The notes below the pieces were generated by a model. That model worked only from the letters and a program-made list of their open reading frames with translations, made no database searches and was not told the origin of the DNA. A stretch of DNA of 64,000 nt from Heterodontus francisci (Eukaryota). This document shows positions 1 through 64,000 of the stretch, piece after piece. How positions within the stretch are numbered: the first letter of the stretch is position 1; each line of letters starts with the position of its first letter. The position numbers and the translations under genes were made by a program. The DNA is taken from NCBI RefSeq assembly GCF_036365525.1, contig NC_090377.1, forward strand, positions 96,713,141 to 96,777,140. The letters run 5' to 3'.

Positions 1-2281
1 AATACATAAAATTTCCATTTACTACTGCTTCCACCATACATGTTCATTTACACTAGATTGTTACACATTCACTGCATAAAACAAAATATAACACTGTCAC
101 TGGATCATGATACCGTACTATATCATAACAAGACATATTGCACATGCTAAAGCATATAAGTAGATCAGATTACCAAATGGAAGAGATAGGCTTTTTAAAT
201 GGATAGACCACTGCATATGCTTCCACAAATAATTGTTTTTATGGTTTTAAAATACACACTGTCAGATTGTCTAATTTGTAAATGCCCTTTTCCAAATATT
301 ACCAATTTATGATCAGCTAAGTCTTTTAAGCAAGACATCACTTTTAAAATATTCTAAACACTGCAAAAACAATCCATGATGGTTTTATGAACAAACCACT
401 CTTCATTCAGATGTTTGTGGACCTTTAAAAAGAAAATGTTACATTCACTGTAAGGTTAAAATTTAAATTAACATTATTGCTTGGATATTACTAAATTAGC
501 AAAATTCTACAAGGTATTTGGAAATCATCTGGAAAATATTCATGGGCAGAAAGGCACTCTAACTATTTCATAACGCAACAAAACCAAAATAGTATTTGAA
601 CTCAACCCAAGTGAAACCATTTGCTGCAAAGATTGCCAATCACAATATAATGGTCATAAAGTTCCAGTATTTTTTTCAGGCTTTTTTCTATGCTTATATT
701 AAAAGCTATAAAAAGTTTAAAAGTACATCAAAACCTGCTCAAATTTATGCACTCAAAAATGTATTAATTTTGTATTCCACTGATTCATCAAATAAGTCAA
801 CTTTCAATACACAAACAAAAATGTATTTATAAAACAGCCACAGTACAGAGAAATCACTAGCTAATTCCATTTCAGTGAATAAAATGGAGAAGCAGATAGG
901 TCCAAAATAATACTGCAGCTTTAAGCTCTTAACAAAATTGATAAACAAAACACTTTTTTTATCTATGTACAGCTATTACTTTTGGCATTTTTCCTTCAAT
1001 TTCAGTGCTTTAATACGATATGGTATTTATTGCGTGAAAGCAATTTCATATCAGAGGTCTCTATTCTGGAATTTATCTGCTTGGAACGGTTATATACAGT
1101 ACTACTGTAACAAGATAATTAAGGTTTCATGAAAGTTTTTCAGTGCTTTCAGTCAAAATAGCGAGGTTGAGTAATTGCTCAGCCACTGCACAGAGCAATG
1201 TAATAGTTCCCAAGTGAGGTTTTGTAAATTATTCTGAAGCTTTATCTTGTTGATTTCTAATCTAACAATATCTGAACTCACTTATGTGAATCGCATTTTA
1301 TTTGCATTTCAAATACTGCATTGTTTACTGAAACAGGCTACTTTAGTGTAGCTGTAAAAAAAATTATGACCAAAAAAGACTTTAATTTTATGAGAACAAA
1401 AACAGCAACAGTCCCAATCTGTAGCGTGTTTGGTCCATTTGGCATAGCTGGTCAGACATAAAAAGAACTTGTCATTCCACCTGCTGTGTTCCTGTCACAG
1501 GTGAGAGAATGGGTCCATTTAACACATAGGCTTTGGCAGATGAAGCAGACTTTATCAGAACTGTTCTTTGTGGCAGTTACTCTCTTCATCCTACAGGTGG
1601 GTAGATTTCAACAAAATTGCTATGCATTGTTTAAAGGCTGCCAATGAGGCTGTATAAAAAGGTATGAAATACCACACTCTGCTAACAGAACACTAGCCTA
1701 AATTTGCTGGTACATTTAAAACAAAAGGGTGCCATCAAGTTTTCTTGGAACCTATGAATATTGTACACTGCAATCTGGAACAGTTTATTCACTGTTTATC
1801 AGTAGTTAACGGCTCAGGTGTATAGTTAGTCCCTAGCAACTCGAAAACCGCAAGTTTTTACTGAAGTGCAAATGCATGTTTGTGCTGATTTATTAAGGTT
1901 CTAATATCTTATTTGTGGGGCAAGCAATTTGGCATGGAACAGAATGGCATCCCATGACAAATTCCATGAATTTCCACAGTTACTGCATGTTGAAAGATTT
2001 GCAGCCCAAGTACCACAAATTTGCATAAAATGTCCCAGAGACAATGAAAATGCCAATTTCTGGCAGATTTGAACAATAGCAAATCACTTGCCCTCCTCAA
2101 TAGTCCTCTTTATGAATCAATACCCCAAGTTCTGCTTTCCTCGTAATTCCTGTAACAAAAGTGCCTTTTAAATAAGTGCTTTTTAATACGCAGTGATTGA
2201 TTGATCAATCTATAATCCTTCTGTTGAGCGACAAATCAAGAGTTAGGCTTTTCCCATGCATGTCAAGCGTCCTAAAACCAA
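1..2281 (-). other. ANKRD44: Putative ANKRD44 3'UTR / downstream region
   Basis: Follows the stop codon; AT-rich with no recognisable TEs; minus-strand AATAAA at 1026-1031, 1297-1302, 1784-1789 and 1889-1894. True 3' end unknown. Confidence 0.6.
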
Positions 2282-2562
2282 TCAGAATGTCTCAGAGTCT
2301 GAATCATTTTCATCGTCATCTTCCCGACACACATCCATTTTTCCTACACTGTTATACAATTGTTTGTCGAAAGAACTAATATTGCTACCCGTATTAGGGG
2401 AATCATAGGATAGAGATGTGTTCAAACTGTCATTTTTTATTAAACTGATGCTGTAGGACGTCATTGTGCTGCGAGGACAGAAAGGCATCATGGTAGCCAA
2501 AATGAGTGCCAGACAGTCAGCCACATCTTTGTTAGGAGCACAAGCCAGGGCTGGGGTGTGAC
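2282..2562 (-). CDS. ANKRD44: ANKRD44 terminal coding exon [28 protein letters not shown]...ENDSDSETF*
   Basis: CCCAG|GT acceptor, TGA stop at 2282-2284. The C-terminus NDSDSETF matches ANKRD44 as I recall it; the paralog ANKRD28 ends DSETY. Confidence 0.9.
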
Positions 2563-2802
2563 CTGGGCACAAAAGCAGACAAGGGAACGGTTAGTATATA
2601 AGTCTTATGCAAAAACAAAAAGGGAGGTAAGACAGCAACTCAAATGTTGCTTTCATTAAGTCTGCTTTTATTATTTAAGTCATGCCAAAGTTAGGAGTGC
2701 TTTCAGTTAGACTTAAGAAGTGTCGTAGTATTAAATTGTTATTTCTGGTAGGGTATTGAATTAAATTGAGAGCAGCAACATTATAAGTTAATCCTTACTC
2801 AC

Positions 2803-2894
2803 CATTTTCGTCCACAGCAAGAACACTTGCTCCTTTGCTTAGTAAATCATGCACCACATTTTTAAGCCCATTCCGTGCAGCTATGTGAAGAGGT
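2803..2894 (-). CDS. ANKRD44: ANKRD44 penultimate exon [30 protein letters not shown]
   Basis: TTTCAG|A acceptor, G|GTGAG donor; 92 nt, phase 2/1. Confidence 0.95.
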
Positions 2895-3164
2895 CTGAAA
2901 ATATACATTTAAAATACAAGTTACCATAAAATCAAGAGTTAACATTGAGTTACCAACAAGGATTTGTCATGCAAGGTGATACTTATAGTCATCCATCTGT
3001 TAAATAAAACTAATGACTTAAAAAAAAATTGTGTCAGATCAACACCACCCAAGTATGAGGACAAGTAAACAACGTACATCCAAACAAACTGGATGAGCAA
3101 AGCACATGACAAAGTAAGATAGTAATTGTGTAAGAGAATACATGGGGCAGCAACTAGATTTATA

Positions 3165-3300
3165 CCCTCTCCTCTAAAGGCCTCCTCAAAACCTCTCGCT
3201 CCTAATCCTTCGATTACAGCTCAGTGTCAAGTTCTCCTGTCAAGCATATTGGGATTTTACTTTATTAAAGACTGTATTACTGAAGATTGTTGTTGATTTA
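3165..3300 (+). mobile_element. Degraded L2-type LINE 3' tail
   Basis: Resembles the reverse complement of the L2 tails at 8040 and 56785 (ctcagtgtcaa...ctcctgtcaagc...ttgttgttg). Confidence 0.5.
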
Positions 3301-3401
3301 CCAAAACAGTAGCGCAGAGGTTATGCACGAGTAACCCAGAGACCTGAACTAAAAATCCAGAGAGCATTCGTTCAAATCTCACCATTTGAATTACAACATA
3401 T

Positions 3402-3705
3402 GGCGGTACAGTGGCGCAGTGGTTAGCACTGCAGCCTCACAGCTCCCGGGACCCGGGTTCAATTCTGGGTTCATCCTGTGACCGCGTGGGTTTTCGCCCG
3501 GTGCTGCGGTTTCCTCCCACAGCCAAAGACTTGCAGGTGATAGGTAAATTGGCCATTGTAAATTGCCCCTAGTGCAGGTAGGTGGTAGGGAATATGGGAT
3601 TACTGAAGGGCTAGTATAAATGGGTGGTTGTTGGTCGGCACAGACTCGGTGGGCCGAAGGGCCAGTTTCAGTGCTGTATCTCTAAATAAATAAAATTTTA
3701 AAAAA
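3402..3705 (+). mobile_element. HE1-like tRNA-derived V-SINE
   Basis: A box TGGCGCAGTGG, B box GGTTCAATTC, V-core 'gcgtgggttttc...ggtttcctcccaca', CR1-like tail with (TAAA)n. Confidence 0.88.
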
Positions 3706-4108
3706 AAATTCAGTTTAAAGAAAACTGGAACCAGTAAGTGATCACCAAACTTTTGGATTATCGTAAAAATCCAACTGGTTCACTAATTTCTTCGGGGAAG
3801 GAAACCTGCCATCCTTACTCAGCTTGGCCAACATGCAGTTTCAGTCCCGCATCAATGTAGCTGACTCTGAACTGGCCTCTGAAGTGATCTAGCAAGCCAG
3901 TTATATTAAACTGCTAAGAAAGAGAAGGAATCAATCTGGATGAATCACTCAGCTGCAACCTAAGTATTAAATCGGGACACGACAAAGGCACATCCAACAC
4001 AGTCAACCTTACAAAGTTCGCCTCACCAAATTTGTTTTAATATTCGTTCTTGGGATGTGGCATTGCTGGCAAGGCCAGGATTTATTGCCCATCTCGAGAA
4101 GGTGGTAG

Positions 4109-4311
4109 TATTATGACCAAGGCAGGAGGGAGGCACTGTTAATTCAGTCCCACTTCTCCACAGGTCACAGCATATCAATAAATTTTCACTTAACTAAACA
4201 GCCCATTAGACACTCTATCAGTCCCCAGAATAAAGCACACCAACCAGGTTTCTTACATCAACAACAAAATTAACCCTTTAATATAAAACCAAGTCTTCAC
4301 CAGTAATGAAG

Positions 4312-4345
<34 letters not shown>

Positions 4346-5173
4346 GAATTGAGATATTAAAGCTCCTTATTTATTCCCTAGCCCTCATGCACACGCACAT
4401 ACATCCAAAAACCGGTTAACCAGAAGAAAAGGGATTTTGGTTTACAGCTGTTTCATAGAAATAAAAGGAATTTTTAAAAAACTTAAACTGTAATGATCTG
4501 GAAAGAAGGTCTTTAGTTTGGTGAGATGTCCCAAAGTTGAATAGTTGGATGCCACTAGAAGTCTTTCCAGGCGAGGTTGATGAACAGGCTGTGATGGGTA
4601 GGCATTCGAAGAACTTCAACGGTAGAAGGCTTCACATAGGTCTTCCATCAGGGGTGCAGCAACAGGTGTCAGTTCTCACATTCAATGCAAAAGTCCTTTT
4701 TTAAAGATGCAAGATTTCTGCAAATTCAGGGTTTCTTCAAAAATGCAGGAGGCAACAGTACCACTTCATACAAACTTTTGCTTTTCCAGAACAAGGATTC
4801 TTTACGGAGAGGTAATACTTTTCTGGTTCTTTTTCTGATCTCCAGGCAGGTCAAAATCAAATTCCAATTGCTTGCTTTTGTCCAAATCCACTGGCTTTTA
4901 AAATTCAAAAATGAAACAAAAACCTTCCAGAAACAAGTCACATGCCAAGTCATAAATTCTCTCTTGTCACAAGAGAGGACAGTTCTTAGGTCAAACCCTC
5001 TGCTGGTTTCCTTGAAATTACCTGTTTTCCAATTCAACTTTTGAACTTCCTTTCAAAAACAACTATAAGGTTCAGCTATCTCCAGATGTCTCAATGTCCA
5101 CTGAAATCCTTTCCAGTTTTTAAAAATATAGAATCTCAAGTTTTAACACAAAAAAATGGAAATCTTCGTAACA
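4109..5173. mobile_element. Solo LTR (Gypsy/ERV-like), copy 1
   Basis: Ends TATTATGA...TCGTAACA (decayed TGTTACGA inverted termini); 4-bp TSD GTAG; first ~200 bp homologous to the copy at 8352. Confidence 0.8.
4315..4342. repeat. (TA)n microsatellite inside the solo LTR
   Basis: Direct reading. Confidence 0.95.
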
Positions 5174-8039
5174 GTAGTGAGCCGCCTTCTTGAACTGCTG
5201 CAGTCCATGTGATGGAGGTACATCCACAGTGCTGTTAGGGAGGGAGTTCCAGGATTTTGACCCAGTGACGATGAAGGAATCATGCTTTAGTTCCAAGTCA
5301 GCATGATGTGTGATTTGAAGGGGAACTTGCAGGTGGTGGCATTACCATGCATCTACTGCCCTTGTCCTTCTAGGTGATGGAGGTCGCAGATTTGCAAAGT
5401 GCTGCTGAAGGAGCAGTTGCCAAGGTTCCTTCAACAGCATCTTCCAAACCCACGATTGCTACCACCTGGGACCAGTACCAAAATGAGAGAGGTGTCCCAC
5501 AAACTAATCAAGCAACAGACTGACAAAAGCATGCTAATGGAATCATGCTGGTGTCTGAACTCCTAGGTCACCATCCCTGGGTATCTCCTGTCCCATCAGC
5601 AGCAAATACCCACTGGAGGTGGGGCAGAGTTTCCTCAATATTGACTCTAAACCAAAAAAGACTCATGATTTCAGGTCAAACAAGCACAAGGTAACTTGTA
5701 CTGATTACCACCTACCAACCTCCCTCAGCTGATGAGTCAGTCCTCCTCCATGATCACCATCACTTGAAGGAAGCATTGAGAGCAACAAGGACACAGAATA
5801 TACTCTGGGTGGGGAATATCAATATCCATCACCAACAGTGGCTCGCTAGTATCACCACTGACGTAGTTAGCCAAGTCTTGAAAAACATAGCTGCCAGACT
5901 GCACTTGTGGCAATGAGTGAGGGAACCAACATAAGGAAATAATCTACTTAACCTACTCTTAGTAAATCTACTAGTCACAGAGGCCACTCCCCAAAACAGC
6001 ATTGGTAGATGTGACCACTGCACAATCCTTGTGGAAGCCAAGCCATTTCTTCACATTGAAAACTCCCTCCATCATGTCATGTGGCACTACTACTATGCTA
6101 AATGGGATAGAACAATCTAATAGCTCAAAAATGGACATTCATGAAGCTAGGTAGGGCATCATCAGCAACAGAATTGTATACCACAATCGGTAACCTCATG
6201 GCCAGACGTATCCTTTGCATCTCCATCACCATCAAACCGGATGAACAAAGTTGGTTCAATGAGAAATGTGGACCTGCCAGCCAGGAGAAGCATCAGGTGA
6301 ACCTGAAAATGAGGTGCCAACCCAGGGAAGCTACAACACAGATGACATGCATGTTAATCAACAGAAGCTAATACCACAACCAATGGATCAGGTCAAAGCT
6401 CTGTAATCATGTCATATCCAATCATGAATGGCAATGGACAATTAAAGAACAAACAGGAAGAGAAGATGATATGCCCATCCTCACCCTCAAAGATGCCCAG
6501 CACACGGGTGCACAAAATGAGGCTCCAACATTTGCAATCATCTTCAGCGAGAAGCGAATGATCCTTCATGGATGTCAGTCTTCAGCAAATTTAATTCACT
6601 TCATGTGACATAAAGAAAAGGTTGAATGCACAGACACAGCAAAGGCTATGACTCCCGACAACATCCTGACTGTAATGCTGAAGACCGATGCTCCAGAATG
6701 TGTTGTGTGTCTAGCTAAGCTGTTCCAATACAATGACAATACTGGCATTTACTAGACAATGTGGAAAATTGCCCAGATATGCTATGTTCACAGAAAGCAG
6801 TACAGATCCAACACAGCTTACTTCTAAACAAGAAACTGATGGAAGGAGTTGTCATCAGCCCCATCACGAGCATTTAAACACCAATAATCTGATTACCTTA
6901 TCATAACCTTGTTCAAACATGCATAAACACACTTAAGGCGAGAGGACTACCCTGGACATCAAGATAGCACGAGTTTCTCTGGCAGCATCCTAGGCCCAAC
7001 TATCTTCAGCAGCTTCATCAATGACCTATCCGCCATCATAAAGTCAGAAATTGGGCTGTTCACTGATGATCGTGTAGTGTTCAGTTTCATTCACAACTTC
7101 TCAAGACAATGAAGCAGTCCATTCCCACTGGTAGTAAGACCTGGACAACAGTCAGGTTTGGATAGATAAATGGTATGTAACATTCATGCCATAGGTGTGC
7201 AAGGCAGTGAGACAGCCAAATCATCTTACTTGATGCTGAATGGCGCTTTCACCGCCGAGTTCCCCATCATTAATATCCTGGGGATCACCACTGACCAGAA
7301 ACTCAACTGAATCAGCCACTTAAATGTCACAACCACTAAATATTCTACAATCGGTGGCTCACTGACGTCCCAAAGCCTCTCTACAGCCTACAAGGCACAA
7401 GCCAGGAGCATTATGGGATACTCTCCACTTGCCTGGATGGGTAAAGCTGCAATAACACAGGCTCAACACTAACCAGGTCAAAGCAGTCTGCTTGATCAGC
7501 ACTTCATCCAGTAGCCTAAATATCAACCACTTTCACTACCAGCATATAGTGGTTGCATTGGAAAATATCTTCAGGATTCCTCACAGCAACTTCAAATCCT
7601 GCAAACTCCACCACTTAGAAGGACAAGGGCAGCAGTTGCATGGTAACACCAGCACAATCCAAGGTCCCCCTTCAAGTCACCCACCGTTCTGATTTGGACG
7701 TATATCACCGTTCCTTCATCATCAATGTGTCAACGTCCTGGAACTCCCCACCCAACAGCATGTGGGTGCATCTTCACCATACAGACTGCAGCAGTTCAAC
7801 AAGGTGGCCCATCACCACTTTCTCAGGGCAACTATGGATGGACAATAAATGCTAGCCTAGTCATCAACGCCATATCCTGAGAATCAATTTTAAAAATTGC
7901 AACATTCAGATGCCATTGTATAATTTTTTGGCTTTCTCCCCCACCTTCAACACCGATATTCACAATGGACCTGATGAAAACTAAAAAACTACAAATAGCA
8001 ATAATGCTCTGTAAGTAAAGAGTTCATTTATCAGACAAT

Positions 8040-9690
8040 GACAACAGCAACTTACATTTATATAGCGCCTTTAATGTAGGCGCTTCACAGGAATGTTATC
8101 AAGCAAAATCTGACACTGAGCCTGAGAATGGGATATTAGGGCAGATGATCAAAAGTTTGGTGAAAGACGTAGATTTTAAGGAGTGTCTCAAATGAGATAA
8201 GAGAAGTAGAGAGGCAGAGAAGTTCAGGGAGGGAATTCAAGAGCCGAGTGCCTAGCTAGCTAACGGCTACCAATGGTGGAATGATTAAAATCTGGGATAT
8301 GCAAGAGGCCAGAATTGGAAGAACGCAGCGATCTCAGAGGTTTGTAGGCCTTGTTACGACCAAGGTGGGAGTAATGTACTGTCTTTTCTAGTCCCACTTC
8401 TCCACAGGTCACAACATATATTTTAAAAATGTTTACCCAGTTATCAATTCGGTTAATCATATACTCTACTCTTTATCCCAGAATAAAAAATACACCAACC
8501 ATGTTTCTTTAATAAACAAAATTATCAGTTTATTATAAAAACAAGGCTTATCCAGTAATGAAGCAAAGCATTAACACACAGATTGAAATATGAAATTTCC
8601 TTTTTTAAATCCACCCACACACAAACTGAAAAAAATGAAGAAATTCTCTCTGCAGAGCTCCATGACAAAAACAAAGACAAAAAAAAATACTTTGGCCAAA
8701 TACGTGCTAATTCTTGAAGAGAAAGAAAAAAAGGATATGGAAAGATGTCAGTTGTTTCTTTTGGTCTGGCGTCCGAGTACATGTCGACGGGTCACTGGGA
8801 TATTTTCAGGTGGCATCGAGAATTAATCTGGCAGCTTTTTCTCCAGCTTCTCCGGAGAAATGTAGCATCAAGGGTTTCGGTTATCACACTGAATATGCAG
8901 GGATTTTTCAAAGACAGGAGGAAAGAGGAGCTGATACACTGGAACTCTCAGGGTCTCTTAGAGATGTACAGGAAAGATGAGCTGGGGTTTTTTTCCTTAT
9001 TAGCAGGCTGATCTTCAACTGCTTTTCAAACACTGTCCACACCCAACTGAACCAAAACAATACCTTAGAAGTGAAATCCCAAACAGCAGGTCAGAACCTC
9101 CTGACCACTACAAGTCTTAATATGTCACTTCTCTGTAAACATTTCCCCAGGTCACCAAGGTTTCTGTTGTTTATTTATCGTAAGGCATGTGGCATCCAGT
9201 AAAGGTGGTTTTCAAACACAACATCTGTGTCCTTTCAGTGAACTGTCAACAAATAAGACATGTCCAGCATCTATCAAATCTACAGCCTTTCAAAATCGAA
9301 CCCATTTCCAAAATTTAAATACGAGTCCTCAAAAGATTTAACATAAAAATGGAAGCACTTTCGTAACAGCCTGGAGGTGGTTACAGGGATAAGGAGGGGC
9401 AAGGCCATGGAGGTACTTGAAAACAAGAATGATAATTTTAAAATTGATGCATTGCCAGACCAGGAGCCAAGGTAGGTCAGTGAAGACATGGGTGATGGGC
9501 GAACAAAACTTGGTGCAAGTTAGGATATGAGCAGCAGAGTTTTGGATGAGCTCAAGTTTATGCAGGGTGAAAGAGGGGAGGCCAGCAAGGAGAGCATTAG
9601 GATCATCAAATTTAGAGGCAATGAAGGCATGGATAAGAGTTTCAACAGCAGCTGAGGCAGGGGAGGAGTCGGGCAGGTTGCACAACTTCA
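8040..9690 (-). mobile_element. L2 LINE 3' fragment split by a solo LTR
   Basis: L2 C-terminal peptide ETLIHAFIASKFDDPNALLAGLP...KLELIQNSAAHILT and L2 tail 'catttatatagcgcc'. Confidence 0.88.
8352..9368. mobile_element. Solo LTR (Gypsy/ERV-like), copy 2
   Basis: Perfect TGTTACGA...TCGTAACA inverted termini, TG...CA ends, 4-bp TSD GCCT. Confidence 0.88.
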
Positions 9691-9893
9691 AATTAAGTCA
9701 AAACATGTCTACAGGTCACCACTTAGAAGTGTTAACTTCTGCCCAACTAAAAAGATTTCTGATACGCATTTGGGTTTGTTTGCATTCTAAAAATCGCCCT
9801 CCTCTCCACAGAATACTACTTTCTCTAAAATAGCTACAAGCATTTTGAACTTTTAGAAAAAAGTAAATTTACTGAGCATCAATTACTACTTAC

Positions 9894-9976
9894 GTTTGCA
9901 GAGCATTGTTTGTTGCATTAATAAGGCTTGAACCATCCATCTTCTCAAGGACGAACAAGGCACATTTTTCATGACC
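9894..9976 (-). CDS. ANKRD44: ANKRD44 exon GHEKCALFVLEKMDGSSLINATNNALQT
   Basis: GGCAG|GGT acceptor, AC|GTAAG donor; 83 nt, phase 0/2. Confidence 0.94.
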
Positions 9977-10309
9977 CTGCCAGAAAGGGGCACAATTCAT
10001 AACATTAAGCTGTGTGCATACTTCACATCATGCTTTGAAGCTTTATTCATTGAATATTTTTTCTTGTTCATATGTTGGTTTTGAACTGTGACAGCTTCAA
10101 TTCCTGTTCTGCATCCCAAACAAATTTCTACTTCCTGCAGTTCGATTCATACTCTGCAGTTCTAACATCAGTTGAAGCAAAAGCTTTGAAGACCCTCTAC
10201 CAACTCCCCAAAACAAAATCTGATTTATTGCAGCCCTACTAACTTAATTTTTATTTTCTACATGTATGGCATTTAATAATTTATTCAACATCTTCCCAAA
10301 AGTTGTGAC

Positions 10310-10600
10310 ATCTAACACCAGAAAGCCCCAGGTTCAATTGCTATACGTGGTAAATTAGCTGATATTTGACAGCACAGTACTTGGGGGCACTGCATCAGCA
10401 CTCCTGGTCTAGAAAAACAAAAATTCATAGTTTCCACTTTTAATTGCTATCCAATGTCCTCTGCCGAAAAATTCCCATGTTTGGAAATTGGAGAGAAAAG
10501 GATGAGGCTTGACTGTGATTCAGCCATGGTCCAATTGGCTCCCAGCATACTCGGTCTAAATTCACATTTGGGTGAGAAACTTCAGGATACAATTACCCCT
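10310..10600 (+). mobile_element. Old degraded tRNA-SINE-like element
   Basis: B-box-like CCAGGTTCAATT followed by 'ttagctgat...ggggcactgca...gctatcca', recalled from shark SINEs; heavily decayed. Confidence 0.4.
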
Positions 10601-11029
10601 AAAATCTTCCCCCAACGTGCATTAACACATTTAGAAGAAATATGCAAGGATAAGAATACTGAAGGGGTGAGGAGAAGCTATAATATCCCACAGTAGCAAA
10701 ATAAAAATATACTGCTGGGTATTTTTACAAACTACTAAAAATTATTTTTGTACTGTCATGTGCAGTTTAAAGATATTTTGGTTAATTGTAGCTGTGTACA
10801 GTTTGCCTAGAAGATGATGTGTTACATTTCCATTTACAAATGTCTATAATTCTTCATAAGCACAAAATTAGGATTCTTCAGAGAATGCAAAACAATCCAC
10901 TGCTCCTGGTACTGTCACCGTAGGTAGTCTCAGTCGAGCTAGCATTTCACAGACACAACTTTGTACCTCATTGGCAATAAGGTTTGAGCTCTGATAAAAT
11001 TAGTTCACTTACAGTCGCATACAAGCATA

Positions 11030-11935
11030 CAGAAGGTCAGAAGTGAGGATGTTCGCTGATGATTGCGCAATGTTCAGCACCATTCGCAACTCCTCAGATA
11101 CTGAAGCAGTCCATGTAGAAATGCAGCAACACCTGGACAATATCCAGGCTTGGGCTGATAGGTGCAAGTAACAATCACACCAGGCAATGACTATCTCAAA
11201 CAAGAGAGAATCTAACCGTCTCCCCTTGACATTCAATGGCATTACCATCGCTGAATTCCCCAATATCAACATCCTGGGGTTTACCATTGACCAGAAACTG
11301 AACTGGAATAGCCATATAAATACTGTGGCTACAAGAGCAGATCAGAGGCTAGGAATCCTGTGGCAAGTAACTCATCTCCTGACTCCCCAAAGCCTGTCCA
11401 CCATCTACAAAGCACAAGTCAGGAGTGTGATGGAATACTCTCCACTTGCCTGGATAGGTGCAGCTCCAACAACACTCAAGAAGCTTGATACCATCCAGGA
11501 CAAAGCAGCCCGCTTGATTGGCACACCATTCACAAACATTCACTCCCTTCACCACCGACGCACAGTGGCAGCTGTGTGTACCATCCACAAGATGCACTGC
11601 AGCAACGCACCAAGACTCCTAAGACAGCACCTTCCAAACCCATGACCTCGACTACCTAGAAGGGCAAAGGCAGCAGGCGGGTGGGGAACACCACCATCTG
11701 CAAGTTCCCCTCCAAGTCATGCACCATCTTGACTTTGAAATATAATTGCCATTCCTTCATTGTCGCTGGGTCAAAATCTTGGAACTCGCCACCTTACAGC
11801 ACTGCGGGAGCATCTGCATCACACGGACTACAGCGGTTTAAGGCAGCGGCACACCACCACCTTCTCAAGGGCAATTAGGGATGGGCAATAAATGTTGGCC
11901 TTGCCAGCCATGCCCATATCCCATGAACGAAGAAC
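11030..11935 (+). mobile_element. LINE-A 5'-truncated copy (RT C-terminus + 3' end)
   Basis: MFADD motif and ORF 11187-11645; tail 'gggcaattagggatgggcaataaatg' as at 39430. Confidence 0.9.
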
Positions 11936-12139
11936 AAATTCTGCAAGAAATATCTTCTAGACTTTAGCTGTTAACCTTTGTACATGTTACTCTCAACACA
12001 CTATGGAAGACAGTAATAGAATGCAGTCCAAAAGCTGGATGTGATTTAAATAATTTTAAACCCAGGGGGAGTTTAACCAAGTTTCCACCTTGGGCCTGCT
12101 GGACAGATTCATCCCACCAGCTGCATTCACATAATGGTT

Positions 12140-15100
12140 CGAACAAGCACCTCTCTTCGTAAAACAATCTGACAACTGATGACTTGCGTCAACCCATTTT
12201 ATTTTGGAAATTTATTTTCTTTCCAACATTTCTTTTATATTCACGAGATCACTCCTCAACCTCTTTTCTGACACTTTTTGTCGAATGGACATTGTCCCAG
12301 ACAGAATGGTTATCTATGTAGCATTCTGTAGGAAAACTTTTCTCAGATTGCCCCTTATATAATAATTCCTTTAAAATACTCGATAAATATATACCCATAT
12401 CTAGCACTTCGATCAGTGCATGTGTCTCAGCAGCTAAGGTGCTCTTACCTATTCTCTTTATTTTCTTTGATTCCCAGGCTAACAGTCAACGTTTATCATT
12501 TCTTCCCACCAAAAATATAATGAACTCTGCTGTGCTCGAATATCCATCGGGAAGATTAGCGTGTGAGGTGTCACTAAAAATGACTAATTTTATTTCTTCT
12601 GGGTCACCCAGTGCTGGAAACTCGAGTGTACATTTGTCAAAACTCAATCTCTTCAATGTCTTATTTGCTTTCAGCACTTCCCCAACAGGAACATATTTCA
12701 GCATGGTGCTCAATTCTAATACATCATAGCAAGCATCCGGCCTTGTTGGTGTGCACAACCAGTTATACTGCCTGATTAAGCTCATTAACTGGTCTACTTC
12801 TTCCTTGGTTGCAGAGTCTTCCTTTCGTGAGGATCTGGCCCGATTTATTGGGATCCTATTAACATTCTCTAGGTAAGACTGATAATTTAGGGTTACCCCC
12901 AACTTAGTCTGCCTACTATTCAACCCTATATATTTAAAAACTCTGGAAGCCGGACTTCCAATTTTAAATTCCTGCAGAACTTTATCTACCACAAACGTCT
13001 CAACTGCCTCAGATCTTCCCCACAGAAAATCGTCCATGTGCATCAAGAAAATGCCTGCTAGTCTTTCTTCATAGTACCAATAAAACATTGCCGGATCCAC
13101 TTTTACTTGAATACAACCAGCTTTTAGTAGGACGGACCTAACTGAAAAATACCACACCCTGGATGCATCATTTAGCCCTTAAACACACTTGTTTAGCTTC
13201 CATAATTTCCCTTCTATATCTACAGCTTCTTTTGGTGGCTTTAAAAATACTTCCCATTGAAATTTTTCCCCTTGCAAAAATGCTGCTTTGAGGTCAACGG
13301 ACTTACATTCCCATGAATGTGTCGCTAAAAGGGCTAGGAAAATCCTCAAATTTGCTTTTCCTGCTGTTGGGGAGTCCACTCTAACTTCTTGGTCGCCTAG
13401 TCGTTTCTCAAATCCCCGAGCTACAAGTCTGGCCTTCGCTTTATAAGTACCATCGGGAAGTATTTTCTCTGTACAGATCCATCTATGGGACAATGCTGGT
13501 TGTCCTCTATCTGGCACCTCCGTGTATATGCCAAACTCTCTCCAACTGTCAAGCTCTTTTTGCTTTGCATCCTTTATCAATTTACCATCTAACTTGTTAG
13601 TAGCCACTAGAGCTTCTCTATTGTAAGGGTTCCTATTTATTGTGGCACTCCTTGCCTGCTCTCCGGTCCTTGCTCTTGTGAAACCACATCCCCTACTCGA
13701 TTTCCTATCCCTTTCTGGACTGCTACTACTCAACCTGTCCCTCCTACAGACTTCCTTTCATAAGTCCGTGACCTGTTCCTTGGGCTATGATTATCTTCAG
13801 GCCCACTGTCTGAACTTACACTACATTTTCTGGCCTTCCACATTTTCACTTCCTTCTGCCAGTCTATAAGTCTGATATCCTGTCGCTGGTCTTGCACATT
13901 CAGCCAATGTCTGTATTTCCCTGAGGCCTTTCCTGCCCTCCATATAATGGTGAATTCCCTCCATTCACTAGCCCCTTTTGGCATATTTTTATTTATTTAT
14001 TTTATTTAGAGATACAGCACTGAAACAGGCCCTTCGGCCCACCGAGTCTGTGCCGACCAACAACCACCCATTTATACTAACCCTACAGTAATCCCATATT
14101 CCCTATCACCTCCCTACACTAGGGGCAATTTACAACGACCAATTTACCTATCACCTGCAAGTCTTTGGATGTGGGAGGAAATCAGAGTACCCGGTGAAAA
14201 CCCACGCAGACACAGGGAGAACTTGCAAACTCCGCACAGGCAGTACCCAGAATCGAACCCGGGTCTCTGGAGCTGTGAGGCTGCGGTGCTAACCACTGCG
14301 CCACCCTGTGTCACTCTAGTCCCAACTTTCAGTAGTTGGCCTTTGAGAAAAATGGCCTTATCTGGATCTTCACTATCACTTGGTCCACTCTCAGTTAGCC
14401 CATTATCTGCCACAATCTGTTGCTCGCAAAGGTCCAGTGTATGTGTATGCAAAGTACACGGTGCATCATCAGTGTCCATCCACCATTCGTTCAGATTCTG
14501 TCAATGTATAATCAGTGCCAATAAGTCTTGAGGAATGTTATCTAACAGTTTGGTTGCCATGTTGCAAAATCACCATTTTGCCATCAGTGCCTGTAACTTT
14601 TCCTGGGCCTCTCCATTCTTCTTGCCCTTCTCTTTTGTAATACACCGTAACCCCAGTATCAAAATTATTTTCTGATGGCCTGATCCGAGACCTCAAAGCT
14701 CACCTGATTTTTTCTGAAACCTCCGCCTTAATTAATGCTCGTCTCCCTGCATGCATGGCATTCAAATGTTCCGCAAAAATTGAATGAATTGTAGACCCCC
14801 TAAAGCCAGGGGATGATCCCACATTACCGAAGGTATTTTCGGATTCCTGCCATAAACTAATTGACAGGGGCTGTAGCCCCCAACCATTTGAAGTGTGCTT
14901 TTCACACGTTCTGCCCACGCCACAGCAGTAGTCAATTTACAATTTGGCTGGTCTGCTAAAATGTTTTGAAGCATTTTGTCAATCACAGCATGATTTCTCT
15001 TACAAATCCCAATACTAAAAGGACTTTCAGCTGCAATATTCATATGTTCACACCTATGCCTGAGCTCATCATTAGCAAATTCTCCTCCATGGTCAGTTAG

Positions 15101-16740
15101 CAACCTAGTCCGTGCTCCCAGTCCCATTCCTATCCACCTTTCTATTATCTTGTTCACTATTACTTTTTTGTCATCACTATAAATTACCGTCGACTGACTG
15201 AATCTAGTCGCTACGTCTACAAGTGTAGAAGAAACATGTTTCTGTCTTTATCCCATATCTTCAAGTCCCTTGCTAATGGGAAACTCACTATGGGTCGCGG
15301 TGGCGTCCTCCTGTATTTTATTTTACAGATGTCACATTTTTCACTGATATCTTTGATAAGTTTAGTGTAGTCATGATCTATTATCCCTGCATCTTTTAAC
15401 AGAATCTTCAACCTACGACAAGATGGATGTGCAAACTGTCGATGTAGTTTTGAAATAATTTGCCTTTTCTCCTTTAAATCCCAGTCTCCGGATGTCATTA
15501 ATAATTGTTTAACATCCAGCTTAGAGAGGTTAGGTTTCGCTGAAGGAATACAATAACGTCCCGGCTGCGTAAACCACAAAGCTACAGATTTCCCAAAGGC
15601 AATCGCCTTATCATGTTCCATATCCAAATTCATCAGAGCCTTTTTCATAGACAGTTTACTTAACGGCAAAGGTAATTCACTGGATACTACATCCATACTA
15701 ATAAAATGGTTTACCCCTGCTATTTTGCACGGAATTACCACTCTTTTTAGTGATTTCAATGTGTTATCATCCCCAAACCTGAAACAGGTAGAACGGTTAT
15801 ATTCTTTGACCTTATTTCAGTCTCCTCCTTACTCAAAGAACCCATGTAACACCTTAATCAGTCCATTCCACACACTGTGGACGTACACCCACTGTCTAGT
15901 ACCGCGCAACTGAACGAATCTGCGACTAGGACACTCGTTACCAGACTGAAGCTTCTCGTGACCAGTACAATTCCTTTTGATTAGTCAGTAGCGTCATCCT
16001 CGCCTTCTGAACCTTCCACGTCATGTGTCATCTCAAAAACCCTGTTATTCCTTTTTGGACAGTACAACGCATAGTGATACTTTGAGTCACATCGGAAACA
16101 CCTGTGACCACCCCTTGGTTATTCCTGGGGTGCATCCTTCTGCCACAATTATCTAATTCCAGCCGTCTGTGATAGCTGCCAAAAGGGTCTCTATCCTCAT
16201 TCGTTTTGTGTGTGTTTCTCCTTTCGTACTGACGTTTGGGCCCCATACTTGAACAGTCTTGGAAAGCTGCTTGCATTGTATCCTCCATCTTTGGTGTCAC
16301 CGCTGAAGAGCCCATCTGTGCCATGTATGCGGCTGAAAAGGAATTTCTTCTCCAAATTTTTTTGGGGGCGTCAGACATCTGATCAAAAAGCGTATCTCTT
16401 TCTTTGAATCTAACTCCGGTTAATACCAAGAGCCTATCCATGTTTGATATCCTAGCAGAGTCCAACAATTTGAAGGCAAGTACTGATCTAGGAATGTCCA
16501 AGCAGAATCGCTGCAACCTTGCATTTTTCTAAATTTATCAAAGTCCGACCACACCTCATAGGGACTCAATAAGTCATCTTTCATATAAATTTTATCCATA
16601 AATTTCAAGAGTTTGTCCAAACCTTCCTCATTGTCCAAATGATGAGCCTCTAGCTCTGAGAACACTTTGCCCCTAATCTTGCTTCTGGTGGGAAGTGAAA
16701 GTACAAGGGCTATTCCTTGCTTCCTTTTTAGTAAAGACGC
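12140..16740 (-). mobile_element. Ty1/Copia LTR-retrotransposon internal region (gag-PR-IN-RT-RH), frameshifted, no LTRs visible
   Basis: Zn knuckle CFRCDSKYHYALYC (~16060-16100); protease VLDSGC (~15890); IN HRQFAH...CDIC and TDHGGEF; RT KAKARLVARGF, VDLKAAFLQG, HMDDF; RNase H FSDTSHAN. IN precedes RT. Confidence 0.92.
13986..14306 (-). mobile_element. HE1-like V-SINE inserted in Copia pol
   Basis: Reverse complement of the 3402-3705 family, with A/B boxes and (TAAA)n tail. Confidence 0.9.
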
Positions 16741-18418
16741 TGGTCCAGTTAAGTTTCTGGTGAATCGTAACCACCAGCATGTTGATGGTGGAGAATTCAG
16801 CAAAGGTAATGTTGTTGAATGTTGAGGGTAGTTGGTTAGATTCTCTCTTGTTGGAGACGGTCATTGCCTGGCACTTATGTGGTGCAAATGTTATTTGCTA
16901 CTCATCAGTCCAAGCCTGAAAGTTGTTCAGGTCTTGTTGCATGCAGGCATGGATTGTTTCAATATCTGAGGAGTTGCGAATGGCACTGAACACTGTGCAA
17001 TGATCAGTGAAAGCCCTCATTTTCGATACTCTGATGGGGGAAAGGTCATTGATGATGCAGCTGAAGATAGTCAGGCCTAGGACAATAATTTGAAGAACTC
17101 CTGCAGTGATGTCCTGGGACTGAGATAATCAGCCTCCAAGAACCACAACCAACTTCCTTTGTGTTCGGTATGACTCCAAGCACTGGAGAGTTTTCCCCTT
17201 GATTCTACTGACTTTATTTTTTCTAGGGCTCCTTGATGCCGTACTTAAATGCCTTGATGTCGAAGGCAGTCACACTCACCTCACCTCTGGAATTCAGCTC
17301 TATAGTCCATATTCGGACCAAGGCTGTAATGAAGTCTGAAGTTAAGAGGCCCTGGAAAAACCCATACTGAACATTGGTGAGCAGGTTATTGATGACCAAT
17401 TGCCACTTGATAGCACTGCCAATGACACCTTCCATTACTTTGCTGATGACAGCAAGTAGACTGATGGGGTGGCAATCGGCTGGATTGGATTTGTCCTGCT
17501 TTTTGTGGACAAAGACATATCTGAGAAATTTTCCACATTGTTGGGTAGATGCCAGTGTTTTAGCTGCACTGGGAAAGCTTGCCTAGGGGTGCAGCTATTC
17601 TGGACCACAAGTCTTCAGTACTACAGCTGGGATGTTGTCGGGGCCCATCGCCTTTGTTGTATCCATTGCCTTCAGCTGCTTTTTGATATCATGTCAGTGA
17701 ATTGAACTGGCTGAAGACTGGCATCTGCGATGTTGGGGGCCTCAAGAGGAGGCAGATTGATCATCCGCTCAACATTCCTGGCTGAAGATGGTTACAAATG
17801 CTTCAGCCTTGTCTTTTGTACTGATGTTCTGGGCTCCCTCATCATGGAGTAAGAGAATGTTTGTGGAATCTGATTAGTTGTTTAATTGCCCACCACCATT
17901 CACAACTGGATGTGGCTGGACTGCAGAGCTTTAATTTGATCGTTGGTTGTGGGATCGCTTAGATCTGTCGATAACATGTTGCTTCCGCTGTTTAGTATGC
18001 ATGTAAGTCCTGTGTTGCAGTTTCACCAGGTTGGAACCTCATTTTTAGGCATGCCGAATGCTGCTCCCAAGCATGTTCTCCTACAATCGTCATCAAACCA
18101 AGGTTGTTCCCCTGGCTTGATGGTAATGGTAAAGTGAGGAATATGCCAGGCCATGAGGTTACAGTTTGTGGTTGAAGGTGATTCTGCTGCTGCTGGTCCA
18201 CAGTGCCTCATAGATGCCCAATTTTGAGCTGCTAGATCTGTTCTGAATCTATCCCATTTAGTGCCACACAACACAATGGAGGATGTCCTCAGTGTGAAGA
18301 CAGGCATTCGTCTCCTCAAGGACTGTGCTGTGTCATGAACAGATGCATCTGTGCCAGGTAGATTGGTGAGGACGAGGTCAAGTGGATTTTTCCCTCTTGT
18401 TGGTTCTCTCACTACCTG
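16741..18418 (-). mobile_element. LINE-A internal fragment
   Basis: REPTRGKNPLDLVLTN (APE C-terminus) through RT; homologous to 37166-38870. Confidence 0.88.
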
Positions 18419-19857
18419 ATGAGCATAATCATGAAAAAGGACAAAGATAAAACAGGAGTAAAAGTTCTAAATTGGGGGAAGGTAAATTTTAAGAATCTGA
18501 GAGGTGACCTGGCGAAAGTGGACTGGATACAGCTACTTGAAGGAAGATCAGTGGCAAACCAGTGGGACGCATTCAAAAGCGAGATACTATAGGCACAACG
18601 TAGGCATATCCCCACAAAGATAAAGGGTGGTACTGCCAAATCTAGAACCCCCTGGTTATCTAGAAACTGATAGGGTAAGATAAAGCAGAAAAAGAAAGCT
18701 TATGACGATCACAAAAATCTTCATACTTTAGAAAGCCTAGAGCAGTATAGAAAGTGCAGGGGTGAAGTAAGAAAGGAAATTAGAAAAGCAAAGAAAGGAC
18801 ATGAAAAATTATTGGCAGGTAAAATCAAGGAAAACCCGAAGATGCTTTATCAGTACATTAAGAGCAAGAGGATAACTAAGGAAAGGGTAGGGCCTATCAG
18901 AGATGTACAAGGCAGCTTATGCGTGGATGAAGAAGATGTGGGCAGGATTCTTAATGAGTTTTTTGTCTCTGTCTTCACAAAGGAGAGGGTTGATGTGGAA
19001 TGTAGACATTGTAGTTAAAGAGGAGCATGAAATATTAGATATAATAAGCATAATGAAAGAGGAAGTACAAGAGGGTCTGAGATCCTTGAAAGTGGATAAA
19101 TCGCCAGGGCCGGATGGATTGCATCTTAGGTTGTCAAGGAAGCCAGGGAGGAATTAGCAGATGCGCTAAGGATCATCTTCAAATCCTCACTAGATACAGG
19201 AGAGGTACCAGACAATTGGCGGTCTGCGAACGTTGTACCATTGTTTAAAAAGGGTACAAGGGATAGGCCAAACAGTTACAGGCTGGTCAGTCTGACCTCG
19301 GTGATGGGTAAATTGTTAAAATCTATTCTGAGGGACAGGATAAACTGCCATTTAGAAAGGCATGGATTAAACAGGAACAAAAACAAGAAATGCTGGATTC
19401 ACTCAGCAGGTCTGGCAGCATCTGTGGAAAGAGAAGCAGAGTTAACGTTTCGGGTCAGTGACCCTTCTTCGGAACTGACAAATATTAGAAAAGTCACAGA
19501 TTATAAACAAGTGAGGTGGGGGTTGGGCAAGAGATAACAAAGGAGAAGGTGCAGATTGGACCAGGCCACATAGCTGAACAAAAGGTCACGGAGCAAAGGC
19601 AAACAATATGTTAATGGTGTGTTGAAAGACAAAGCATTAGTACAGATTAGGTGTGAATATACTGAATATTGAACAGCAGCAAGTGCAAACCTGAAGAAAA
19701 ACAACCTGAAAAAAACAGTGGGTAAGCAAACTGAACAAACTAAGATGAAATGAAATAAATGCAAAAAAAGATTGTAAAAAATGTAAAAAGGAATGTAAAA
19801 AAAAAGGAAGACAAAATATCTAAAAATGACTAAAAATGAAAGTAAAGTGGGGGGCTG

Positions 19858-20858
19858 TCATGCTCTGAAATTATTGAACTCAATGTTCAGTCCGGCAGGC
19901 TGTAGTGTGCCTAATCGGTAGATGAGATGCTGTTCCTCGAGCTTGCGTTGATGTTCACTGGAACACTGCAGCAATCCCAGGACAGAGATGTGAGCATGAG
20001 AGCAGGGGGGAGTGTTGAAATGGCAAGCAACCGGAAGCTCAGGGTCCTGCTTGCGGACTGAGCGGAGATGTTCCGCAAAGCGGTCACCCAGTCTGCGCTT
20101 GGTCTCCCCAATGTAGAGGAGACCACACTGTGAGCAGCGAATACAGTAAACTACATTGAAAGAAGTACAAGTAAATCGCTGCTTCACCTGAAAGGAGTGT
20201 TTGGGGCCTGGGATAGTGAGGAGAGAGGAGGTAAATGGGCAGGTATTACACCTCCTGCGATTGCAAGGGAAGGTGCCCTGGGAAGGGGACGAGGTGGTGG
20301 GGGTAATGGAGGAGTGGACCAGGGTGTCGCGGAGGGAACGATCCCTTCGGAATGCTGACAGGGGAAGGGAGGGGAAGATGTGACTGGTAGTGGCATCACG
20401 CTGGAGGTGGCGAAAATGGCGGAGGATGATCCTTTGGATATGGAGGCTGGTGGGATGAAAAGTGAGGACAAGGTGAACCCTGTCACGGTTCTGGGAGGGA
20501 GGGGAAGGGGTGAGGGTAGAGGTGCGGGGAATGGGTCGGACACGGTTGAGGGCCCTGTCAACCACAGTGGGGGGAAATCCTCGGTTGAGGAAAAAGGAGG
20601 TCATATCAGAAGCACCGTCATGGAAGGTAGCATCATCAGAGCAGATGCGTCGGAGACGGAGAAACTGGGAGAATGGAATGGAGTCCTTACAGGAGGTAGG
20701 GTGTGAAGAAGTGTAGTCGAGGTAGCTGTGGGAGTCAGTGGGCTTATAATGGATATTGGTAGACAACCTATCCCCAGAGATGGAGACAGAGAAGTCGAGG
20801 AAGGGAAGGGAAGTGTCAGAGATGGACCATGTAAAGGTGAGAGAAGGGTGGAAATTGG
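19858..20858 (-). pseudogene. PLE ORF fragment: RT C-terminus/thumb + GIY-YIG endonuclease; uninterrupted but 5'-truncated
   Basis: LPFLD, YKPTDSHSYL, CNRRRCNTC, NVVYCIRC...LYIGETKR. Confidence 0.92.
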
Positions 20859-21337
20859 ACATCAACGCAAGCTCGAGGAACAGCATCTCATCTACCGATT
20901 AGGCACACTACAGCCTGCCGGACTGAACATTGAGTTCAATAATTTCAGAGCATGACAGCCCCCCACTTTACTTTCATTTTTAGTCATTTTTAGATATTTT
21001 GTCTTCCTTTTTTTTTTACATTCCTTTTTACATTTTTTACAATCTTTTTTTGCATTTATTTCATTTCATCTTAGTTTGTTCAGTTTGCTTACCCACTGTT
21101 TTTTTCAGGTTGTTTTTCTTCAGGTTTGCACTTGCTGCTGTTCAATATTCAGTATATTCACACCTAATCTGTACTAATGCTTTGTCTTTCAACACACCAT
21201 TAACATATTGTTTGCCTTTGCTCCGTGACCTTTTGGTCAGCTATGTGGCCTGGTCCAATCTGCACCTTCTCCTTTGTTATCTCTTGCCCAACCCCCACCT
21301 CACTTGTTTATAATCTGTGACTTTTCTAATATTTGTC

Positions 21338-21374
21338 AGTTCCGAAGAAGGGTCACTGACCCGAAACGTTAACT
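21338..21374 (+). ncRNA. Minimal hammerhead-like ribozyme motif in the PLE pseudo-LTR (mirror copy at 19440-19476, minus strand)
   Basis: AGUU-CCGAAGA-A-GGGUC ACU GACCC-GAAAC-GUU-AACU: stem I AGUU/AACU, stem II GGGUC/GACCC, loop-less palindromic stem III ACGU. Confidence 0.6.
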
Positions 21375-22784
21375 CTGCTTCTCTTTCCACAGATGCTGCC
21401 AGACCTGCTGAGTGAATCCAGCATTTCTTGTTTTTGTTTCAGATTTCCAGCATCCGCAGTATTTTGCTTTTATTTTATGGATTAAACAGGGATAGTCAAT
21501 GTGGATTTGTTAAGGGAAGGTCATGTCTTACTAACTTAACTGAGTTTTCTGAGGAAATAACAAGTAGGATTGATGAGGGTAGTGCAGTGGATGTGGTCTA
21601 CATGGATTTCAGTAAGGCATTTGACAAGGTCCCACATGGTAGACTGGTCAGAAAAATGAAAGCCTATGGGATACAGGGGAGTGTAGCAGGTTGGATCCAG
21701 AATTGGCTCAGGGCCAGGAAACAAAGGGTAGTAGTCAACGGATGTTATTGTGAATGGAAAGCTGTTTCCAGTGGCGTTCCACAGGGCTCAGTGTTGGGTC
21801 CCTTGTTGTTTTTGGTATTTATTAATGATTTGGACTTAAATGTGCGAGGCACGATTGGGAAATTTGCCGATGACACAAAAATTGGCTGTGTAGTTGACAG
21901 TAAAGAGGATAGCCGTGGTCTCCATAAAGATATCGATGGTTTGGTTGAGTGGGCGGAAAAGTAGCAAATGGAATTCAATTCAGAAAAGTGTAAGATAATG
22001 CATTTGGGGAGGGCAAATAAAGCGAGGGAATACACAATAAACAGGAGAATATTGAAAGGGCTGGAAGAAGTGAGAGACCTTGGAGTGCATGTCCACAGGT
22101 CCCTGAAGGTGGCAGGACAGGTAGAGTGGTGAAGAAAGCATATGGAATGCTTTCCTTTATTAGCCGAGATATAGAATTCAAAAGCAGGGATGTAATGCTG
22201 GAACTGTATAAAACGCTAGTTCGGCCGCAGTTGGAGTATTGCCTACAGTTCTGGTCACCACAATACAGAAAGGACATAATTGCTCTGGAGAGAGTACAGA
22301 GGAGATTTACAAGAATGTTGCCAGGACTCGAAAGTTGCAGCTATGAGGAAAGATTGGATAGGCTAGGGTTGTTTTCCTTACAACAGAGGAGGCTGAGGGG
22401 TGACTTAATAGAGGTGTACAAAATTATGAGGGGCCTAGATAGAGTAGACAGGAAGGACCCGTTTCCCTTAGTGGAGAGGTCAATTACCAGGGGGCACAGA
22501 TTTAAGGTGATAGGTAGAAGGATTAGAGGAGACGTGAGGAAAAATCTTTTCACCCAAGAGGGTGGTGGGTGTCTGGAATTCACTGCCAGGAATGGTGGTG
22601 GAGACAGAAACCCTCAATTCTTTCAAAAAGGTACCTGGACATGCACCTGAAGTGCCGTGACTGGCAAGGCTATAGACCAGGTGCTGTAAGGTGGGATTAG
22701 ATAGGACATGACGGGTTGAATGGCCTCCTTCTGTGCCGTAATTTTTCTATGGTTCAGCAAGGCTATGGTTACCCTCATCAACCC

Positions 22785-23480
22785 TCGGTTACCTCATCAA
22801 AAAACTCAATCAAGTTAGTTAATCACAACTTGCCTTTAACAAATCCATGTTGGCTTTCCTTAATTAAGCTTTACTTGTCTAAGTAAGTGTTAATTTTATC
22901 CTGGATTAGCGTTTCTAAAAGCTTTCCTCCCACCGAGGTTAAACTGAGTGGCCTGTAGGTGCTGGGTTTATCCTTATACCCTTTTTTAAACATGGGTGTA
23001 ACATTTGCAATTCTCCAGTGCTCTGGCACCACCACTGTATCTAAGGAGGATCGGAAGATTATGGCCAGTGTTTCTGCAATTTCCACCCTTACTTTCTTCA
23101 GCATCCTTGGATGCATCCCATCAGGTCCTGGTGATTTATCAACTTTCAGTATATCCAGCCTTTCTAATACCTCCTCTATCAATTTTTAGCCCATGCAGTT
23201 TCTCAACTATCGCCCCTTTCACCATGACTTGAGCAGCATCTTCCTCCTTGGTAAAGACAGATGCAAAGTACTCATTTAGTACCTCAGCCATACCCGCTGT
23301 CTCCATGCATAGATCCCCTTTTTGGTCCCTAAATGGCCCTACCCATCCTCTTACTATTTACATGCATATAGAAGACTTTTGGATTCCCTTTTATATGTTA
23401 GCTGCTAGCCTCTTCTCCTACTCTCTTTGCCTTTCTGATTTCCTTTTTCACTTTCCCTCTCAACTTTTCATATTTTATAA
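22785..23480 (-). mobile_element. CR1 LINE internal fragment
   Basis: VDKSPGPDGMHPRMLK...WRIANVTPMFKKG. Confidence 0.88.
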
Positions 23481-23831
23481 ATTAGATCATATGCCTCAAC
23501 GTGTGTATGAATAACTTCTAAAAAGTCATGTTAAATGAATTTACAACAACCTATGCAGTGGAACAGCAATACTAATATACTATGGAATACAATAATACAG
23601 ATTTAAACCAATAATTGGCAGCCTTTGCTGGGCTATTTTTTCCACAAGGACAGTGAAGGTGAAGAAAAATATCACAACACATCATCTGGGTCCCTAATGC
23701 ATCCTCCAAATTACCAGTTATAGAGCCACAATGACAATTGGGAGCAGTTTTTCCGGTTTTCAGAGGATGGTACATGGGCAGCAGGAAAAGTAAATACAGA
23801 GTGGAAAATGCTCAAAATAGTTAGTACATAG

Positions 23832-26800
23832 TGTCATAGAGTTATACAGCACAGAAACAGGCCCTTCAGCCCACTGTGTCTGTGCCGGCTATCAAGCCGA
23901 TCTATCCTAATCCCATTTTCCAGCACCTGGCCCGTAGCCTTGTATGCTATGGCGTTTAAATGCTCATCTAAATACTTCTTCAATGTTGTGAGGGGGTTCC
24001 TTCAGGCAGTGTGTTCCAGATTCCAACCACCCTCTGGGTGAAAGAATTTTTCCTCAAATCCCCTCTAAACCTCCTGCTCCTTACCTTAAATCTATGCCCC
24101 CTGGTTATTGACACCAGGGAAAACCTTTCTTCCTATCTACCCTATCTATGCCCCTCATAATTTTCTATACCTCAATCAGGTCCCCCCTCAGCCTTCTCTG
24201 CTCTAAGGAAAACAACCCAAGCTTATCCAGTCTTCTTCATAGCTGAAACGCTCCAGCCCAGGCAACATCCTGGTTAATCTCCTCTGCACCCTCTCCAGTG
24301 CAATCACATCCTTCCTATAGTGTGGCGACCAGAACTGTCCAGTTGTGGCCTAACTAGCGTTTTATACAGCTCCATCATAACCTCCCTGCTCTTATATTCT
24401 ATGCCTCGGCTAATAAAGGCAAGTATCCCATATGCCTTCCTAACCATCTTACCTACCTGTGCTGCTGCCTTCAGTGATCTATGGACAAGTACACCAAGGT
24501 CCCTCTGACACTCTGTACTTCCTATGGTCCTACCATCCATTCGATATTCCCTTGCCTGGTTAGTCCTCCCAAAATGCATCACCTCACACTTATCAGGATT
24601 AAATTCCATTTGCCACTGCTCTGCCCATCTTACCAGCCCATCTAGATCATCCTGTAATCTAAGGCTTTCCTCCTCACTACTTACGACGTCACCAAATTTT
24701 GTGTCATCTGCGAGCTTACTGATCATATGTCCTATATTCACGTTTAAATCATTAATGTACACTACAAGCAGCAAGGGTCCCAGCACCGATCCCTGCGGTA
24801 CACCACTGGTCACAGGCGTCCAATCACAAAAACAACCCTCAACCGTCACTCTCTGCCTCCTGCCACTAATCCTATTTTGGTTCCAATTTGCCAAATTGCC
24901 CTGGGTTCCATGGGCTTCTACCTTCTTGACCAATCTCCCATGCAGGACTTTATCAAAAACCTTAACGAAGTCCATGTAGACTACATCAACTGCTTTACCC
25001 TCATCTACACACCTAGTCACCTCCTCGAAAAATTCAATCAAATTTGTTAGACATGATCTCCCCCTGACAAAGCCATGCTTACTATCCTTGATTAATCCCA
25101 GCCTCTCCAAGTGGAGATTAATACTGTCCCTCAGAATTTTTTTGAATAATTTCCCTACCACTGATGTAGGACTCACTGGCCTGTAATTACCTGGTTTATC
25201 CCTACTACCCATCTTGTATAATGGTACCACATTCGCTGTCGTCCAGTCCTCTGGGACTTCTCCTGTGGCCAGAGAGGTTTTGAAAATTTGTGTTCGAAAC
25301 CCCTGCAATCCCCTCCCTTGTATCACATAGCAGCCTGGTGTACATCTTATCTGGGCCTGGGGAATTATCCACTTTTAAGCCTGCTAAAACCACTAATACC
25401 TGCTCCCTTTCAATGCTAATTTGTTCAAGTATATCACAATCCCCCTCCCTGATCTCTACACCTACATCGTCCTTCTCCATAGTGAACACAAATGAAAAGT
25501 AATCATTTAAAACCTCACCTGCGTCCTCCGGCTCCACACGCAGATTGCCACTTTGGGCCTTAGTGGGCCCTATTCTTTCCCTGGTCATCCTCTTGCCTTT
25601 AATATACTTATAAGACACCTTGGAAATTTCCTTCATCTTGCCCACCAGTGTTTTTTCATGCCCCCTCTTTCCTCTCCTAATTTCTTTTTTTTTTTAACTA
25701 CCCCCCTACACTTTCTATACTCCTCTACGGCCTCCTTTTTATCCTTATCCAATCCTCTATGTCCCTTGACACCCAGGGTTCCCTGGACTTATTAGTCCTA
25801 CCCTTCACCTTTACGGGAACATGATGGCCCTGAACTCTCACTATTTCATTTTTGAATGACTCCCCTGGTCTGATGTAGACTTTCCTACAAGTAGCTGCTC
25901 CCAGTCCAATTTGGCCAGATCCTGTTCTATCTTAGTGAAATCTGCCACCCTCCAATTCAGTACCTTTATTTCCAGTCCACCTTTGTCCTTTTCCATTACC
26001 ATCTTAAATCTTACAGAGTTATGGTCACTATCCCCAAAATGCTCCCCCACTGACACTTCTAGCACTTGTCTGGCTTCATTCCCTGAGATTAGGTCCAGTA
26101 CCGCCCCTTCTCTTGTAGGACTTTCTACGTGCTGGCTCAAAAAGCTCTCCTGGATGCACTTTAAGAATTCCACCCCCTTTGAGCCTTTTGCACTAAGACT
26201 ATCGCAGTTAATATTGGGGAAGTTGAAATCCCCTACTATTGTTACCCTATTATTTTTACACCTCTCTGAGATTTGCCTACATATCTGCTCCTCTATCTCT
26301 CCCCGATTGTTTGGAGGCCTGTAGTACACTCCCAGCAAAGCGATTGCCCCCTTTTTGTTTTTAATTTCTACCCATATGGCCTCATTTGAGGAACCTAAGA
26401 TATCATCCCTCCTTACTCCAGTAATTGACTACTTGATCAATAATGCAATGCCACCTCCTCTTTCACACACACCCCCTGTCACGCCTGAACATTCTATACC
26501 CAGGAATATTAAGCTGCCAGTCCTGCCCTTCTCTCAACCATGTCTGTGATAGCAATAATATCATATTCCCAAGTGTTAATCAATGTGCTCAATCACCTGC
26601 CTTACTTTCAAGACTCCATGCGTTAAAATAGATGCAATCTCGCCTTGCATTATTTGCTTGTGCCTTAACAGGTCTATATTTGCTCTGCCTTCCAGACTGA
26701 CTTAGTTTCTCTTCTATATTTGGCTGTGCATCACCCCCTACTGTACCTCCACTCTGTATCCCATCCCCCTGCCAAATTAGCTTAAACCTCCCGCAACAGC

Positions 26801-27345
26801 ACTAGCAAACCTCCCTGCAAGGATGTTGGTTCCGTTCCGGTTCAGGTGCAACCTGTCTGACTTGTACAGGTCCCACCTTTAACAGAAACAGACCCAGTGA
26901 TCCAGGAAACTAAAGCCCTCCCTCCTGCACCATCTCTTCAGCCACGCATTCCTCTGCTCTATCCTCCTATTTCTATACTCACTAGCACGTGGCACCAGGA
27001 GTAATCCAGAGATTATAACCTTTGAGGTCCTGCTTTTTAAATCTGCTACCTAGCTCCCAAAATTCTTGTTGCAGGACCTCATCCCTCCTTCTAACTATGT
27101 CGTTGGTACGAATGTGAACCACGACCTCCGACTGTTCACCCTCCCCCTTCAGAATGTCCTGCAGCCGCTCCATGACATCCTTGACCCTGGAACCAGGGAG
27201 GCCACATACCATCCTGGGAGTTATGTTTGCAGCCATAGAAGTGCCTATCTGTACCCCTTACGATAGAATCCCGTATCACGATAGCTGTCCTACTCTTTTT
27301 CCTCCCCTTCTGTGCAGCTGAGCCACTGGTGGTGGTGACACAGAC
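23832..27345 (-). mobile_element. Near-full-length CR1 LINE (ORF1 SGNH/esterase part, ORF2 APE + RT, 3' tail), decayed
   Basis: ORF1 IVIRDSIVRG / VVHIRTND; APE GVYYRPP, GDFNFP, SDHN; RT GVPQGSVLGP, KLADD. Confidence 0.92.
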
Positions 27346-27438
27346 TTGGCTCTTGCCAACAAAGTTCTGCAAGATCACAATATCAATTTGGAAAAGCAAA
27401 CCTATTTCCCTTATTTTAACTCTTACCTGGGAAACATA

Positions 27439-28182
27439 GGCTGGAATTTTACGCCACCCTAAGAAGCGGGATGGTGGCGGGGGATAATATAAAACGGAGC
27501 GAGAGGCTCCGGGAGGCTTTCCCGACCCGCTCCTGCCTCTGCTGCCCTTTACGTAGGGCGGGATGGGGGGGTTGGGGTGGGTGCGAAAAATGGCCTGCCT
27601 GCCCCAGGCCAATCAAGGTCCTTAAGTGGCCACTTAATGGCCTTCGCCCGCTTCCATGCAGATTTTACATGTGGCAAGCGGGCGTCCTGGAGCTGGGAAA
27701 AGCCGCCTGGGAAAACCAAGTGGCTGATGACTGTCCTGGGGGGGGGGCCTTGCTCATCGGGCACCTGATGGAGGGTTCAACCCCACTAGCCTAACCACCC
27801 CCAGCACCCAACATGCCTCCCTTCCCCCCAACCAACCATCCTTGCCTTGCTGGGGCCCGACCGATTAACCTCAACGAGGCAACCAAACCTTACCTCTCCT
27901 CCCGGCTCCCAGACATCATCTCTGCATGCTGGACTGCAGTCTATGCAGTGGCCTCTACTCCCAGTGGCGCTGCTGGGACTAAGAGACGCTGGCCCGCTGA
28001 TTGCCCAGCAGCTCAATGAGGTGGACTTTCTCCCTCAAGTGGGTGGAAGGTCCGCCTTGGAACAATTAAAGCCTGGGGACTCGTAAAATACGGAAAGGAT
28101 CCCCAGGGGAGGCGGAAGCGGGTTCACCACCGACTTTTACATCAGAGGCCAGCTCCCATCCACCCACTGTAAAATTCCAGCC
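27439..28182. mobile_element. PIF/Harbinger-type MITE
   Basis: Perfect 14-bp TIR GGCTGGAATTTTAC; 3-bp TSD ATA. Confidence 0.9.
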
Positions 28183-28861
28183 ATAGAATCTAATTCTCAA
28201 CAATAATCAAATGTTTTTGCCTCCACTACTTCAAAGTCCATTCCAAGCAACAAATCACTACATTGGCTTTGCACCATATATATATTAAAAGAACACTCAT
28301 ATCCTGGAGGGCAAAAGCAAGTTTAGCTCCTCCTTAAAGACAGAAAATCGGAAAGTCAGTTCTTGCAAAAAGCAAAATTAAAAGCCACAATGACTGACTG
28401 ACCAACAGGATTGGCACAAATAGAAGTAGCGATCATAGAAAAGGATCAATCTGAACACAAACTGGCTCTTGGAAGTGACTTTGATAGAAGACCATATTAA
28501 CGAATTGTACCATAATGTTCTTTTATAAGCAATGCTTAAGTATCTGTTTAAGAACAGGTTTGAAAGGTGCAACAATAAGGATAAATACAGAGAGTCAAAT
28601 AATCTGGAATACAATGAATCCTATTACACTGGGGCCACAGAAATGTAATTTGTGGAATGTGAAGTGATCAGTTTTGAATAACATGGATTATATTGTCAGA
28701 CTGAAATTCTAGAGTTTTGCTAGTTAACGCACGGAGCTAGGGAAGAAAATAATTCACTTGGAAGTTTTATCACAGTCAGTCCCCTCTTAAGATTAAATGT
28801 TCTGGATAGAATTCACTATGAAGACTGTATAAGGTACCAAATGGCCTTTTCTAGTTCTTAC

Positions 28862-28944
28862 TTTGCTACATGCCAAGTGAAGAGCTGTATTCTTGTTGGT
28901 GTCTTTTAAAGTTAAGTCAGCCTTTGCACTGTTTACCAAGATCT
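28862..28944 (-). CDS. ANKRD44: ANKRD44 exon EILVNSAKADLTLKDTNKNTALHLACSK
   Basis: TTTCAG|AG acceptor, AAA|GTAAG donor; 83 nt, phase 1/0. Confidence 0.95.
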
Positions 28945-29984
28945 CTGAAATGGAAAAATGGTGAAAAAAACACTGGTTATAAAAGTATGGATAAAACTCC
29001 AATTGCAGCACAGACATCACATTAAAAATTCAAGCTATCAAAATTCAGTGGAACTGGTGATTTGAGAGATGGATAGAAACCTGCATGCCCTTTACTTTTT
29101 TGGTTTCAGTGTCCACCAAGCATTTGTCACATTATTAACAATAATAGGGACCAATGTTAACAACATGTTTTGTTTGGTAGGTGCCCCTCTAATTCTTTGG
29201 TCCACTTTAACTGAACAGTACAAGACTCTCAATATGGATATTTTCTGTGCGTGTTTTTTTTAAAGTAAATTTAAAGAGGCATACTTACCACACATAGCAT
29301 TTGCAATGGCATTTTCCGTCAACAGAAATTGCTAGATTTCCTGTTTATAAATAACATTTCTAAAATGTCTGGTTCTCTTTTTTATGTTTTAGTTTTCAGT
29401 TTTTTTCAAATATCTACAAATTTGGTTCTTCCTTCATCTTATAATAACTATCGTTTTGTTCTGCTATTCCAATTTGCCAGCAAGTCCACAGGATGCTTGG
29501 AGTTGATATTAGATGTTTAACAGCAAGTTTAGCTGATCAAGAGTGGAGTTGACTGAACATAGGGATTTAACATGGTATTTGACTTTCACCAATAAGAATC
29601 TAGCCACACTAGAATTCTGATTGCAAGTGTCAAATTTAAAATTAAATAGTTTGAATTTATAAAATATAATTTAAAAATTTTGCAGATAAGCCACTTGCCT
29701 CGAGTTTTCATATTGTGTTCCCTCCTCAATTATCAATGTATTTTGTGCAGCAATGAGAATTTTCAAGTACCTTGCAATGCAATTACTTAAAAAAAAAATT
29801 ATATTCATTGTATTGCTTCTCTTTTGGAATAGACAGTCTAAATGCAAGAAAATCAAAAATTTAAGACACTGTTATATATGAGCTAACACTTCACAGCAAT
29901 CTGCTGCGACTTAAAGCTCTCAAATAGTACATCAGATCACCATCACTGGAAATTTACGATGGAAGATCAGCAACCTGAAATGTT

Positions 29985-32900
29985 GGGCTGAATTTTAACT
30001 CTTGGACCTGCTTGCAGTGGGGACGTCAGCAGAAGGTCAGGAATCCGAATGCTGGTGGAGTGGCTCTTTCCATGGCTCTTTAACTGAGCCATGGTATTAC
30101 CATCTCACTTCCAGAGATCCTGACCAATCAGAATGTGTGGGTGTGATCAAGATCTGCACTTGACTGTTCAAGCTTCAGTATTTAAGGGGATCCTGGCAAG
30201 GGACAGAATGGAAGCATTCTACAACTGGCAACTGAGAGACAACATCTGGAGTGATGGAGTCTCAGGATGGAAGGCTGCACCCCCGTTCTCTGAAACATCC
30301 CCGGAGATCATGCTGTGGCCTATAAGGGTATGCAGAGAAATTTTGTTCCAGCAGACTGAAAGAGGAAGCTTGGCTCTGAAAGCAATTAGGTGTGGCTCAG
30401 GTGGTGGGCAGCAGCAGTGTGGTCCCTCACTCATGAATAAAGTGCTGCAACAGTTTAATGACCTCAAAAGGGAAGGAAAGGTGAGTGGCATGCCACATTC
30501 AAGTGTTCACTCTGACTTCCCCAGCCTTATTCTGCACATCACTCCTCAGACCAACACACCTTGCATTCCTCTCTCTCAGGCACATCCTCACCTCCTTTTC
30601 TCATCAGCCACTGACAGCCACCTTCATCTTGACACTTTCTCACATCCAGCCCTCACAGTCACCCTCCACAAATGTTGTCATTCCATTCTCTCAACACATT
30701 TCATTTCTCACACCCATAACTCTTTTCTTTATCTACTTGCAGAAAAGATGCAGAACACCAGGGAGAGGCAGAGAATTGGGGTTGCCCTCCAGTCATAGCC
30801 ACCGTGACAGCAGTGGAGGACATAACACTGGAGATAAGCAAAGTCTTGGAATGCATGGCCATTTGCGATGGACAGATGAGGGACATCACAGCCACACGGC
30901 GTACCAGAGTCACTCGCTTTGACTTGATGCCAGCCGCCCACTGAAATACACTTTTATCTTGTCAGTTCGAATTCATGTATTTCTTCTCCCCAAACACCTG
31001 CAAGCATTCCTCTGGAGCTGGTGTTGGAGGAGGAAGACGCCTTAAAGGAGGTTGTGTACTCTGTGGAAGCACCGTCACATGACTGATGCGTACCCTCCAC
31101 CAACTCAAATACACACACCTTGGTAGGACCTCCAAGACAAGTAGTAGGGTTGTCACATGGTAAGCCACACATCAGAAGTGAGCAGGAGCAGCAGGGGAGA
31201 GTCCCCATCGGAGGGCGCAGGGCACGACAAGCACTGCTCAGCAGGACACAGATGCTCATCCTTGGTGGTCATCAACAAAGAGGACTATTCTGGAGCAACA
31301 GCAGACACTATATGAGGTTCTGTTAGCATTTCCAGAGAGAGAGATTGCAGGAGTCCATCTCCACCATGAATACCACGATGTCTAAAGTATTTGTGCTGAA
31401 GTGATGACCTGCATGGAGCATCAGACGTGGTAGGTAACCGGGTGCATGCTAGCCCTGACCAATGGCCTGCACACACTGTCTGCCACTTTAAATATCATGC
31501 AGCAAAGCCTCACCTTGGCCATTAAGCGCCTGACTGAAGTGCTCTTCAGCTCTTGGCTGGCAGGAAAATGCAGGTGGTCAGTGAGAGGGAAGATGGAGAA
31601 ATGGCACATGGAAGAGTCAAAGTCATACAGCACAGAAACAGGCCCTTCAGCCCACAGTGTCATAGAAACATAGAAAAGAGGAGCAGGAGTAGGCCATTCG
31701 GCCCTTCGAGCCTGCACCGCCATTCAATACGATCATGGCTGATCATCCAAACTCAGTACTCTGTTCCCGCTTTCTCCCCATATCCCTTGATTCCTTTAGC
31801 CCCAAGAACTTTTTCTAACTCTTGCTTGAATATATTTAATGATTTGGCCTCAACTGCTTTCTGTGGTAGAAAATTCCACAGGTTCACCACTCTCTGGGTG
31901 AAGAAATCCCTCCTCATCTCAGTCCTAAATGGCTTACCCCTTATCCTTAGATTGTGACCCCTTGTCCTGGACTGCCCCGCCATCGGGAACATTCTTCCTG
32001 CATCTAGTCTGTCCAGTCCTGTTAGAATTTAGTAGGTTTCTATGAGATCCCCTCTATGAGATGCTGGCCATCAAGCCTATCTATTCTAATCTCATTTTCC
32101 AGCACTTAGCCCGTAGCCTTATATGCCATGGCGTTTCAAGTGCTCATCTAAATACTTCTTAAATGTTGTGAGGGTTCCTGCCTCTACCATCCCTTCAGGC
32201 AGTTTTCCAGATTCCAACCACCCTCTGGGTGAAAATTTTTTCCTCAAATCCTCTCTAAACCTCTCGCCCCTTACCTTACATCTATGTCCGCTAGTTATTG
32301 ACACCTCGGCTAAGGGAAAACCTTTCTTCCTATCTACCCTATCTATGCCCCCCATAATTTTGTATACCTCAATCAGGTCCCCCCTCAGCCTTCTCTGCTC
32401 TAAGGAAAACAACCCTAGACTATCCAATCTCTCTTCATAGCTGAAATGCTCCAGCTCAGGCAACATCCTGGTTAATCTCCTCTGCACCCTCTCCAGTGCA
32501 ATCACATCCTTTCTATAGTGTGGCGACCAGAACTGTAGACAGTACTCCAACTGTGGCCTAACTAGCATTTTGTACAGCTCCATCATAACCTGCCTGCTCT
32601 TATATGCTATGCCTTGGCTAATAAAGGTATCCCATATGCCTTCCTAACCATCTTACCTACCTGTGCTGCTGCCTTCAGTGACCTATGGACAAGTACACCA
32701 AGGTCCCTCTGACACACTGTACTTCCTATTGTCCTACCATCCATTGTATATGGGAACTCCGCTCAAAGCACACCCACTCTTTCCCACCCCTCCCCTCTTA
32801 CCCGCGTCCTTCAGTCAGAGTTCCACATACCACTTCCTGTCCCGATGGTAGAGTCAGCCCCTATATAGGTGCAGGCAGGGCAGTCTTTGTGAGGCCCTCA

Positions 32901-34783
32901 GGGGCCCCTAAACCCAGAGGACGTTGGCCACGAGCAACTGAGCAGTCACAACAGGGGTAAGAGCAGTGTTCCTCTAGCTCTGCTGAAGCTAAAGGGGTAG
33001 CGCCATATAGGAGTAATAGGAACAAGAGGAGAAAGCCTTGCGCAAAATGGGGTATGAAGACGAGCAATGGGCGTCAGAGAGGGATGGATTGTTGACTGTG
33101 GAGCTGCTTTGTGCTGGGGCTTGGCACAGTAGGGTTCAGAACTGGTGTACCAGATGGCTACACTGCCTCTGTTCAGCTGAAGCATACCTTAAATGAGTCT
33201 GTCTTGTGCATCCCTAGCAGCTAAGTTTACTGCTGCACATCAGGCTACTCCCATTGCTCCTCCTCTGAAGATGCAGATCAGTTCTCACCTTCCTTCTCCT
33301 GTAGCTCTAGTCCTTTCTGTTGCGCTACGTTGTGCAAGGCACAGCAGACCACTATCATTCTGAACACCCTTGCTGAGGCATACTGAACAATGCTCCCAGA
33401 TCTGTCCAGGCACCTGAATCGCATCTTCAACAACCCAATGGTTTGCTCCATGACCGCTCATGGCTCCAGCTATACCCTTTCTCTGTAACAGCAGGAGGGC
33501 TCCTCACAGGTGCTATCAGCCACATCCACAGAGGGTAGCCCTCATCTCCAAGGAGTGATCCACTGACTCTGCTTGGAGGTGCCAAGATCTATGGCAGATT
33601 TGACCGGTGCACAATGAAGGCATAATGGCAGCCTCCTGGGTATCATGTGCAGACATGCATAATAATCTTGGAGTGGTTACATACCAGCTTAACATTAATG
33701 GAGTGGAATTCCTCTCGATTGATGAATACTGCTGGTTGATCTGAGGGTGCCTTGATGGTCACATTTGTGCAGTCTATGACTCCCTATACCTGTGTGAATC
33801 CAGCCAGAGCAGCAAATCAGAGGGTCCACTCATTCTAACTGACCTCACAGGAGCGAAGCGGACGCAAGTGGCAGCGTCAGCAAATATGGCATTGGTCACC
33901 TGGGAGATGCACTTGTATGCAGCAGATTGAGAGATTCTGCAGATGTTACCAGCAGATCCCTGGAAAGAGCCAGAAGCAAAGAAATTCAGGGCTGCGGTGA
34001 CCTTGACCAGTATGAGCAATGTGTGCCCAGATAGTCTACTTGAAAGGAGGTCTTGTTCCAGAAGGTTGCAAATGTTACCAACGTCCTGCCATTGTCTGTT
34101 ACCAATGTCTGAGCCTCCTGAAGCACTGATGCTTAGCTATGTCCAGGAAGCTCATCCTCTGCCTCTATAACCTTGTGTGTTGGGTGTATTGCTGCCTGCA
34201 AGCTGGAGCACTGTGTTCATCCCCACTGTACTATGAAATGGCAGGTGGCTGTGGAGAAGGCTGCTTCTGATGGTGTTGCTGGAGTTGCAGAAGTGGCTTC
34301 CATGCTGTTGAGAAGGCTGACAGGTGGGAAGTGCAGATCAAAATCAAAAAAATCCAAGATAGCAGAAATGACATCCAAAATCTAGGAAATCCCCTCCAAA
34401 GCAGTGAAAGCACACTCTCAGAAGCAGTTTTGTGAGCAAAAGCCTTTCACTTAAGCAAAGAAGCAACTAATTCCAATCCCCGTTGTCCTCTCACATTTGT
34501 TCAACCTGGTGAGTTTCAGACAGCCTGGGAAATCCGTGCACTGGCAGTTAAAGCCAGAAATCAAAGTTAAAGACGTGGTCAATTGACTTTATCATATGTT
34601 AACTGCAGACCCGCCTGTCCCATCAGGGTTTCCTGCACACTAACATACGTGCACGAGATTATACGAGTCAATTGCAGAAGTCAGTGGGTTCCTGCTGGCT
34701 TCTTGACACGTCGTCATTTTTTGCTTCTTTAACCTCCCACACTCACTGACACCAGCTCAAGGTGGCAAGTTAAAATTCAGCCC
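29985..34783. mobile_element. Decayed autonomous PIF/Harbinger transposon 1
   Basis: Perfect 16-bp TIR GGGCTGAATTTTAACT; flanks GTT/ATT (3-bp TSD with CpG decay); Myb/SANT-like remnant on + (~30265-31500) converging on a DDE transposase on - (~33230-34170, VKVTAALNFFASGSFQ). Confidence 0.9.
31620..32750 (-). mobile_element. Two nested CR1 3' fragments inside Harbinger 1
   Basis: RT C-terminus LVRPQLEYCLQFWSPH; second tail (31660-32063) inserted in the first; outer copy closely matches 23832-24545. Confidence 0.88.
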
Positions 34784-35452
34784 ATTAACTCTCTTTAGAT
34801 GCTGCCTGGCCTGCTGAGTGTCGAGAATTTTCTACTTTTATTACTATAAATTTATTCTATGTTCTTTACATTTTTGCCCGCTCTGCAAGCTACACAGCGT
34901 TTCATATCCTCATTCAATGTCACTCCTCTAATCACTTCTCAATGTTCCATTTTTTTTCATTTTGGGAAACATTTTGCCTCCAATTTACAGCCCAGCTGAA
35001 TTTGAGATCAAGTTCACAAATCTCCACTTAACCAACTTCAATGCAAATGGAATAATTAATCATTGAAGTAGTATCAATAGGGTAATAACAAGTAGCATTT
35101 TGAAAATGACAACACACCAGCATACTGGGAGCTACAACATACTTGTGTGAAATAAAGTCAGGAGTATCTTGAATAAATATTATACATTTTCCTAGAAATT
35201 CTGTCTTACCTATGGAGGGAGGGGAAAAGGTTAATACTAAACGAGAACAACTGACATTGAAAACAGAGTTCACTCCCACATCACGTGGGTTCTGACCCCA
35301 CATGTAATGGCTTGGACAATGCGACATATTTATAGTCTTGACAATTCAAGGGCACTTTTGGGCAGAAATGCTTTTACAGAGGTAAACAATTTTATTTTCT
35401 GCTTTACCACTAAAACTGTTTTGGAAAGCAGAAAAAAGTCAAGATTACATAC

Positions 35453-35598
35453 CTACAGCTCCACACTGTCCATTTTCGGCTGCCATCATTAATGGAGTTT
35501 TCCCTGACTTATCAACGGGATTCACTTGTGCGTTATGACTTAACAGTAACTGCAGACACTCCACATGGTCTGTAAAAGCAGCTGCATGAAGTGGGGTT
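35453..35598 (-). CDS. ANKRD44: ANKRD44 exon [19 protein letters not shown]...GQCGAV
   Basis: TTTTAG|A acceptor, G|GTATG donor; 146 nt, phase 2/1. Confidence 0.95.
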
Positions 35599-35934
35599 CT
35601 AAAAATACAATCCCAGACCAAGTTATTTTCAACATGTATTGTCTTTTGTAATTTAATCACAAAAGTTCCAATGAACAAAATCAGTCAGAGCAACAGTGCC
35701 ATTTAGACCATGTCTTGTCCAATCATATGTGCTAACCAGTTAATGTTTTGGACGCTGTCCATTTGCCTGGACTTGCGATTGAGAAATCAGCGCCATTTGT
35801 GGTTCACCCCTTAGCCTCTAATCAGTCTCCCACTCACAACTGTTCATTCCCCTTAAAGCTGGAGGAAGTTAGTACAGGGACTGGAATTCTTCTAATTTAA
35901 AGGCACACAATGTCAGGATCAACGACTCCATCTC

Positions 35935-36265
35935 AGCCAGATGCTATATAAAAATCCTTCCACTCTGTACCAACAAGATGCCTCAGCTCCAACCTTATTC
36001 AGAAGTAACCCTTACTGCATCAGTGTGATATTTTTTCTCACTTCCACCAACAGCCATCCTATGGCCTCTCTTAAGAGATCAATTTGTGCTAGTTTTATGT
36101 TGTGGGCCAATGTCCACAAGGAACTTGATTGAGACTCAAACTCATTCCACAAACAGCTCTTACAGCTTGCAGACAGAACAGATTTTTGTCTCATTAGACT
36201 GGACTGCATTTGAACCCAGGTCCAGAGGTATAAAACTAATGCCGCCATCCAGTTTCCCTCAACTC
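35935..36265 (-). mobile_element. LF-SINE-like ancient SINE
   Basis: Minus strand reads 'acctctggacctgggttcaaatgcagtccag' and 'tgtggaatgagtttgagtctcaatcaagttccttgtggaca...ccacaacataaaac', matching the LF-SINE consensus as recalled. Confidence 0.65.
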
Positions 36266-36451
36266 AAATACTTTTAAGCCATTTTCAGAGCTTTGGATAT
36301 ATGATTGGAAGCACCAGGGCACAGTTACAGTACAAATTAGAATTTGAAAAGCAACATTCAAAAAACATTCAATATCCTAAAACAAAAACATAACAGTTGA
36401 ACAGCAACGCCATCCTTATTGCCAAGAATCAACACCATTCTTCTTGCCTTC

Positions 36452-39400
36452 CCTAATGTCCTTTAGGGAAGGAAATCTGCTGTCCTTACCTGGTCTGGCC
36501 GACATGTGACTCCAGACCCACAGCAATGTGGTTGACTCTTACATGCCCTCTGAAATAGCCCAGCAAGCCACTCAGTTGTATCTAACTGCTATGAAGTCAA
36601 TAAAAAGGAATGAAACCAGACGGACCACCCGGCATCGACCTAGGCACCGGAAACGACAAGGGCAAACCCAGCCTCGTCGACCCTGCAAAGTCCTAACATC
36701 TGGGTGCTTGTGCCAACGTTGGGAGAGCTGTCCCACAGACTAGTCAAGCAACAGCCTGACCTAGTCATACTCACAGAATCATAACTTACAGACAATGTCC
36801 TAGACACCACCATCACCATCCCCGGGTATGTCCTGTCCCACCGGCAGGACAGACCCAACAGAGGTGGCAGCACAGTGGCATACAGTAGGGAGAGTGTTGG
36901 CCTGGGAGTCCTCAACATTGACTCCAGACCCCATGAAGTCTCATGGCATCAGGTCAAACATAGGCAAGGAAACCTTCAGCTGATTACCACCTACTGCCCT
37001 CCCTCAGCTGAGGAGTCAGTACTCCTCCATGTTGAACACCACTTGGAGGAAGCACTGAGGGTGGGGGACTTCAATGTCCATTACTAAGAGTGGCTCGGTA
37101 GCACCACTACTGACTGAGCTGGCCGAGTCCTAAAGGACATAACTGCTAGACTGGGTCTGCAGCAGGTGGTCAGGGAACCAACAAGAGGGAAAAACATACT
37201 TGACCTCGTCCTCACCAATCTGCCTGCTGCAGATGCATCTGTCCAAGACAGTATTGGTAGGAGTGACCACTGCACAGTCCTTGTGGAGACGAAGTCCCGC
37301 CTTCACATTGAGGATACTGTCCATTGTGTTGTGTGGCATTATCACCATGCTAAATGGGATAGATTTCGAACAGATCTAGCAATGCAAAACTGGGCATCCA
37401 CGAGGCGCTGTGGGCCATCAGCAGCAGCAGAATTGTACTCAACCACAATCTGTAACGTCATGGCCCGGCATATCCCCCACTCTACCATGAGTCCAGGAGA
37501 TCAACCCTGGTTCAATGAAGAGTGCAGGAGGGCATGCCAGGAACAGCACCAGGCATACCTCAAAATGAGGTGTCAACCTGGTGAAGCGACAACACAGGAC
37601 TACTTGTGTGCCAAACTGCGTAAGCAGCATGCAATAGAAAGAGCTAAGCGATCCCATAACCAATGGATCAGATCTAAGCTCTGCAGTCCTGCCACATCCA
37701 GCCGTGAATGGTGGTGGACAATTAAACAACTAACTGGAGAAGGTGGTTCCACAAATATCCCCATCCTCAATGATGGGGGAGCCCAGCACATTAGTGTGAA
37801 AGACAAGGCTGAAGCATTTGCAACAATCTTCAGCCGGAAGTGCCGAGTTGATGATCCATCTTGGCCTCCTCCTGAAGTCTCCAGCAACACAGATGCCAGA
37901 TTTCAGCCAATTCGATTCACCCCGTGTGATATCAAGAAACGACTGAAGGCACTGGATACTGCAAAGGCGATGGGCCCTGAAAATATTTCAGCAATAGTAC
38001 TGAAGACCTGTGCTCCAGACTTGCCGCGCCCCTAGCCAAGCTGTTCCAGTGCAGCTATAACACTGGCATCTAACCAGTAATGTGGAAAATTGCCCGGGTA
38101 TGTCCTGTACACAAAAAGCAGGACCAGTCCAACCAGGCCAATTACCGCCCCATCAGTCTACTCTCAACCATCAGTAAAGTGATGGAAGGTGTCATCAACA
38201 GTGCCATCAAGCAGCACTTGCTTAGCAATAACCTGCTCAGTGAAGCTCAGTTTGGGTTCCGCCAGGGCCACTCAGCTCCTGACCTCATCACAGCCTTGGT
38301 TCAAACATGGACAAAAGATCTGAACTCAAGAGGTGAGGTAAGAGTGACTGCACTTGATATCAAGTCAGCACTTGACCGAGTATGGCATCAAGCAGCCCTA
38401 GCAAAACTAGAGTCAATGGGATTCAGGGGGAAAGCTCTCTGCTGGTTAGAGTCCTACCTGACACAAACAAAGATGGTTCTGGTTGTTGGAGGTCAATCAT
38501 CTGAGCTCCAGGACATCACTGCAGGAATTCCTCAGGGTAGTGTCCTCGGCCCAACCATCTTCAGCTGCTTCATCAATGACCTTCCTTCAATCATAAGGTC
38601 AGAAGTGGGGATGTTCGCTGATGATTGCACAATGTTCAGCACCATTCGTGACCCCTCAGATAATGAAGCAGTCAGTGTAGAAATGCAGCAAGACTTGGAC
38701 AATATTCAGGCTTGGGTTGATAAGTGGCAAGTAACATTTGTGCCATACAAGTGCCAGGCAATGACCATCTCCAACAAGAGAGAAACTAACCATCTCCCCA
38801 TGACATTCAATGGCATTACCATCGCTGAATCCCCCACTATCAATATCAATTGACCAGAAATTGAACTGGAGTAGCCATATAAATACCATGGCTACAAGAG
38901 CAGGTCAGAGGCTAGGAATCCGGCAGTGAGTAACTCATCTCCTGACTCCCCAAAGCCTGTCCACCATCTACAAGGCACAAGTCAGGAGTGTGATGGAATA
39001 CTCTCCACTTGCCTGGATGGGTGCAGCTCCAACAACACTCAAGAAGCTCAACACCATCCAGGACAAAGCAGCCTGCTTGATTGGTACCCCATCTACCAAC
39101 ATTCACTTCCTCCACCACCGACGCACAGTGGCAGCAGTGTGTACCATCTACAAGATGCACTGCAGCAACGCACCAAGGCTCCTTGGACAGCACCTTCCAA
39201 ACCCGCGACCTCTACCAACTAGAAGGACAAGCGCAGCAAATGCATGGGAACACAACCACCTGCAAGTTCCCCTCCAAGCCACACACCATCCTGACTTGGA
39301 ACTATATTGCTGTTCCTTCACTGTCGCTGGATCAAAATCCTGGAACTCCCTTCCTAACAGCACTGTGGGTGTACCTACCCAACATGGACTGCAGCGGTTC

Positions 39401-39500
39401 AAGAAGGCAGCTCACCACCACCTTCTCAGGGGCAATTAGGGATGGGCAATAAATGCTGCCTAGCCAGCGACGCCCACGTCCCATGAATGAATAAAAAAAA
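36452..39500 (+). mobile_element. LINE-A, best-preserved copy (leader, Arg-rich N-terminus, APE, RT, 3' tail); a few stops and frameshifts
   Basis: ILTES, GDFN, SDH (APE); YRPISLL, QFGFR, GIPQGSVLGP, MFADD (RT); ends 'catgaatgaataaaaaaaa'. Confidence 0.93.
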
Positions 39501-39860
39501 TATTCAAAACGGCACTTAAGCAATCTTAATTGTGAAGAGGCAAAAGTTGCAAGAGGTTTGGAAAATCCACAAAGTGAAGTTCCCTCTCTTTCCCACCAGT
39601 CCATAGTCTTTCTAACCCCAACTATTGAGATCATAAAAATATTCCAGAATAACTAAGGGGGATTAAGGTTCCAATTTGTGCAATGCAATATTTTAAGTCA
39701 CATTTTTTGCACATCACAATAAATTTCAGTTTGATTTTAACGTCTCACAAAGAAAAATCAGTTTCATGTTTAATTTATGAATAGAACAAATGATTTTGAA
39801 TGCTCAATTTAAAAAAAAATTTAGGATTGTTCAACTATAAATTCCATTTCTTATACCTAC

Positions 39861-39944
39861 CTTCCTTTGGCATCTCTGGAATCAACAATCGTAGCACCTA
39901 AAGCTTCTATTAACATTTCTGCACAATTTTCATGGTCATTTATT
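39861..39944 (-). CDS. ANKRD44: ANKRD44 exon INDHENCAEMLIEALGATIVDSRDAKGR
   Basis: TTACAG|A acceptor, AG|GTAGG donor; 84 nt, phase 2/2. Confidence 0.93.
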
Positions 39945-40544
39945 CTGTAAACGAAGGGAAAATGTGTGGTTATGCTGATACAGCAAAAGCATATCGGAAC
40001 AATTGGGGTCTGGAATGTAATGTATCTTGTACTCTACTTACTCAGTGACCTTGTACACCTTTGTGCCAACTTTATCGTAGTGAAAATTTATGTACAGAAG
40101 AAGCCAAGAATGATTAAACACAAGTCTGCCTATCAAAGCTCAGCTCACTTGTACTGTAATGTTCCATCACAACACCCAACTATATTTTGAACGTCCTTAA
40201 CATTTAAATCTCCACTGCACTTAGCAAGTTATTCCAAACATCACTGAGTAAAAAGTTGTTTCTGACATGAGATTCAAATATATTTTCAATAACTTATGTC
40301 CTCTGGTCCAACTTTGAACAGTTCCAAAGTCCAATAGCACTGTAAAGGAAAACATAAATGCAAACTCTTTTGTTCTTCCCAAAGTAAGATTGGAATTAAA
40401 TATGGCAATGTTAGCTTAGCAAATTAGCAATCCAGGACAAGAGTACCTGCAATTATATACAAGAATAACCCAGCAAATATCATTTGCCAGTCAATCTCCT
40501 GTAATGTTGCACACAGGCAGTCAAGACTAAATGCAGCCTTCAGT

Positions 40545-41220
40545 ACATACAAACATACGAATTAGGAGCAGGAACAGGAGCAGGCCACTCGGTCCTTCGA
40601 GTCTGCTCCGCCATTCAATAAGTTCATGGCTGAACTGATTACTCCACATTTCCACCCACCCCTGATAACCTTTCACCCCCTTGCTTATCAAGAATCTATC
40701 TACCTCTGCCTTAAAAATATTCAAAGACTCTGCTTCCACTGCCTTTTGAGGAAGAGAATTCCAAAGACTCATGACGCTCAGAGAAACAATTTCTCCTCAT
40801 CTCTGTCTTAAATGGGCAACCCCTTATTTTTAAACAGTGACCCCTAGTTCTAGATTCTCCCACAAGGGGAAACATCCTTTCTATATCCGCCCTGTCAAGA
40901 CCCTTCAGGATCCTAAATGTTTCAATCAAGTCGCCTCTTACTCTTCAAAATTCCAGCGGATACAAGCCTAGCCTTTCCAATCCTTCCTCATAAGACAGCC
41001 CGCCCATTCCAGCTATTAGTCTAGTAAACCTTCTCTGTACTGCCTCCAACGCATTTACATCCTTCCTTAACTAAGGAGACCAGTACTGTACACAGTACTC
41101 CAGGATGTGGTCTCACCAACGCCTTGTATAGCTGAGGCATAACCTCCTTACTTTTGTATTCAATTTCCCTCGTGATAAACAATAACATTCTATTAGTTTT
41201 CCTAATTACATGCTGTAACT
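40545..41220 (-). mobile_element. CR1 3' fragment
   Basis: IETFRILKGLDR...RTRGH and CR1 tail hairpin. Confidence 0.88.
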
Positions 41221-41539
41221 GTACAGGACCAAAACTTGAAGGGGAAGGGACAAAGCATAGGCATGGAATGAAGAGAAGCTGTTGAAAGGGGTCTGAGGGA
41301 GGGGGCGCAGAATAGCCCTTTGAAGAAGAAAGTTTGTGGAAACTGCGGGAGATGGAATGGATAAAGTTTATTGGCAAGTTTTGAAATTTTGTACAAAACT
41401 ATTGAATTAATTTATTTTATTTTAGGACATATAGGAGAGGGGATCAGAATCGAGAGGTCCATTGAAAGGACTTAGTAATTTTGTATTTTAGTGTTCAAAA
41501 AGGAACCATATGGATGTTGGAGACAGTAAAGTGTACAGT

Positions 41540-42270
41540 GGCCTCAATGTTAATTTTCTCCGCCCACCATGATGGGTGCGAGAGGATCTGGGGGATTAAA
41601 AAAAAAATTTAAACGGGGAACGCATTCCTAACACAGCATGTACATGCCTGCTATCGCTTTTATTGGGGGGCGGGGGGGGGTTTGTGGCATGCAAGGGCCC
41701 CACAGTGGCGCAGTCAGACACTTGAGTAACGTATTTAAATTAGGCTCCCAAAGTGCAATTTGGAGCCTGATTTAAATTGAAAAATTGCCATGTGGGTTTC
41801 CCAGGGCTTGGGAAACCCAGCAGTAAAGGGAGAGAGCTGCCAGCTCTAGAAGCTTAGTGACTTTTACAGCACTTCATGTGGGCCACGAGGAGCAGGAATG
41901 CTCCCCCAGCCCCTCGAATAAGTCTTTGGCATTCTTTCGCCTGATTGAAGCCTGTTTCTTTGCCCCAGCCGTGATCGCAGACCTCCCTCCCATGCAACCC
42001 CACACACCCATGTTTGCTACATGCCACGACTGCAGCGGACACCCCCCCTCCTAAGTCCCCCTCGCTACCCCCTCCCCTCGAGCACTGATCTTCAGCTTTC
42101 CCCTCCTGGTTGCCGGGGATGTCCTCAATTTGGCACTGCTAGGTAATAAACAATAGATAAAAATTGTAATGTTAAATTCACCAAGACCTCTATGTCCCCA
42201 GTCTCAACACAATTTCTGGCCATTTTCGGCTTCACTGCACCGTTCCCACCTACCCATAAATATTGGGGCC
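41540..42270. mobile_element. Older Harbinger-type MITE
   Basis: Imperfect TIR GGCCTCAATGTT / AATATTGGGGCC; 3-bp TSD AGT. Confidence 0.7.
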
Positions 42271-42461
42271 AGTATCTCAGCGTACTTTTGATCAATAGCT
42301 TTTTAGGTAAGTGTGAAATCTGAGCTGAATCAGAAAAGCTCTATACTTTTCTGTGTGCTACTGGCGTGTGACAGTTGCAAAAGTTAGACTTATATATATA
42401 TTTATGGATCAGTCCTGTCATAGGTTTATTTTTTAAGAAGGTGCACACTATTTTTGAATCA

Positions 42462-42474
42462 CCACTAGAGGGCA
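42462..42474 (+). promoter_or_regulatory. Candidate CTCF site
   Basis: CCACTAGAGGGCA matches the CTCF core consensus and sits in non-repetitive AT-rich intron. Confidence 0.45.
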
Positions 42475-42914
42475 TTCTATAACACAGCAATAAGCGTAAA
42501 ATAAAATTATATATTTATATATATATTATACACAGAAAAAAAACACTTAAAATGTAAAGATTCAATTGTTTGAACAGTTTGTGCAGATTTGTAATGTTTA
42601 GACCACTGGAAAACAGCAATGAATTTATGAATTTAATGTCACTGCGAGTATAGCTAAAATATAACTGGGGTCATGGGGAAAACAATTCATTTATGCAACC
42701 ATGTAATCACTTTCTAAATTCACATGGTGTGTATTTTAACCACAAACCACAAAATTCAGATGCCTATCAACAACTTTAGTCAGTGTTTTATGCTTCTATC
42801 CTGAACAGGATTTAGCTGACCAACTTTACAGCTGAATATTTTTTAACTCATGTGCGGAAGAAGAAACTTCAATTTTACAGTTCCTAAAGATCAGCATCAT
42901 CCATAAATTATCAA

Positions 42915-43185
42915 AAGATGCGGCAGGGTAGACAGAAGCAGACTGTATGCAGTAGTTGTGGGTTCAAGAACAAGGGGCCAGAGATTTAAAATTAAAAGTG
43001 CAAGAGATTTAGAATAGAGAGAACTAGCTTCACACAGAAATGATTGAAAAGCTGCGGAATTAATTTTCAGGGCTAGTTGTTAAGAGAGAAACTATTTGCT
43101 TACATAGAGGGTAAACATTGATACAGACTTGATTGGGCCAAATGTCGGATTTCTGTCTTGTAACTTTTATATATTTCTATGTATC
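42915..43185 (+). mobile_element. Old CR1 3' tail remnant
   Basis: 'agaacaaggggccagagatttaaa', 'cttcacacaga', 'gacttgattgggccaaatg'. Confidence 0.55.
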
Positions 43186-44984
43186 TGTAACTCCATCCAT
43201 ATTAAATAGTTCTAATTTCCTCTATGCATGGAGCAGTTGTCTTATAAGTTTTTAAGAAATATATATTGTGTGCTCAAAGTATGGAATGTGATTGCTAGGA
43301 AATAGTTTCTCCAGTTTTAAACCTAATGTCAGAAACAGATATTCATAAGTCAGATTAAAGGGTAAACTGTCTTCAACTCTGGCCTAAATGTGCACCAGGT
43401 AAAAGCTCAAAAGCACACCCTACAATCTAACTTGTGCATTTCCTACAACTGTTTCAGTGAATGTGACTAGTGAATTTAAGGCAGTTTTGTGCTGTGGTAT
43501 TTTATCCAAATTTACTTCACGACCCATCCTTACAAGCAATATAGACAGAAAGGACTTCCACACCATCAGGCTGATACTCATTCAAAACAAGATTACGAAA
43601 GTAATATTCTACTATGTGGCCTAATCCAAAACAGTTCATTAGAAGTACAAGACACTTCGACATTCAGCAATAGAGCCCTTTGAACCTCAAACACAGAGAA
43701 AAGCTAAAAAAAAAGTTTATTTAAACAAGAAAGCAAATCAAACAGAAAAATGTATAGAAAAGTCAGAATGTGAAGATCTAATTTAACATTGTACTTTACG
43801 ATCTTAAAATGCTCCAGTATTCACAATTTACAGGTGGGGAGAAAATATTAAAGTCAAACTACTGGTTTTTACTACACCTTAAAAATGTTTAAAAGATGCC
43901 TATTTTAGACTATTCCCTTCTGAAAATGAATACATAATTGAAAACAAAAGTTTTTGCACAAGCAGCACGAAAAAGTACACTTCTGAATAATCACAACATT
44001 CAAAAAAAGTACTGAATTGCACAATAACTTCAAACGTTAATGGAGACACAATGAATGGCAACACAATCTAACTAATCGGCCACTAGAGAGTTCCACCCAA
44101 CAGAAAAGCTATAAGTGTAAAAATTGTCACTTAGGCATTCATGTGGATAAATGTTGACTACAGAAGCAGCATTTACATTTAACTAATAAATCTTAACAAT
44201 GTGTATTTTCCAATGCCATGTCTTCACCCTAAGGTTGGAACATGACATTTAAAATCAATAAAGATAGTGAAGAGGTTTTCTTCTAGTCCGAATACTGTAC
44301 AAATAATTTCCTTAAATAAATTTATTTAACAGAGAATTAATTGAGGTAAGCTTGAATCCGAAGTTCACGATTTTTAAAATCATGAATTCTGTATCTGCTT
44401 TTAATTCATTAAAAACAATTAAATTTGTCCCAGTTAGGTGAAATGAATGGAAATACGAAATTGACAGTAAAAAAATAATTCCACAATGCACACAACCAAC
44501 TGCCTTAATGTATTTTTCAATATAAATTTCTGATCATATCCTTGCACTATTTAAAAAAAAAGTTCAAGACTGGTTGGGCAACATACAAACATGGGAAAAA
44601 AAGGAAATGATTCACTGGCCCATCTAGCTTGTACCACATAATTGTGCTGCCTAGTGCTGTTGAAACCAAACTGTGGAGTGGTGGTTCAAATCCACGATCC
44701 TTCAACTCATTCTAAACTCTTTGACTGTTATGTTCTGTTTCAGTAAAGTCACTAAGACAATGAATACTGTGGAAGAGTGTGCTGAATATAACATACCAAA
44801 CTTAGACTATGGGCCTGGTTAAAGATTTGACAATGGGTGATTATTCAAACATGTGAGAATGTTATAGGATGCCAGTCATAAAATTAGTTTTGATATATTC
44901 CAAATCTAAGTAAATAATGTAATTTCATCTCCCCCAAGATTAATATTCACCTTACTTAGAAGCATTACATCATAATTGACTTAC

Positions 44985-45072
44985 ATAGCACAGTGCAAAG
45001 GAGTAAAAGGAGTACCCTCAAATTTGATAAATCCTTTTTGTTCCAGTAGGACCTCCAAACAACTTTCATGAC
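44985..45072 (-). CDS. ANKRD44: ANKRD44 exon [13 protein letters not shown]...FTPLHCA
   Basis: TTAG|GT acceptor, AT|GTAAG donor; 88 nt, phase 1/2. Confidence 0.94.
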
Positions 45073-45339
45073 CTAACAAAACAAACATTTTTGAATTGTA
45101 AAATCTGTATGACAAATAAATAGCTATACAAGAGTAAAATACAGTATTTACCGTGGAGATTCTCTGTGAATTAATGCAAATTATTTTCAGATAAACATGC
45201 TGCAGTTGAATCCTTTTTCATCAGTATCCTAGGAATTTGACACTTTCTCCTAAAAATGTTGCAAAGACTCTTCATAAAATCAGTTTTAAACCACACATTT
45301 TTTGATACCCCCCACATAATTTGTATTACTTTGACACAT

Positions 45340-45938
45340 GGGGCTGGATTTTATGTTGGGCAGACGGGAGCTGGCCACAGACGTAAAAGTCTGTGGCGAA
45401 CCCGCTTCCGCTCCACCTGGGGATCTGTCCCCGCATTTTACGGCTCCCCAGGCTTTAATTGTTCTGAGGCGGGACTTCCACCTGCTTGAGGGAGGAAGCC
45501 CCGCCTCATTGAGCTGCTGGCCAATCATTGGGCCGGCAGCTCTTAGTTCCAGCAGCGCCACAGGGAGCAGTGGCCACTGCTGGGACTGCAGCCCAGCTGA
45601 GGACATGCAGCCAGGACTGCAGCTAAGTTAGGGTTGCCTCACCAGGGTAATCGGTCGCGTCCTGGCGAGGCAAGGGTGGTCGTATGGGGGTAAAGGGGGG
45701 GCGTGGTGGGGTTGGTTGGGGAAGTGGGGGCAGCCCTCAATCGGGCACCCTACTTGCCATGGGTAAAATCCCCGTGGAGGTGGGCAAAGGCCCTTAAGTG
45801 GCAACTTAAGGGCCTTGATTGGCATGGGTGGGCAGCCTGTTTCTCACCACCACCCCCCCCCCCCCACCCCATGTAAAGTGGGGCAGAGGTGGGAGCGGGT
45901 TGTGAAGGCCTCCCAGAGCCTCCGGCTCAATTTTATGT
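45340..45938. mobile_element. Harbinger-type MITE of the 27439-28182 family, opposite orientation, one end lost
   Basis: Starts GGGGCTGGATTTTATG; body is the reverse complement of ~27490-28180. Confidence 0.82.
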
Positions 45939-46564
45939 CAGGCGATCTGAACCACAAGATTAGCTAACAACCTTATAGCTTATTCCCAGGATTATTCAAT
46001 ATTCTATGAATATGTTTGTGAACATTATTCCTATTAATAAATAGGTAATCAGTAGTAAGAATTTCTCTTTAAAAAAACACTTCGATTAGTTTACACTCCG
46101 GGTCTCTACTATTCTAATTTTATTTTTTTGTCAATTTATTTTCTCTCCTTGGACTTTCCTCATGTTGCCTGGCATTTCTAGCTGGGAGAGAAAGAGCTCA
46201 AGTGCTCCTAGGCCTTAGCTAGTGCCTTGGCATTGACTACCACTAGGAAATATGCAAAAACGGCTGGGGATCACTGTTCCTCCAATGTCTTCCTCCTTCC
46301 CACTACTGAAGTCCTGAACCATTCCTTGCTGACTTCATATGATGGCACAGCCAAAAAACAGAAATCACTTTTTGGCAGGGAAAAAAGGGGATACAATCTG
46401 TCCCCTACTCCTCCATGGCAAATGCTTCACCATTAAGTTTAATTTAACAGTCTTTATTTCAGATAAAGTGTATTGTGTATTATTACATGGTTTCCAAAGT
46501 TAAGGTGTATGTAAAAATCTGTTGAAGCTTATATTTACTATTTTTAAGGTTTGAAATTATTTAC

Positions 46565-46784
46565 CATTGTAGCAAGCCCAGTGCAAAGGTGTATAGCCAC
46601 AATTATCTATTAGATTTGTTAAGGAACTTATAGAAAGTGCTGCCTGCAATAAATTGCACAATAAAGTTGCATGACCACAAGCTGCTGCAAAATGCAACGG
46701 GGTCCTTCCTTTGCAGTCACGACATAGAATAGATGCATCATGTTCCAATAATGTTTCCACACATTCTTCATGGCCGGTAATGAC
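46565..46784 (-). CDS. ANKRD44: ANKRD44 exon VITGHEECVETLL...GYTPLHWACYN
   Basis: TATAG|GTC acceptor, G|GTAAA donor; 220 nt, phase 0/1; two TPLH ankyrin motifs. Confidence 0.95.
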
Positions 46785-47034
46785 CTATAAAAACAAAATC
46801 AACGTTTTAATAATGTACTCCCATGGTGGTTTAAAGCCAAGCCAACACATGTTCTCAGTATGACTACAATAGACTCAGTCCAGGTACTGGTCCAGCACCT
46901 ACAACATTTAGACAAACTACACACCTGAGGTTTTAAAACCAGCTTCAAAAATCTAAAGTAACAGTAATATCAAGTCACTACACAGACAGCCCATTCTGCT
47001 GCAAGATAAATGGAACTGACTGAAGGCAGACTCT

Positions 47035-50000
47035 GGGGTGGAATCTCAGGACCTAGTCCCTAGCGCAACAACAGGACCATTTCCTGGACGGGAACTCAAC
47101 CCTCTGAGTAACGGGCCTTCCGGCTGCTCTATGCAGGGGCCAACCAATTAAGTGAGCCCCTCCAGGATTGCCGTCCAATTGGGGAGAGCGAGTGGAATGA
47201 AGCATCAAAAGCACAAATAAAAGGATCAGTATTTAAAAGGACACCGCTACAATTACAGTGTCAGCATTGTGCAGTGTAGTTTGCTCAGTGAGAGGCACAA
47301 ACGAGCATAACAGATGGGAAACAGGGAAGGCTGCCCCCACGCTTCACAGACACATCCCTGGAGGTGATATTGGAAGCAGTCGGGGAATAAAGGCAGGTGC
47401 TTTTTCCAGAAGATGGCAGGAGAAGGCCAGTCAGCTTCACCAAAGAGGCTTGGCTGGAGGTTACAGAGGAGGTTAGCAGTCAAAATGTGGTGCAGAGAAT
47501 GTGGATCCAGTGCAGGTTCAATGATCTCGAGATCTGGCAAGGTGACTGCCATGCAACTCTCAGCTGGCAGCCATCACTCTCTATTTTATTAACAGTCTCC
47601 AGCACAGATATCCTCTGAGGCACACAATCTGCAGCCACACAGAATGTCTCCCTAAACTCTACCTTAACTCTCCATCTACCCGGACAGCACTGACACTCAA
47701 CCTCAATATACTGACCTAGTGCTCCCCATCTCACAGTGATCCCCCTCAAATGTCATGCCTATTTCCTGAGCAAAGACTGTATTCCTAATAGTCCTAACAC
47801 TCTGCCTTTTCTCACTGCAGAAGAAGGGAGCCGACAACCAGGAGAGGTGGAGAAATGGGGTGGAGTTACATTCTTGGGTCATCCTGATGGCAATGGAGGA
47901 GGATGCCCTGTAAATCAGCAGAGCTGCACCATGCAGGCTGTTGTTAATGGAAAGATGGGGATGCACAGAGACTGGGTGAAAGCATTATATATCACACTGC
48001 CACTTGGCACTGACCTTTGTTGCCAATTTATTAAACATGATGTTCTGCAAAATGCTAGGGATTGATCTCTCTGTCAATTAAGTACAGCACTAATGAAAGT
48101 CTTTCATCTGCTGCAGGAGCATTGCTGGAGGGGCACCAAGAGATGAAGGAGGAGGCAGTGCAGTCTTCAGAGGAGGAGCATCACTCTGAAGAAGCACGAT
48201 CACATGACTCAAGCGCACCCTACACCAGCACAAATACATTCACTTCAATGTGTCCAGCATCATAGATAGAACAAGTGGCACAAGATGAGGAGCATTTCAT
48301 ATGTGAGCAGGAGCAGGTGCTTGAGGGTCCCAATCAGGGGCCTGAGGACATCTCCTGCCATGCTCAAATAGACACAGATGCTGAGCCTCGGGGGTCATAC
48401 ACAAAATGGGTACTTCTGGAGCAGCAAAGAGAAGTGTGGGGGCATCTGCCAGAATTTCCAGAGGCTATGAGCACCCTTGCACTGAAGATGGAGGAGTCTA
48501 TCTGCATCCTGTCACCATGACCGTGGCTGCTCCTGCACAGATGTGGGTGGGGCAATCTTTAGCAGGATCCTCATGGACTCCACAACCCAAAGAACGTCCG
48601 CCATGGGCATCTAATATATTGGAGTGTGGAAATGAGCTGACTGCCTCTAGTTCTGTTCCAGCCACAGGGTAGCACCACATAGGAGAGAGAGAAATAGCTT
48701 GCAGAAATGGTGTTAGTGCACACAGGGAATCATATGGGTACATATTCCAATGTTAGTGTCACATGAGGTATGTGTTGTTGTTCCCTGATGAATGTCATGG
48801 TGTTGTTTCTGTTCCATTCCACATTGACCATGGATAGGTGAAAGTAGCGTTGTGGTATGAGACTCTTGGATGGCAATGTAAGGCTGAAAATGGAATGTTT
48901 TTTGCAACGATTAGATTTATATGTTGGAAGTGGGTGTTGGGTGTGGCTATACTGTTTGCCATAGAGCTATGGATCGTACAAGAGCAATGCTACGTGCACT
49001 GTACTCAGCTAATGCATGCCTGGATGAAGGCCTTTTGGGCCTCTCTGGCATGTAAGTCAACAGCAGCAGGCATCAGCAGCACCTCTGGATGGTCATGCTC
49101 CGCTGGGCCCTCCTCCTCAGTCATCCTCCTCCAAGGAAGCCAGGCTCTCCCCACCTTTGTCTGCTGCCACTTCCATTCCTCATTGAAGTGCCAAGCTGTG
49201 CAGGGCACAGCGCACCACCACCATCCAGGCGACTCTTGCCAGCCCACATTGAAGGACAACCCCACATTGGTCAAGGCATTATAACTGCATTTTTAGCAAG
49301 TCAATGTCACCCAAGAGCTAACCACTGTGGATGACTGGTGGTGTGAAGAGTTGGGGCACCCGAGACTGACGAAGGATAAGAAGTCATGGAAGCTCCCTGG
49401 AAACTTCATACACACCTTTTTTTTTTAAAGGGATGGGACAGTTGCTGGCAAGGCCACTATTTATTGGCCATCTCTCATTGCCCTTGAGAAGGTGGTGGTG
49501 AGCTGCAATTCATGTGGTACAAGTACACCCTCAGTGCTGTTATGTAGGGAGTTTCAGGAATTTGACCCAGTGACAGTGAAGTAACGGCAATACAGTTTCA
49601 AGTCAGGACGGTGCGTGACATGGGGGGAACTGTGGGTGGTGGTGTTCCCATGCGTCTGCTGCCCCTCTTCTACATGGTAGAGGTTGTGGGTTTGGAAGGT
49701 GCTGTTGAAGGAGCCTTGGCGAGTTGCTGCAGTGCATCTAGTAGATGATGCCCAGTGCTGCCACTGTGCAACAGTGGTGGAGGGAGTGAATGTATAAAGG
49801 TGGTGGATGGGATGCCGATCAAGCGGGCTGCTTTGCCCTCGATGGTGTCAAGCATCTTGAGTGTTGTTGGAGCTGCACTCATTCAGGCAGGTGGAGAATG
49901 TTCCATCACACTCCTAACTTGTGCCTTGTAGATGGTGGACAGGCTTTGAGGAGTCAGGAGGCGAGTTATTCACTGCGGAATTCCAAGGCTCTGACCTGCT

Positions 50001-52032
50001 CTTGTAGCCATATGGCTGGCCTAGTTAAGTTTCTGGTCAATGGTAACCCCCAGGATGTTGATGGTGGGGGATTCAGCAGCAGTAATGTCATTGAACATCA
50101 AGGTGGCCATTGCCTAGCACTTGTGTGGCACGAATGTTGCTTGCCACTTACCAGCCCAAGCCTGAATGCTGTCCAGGTTTTGCTGCATGCAGGCACGGAT
50201 TGCTTCAGTCTCTAAGGAGTTGCGAATCATACAGAATACTGCAATCATCACTGGACATATCCATTTCAAATCTTAAATTGGAGGGAAGAAAATTGATGAA
50301 ACAACTGAAGATGGTTGGGCCTAGAACACTACCATGGGAACTTCTGCAGCAATGTCCTAGGGCTGAAATGATTGGCCTATAACAACCATAACCATCTTTC
50401 TTTGTGCTAGCTATGACTCCAACCAGTGAAGAGTTTCCCCCTAATTTCAATCAACTTTAATTTTGCTAGGGCTCCTTGAGGTCACACTCAGACAAATGCT
50501 GCCTTGATGTCAAGGGCAGTCACTCTCACCTCATGTCTAAAATTCAGCTCTTTTGTCCATATTTGGAACAAAAATGCCATGAGGTTTGGCCGAGTGGCCC
50601 TGGTGGAACAAATTGAGCATTGGTCAGCAAGTTATTGCTGAGCAAGTGCCGCTTGATACAGCTGTCGATGACACCTTCCATCACTTTGCTGATGACTGAG
50701 AGTAGACTGATGGGGCGGAAATCGGCCAGATTCGATTTGTCCTGCTTTCTGTGGACAGGAAATACCTGGGCAATTTTCCACATTACCTGGTAGATGCCAG
50801 TGTTGTAGCTGTACAGGACAGCTTGGCTAGGGGTGCAGCTAGTTTCTGCAGTATCCTCTTGCGGTGGTGGTATACTAGTTGCACATTGAAAGAGTGGAAC
50901 CCCTTCCATTTCACAAATGCATCTGGCTGTTCCAATGGAGCCTTAATCACCACATGGATGCAGTCCATTAAACCCTTGACCTGAGGAAATCCTGCCAGGG
51001 AGACAACAGCCCTCTGTGCTTGACTGGATGCATCAGTTTCAAACTAATGTACTGCTATGCCCTCCCAAACAAGGCATCCGTCACCTGGCTGATGCAGTGT
51101 GAACTGCAGATTGAGAGATCGGCAGACGTCAGCAGCTGAGTCAGACGCAAAAGAATTGAAAGCTACAGTCACCTTGACTGTCACGGATGGTGGGTGGCCA
51201 TCTGCTCCTATTGGCCTGAGGTCTTCCTCCAAGAGGGCTCGGAGATCTGCAATTACCTGACACGAATGCCACAGCCTTAAGAGGCACTGCTACTCTGAGA
51301 GGTCCAGGAAGCTGACCCTTGGCCTATCGACACTGTGCAGAGGATAGTGCCTGCTTCTAGGCACTGTGCTGTGGCCATCCTCTCTGTTGTGTCCAGATGC
51401 CTCTGGCTGTGTTGTCTGCTGCAGGTACTGTTCCTCTTGCAGTTGCTGTCCCTGCTGCTGAGCTGAAGGGTGCTGCAACAAATATTCAGTGGCCCACTCT
51501 ACTTCAGAATAAGTGGATCCCAAGTCACTGTGTAAGTTTCCAGGCGCATTAGTAAAAAGCCCCATTTAGGTATCCAAGTCTCCTCAATGAAATGGCACCA
51601 AGTTGCTTTTTCCAAACAGAATCTATTATATTTGCCTGAAGAACTTGCTCCTGTCAGCACAAGCCTTTGACAATGGCTGGCCTAAGGCTTGCTGCTTTCC
51701 CCCTTTATACTGGTCATTTAACGTAGGTTTCAGCCCTCAATGACTTTCCGCTGTGCACTCGCCTTCTCTAACTTGCCAAGTTGCCGACACAGCGTGTGAC
51801 CTGTGTGCCGCCAGGAAAGAAGCATTGCAAGCGTAAAAAGGCTCTTGATTGCCACTTTAATTGCCTCAATTGGCTCAGCCATGGGGGTTTCCAACTTCAC
51901 TCCCCGGCACCCCCTGGGAAAGGAAGGAAGGAGGCAGGAAGATGTTGGGATACTATCCCAATGGCAATTTCTGCTGTTTCCCCCACCCCCCAAATCAATC
52001 CCACCTCCACTGGCCTGGGAAAATTCCACTCC
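47035..52032. mobile_element. Decayed autonomous PIF/Harbinger transposon 2
   Basis: Imperfect TIR GGGGTGGAAT / ATTCCACTCC; Myb/SANT remnant on + (~47320-47540, LFPEDGRR...AWLEVTEEVS...QCRFNDL); transposase on - (MDCIHVVIKAP...KGFHSFNVQLV at 50856-51300, continuing at ~49010-49415). Confidence 0.82.
49418..50855 (-). mobile_element. LINE-A 3' half inserted in the Harbinger 2 transposase
   Basis: WKIAQVFPVHRKQ...FRPISLL, LINE-A tail and poly-A. Confidence 0.88.
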
Positions 52033-52459
52033 AGATCCACATGGGCACACTTTAAAATACGTTGCAGTAGAGGGAGAGTTCTACTATGGAATTTGTTCTG
52101 AAGTAGAATCCATATCAGAGTTACCCCAGCACAGCAGAAATATTTCACATTTCAAATGTTAATTATTTTACATATGACATAAATAAATTTTCAATTCAAG
52201 AATTCAAATAATCAGTAGAATTATATTTGTTTTCAGTGATTTTGAAAATATCACCAAACAAAATAAATATTCAAACCAATGACAACAATCTATTACTAAA
52301 AATAACAAAAATGAGACAATGTAGGAGTCTCAATTAGTCTTAAAATTGCAATTAGCTCTTCAGAATCTGAGTTGGTTTAAATTTTAAAAGACTTCAAATG
52401 CATGTGCATTTTCTTTTGAATAGTTAAGTCTGCACTTATGTTTCAAATGCATTCCTCAC

Positions 52460-52577
52460 CCCACGATGCAAGGCTGTGCAGCCTTGTTTATCTGCTGCAT
52501 CTATATTTGCACCTTTTTCAAGTAACAGAATGACAGCATCGATGTGTCCATTAGCAACTGCAAGCATCAGTGGTGTC
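52460..52577 (-). CDS. ANKRD44: ANKRD44 exon [15 protein letters not shown]...GCTALHRG
   Basis: CTAG|G acceptor, GGG|GTGAG donor; 118 nt, phase 2/0. Confidence 0.94.
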
Positions 52578-52699
52578 CTAGTTAAGATTGTTTTTAAAAA
52601 GAAAGAATAGTTAACCTGTTATCTCATAACATTTAAATCAGGAGTATTTTAAAATAATCAGAACACAGAATGAAAGAGTTAGCAATTGAATTATGGTAA

Positions 52700-54275
52700 A
52701 AAAAAAGGAGGTTGCTGGGATACTAGATGAGATAAAAATAGATAGAGGTACTAGAAAGGCTGGAAATACTGAAAGTGGTTCAGTCACCTAATCTGGATAG
52801 AATGTATCCTAGGTTGCTGAGGGAAGTAAAGGTAGGAATTGCAGGGGTGCTGATCATAATCTTCCAATCCTCCTTAGATACAGGGATGGTGCCAAAAGAC
52901 TGGAGGATTGCAAATATTACACCTTTGTTTGAAAAAGGGGAGAAGGATAAATCTGGCATTACAGGTCAGTTTAATGCCAGTGGTAGGAGGCTTTTAGAAA
53001 AATCTGAGAAAATTAACAGCCACTTGGACATGTACGGACTAATAAAGGAGAGCCAGCACAGATTTGTTAAAGACAAATCATGTTTGACTAACTTGATTTG
53101 AGTTTTTTTTGATGAGGGTAACAGAGAGGGTGGATGAGGGCAGTAAAGTTGATGCTATGGATATGGACTTCGACTTTGATAAAGTACTACATATTAGGCT
53201 TGTTAGCAAAATTGTAGCCTGTAGGATAAAGGGGCAGTAGAAGCATGGAAACAAAACTGGCTAAAGGTTAAACAGAAAGTTGTGGTGAATTGCTGTTTTT
53301 CCAGACTTGAGGGTGGTGGAACGGATTTACCCAAGATTCAATACTATGACCACTGCTACTTTTGATATACATTAATGATTTGGACTTGGAAGTACAGGCC
53401 ACAATTTCAGAATATGCAAATGGCATGAAACTTGGAAGTGTAGTAAACAGTAAGGAAGATTGTAATAGATTTTAAGAGGACAAAGGCTGGTGGCAATGGC
53501 AGATGAAATACAATACAGAAAAGTGTGAGGTGATACATTTTGGCAGAAATGCTAAATGGTACCATTTTTAAGAGGGTGCAAGAAGAGAGAGACTTGGGGT
53601 GTTTGTGCACAAATCTTTAAAGGCAGCAGGATTAACAAAGCAGCTAATAAAGCATATTGGATCCTGAGCTTTTCAAATAATGGCAGAGTGTAAAAAAGCC
53701 AGGAAGTTATGCTAAACACGTTTGACCCCAGATGGAGTATTGTGTCCAATTCTGAGCACCACACTTTAGGAAGGACGTGAAGGCTTTGGACAGGGTACAT
53801 AAGAGATTTACTAGAATGGTTCCAGGGATGAGGGATTACAATTACGTGGATAGACTGGAGAAGCTGAGGTTATTTCCTGAGAGCAGAGAAGGTCAAGAGG
53901 AGATTTGTTAGAGCTATTTAAAATCATGAAGGGTTTAGATAGAGTAAGCAATGAGAAACTGTTTCCAATGGTGGAAGGGTCAGTAACCAGAGAGCACAGA
54001 TGTAAGGTGATTGACAAAAGAACCAGAAGCAAGATGAGGAAATCATTTTTATGTAATGAGTGGTTAGGATTTTGAATGCACTTCCTGATAGGGTGGTGAA
54101 TACAGATTCAATAGTAGCCTGAAAAGGGAATTTGATAACTACTTGAGGGGGAAAAAAATTACATGGACATGAGTTAAGTGCGGGGAAGTGGAACTAACCT
54201 GAGTGCTCTTCGAAAGAGCTGGCACAGACTTGATGGGCTGAATGACCTCCTTCTGTGCTTTAATATACTATGACA
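52700..54275 (+). mobile_element. CR1 LINE 3' half, decayed
   Basis: MYPRLLREV...WRIANITPLF; CR1 tail. Confidence 0.88.
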
Positions 54276-54415
54276 AATATAACTGATCTTTTGGAGGCAG
54301 AGTAGAGAAATCCCAGTTATGCTGAGCATTATTAAAAATCACTTCCAGAAAAAAGGCTCTAAATATTACCAGGGTAAAAGTAGTTTTTAAAAATAAAATC
54401 ATTATATCTACTTAC

Positions 54416-54503
54416 TGTCCTTTGCCATCTGTCACATCAACCGCATCCAAGTCACCTGCACCCTCTATTAACATGCGCAGGCATGTTGTATGACCATTGG
54501 ACA
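54416..54503 (-). CDS. ANKRD44: ANKRD44 exon VSNGHTTCLRMLIEGAGDLDAVDVTDGKGQ
   Basis: TATAG|TG acceptor, CA|GTAAG donor; 88 nt, phase 1/2 fits neighbouring exons. Confidence 0.93.
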
Positions 54504-56462
54504 CTATACAACAGAAAATAGACTGACATTTACTCCCCTTTGCGACGCCACTCTGTTCACACAAAGAATAAGACTGCATCATGAGTTTGAGAAAATAATG
54601 ACAACAAAGGAATATTACGATTTTGTACACTTAGGTTGTGTTTTACAAGTACTTATTACACGGACAGCAGTCCATTCCCTCCTCCCTCCATTGAGCAAAC
54701 AGTCTGATTACTTAGTCATAGAATTTGATAGCCTCAGCCTATTCACCATTATTTTCCTGTTTAACTTTTAATGCCTGCATCAATCCTCATGGTAAAGATG
54801 GAGTATATTTCAGCACTTGTAAAAAAAAAAAGTAAAATTTAAGATCAGGAGAAACATTGAATGTTTCAGTCATGATATACACATGCTAAATATAATGAGA
54901 CTACCATTTAAATATATGCAGCTTGACTGATGCTTTGGTAATCTGAAGCTGCCAATGTAGTGTGAATTCTAGCCTCTGAATGTGGATTATGAAGAGATGA
55001 AAAATAAATGTAAACCAATCGTCAAAGGTTTACTGTACGTGCTAAGTATTTGATATGTAATATATTTGCATGTGGACAATTTGATCAGTTATTCAAAATC
55101 ACATCTGTGGCTGAATCAGTCTATAGAATCAAATTTTAAAAAAAACAATTATATACAAATTAAGAACTTATTTAATATTGAATGTTACTGTGGAAATGTC
55201 TAATGGAAAATGTGTGACTCAATGCAAATGCCATTACTGAAGTGTCTGAACAGTGCCAAGACGAGAGGTTTTTACTAGTATGAAAAATTTGATAAAGGAC
55301 CTGGTGTTCATTTCCTGCTTACCCCTCTCAAATACACAAAGTTAGATGATTGGTTTCAAGACCACATTTCTGGCATAACCTTTGCACATAGTAAAATGCC
55401 AGAATTAATCCAGAATAGCTAAGAAATTTAAAGAACCTCAAAGGCATCTAATGAATAATGCTCACAAATATCAAGCCCTTCCCCTGCATACTTGGCAATC
55501 TTTTTCACTAAAGCTCTTAGAGACAAACTTGAAAACAGGCACATAGAACTCCACATCCAATCCCGAAGAAGTAGAAGGAAGCTAGGTTGCATCATAGATT
55601 CTCCAAACAGGGAAAAACTAATATCAGTTGTACCACTGGATTTAGAGAAAAAGCCAGATGATTTCCCCTTGGGGAGGAAGGAATAGAAGGAGAAATTGGA
55701 CAAGACACCTGCTTACTCTTGCCTCAGAACCAATCACAGATTGCCACTGGCAAAGACCTTAGAGAAGTTCACCTGCATTCCCTTCAACAAAATGGATATA
55801 TAACCCAGAAGAATGTAAACAGATATTGCACAACATTAATAAAAGTTGAATTGGGTCACAGCAGATGAGTAGACTGTCCTTTCAATTCTGGGATCCATGC
55901 TACCGTCCAATGATATGAAGAGATGAGATGCAAATCTCATGTTAAATATCAGGTCCAAAGTGAGTTTCAGCTAGGTCTCATTGGGCATGAGTCAATTGCA
56001 TAAAACTGCCATTAAATTGCCATCTTCACTCAAAAAGGACAAAAGGATGATGTCTGTGTTTTAGAAATGGCATAATTATGTAGGTTAGAGGCTGCCGAAA
56101 CTTAGAACATAGCACATGGGAAAAAAAGGCTGTAGATTCTATATTCACCCAACCACGGACTTCATAAAATGTATTTATATTCCGAGAAAGGGTTCTACAA
56201 AATTTCTCACTACCGCTCAAAGATGACAAAGCAAAACTCCAAAATATCTGTCTGAACTTTCAAGTTGCACTACTGTTCTGCAATTTTCTTTCTCTAGCAG
56301 AGTTACATGATCCCACCAACTAAGGAAACATTAATTTCAACAATAATATTAATTTCTATAAAGTAACTGATCACCTCGCTCTATACTACACCTAAAATTC
56401 ACTGGTGATATGTTATAATTCAACCATAAGTTAACTGAAAAATAAAAGATATGTAGAAGTAC

Positions 56463-56664
56463 CTGCTGCATGAAGTGGGGTTCTCTTAGCCACACTGTCT
56501 TTTACTAGGATGGAAGCACCTTGATTAATGAGGGCTTCGACACATTCAGAGTGACCTCTAAAGGATGATAAATCTAAGGCTGTACGTCCATTCATGTCTT
56601 TCACATCAAGGTCAATAATGGAATGAATAAGTACTTCAAGTGCTTGGTGATGACCATTATAGGC
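56463..56664 (-). CDS. ANKRD44: ANKRD44 coding exon (first in window), AYNGHHQALEVLIHS...KRTPLHAA
   Basis: Ankyrin-repeat translation; acceptor TCTTAG|GCC, donor G|GTACT; 202 nt, phase 0/1. Confidence 0.93.
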
Positions 56665-56784
56665 CTAAGAAAGAAGATAAATCAGAGCAGAGAAGAAAAA
56701 TTTAGTGAAGAGTTTTGAAGTGGAGTAATATTGTGCTGAATGTTTCTTATTACATTGTCCAACAGAATCAAAGTAAACCACATC

Positions 56785-57130
56785 ACCTTGTATTTATATA
56801 GCACCATTAATGTAATAAAAAGTCCCCAGGCGCTTCACAGGAGCATTATAAAGCAAAGTATGACACCGAACCCCAAAAGGAGATATTAGGTCAGCTGACC
56901 AAAAGCTTAGTCAAAGAGGTAGGTTTTAAGGAGTGTCTTAAAGGAGGAAGTGAGCTAGGGAGGCAGAGAGGTGTAGGGAAGTTTTCCACAGCTTGGGGCC
57001 TAGGCAACTGAAGTCACAGCCACCAATGGTGCAGGGAGTAAAATCAGGGATGCTCAAGAGACCAGAATATGAGAAGAACAGATATCTTGGAGAGTTGTGG
57101 GCTGGAGGAGATTACAGAGATAGGGAATCG
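56785..57130 (-). mobile_element. L2 3' fragment
   Basis: Homologous to 8040-8351. Confidence 0.82.
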
Positions 57131-59479
57131 CAGAGGCAGTGATTGGATGGTTTCAATCTTGGTGACAAAGAATAATAATCAACTTACAGCCAAATGCAAA
57201 GGGCTCTTTGGAGCTGCTGAATCAGAGTCATCAAAACTGTGCCCAGTAGCCTCCATAAGCTATAAAAGAAAAATTACTCGTGTTAAAAAAAATTACCATA
57301 GAAACAATACCTAAACACTTAAAAACAAATTTAATGTGGCAAATAAAGGTGTTGTACAAAAATATACAGCTGACATTCCTGAACAATAATACAGCTTGCA
57401 GAACTGAACTCAACTAAAATTGGTATTAAAAATTACAATTGTTCATAGACTTGTAGAATTGCTCATGAAAATTGTTTGTTTGCTCACATAACTAATATTT
57501 CACATTGTGTTATACCTAGAGAAAATTTATTGAAATAAATTTAAACCCATAAACATATCTTCATGCAAAAGATTGGAAATTTGAAAGCTCAGTTTTAATT
57601 AGGCAACCAAAAACAAGCAGAAAGTTGTCAATATAGCCATGTAAAATCTCTATGTGCTGAAATTGCAGGTTACTTTATTGCTGTCATATTATCAAAAAGT
57701 TCAGAAATTTAGTCACATGCCCTAACCAAGCATTAAAGATGATGCTTCTACTGTTCAAACAAAAACTATGGATATCTGAACATGTTATGGAAACAAATGA
57801 GAATGAACTGCATTTCAGCAAAAATAGGCACCTGAATGAAACAAAAACGCAACAATTAAAAGAAAAATGATGTGCCATAACATCAACACATATTGCTCAT
57901 GTGAAGATGGGGAAAATAATACTAGGAATAGGGTCACATCTTTGATAAATTCTTTTGGGAACATTAAAAAAACACAGCTGTATATTCAGGTATTATAAAC
58001 AAGTGTCCAGGACTTGAAAGCCACACAATTTTTTAAAATAAGGTTTTTAAATTCCAAATACTTATTTATAAGGTCTGAGTGCGTGGGTGTGCTTTTTATA
58101 GCTAATTTATCAAAAATAAATTGCGATATCAATATTTGTGCAGAATATATTTTGCTTCAAAGGTACAATAGACCCAATGGTATGTTTTAAAGAAGCACGT
58201 TCAAATTCTTATGGAACTACTATTCTCATCTGGTCACAAAAAAGAGACCATGAGTTGCAGTTACAGTGCTGTAGCCCATCTCCGACTCATGCTCTTTTTC
58301 ATCATAGCACCTTGTGGGAAGTGAAGCACTGTTGAATCTAGCCTCTATAGCGCACATCTATCTCTCTTGCATTTAATTATAATAATTCTGTACACAATAG
58401 TGTCTTGGTGCCAGAGATATGTACAGCAGAAACATGACCTCAGGGAACACTGAAACCCCATTGCAACAAATCTGCACCATTTAAAAAAAAAAGCCTTGAA
58501 GTTTCACATTTAGAAAATATTTAGGAAATTTGAAGTCTTGTAGCTTACTGCAGCAGAAAATCACAGCATGCATTGTACAGAATAATTAAATGAGAACTGC
58601 ACAGAAGGATGTTCCATGTATGATCAAATTCATTCCAATGAAAAAGAGTAAAAGTATCATGCAGTCACTTTACAATTACTTACAAACTCCAAGGAGTTTT
58701 TGCTGGCAATCTAATTAAAAAAGTAGATGTTAAAATAATGGCAATATACATAGAAATAAAAATGACAATATGGAAATGAACTTCAGTTCTTCAGTTTGAA
58801 CAATAAAAATTACTTCTGATAGTCATTGATTTTAATTAACACATTTAATTAGGAGAATGTCCATTCAGATAGACACATTAAAAAAAAATCATTTCCAGGA
58901 TGGTCCTGTTTTTGGCATTTAAGGTAAATTGTGTTTACTTTGATTGCACTCAATTGTTGCTGGAAAATAAATAATCAAGGCTAAACAACATTTGCTTACA
59001 TTATGTGCTAACTGTGCTCTTCATAAATTTAATAATGATTTTGAGATTGCAACTACATCAACATTTGCTCTAATACTGAATAGCAACAAGAGCCTCCTGT
59101 GCAATTTACCCAATCAATGCACATGAACAATACGAGCATGTTTATTTAGTGGTATGATTGGTTGTTAATCGACAAATTATTTAAAAAAGTAATATTTAAA
59201 AATAATAAGGCAACAATTCTTACTGCTATTGATTTCTACAGCTTTATTTATTCAAGTGGTTGTTGTGTTTATGAAAACTGTCCGCACATAGCAACCTCCA
59301 TTGAATCAGAACAGGACCAATCAGCAAGAATGATGATCGTGGCTTTCACATTTTAGACATGTTCATAACTTAGCTCTTAAAAATCAGTGCCATTTTTTTT
59401 TCAAATGTGGCCAATAAATAAAACTATTCCAAATTGATATTTGGAGCACTAAATTCCCATTTTCAGTTAAGAAGATTTT

Positions 59480-61500
59480 CAAGGTCATCCAGGCACCACA
59501 GGAAAAGGCCATGCCACAATTCAAGTCTCTTTTGCCATTTAATTAGATCATGGCTGATCTGTACCTCAACTCCATTTATGTGCTATAGTCCCATATTCCA
59601 CAATATACTGAACCAATCAAAAAACTACTGATCTCAGTCTTGAAAATTTCAAGTTTCAGTTTCTCTGGATTTACCTGATTGAATCCCTTTATCATTTAAA
59701 CACCTTGATTAAATCAGTTCTCAATGTTCTAAACTCAAGGAAATACAAACCAATTTATGCAGCTTGTCATAATTTAACCCTTAAAGCGCTGGTATTTTGC
59801 TGAATCTGCACTTATAGCCCTTTCAAAGTCAATACATTGCCCCGAGCCTCGGTGCCCAAAACTGAATGCAGTCTTTCAGATCGGGTCTAACTTAGGTTCC
59901 GTACAACTGAAGCATCAGCAGTGAATTCCAAACCCCCTGAAATAAAAGCCAACATTTCATTAGCTTTTCTGAATCCTTTTTGTAGCATGCATTAGCTTAG
60001 AGTCATTTGTGTTCATAGACAGCTAAATCCCTTTGCCCCATCACAGTACCTCGTCTCTCTAAGTATGAATGGAGGAATGTGACTAGTGATGTTCCGCAGG
60101 GATCAGCGCTGGGACCTTTGCTGTTTGTAGTATATATAAATGATTTGGAGGAAAACGTAGCTGGTCTGATTAATAAGTTTGCAGACGACACAAAGGTTGG
60201 TGGAGTTGCGGATAGTGATGAGGATTGTCAGAGGATGCAGCAGTATATAGATCGGTTGGAGACTTGGGCGGAGAAATGGCAGATGGAGTTTAATCCGGAC
60301 AAATGTGAGGTAATGCATTTTGGAAGATCTAATACAGGTGAGATGTACACAGTAAATGGCAGAACCCTTACGAGTATTGACAGGCAGAGAGATCTGGGCG
60401 TACAGGTCGACAGATCACTGAAAGTGGCAACGCAGGTGATTAAGGTAGTCATGAAGGCATACGGCATGCTTGCCTTCATCGGTCGGGGTATAGAGTATAA
60501 AAATTGGCAAGTCATGCTGCAGCTGTACAGAACCTTAGTTAGGCCACACTTGGAATGTTGCGTACAATTCTGGTCACCACACTACCAGAAGGATGTGGAG
60601 GCTTTGGAGAGGGCACAGAAGAGGTTTACCAGGATGTTGCCTGGTCTGGAGGGTATTAGCTATGAGGAGTGGATGGATAAACTTGGATTGTTTTCACTGG
60701 AACGACGGAGGTGGAGGGGCGACATGATAGAGGTTTACAAAATTATGAGTGGCATGGACAGAGTGGATAGTCAGAAGCTTTTACCCAGGGTGGAAGAGTC
60801 AGTTACTAGAGGACATAGGTTTAAGGTGCGAGGGGCAAAGTTTAGAGGGGATGTGCAGGGCAAGTTTGTTTTTTTTACATAGGGTGGTGAGTGCCTGGAA
60901 TTTGCTGCCGGGGGAGGTGGTGGAAGCAGGTACGACAGAAGGTTTTAGTTTAGACAGGCATCAAGATTGGCGCAGGCTTGGAGTGCCGAATGGCCTGTTC
61001 CTGTGCTGTTCTTTGTTCTTTATTCTGATTTACCTTTCTCAGATCCAAAGTCAAAAACCTCACACTTCATCACATTGCAATCCATCTGCCATAGTTTTGC
61101 TTTTAATTTGTCTATGCCCCTTTGTAACTGCCACTTCCCATCCACACAACTCCTAACCATACCACCTACAAACTTGGATATACAACTTCAAGTCATTAAA
61201 ATGTGTGTGTACTGATGAGGCCGCAGTACAGATCTCTCAGAAACACCATTCGTCACTTCCTGACAATCAGAGAACAAACTATCGCTACTCTTTATCTCCT
61301 ACCTCCTAAGTAATTACCAACCCACATCACAAGGTTACCTCCAATTCTGTGCACTCACATTTTTCCTAATAATCTCTTGGGCTGAACTTTATCAAATACC
61401 ATTTGGATGTGCATACAAACAACATCCATGAATACGGGGCTACCACAATACGAGTGACCTCCTCAAAAAATTCAACTGGATCAGTCATGCGTGATCTGTC
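59480..61500 (-). mobile_element. Old CR1 remnant interrupted by a younger CR1
   Basis: Decayed RT C-terminus at 59480-60060 and 61040-61500 (DPVEFFEEVT). Confidence 0.6.
60065..61015 (+). mobile_element. Young CR1 3' fragment
   Basis: Open 267-aa frame with VPQGSALGP, KFADD, LVRPHLECCVQFWSP. Confidence 0.92.
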
Positions 61501-61504
61501 CTCC

Positions 61505-61770
61505 CCAAATCCACACTGACAATATACAGTTGGGAGGGAGTGCCCTGGGAGTCCCCAGCATTGACTCCAGACCACATGAAGTCTCAGGGCATCAAATCAA
61601 ACATTGGCCAGGAAATATCCTGATTACCACCTATCGTACTCCCTCAGCTAACGAGTCAGTACTCCTCCATGTTGAACACCACCAGGAAGAAGCACTGAGA
61701 GTAGCAAAGACAATGTACTTTGGGTAGGAGACTTTCACATTCATGACTAAGAGTGGCTCGGTAACACCAC
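61505..61770 (+). mobile_element. LINE-A APE fragment
   Basis: LGVPSIDSRPHEVS...VLLHVEHH, homologous to 36890-37105. Confidence 0.8.
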
Positions 61771-64000
61771 AGAAACACAGATTGGTTACAGCACAGAAGG
61801 AGGCCATTTGGCCCATCGTGCCCATGCCGGCTCTCCAACAACAACTCAGCTAGTTCCACACTCCCACCCTTTCTCCCGTAGTCCTGTAAATATTCTCCCT
61901 TCAGGTGCTAATCCACTTCTCTTTTGAAAGCCATGATTGAATCTCACCACACTCTCAGGCAGTGCATTCCAGATCCTAACCATTCACTGAGTTAAAAAAC
62001 TTTTCCTCATGTTGCCGTTGCTTCTTTTGCCATTCATCTTAAACTGATGTCCTCTGGTTCTCAACACCCCCCATCGATGGGAACGGTTTTTCTCTATCTA
62101 CTTTGTCTGGACCCCTCATCTCTATCAAATCTGCTCTCAACCCTCTCTTCTCTAAGGAGAACAACCTCAGCTTCTCCAATCTATCCACATAACTGAAGTT
62201 CCTCATCCCCATTCTCGTAAAATCTTTTCTGCAGCCTCTCTGAAGCCTTCACATCCTTCTGAAAACGTGCTGCCCAGAAATGAACACATACTCCAGTTGA
62301 GGCTGAACCAGTGTTCTACAAAGGTTCATCATAACTTCCTTGCTTTTGTTCTCAATGCATCTATTTATAAAGCCCAGGATCCCATATGCCCTTTTAACCA
62401 CTTTTTCAACCTGCCCTGGCACCTGCAACGATGTGTACTTTTACCCTTTATTTTGTATTGCCTCTCCTTGTTTTTCTGACAAAAATGAATCACTTCACAC
62501 TTCTCTGCATTAAATTTCATCGACCACATGTCCCCCCCCCACCCCGCCCCCCAATTCCACCAGCCTGTCTGCATCCTCTTGAAGTCTACCACTATCCTCC
62601 TCAAAGTTCACAATACTTCCAGGTTTTGTGTCATCGGCCAATTTTGAAATTGCGCCTTGTTCACCAAAGTAGAGATCATTAATATATATCAAAAAAAACA
62701 GCGGTCACAGTACTAACCCCTGGGGAACCCCAGTATATAGGTTCCTCCAGTCCAAAAAACAACAGTTCACCACCACATCCGTTCTGATGAAAGGTCACAG
62801 ACCTGCTTCTGTCTCCACAGATGCTGCCTGACCTGCTGAGTATTTCCAGCACTCTGTTTTTATTTCAGATTTCCAGCATCTGCACTATTTTACTTTTATT
62901 TTAGTTCACCACTACTCTGTTTCCAGTCACTCAGCCAACTTCGTACCAATGATGCCACTGTCTTTTTTATTCCACAGGCTTCAAAACTGCTGGCAAGCCT
63001 ATTATGTGACACTTCATCAAATGCTTTTTAGAAGTCAGTGTACACCACATCACCCAATACCCTCATCAATCCTCTCTGTTACTTCATCAAAAAACTCAAT
63101 CAAGTTAGTTCAACACAATTTGCCTTTAACAAATCTTAATTAATTCTCACTTATCCAAGTGACTGTTAATTTCATCCAGGATATTGTTCCTAAAAGCAAG
63201 CTAACCACCAACGAGGTTAACCTGACAGCTTGTAGTTGCTGGGTTTATCCTAATACACCTTTTTGAACAAGGGTGTAACATATGCAATTCTCTAGTCGTT
63301 TGGCACCATTCCTGTAGCTAAGGTGGATTGGAAGATTATGGTCACTGACTTTCCACCTTTATTTCCCTCAATATCCTCAGATGCATACCATCCAGTCCTT
63401 TAAGTACAGCTAGCCTTTCTAATACCTCGTCTTTAACACATTTTAGCCCATACAGCATCTCAACTCCCTCCTTTTTCACTATGACTTTGGCAGCATCTTC
63501 TTCCTCGGTAAAGACTGAAGCAAAGCAATCATCTAGTGCCACAGTCATGCCCTCTGTCTCCATGCATGGATCCCCTTTATGGTCCCTAATCAGCCCCATC
63601 CCTCCTATGACCTTTTTACGACTGATATGCATATGGAAGACTTTTTAATTCCCTTTTATAGTAGCTGCCATTGTCTTCACAAACTCTCTGTCTCTTATTT
63701 CCTTTTTCACTTCCCCCGAACTTTCTATACTGAGTTTGGTTTTCAATTGTACGATCAACCTGACATCTGTCATTACGCACACTTTTTCTGCTTCATCTTA
63801 CTCTCCATCTCTTTTGTCATCCAGACAACTCTGACTTTGGTTGTCCTATCTTTCTGATTGATCTTATGGCTTGGTGGAGCAGGCTCGAGGGGCCGTATGG
63901 CCTACTCATGCTCCTATTTCTTATGTTCCATCACCCTCTTGGGAATGTGCCTCAACTGTACCCAAATATCTTTTCTTCAAAGACAGCCCATTGTCTCGTT
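61770..64000 (-). mobile_element. CR1 LINE, decayed, runs off the window
   Basis: IYINDL...KLADD, GMHLRILRE; CR1 tail at ~61770-61850. Confidence 0.85.
62777..62902 (+). mobile_element. Short PLE pseudo-LTR-derived insertion
   Basis: Homologous to 21340-21476; CTGATGA core; ~13-bp TSD AGTTCACCAC(C/T)AC at 62764-62776 and 62903-62915. Confidence 0.8.

Follow-up and report, generated by a model that had tools for sequence, protein, structure and literature searches.

Within the 64 kb of Heterodontus francisci DNA analyzed here (the window), an old copy of a LINE at 3305-7895 (copy 1) is fronted by a tRNA-type head carrying an A box and a B box, and the ORF of a younger copy at 36449-39500 (copy 2) is depleted of T-runs on its coding strand. 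This combination of a tRNA-type head with strand-specific T-run purging suggests that a coding RNA of 3.3 kb may be transcribed by Pol III. We lean, if slightly, toward reading copy 1 as an old full-length representative of an abundant Zenon-type LINE family of elasmobranchs with a SINE-type head of its own, from which Pol III would read the whole element into an RNA translated independently of a cap.

LINEs are usually regarded as Pol II units and SINEs as non-coding Pol III units. If the reading is true, a successful high-copy family uniting a Pol III head with a working ORF would make this division less sharp, would provide a natural test case both for how uncapped Pol III RNA is translated and for selection acting against terminators in coding sequence, and would open a route to SINEs unlike the published model, in which the head is added after deletion. 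The features on which the analysis rests are as follows.

3305..3401, forward strand: tRNA-type head of copy 1, a putative type-2 Pol III promoter region (A/B pair, short similarity to HE1 heads, weak fold)
3310..3320, forward strand: A box, TAGCGCAGAGG, one mismatch to the textbook consensus
3370..3378, forward strand: B box, GTTCAAATC, exact match to the textbook consensus
3402..3714, forward strand: nested younger HE1-type SINE, foreign to the LINE, 83.6% identical to 14304-13985
3715..3915, forward strand: SINE-body-like 5' leader of the LINE; 3779-3915 is colinear with 36449-36590, and 3750-3779 matches the loose-end consensuses of other copies
3916..4032, forward strand: decayed ORF start with the basic N-terminal extension and first APE strand; maps to 36591-36697 and is supported by translation
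4033..5467, reverse strand: later insertion, recognized by sequence comparison, of a 3' fragment from a further copy of this LINE in inverted orientation, plus a forward piece at 5420-5467
4110..5173, about 1.06 kb: solo-LTR-like element nested in the 4033-5467 insertion, with a 5-bp target duplication at 4105-4109 and 5174-5178
5468..7895, forward strand: decayed remainder of copy 1 (APE, RT, C-terminus, 3' UTR and A-rich end), 66-68% identical to copy 2, with AATAAA at 7844
36449..39500, forward strand: copy 2, younger and 5'-truncated inside the leader, with a broken single APE-RT ORF from the ATG at 36591 to the stop at 39439

Head, leader and ORF of the LINE

The two boxes named in the initial annotation are both present, in the right place and on the forward strand, and are separated by 49 nt. 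Scanning both strands of the window with textbook consensus patterns (A box with at most one mismatch, exact B box, 25-60 nt apart) returned three pairs, at 3310/3370, 3412/3457 and 14303/14258, of which the latter two are heads of HE1-type SINEs; the expected number is 0.42 pairs in 128 kb, which corresponds to about 0.001 in 300 nt of a single strand. ARAGORN called no tRNA gene and Rfam gave no tRNA match, and both tools miss the HE1 heads too. Around the A box, the head of copy 1 bears a short, partial similarity to the heads of HE1-type SINEs, and no HE1 body sequence follows it. A CCAGAGA unit is repeated within the head (3340-3365) and may lie behind its longer A-to-B spacing, which is 34 nt in HE1. 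Folding z-scores (-2.5, which is weak, for the head, -2.6 and -0.8 for the leaders of copies 1 and 2, and -0.4 for the tail) were not counted as support.

Once the nested SINE is removed, the leader is colinear with that of copy 2, as the initial annotation had claimed: 3779-4027 aligns with 36449-36697 at a score of 184, against a maximum of 41 in 300 shuffles, and 171 of 235 positions (73%) are identical. The name HE1 is provisional for this SINE; by eye, its tail resembles the CR1 tails printed in PMC7245038. The earlier figure of about 430 nt between head and APE was too large, as the ATG-equivalent (~3916) lies about 300 nt from the head and the first APE strand (~4013) about 395 nt. Nor does the leader run straight on into the APE, which in copy 1 is split by the 4033-5467 insertion, with the ORF resuming at ~5468. 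The short forward piece at 5420-5467 beside the inverted fragment looks like a twin-priming inversion, and a relative of the solo-LTR-like element, 72% identical, starts at 8354.

Copy 2 has a single ORF of 894 codons, in which about 32 residues, many of them basic, precede the APE; the RT matches Pfam RVT_1 (E 3e-35), and the APE and C-terminus are colinear with the full-length relative P0016. The nearest protein matches come from sharks (Heptranchias, Heterodontus and Pristiophorus), where they are wrongly annotated. The 3' UTR holds AATAAA at 39448 and 39490 followed by poly(A), and an A-tail is found at 39493-39500 and also at the 49441 copy; other fragments of the LINE lie at 11030, 18421, 50843 and 61524. 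Adding the upstream part of copy 1 (about 160 nt) and small deletions to the 3052 nt of copy 2 gives an element of about 3.3 kb. The leader of copy 2 contains four upstream ATGs. An upstream ORF of 17 codons at 36456-36509 is in frame with the main ORF, ends in ATG-TGA and may matter for translation.

Sequencing reads carry the leader beyond the point at which copy 2 is truncated. Alignment to copy 2, at a likeness of 80%, covered four of the 24 runs listed. In run X21, for which 333,455 raw reads aligned, the depth is about 33,000 near the 3' end, declines to about 5,700-5,900 where the ORF starts, a gradient of 5' truncation, and stands at about 8,000 in the leader, with no drop there. In the same run, 3722 reads have loose ends before 36449, and the consensus of these ends agrees with copy 1 at 19 of the 23 junction-proximal letters (3757-3779); the consensus from run X1 agrees at 25 of 30 (3750-3779). 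The core of this upstream sequence is identical across all four runs, the outermost seven letters of the consensuses vary, and no other upstream partner occurs at the ORF start among the loose ends listed, which are the best-supported ones. Because reads of the family continue upstream into sequence like that of copy 1, we take the leader to be the 5' UTR of the family, reaching at least to 3750. A TTTT at 3751, pointed out in the initial annotation, is indeed present in copy 1; since none of the four loose-end consensuses of other copies carries it, it looks specific to that copy.

The loose ends reach 30 letters upstream; the stretches 3386-3401 and 3715-3749, about 50 nt in all, lie beyond, as do the boxes. 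A 5' end with internal A and B boxes spaced as in a tRNA, the hallmark of a SINE2-type head, is found in one LINE copy of the window, which agrees with the earlier statement that a single copy keeps the head. The further claim, by which the element itself begins with the head, holds indirectly, through the upstream reads to within about 50 nt of the head, the leader-to-tail derivatives and the avoidance of T-runs, while its direct part, the boxes, is seen in that one copy. We consider it very probable that the head belongs to the LINE family.

A one-off juxtaposition would instead place an old SINE head, possibly HE1-like, before a copy truncated near 3750, by chance or by a single template switch, and the true 5' end of the family would then be something else. 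Such an event would account for a head on only one window copy, for the variable outermost letters of the loose-end consensuses and for a head-leader link that is broken by the nested SINE. It is also compatible with the lack of TSDs: the initial annotation had proposed checking for TSDs that enclose head and ORF, and none was found around copy 1 or three other family copies (4/4 negative). The resemblance to HE1 heads near the A box is part of the reason why we give this alternative any weight. It nevertheless calls for a chance placement of about 0.001 and for a SINE head with no HE1 body behind it, it leaves the family-wide purging of T-runs and the SINE-sized derivatives of leader and tail unexplained, and it makes a coincidence of the total of about 3.3 kb, which is the size of full-length Zenon elements (3.06-3.74 kb, as given in the accessible part of PMC6740152). 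We regard it as unlikely.

More improbable still is that the family is an ordinary LINE with two ORFs and that both copies in the window lack an ORF1 and a promoter situated further upstream. Bivalve partner LINEs mostly have an ORF1 (8/9, in the accessible part of PMC11481361), and the reads extend 30 nt upstream of 36449 and no further, which would leave room for such an arrangement. Against it, the leader adjoins the ORF in the reads, elasmobranch Zenon elements are described without ORF1 (available text of bioRxiv 10.64898/2026.01.13.699120), and the closest full-length relatives (P0009, P0016, P0019 and P0031) start 13-28 residues from the APE motif, three of them (P0009, P0016 and P0031) on contigs of only 3.3-3.8 kb.

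Searches of public collections gave few relatives of the family. A 23-nt pattern from the leader had no match in viral, metagenome or prokaryote collections, and searches with the translated leader frames and the N-terminal extension had none either. A protein-based search found no locus in viral contigs and four in metagenomes, of which only L001, which lacks its 5' end, is of a close type. Dataset X15 (contigs, whose RNA nature is a guess) has high depth in leader and tail and was not counted as expression, and two metatranscriptomes, X19 and X20, contain a small share of the words of the window (0.12 and 0.07).

T-runs and the choice of polymerase

Oligo-T terminates Pol III (accessible text of PMC4494074), and a coding RNA made by Pol III should therefore avoid T-runs on its sense strand. 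Under a null that preserves the protein, the copy 2 ORF has no T4 where 4.8 are expected (P 0.005) and six T3 where 23 are expected (P<0.001). When its own codons are permuted, the expectations become 2.4 for T4 (P 0.058) and 15 for T3 (P 0.001), and A4 is normal (10 versus 9.5). With a dinucleotide shuffle, P for T4 is 0.13; under the strictest nulls (P 0.058; P 0.13), T4 depletion taken by itself falls short of significance. Bias in the Phe codons (TTT/TTC 5/14, P 0.22) is not significant, and a 157-codon segment at 11172 falls below testable length.

The same tendency appears in a comparison of families, with five T4 in 10.1 kb of eight family segments versus 24 in 5.9 kb of six CR1 segments; four of the five family T4 could be placed against copy 2, which does not have them. 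Six of eight control sets (three CR1, an I-like ORF2, a Penelope-like and a copia-like set) show no depletion. Of the remaining two, L004 shows a mild depletion with either null (P 0.012-0.030), and L001 (1-1747), a metagenome contig with a related single-type ORF and a missing 5' end, is depleted under one (T4 2 versus 6.6) and is itself a relative of the studied family. In Zenon-1_Hmel, by eye, about seven runs of T4 or longer occur in about 2.6 kb (supplementary figure of PMC6740152). Because the copies share ancestry, the tallies amount to roughly one independent test. The depletion is real, though as evidence it is indirect and concerns one lineage.

The canonical CR1/HER1-like copies used as controls lie at 23950-26428 (-), 19130-22650 (+), 60019-60882 (+), 32119-32643 (-) and 40560-41398 (-). 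Copia-like LTR remnants at 12486-16730 (-), with weak rve and RVT_2 matches, contain the HE1-type SINE nested at 14304-13985 and abut a fragment of the studied LINE at 16744, and a 346-aa open stretch at 19858-20898 (-) is Penelope-like, with a weak GIY-YIG match. By eye, the window also holds possible ankyrin-repeat exons at ~2770-2900 and 39860-39950 (-) and a possible Harbinger-like transposase fragment at 33774-34136 (-), for which there is no Pfam match.

The head could also be a feature of the family, acquired as the 5' half of a SINE by template switching, with the full-length RNA being made by Pol II, from leader activity or from read-through of host genes. The boxes would then serve short derivatives only, or be vestigial, and the scarcity of T-runs would have another cause. 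An AATAAA stands about 40 nt ahead of the poly(A) in all three ends examined, LINEs in general are Pol II units (PMC5786205, in the text available), a capped RNA would ease translation, and some T-run depletion is seen in two of the eight controls as well. This explanation has more difficulty with a depletion that is strand-specific and present at codon junctions, that is not seen in CR1 copies from this genome and, by eye, from the head-less Zenon-1_Hmel, and for which a Pol II element has no obvious reason, since nothing evident would make it shun T3 or T4. We hold transcription by Pol II to be a tentative but serious possibility.

Transcription by Pol III, the preferred reading, has difficulties of its own. 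The AATAAA ahead of the poly(A) is just as compatible with Pol II, and the four upstream ATGs count against it, as does the translation that an uncapped RNA would need. We infer the polymerase used, the mode of translation and the promoter activity of the LINE from the DNA letters, and it is in this sense that the head would work as the promoter of the element.

Leader-to-tail derivatives and the proposed mechanism

Short deletion derivatives, which the initial annotation had suggested looking for, are present in the reads as joints between leader and tail. The main joint, from 36576 to 39426, is flanked on both sides by CTCAG repeats and is supported by 607 reads with 192 start places, in all four runs and two organisms; a second, from 36541 to 39426, has 80 reads (4/4 runs), and a third, from 36590 to 39359, has 57 (3/4 runs). 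The last of these falls exactly before the ATG, so that the start codon and nearly the whole ORF are gone. The presence of several breakpoints implies recurrent deletion from the LINE, although the main derivative could instead be an ancestral SINE that donated the 5' half of the LINE. With the upstream part of copy 1 added, a derivative would measure about 365 nt, the size of a SINE; it would probably carry the A and B boxes and thus be a SINE by structure.

These observations can be arranged into a life cycle. TFIIIC would bind the internal A and B boxes, and Pol III would initiate just upstream of the A box and read the whole element of about 3.3 kb, which the purging of T4 terminators from the coding strand may enable it to do. 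Translation of the uncapped RNA would proceed at a low level, past the short upstream ORFs, and the protein would bind the 3' tail and insert the RNA by target-primed reverse transcription. As the inserted RNA would include an internal promoter, each full-length copy would therefore carry its own. Template jumps between short repeats of leader and tail would yield the head-and-tail derivatives of about 365 nt. Whether all of this holds together, as an autonomous vertebrate retrotransposon that Pol III transcribes end to end, with a T-purged ORF, uncapped translation and the birth of SINEs in one step by deletion, is in our estimation an evenly balanced matter.

Relation to known elements

By structure, the studied LINE is a Zenon-type LINE of the CR1 group. 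It shares with CR1-Zenon elements a single APE-RT ORF that has a short basic extension at its N-terminus, the lack of an ORF1, a poly(A) tail, a length of about 3.3 kb, within the range of ~3.1-3.7 kb, and a shark host. According to the accessible text of a recent preprint (bioRxiv 10.64898/2026.01.13.699120), full-length Zenon elements occur in sharks and rays, have poly(A), a tail unique to Zenon among the CR1 group, and are not yet annotated in repeat databases; ORF1 is missing from all Zenon elements, those of sharks and rays included, and also from Rex1 and clade B L2. The initial annotation was right that ORF1 is absent here and had treated the absence as unusual, a premise that is weak; the missing ORF1 is ordinary, since it has already been published for the Zenon group. 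The main text of the same preprint contains no occurrence of 'tRNA', 'promoter' or 'polymerase'.

The RT is 46% identical to the single-ORF proteins P0009 and P0016, 36-42% identical to a clade with the Papilio protein P0025 (one of the best distant protein matches, E 3e-31, and by eye a match to Zenon-1_Hmel), and 29-31% identical to the CR1 copies of the window. A phylogeny of the RT, recommended earlier as a means to assign the clade, was built as a 52-row FastTree and a 26-row IQ-TREE from protein matches of 800-1350 aa and six chosen proteins, leaving out three host chimeras and without a labelled reference set. The trees separate the RT from the window CR1, in the FastTree by a long branch, and neither of them joins it to the lepidopteran Zenon clade or sets it apart from that clade.

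Canonical CR1 elements, represented by the HER1-like window copies, have in common with the studied LINE a CR1-group APE-RT protein, 5' truncation and the lack of TSDs, and differ from it in that only the studied LINE is depleted of T-runs. They carry an esterase ORF1 or descend from elements with one (bioRxiv 10.64898/2026.01.13.699120, in its accessible text). Identity with canonical CR1 was rejected, as the RT identity of 29-31% stands against a criterion of ~60% and ORF1 is absent. For the leader, an origin from a MetaSINE was rejected, with no match by eye to the 66-bp Meta domain consensus printed in PMC7245038, and the central domains of DeuSINE and UCON3 SINEs given in the same source are likewise not seen in it by eye, apart from a short resemblance to part of Deu. 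The leader motif had no match in the full texts searched or in the supplements of four papers, except for short unrelated ones in one of these supplements.

A tRNA-headed Zenon element or an autonomous LINE transcribed by Pol III was not found in the literature searched, which was mostly open-access, with Repbase and Dfam outside its scope. The combination of a tRNA-type head with strand-specific T-run purging was thus not found in print in the sources accessible to us; the supplements of the preprint may include the head. The Ingi and Vingi elements, of a different clade, are presumably LINEs with tRNA-like or SINE-like heads.

Lepidopteran Zenon elements differ from the studied LINE in that their 5' end is described without a Pol III promoter (PMC6740152, in the part available) and in that T-runs are kept in Zenon-1_Hmel. 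Persaeus, a SIDE derived from Zenon, lacks tRNA homology and a Pol III promoter according to the accessible text of the same paper. It has in common with the shark derivatives the recurrent internal deletions that join the 5' UTR to the ORF's end and the 3' UTR, at 5-bp direct repeats, whereas the shark derivatives would carry A and B boxes.

With tRNA-derived SINEs (SINE2, including the bipartite ones derived from RTE and Vingi; PMC5786205, in the text available) the studied element shares an A/B head, a body, a LINE-type 3' tail and few internal T-runs. Those SINEs are short and non-coding, whereas the head described here fronts an autonomous ORF of 2.85 kb, and only the deletion derivatives could qualify as SINEs. 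The available text of PMC5786205 also reports a tRNA-like sequence inside an autonomous LINE, RTE-1_DAn, which belongs to a different clade and for which it states neither a position nor a Pol III function. In Kojima's model, as set out in that text (PMC5786205), a head is added to a LINE that has already been deleted, whereas here it sits on a full-length LINE.

Follow-up and report, generated by a model that had tools for sequence, protein, structure and literature searches.

A tRNA-headed, T-run-poor Zenon LINE of sharks and rays as a candidate Pol III transcription unit

The 64-kb window of Heterodontus francisci DNA analysed here contains a LINE copy that raises an unusual question, namely whether a protein-coding retrotransposon may be transcribed by Pol III. 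The family to which the copy belongs combines a tRNA-derived promoter with a coding strand that nearly lacks the T-runs at which Pol III stops, and is thus likely to be a Pol III-made, protein-coding mobile gene, although that polymerase is credited with short non-coding RNAs only.

Copies in the window and family identity

The initial annotation placed the copy at 36452..39500. The location is correct, but the true start is 36449; the copy is truncated at about element nt 191 and the head is absent (Table 1). It is 91% identical to a full-length natural copy (L261) over 3104 columns. Its 3' UTR holds an AATAAA at 39448-39453, a short GAAT repeat and a single T at 39492. An A/B-box head reported at 3305 is present, but it is degenerate and split by a SINE at 3402-3700, which presumably resembles shark HE1. 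The link between head and body is demonstrated by other genomic copies, and not by this window. The body of this old copy ends with TTTT (7888-7891) followed by A5.

Table 1. Element copies, their parts and an inserted repeat in the window
Feature	Position	Strand	Remarks
Degenerate tRNA-like head, old full-length copy	3305..3401	+	local alignment scores 79; best of 500 shuffles, 70
Separate tRNA-headed SINE inserted in the old copy's head	3402..3700	+	second copy 13995-14304(-), 84% identical
5' UTR of old copy	3711..4029	+	69% identity to element nt 168-445; one TTTT at 3751
Inverted 3' fragment nested in old copy	5174..5414	-	together with 4035-4093 and 5419-5467
Body of old copy	5456..7896	+	68-69% identity; internal TTTT absent
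3' fragment	11030..11938	+	87% identity; no TTTT
Older internal fragment	16744..18418	-	79% identity; one sense T5
5'-truncated elasmobranch Zenon-1 LINE copy	36449..39500	+	element nt ~191-3294; frameshifts and stops
5'-UTR block, 3' part (element nt ~190-330)	36449..36590	+	strongly conserved; retained in SINE derivative
APE-type endonuclease domain remnant	36695..37350	+	stops and deletions; tblastn to natural 937-aa ORF of L256
Reverse transcriptase domain (FADD)	38074..38850	+	Pfam RVT_1 E=3e-35
Stop codon, ~55-nt 3' UTR, A8 tail	39437..39500	+	sequence, ORF end, tail survey
Older 3' fragment	49417..50844	-	79% identity; one T5 and two T4 on sense strand
Endonuclease-region fragment	61523..61770	+	81% identity

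Judged by its sequence, the element is the elasmobranch Zenon LINE, which is already described: Zenon-1 was named in 2026 by Stuart et al. (PMC13343379). The published elements are 3.24-3.31 kb long, lack ORF1, encode APE and RT and end in an A tail; the published stretches compared reveal no sequence difference from the element in the window. The CarCar, RhiTyp, ScyCan, SquAca and HypSab Zenon elements belong to the same family, their 5' ~400 nt being alike by eye. Neither 'tRNA' nor 'polymerase' occurs in the main text of PMC13343379, so the head, the T-run purge, the missing AUG and the SINE derivative were not found described there, nor was Pol III. In the supplement of that paper, all seven shark and ray consensuses begin with the tRNA head and lack TTTT in the ~400 nt visible (by eye), while two hagfish consensuses and one from coelacanth have no head and contain TTTT.

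A FastTree phylogeny of 196 of 229 sequences places the element in an RT clade of 76 members (support 99), separate from host CR1 and distinct from canonical CR1 and L2. The tree held no named references, and the name Zenon follows from identity to published Zenon 5' ends by eye. The shark protein clusters with proteins of lancelet, butterfly and beetle, apart from CR1 proper (support 99). Zenon elements outside elasmobranchs (Lepidoptera, hagfish, coelacanth, invertebrates) share the single ORF, the A tail and an internally deleted derivative, but unlike the shark-ray element they have no tRNA head or Pol III promoter, and T-runs occur in them (17, 25 and 23 TTTT in L125, L295 and L364). Persaeus, the deleted derivative of a butterfly Zenon, is described as having no Pol III promoter (PMC6740152). 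The viral contigs searched hold no relatives. The literature searched, which did not extend to Repbase Reports, Dfam or most subscription papers, describes no autonomous LINE that carries a tRNA head or is transcribed by Pol III.

The head, the single frame and the SINE derivative

Full-length genomic copies, about 3.29 kb long, begin with a tRNA-Thr-like head that contains an A box and a B box, followed by one APE-RT frame and an A tail. The head had been suspected from a single copy, and other genomic copies confirm it as a fixed part of full-length elements. In Pol III type 2 promoters the internal A box lies ~10-20 nt past the transcription start, with a B box downstream. The element has this geometry: it starts 10 nt before the A box, and the A- and B-box starts lie 64 nt apart. 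The 5' start is sharp. About 195 nt upstream of the query are common to 26-27 of the top 30 matches, and there similarity ends. Among 40 copies chosen by RT similarity, 13 reach the head and 27 are truncated at scattered sites. In 43 heads found with a strict pattern, G occupies the three positions preceding T/G in 41, 40 and 36 cases, and the base just upstream of them varies. ARAGORN called tRNA-Thr at five of ten loci (four AGT, one TGT), tRNA-Ile at one and nothing at four; on relatives, at a relaxed threshold, it returned only noise. The B-box core TT is retained in 18/20 and 20/20 old copies, and the variable arm is less conserved. Candidate target-site duplications were only 6-7 nt long, which is chance level.

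SINE2 elements have such a tRNA-derived head with A and B boxes, and are short and non-coding. With 3.29 kb and a 975-codon frame the element itself is neither, whereas its ~420-nt derivative is both. The heads of MetaSINEs are likewise tRNA-derived and most like tRNA-Thr, and the shark Deu element SacSINE1 also has a tRNA-derived head, but an L2 tail. Identity with MetaSINE/Deu was rejected by eye, the body being unlike the Meta and Deu regions of those bivalve SINE alignments of the PMC4824008 supplement that were compared.

The head could instead be an RNase P-type signal for 5' processing of host read-through RNA, comparable to the HDV-like ribozyme of R2, the T-runs having been lost for another reason such as reverse-transcriptase slippage on U-runs. 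The head does fold partly like a tRNA (z -0.9 and -2.0), and ORF1-less LINEs often free their 5' end by cleavage (PMC12203849). We regard this as very improbable. Copies begin ~3 nt before the first base of the tRNA, the acceptor stem pairs poorly by eye, cleavage by RNase Z would presumably remove the ORF, and host CR1 and other LINEs tolerate U-runs. An Rfam search of 801 nt (to E<=1) gave only a tRNA-like partial match and no ribozyme, HDV-like or other, although diverged ones could escape.

The single ORF encodes both an APE endonuclease and an RT (Pfam PF03372, PF14529 and PF00078 on the natural 937-aa ORF of L256). Across 29 copies, the residues found most often at the catalytic sites are those of the endonuclease motifs N, TES, GDFN and SDH. 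ORF1 is absent, as the endonuclease motif has only ~440 nt in front of it. There is no in-frame AUG before the endonuclease; the first place at which ATG is the commonest in-frame codon is 239 codons into the frame, past the endonuclease. An AUG-started overlapping frame at nt ~359, first suggested as the true N-terminus by position-wise variation, was rejected once CpG sites were removed (2/15 shared changes synonymous, against 6/15 in the endonuclease frame). A 1073-aa open frame turned out to join a truncated copy, in frame, with CR1 sequence upstream of it. An AUG-GCC-UAG mini-frame is in frame with the ORF in 67/79 copies and, by eye, in three of five published species consensuses (not RhiTyp or SquAca-1).

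Ahead of the endonuclease motif, element nt 191-340 are conserved at 0.74-0.97 per 10 nt in old copies, which for the most part exceeds conservation where the coding region begins. There is no fold signal above shuffles in the 5' UTR (z -0.1 to +0.8). This most conserved block sits downstream of the B box. It could therefore be argued that Pol II transcribes the LINE, as it does LINEs generally (PMC5786205), using a promoter inside the conserved 5' UTR; the head would then have been captured from a SINE, and the low T content of the body would reflect inherited composition and selection against U-rich splicing, cleavage and decay signals. We consider this unlikely. The 5' end is set relative to the A box as in a Pol III type 2 promoter. 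Two A(A/T)TAAA motifs lie within the first 135 nt in 8/8 copies checked, although the ORF has only 0-1 internal AATAAA. About seven upstream ATGs, with no AUG in frame before the endonuclease, make a poor substrate for cap-dependent scanning. Nor do the copies show an excess of an added G where the 5' end joins the flank (position -5 is G in 12/43), which is a weak argument.

The A tail was examined at 99 3' ends, of which 72 were scored as T(1-6)A(n) and 27 were unscorable. The T-run before the tail, a possible oligo-T terminator, is T4-6 in 18 of the 72 ends and T1 in 42. Post-insertion creep may produce it, and the terminal T-run length does trade off with A-tail length as in such creep (PMC9599045). 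T+ SINEs such as B2, Can, Dip and Ves share with the element a tRNA head, A and B boxes, a T-run-free body, AATAAA and a short A tail preceded by a T-run whose length varies; they differ in being <600 nt and non-coding, while the element has 3.3 kb and encodes its own APE-RT (PMC9599045). The abundant ~420-nt SINE derivative consists of the element's head and tail, joined at nt 329, and is itself poor in T-runs (TTT 41 vs 114 and TTTT 4 vs 30, 25 loci).

The abundance of a SINE with the same head and tail permits a further reading: Pol III transcribed and shaped the active ancestors only in part, or today makes only the SINE derivative, with the coding RNA arising as Pol II read-through. The youngest copies differ by 3-7% from the column majority, and none of those fetched showed a frame running unbroken from head to stop, which suits this reading. 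It is nevertheless improbable, since the ORF interior, missing from the SINE, is as free of T-runs as the SINE itself, and read-through RNA would lack a single sharp 5' end.

T-run depletion on the sense strand

The initial counts for 36452..39500 (+) hold: there is no TTTT and exactly seven TTT; of 11 runs of A4 or longer, ten are internal (about ten had been given) and one is the tail; and T amounts to 20.8%, against 22% by eye. Several T4 had been expected by chance. Base shuffles agree (4.4, P=0.010), but dinucleotide shuffles do not (2.0, P=0.12). TTT falls below both (21.8, P<0.001, and 13.0, P=0.012), and 5-nt windows with at least four T number 3 against 23.8, and none of 1000 shuffles was as low. 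TTTT is also missing from 5470-7885 and 11030-11935 as described, and the CR1 sense TTTT at 60318 and 60691 are real. The picture had however omitted the older copies at 16744-18418(-) and 49417-50844(-), which carry sense T-runs.

Across the family the depletion is strong. In 28 young copies (89.5 kb, sense strand), aligned and pooled after 11 of 39 fetched copies were dropped as rearranged or short, TTTT occurs 10 times against 134 expected and T5 never against 28, whereas A4, C4 and G4 runs are not avoided (O/E 0.87-1.03). Since these copies are not independent of each other, they amount to an effective sample of roughly one sequence plus the older subfamilies. The mapped TTTT in young copies are private mutations, and older divergence classes have a TTTT O/E of 0.17-0.35. 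Nowhere in the alignment do four consecutive columns have T as the commonest letter. The commonest-letter sequence (3289 columns) thus has no T4, and it holds only four 4-of-5-T windows against 23 expected, one of them in the ORF. These windows cover the interrupted terminators described in PMC3141230, so the sense strand is nearly devoid of both kinds of internal terminator.

The control comparisons proposed with the initial annotation mostly bore out the depletion. It is absent in host CR1 (sense TTTT 261 vs 161 expected, O/E 1.6) and in 145 other LINE loci, where the O/E of 4-of-5-T windows has a minimum of 0.56 and a median of 1.15, against 0.05 in the element's ORF (the panel had 160 loci, 15 of which lacked a 400-aa ORF and were left out). 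Depletion of TTT and of interrupted T-runs exceeds that in shuffles, but TTTT absence alone does not beat synonymous permutation of the element's own codons (P=0.07-0.20). TTTT absence alone is equally unremarkable against dinucleotide shuffles (P 0.11-0.15), which counts against the Pol III reading. The proposed autonomous Pol III-type LINE is thus borne out in its sequence predictions, the head and the T-run depletion, and not by TTTT absence taken singly.

Depletion at synonymous sites was visible in the natural 937-aa ORF with CpG contexts excluded: TTT across codon junctions arises at 0/38 synonymous chances, against 101/432 reference contexts (p=6.6e-5). Applied to A, to CR1 and to L125, the same test showed none. 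T flanks 0/18 commonest-codon Phe sites. Mixed pyrimidine tracts are not depleted in the ORF, which speaks against U-rich Pol II signals as the target. Other observations point the opposite way. One junction test for C-runs is also significant (NVC before CC, p=0.005), TT dinucleotides are mildly low throughout the element (O/E 0.84), and TTT is depleted although nearly inactive as a terminator (PMC3141230). L370, with no known head, has one TTTT against 10 (P=0.0005, the best of 160 panel loci), and L193, also with no known head, has a junction ratio of 0.19. L297, which is closely related to Zenon and is missing its own 5' end, is likewise 20% T with one TTTT in 2.86 kb, as inherited composition would have it. 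Its 4-of-5-T O/E of 0.56 is however ten times that of the element. The Zenon clade holds only ~4 panel loci.

Proposed Pol III transcription and its meaning

We think it probable that elasmobranch Zenon is transcribed end to end by Pol III and translated cap-independently. The RNA data examined comprise 24 runs, all of them contigs and one on record as RNA; the four compared with the element show no readable start, strand or polymerase. TFIIIC would bind the internal A and B boxes of the head. Pol III would then read ~3.3 kb of element because canonical and interrupted terminators have been selected against, and would stop at a T-run at or past the 3' end. Natural transcripts as long as 3.3 kb are not known for Pol III. 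Like T+ SINE transcripts, the RNA may acquire a poly(A) tail through the AATAAA that lies ~40 nt upstream. The strongly conserved block of the 5' UTR (nt ~190-330) probably serves to start translation at a non-AUG codon or to allow leaky read-through of the mini-frame. The element protein would then copy the RNA by target-primed reverse transcription, which is established for APE LINEs. The element likely arose in the ancestor of sharks and rays, when template switching gave an ORF1-less Zenon the head of a SINE in place of its own 5' end.

Parts of this scheme have precedents. R2, like the element, has a single ORF; its RNA is of non-Pol II origin, uncapped and translated by cap-independent initiation (PMC12203849). 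Promoters of the tRNA type drive translatable reporters after TTTT removal (PMC8223928). With slightly less assurance, we favour regarding the element as an autonomous SINE of sharks and rays: a Pol III-transcribed 3.3-kb coding gene with a tRNA promoter, its terminators purged over all elasmobranch history, that would need neither a cap nor an in-frame AUG and would yield a SINE by internal deletion.

By the textbook division, coding LINEs are made by Pol II and non-coding SINEs by Pol III. In normal biology, moreover, Pol III is regarded as producing no mRNA (PMC8223928). If a very abundant vertebrate LINE is made by Pol III, neither rule holds; together with the Pol I-derived R2, such a LINE would mean that autonomous retrotransposons use all three polymerases. 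It would offer a natural test system for kilobase-scale Pol III processivity and polyadenylation of Pol III RNA, would suit the study of cap-independent, non-AUG initiation in vertebrates, and might serve as an expression cassette. It would also open a direct path to the birth of SINEs, in which deletion of the ORF leaves a ready-made SINE.

Identity and structure of the element

In the tree, the Heterodontus francisci element (a Zenon-1 LINE) falls within a 76-member clade (support 99), separate from the host CR1. Its homologues, lancelet and butterfly among them, each consist of one EN-RT protein (~935-1050 aa, 35-44% identity), and many of these lie on 3.4-4-kb contigs. A sevengill-shark protein holds a piece 85% identical to the element. 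In PMC13343379, Zenon is described as ORF1-less and A-tailed and was recovered from five elasmobranchs, hagfish, and coelacanth. That paper states that no repeat repository contains the elasmobranch forms; its main text has zero occurrences of "tRNA" and "polymerase". A whale-shark preprint tallies CR1-Zenon-like LINEs in its text. The family is already known; its expression mode was not found in the literature searched.

The animal's own 6.0-Gb genome was searched with the 5' part, giving 9826 first-look candidates, of which 40 were scored and 30 loci returned. In these 30 loci the common sequence reaches ~195 nt upstream of the window-copy start and then ends; the window copy is therefore 5'-truncated. 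The element is ~3.29 kb long, and 28 of the 39 fetched copies are near full length. It has a sharp G-rich 5' start, an A box beginning 10 nt after it and a B box beginning 64 nt beyond the start of the A box; ARAGORN called this head tRNA-Thr in 5 of 10 loci. A single frame of 975 codons carries the APE and RT domains. Downstream of it come ~55 nt of 3' UTR that include AATAAA, then a short GAAT repeat, a run of 1-6 T and finally a short A tail. Young copies are 3-7% off the column majority (mean 4.3%). No unbroken head-to-stop frame was seen among the fetched copies, the longest true frame having 937 aa. From 138 scored, forty copies were also chosen by RT protein similarity (20 with long frames or top scores and 20 further top hits); 13 of them extend to the head, and the other 27 are truncated at scattered points.

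The A/B-box head that the initial annotation placed at 3305 does belong to one old full-length copy, but not to a continuous one, as later insertions have split it. Element nt 190-330, in the 5' UTR, is the best-conserved stretch in old copies, more so than the coding region, and is almost invariant across published shark and ray consensuses. The block matched nothing in Rfam and showed no stable fold; it is a candidate translation-entry or RT-recognition element.

Features of the window (Copia-like and Penelope-like elements identified by eye)
Feature	Position	Strand	Remarks
Old full-length Zenon copy	3305-4029 + 5456-7896		TTTT absent at 5470-7885
tRNA-headed SINE with CR1-type tail	3402-3700 and 13995-14304		Presumably HE1-like; the 3402-3700 copy interrupts the head of the old Zenon copy
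Zenon copy	11030-11935		TTTT absent
Copia-like LTR retrotransposon remnants	12486-16860	-	Decayed; protease, integrase, RT, RNase H-like frames
Penelope-like element	19501-21313	-	346-aa RT/GIY-YIG-like frame, repeated ends; inside CR1
Window copy (LINE-A)	36449-39500	+	5'-truncated
Conserved 5'-UTR block	36449-36590		Element nt ~190-330
AUG-GCC-UAG mini-frame	~36555-36565		Element nt ~304-312; mutated in this copy
CR1	60019-60882	+	TTTT at 60318, 60691, 60779

Scarcity of T runs on the sense strand

The window copy (36452-39500, + strand) contains 0 TTTT, 7 TTT, and 11 A4+ runs at 20.8% T, in close agreement with the initial annotation (~22% T by eye). The absence of TTTT from two other copies and its presence in neighbouring CR1 were likewise confirmed (see table); two further older copies in the window, absent from that annotation, have one and three sense T4+ runs, respectively. 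For this single copy, the lack of TTTT is significant against base shuffles (P=0.010) but not against dinucleotide shuffles (P=0.12). TTT is depleted under both (P<0.001 and P=0.012). Counting stretches of five bases that hold four or more T gives 3 vs 23.8 expected, below all 1000 shuffles; observed/expected values for the other bases are 62/80 (A), 69/69 (C), and 37/33 (G).

In 28 pooled young copies (89.5 kb), TTT has an O/E of 0.42, TTTT occurs 10 times vs 134 expected, and T5 0 vs 28, compared with O/E values of 0.87, 0.88, and 1.03 for A4, C4, and G4. The consensus is free of sense T4, as predicted: no four consecutive columns have T commonest, compared with 16 such runs for A, 13 for C, and 7 for G. 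TTTT occurring in young copies represents private changes. In older classes its O/E is 0.17 (80-88% identity), 0.35 (72-80%), and 0.26 (<72%), as decay would give.

Because copies share ancestry, single-sequence tests weigh more. Synonymous permutation of three natural ORFs (916-937 codons) upheld depletion beyond codon-shuffled controls for TTT (5-6 vs 13-14, P<=0.001) but not for TTTT alone (0-1 vs 2.3-2.8, P 0.07-0.20); pyrimidine tracts of 7 or 9 showed no depletion in these ORFs. At codon junctions TTT was created at 0/38 synonymous chances vs 101/432 in reference contexts (p=6.6e-5). The junction test gave no comparable effect on A-runs; one of two tests on C was significant (p=0.005). 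Across 73 long homologues Phe averages 4.3% (sd 1.1); in the element protein it is 2.0%, and the lancelet protein has even less. T adjoins 0 of 18 Phe sites.

Host CR1 shows no depletion (sense TTTT 261 vs 161 expected; 30 loci, 60 kb). Among 80 metagenome LINE loci, none was depleted beyond P=0.036. In a second set of 80 LINE loci, from animal DNA in prokaryote assemblies, pooled TTTT was 1067 vs 1008; these contigs (L295-L374) occur in many prokaryote genome assemblies as host contamination. The outliers in this second set were L370 (TTTT 1 vs 10) and L297, a Zenon relative (1 vs 3.7). L370:3001-4896 is a partial LINE of another clade with no head visible, and its shortage of TTTT is probably a chance extreme in a set of 160 loci. 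Interrupted terminators are active according to PMC3141230, and are captured by counting 5-nt windows with at least four T. This O/E is 0.05 for the element ORF vs a lowest of 0.56 and a median of 1.15 in 145 scorable panel loci, which are not independent (many from few hosts, only about four Zenon-clade).

Transcription by Pol III as the favoured reading

By eye, seven shark and ray consensuses in PMC13343379 (CarCar, RhiTyp, ScyCan, HypSab, SquAca 1-3) open with the same head and have no TTTT within their first 400 characters, whereas over that length EptBur 1-2 and LatCha lack the head and have TTTT. Judged from sequence, Pol III transcription is probably the best explanation, because a promoter-shaped head marks the precise 5' end in sharks and a ray alike, and because the coding sequence has lost Pol III stop signals in a strand- and base-specific manner. 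Pol II transcription with the head as a relic is unlikely, partial or historical Pol III use is very unlikely, and the reading in which the head serves in processing is most improbable.

In a ~420-nt derivative, element nt 1-329 are followed directly by the final ~90 nt, with one junction in common (25 loci compared, from 1296 candidates), and contigs of four sequencing runs examined have the same joint. This SINE is an internal positive control and shows TTT at an O/E of 0.36 and TTTT 4 vs 30. The derivative loci (L375-L399, e.g. L379:1244-1660) are 75-88% identical to young LINE copies, and no description of the family was found in the literature searched.

T4-6 precedes the A tail in 18 of 72 scorable ends; with tails of at least 4 A counted, other T-A junctions have it in 5%. 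The excess is gone for tails of at least 7 A, and longer T-runs go with shorter A tails. This fits the lengthening of terminators that PMC9599045 describes in T+ SINEs. The terminal T-run pattern alone cannot show Pol III termination.

Translation and other Zenon 5' ends

About seven ATGs lie within the first 300 nt. A TAG two codons after a conserved ATG closes the frame upstream in 61 of 79 copies, the first commonest in-frame ATG falls after the endonuclease, and, with CpG changes removed, the frame in which an Arg-rich leader evolves is that of the endonuclease; therefore the protein would need non-AUG initiation or read-through. The conserved AUG-GCC-UAG mini-frame, in strong context immediately upstream of the long ORF, is mostly in frame with it. 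R2 is a precedent for uncapped single-ORF retrotransposon RNA (PMC12203849), and Pol III reporters get translated (PMC8223928).

The 5' UTR of the closest metagenome Zenon relative (L125:95-500) is T-rich, ~1 kb long and includes a structured-looking segment. This segment presumably resembles RTE-type 5' ends. The L125 5' UTR suggests a different 5' module in other Zenons.
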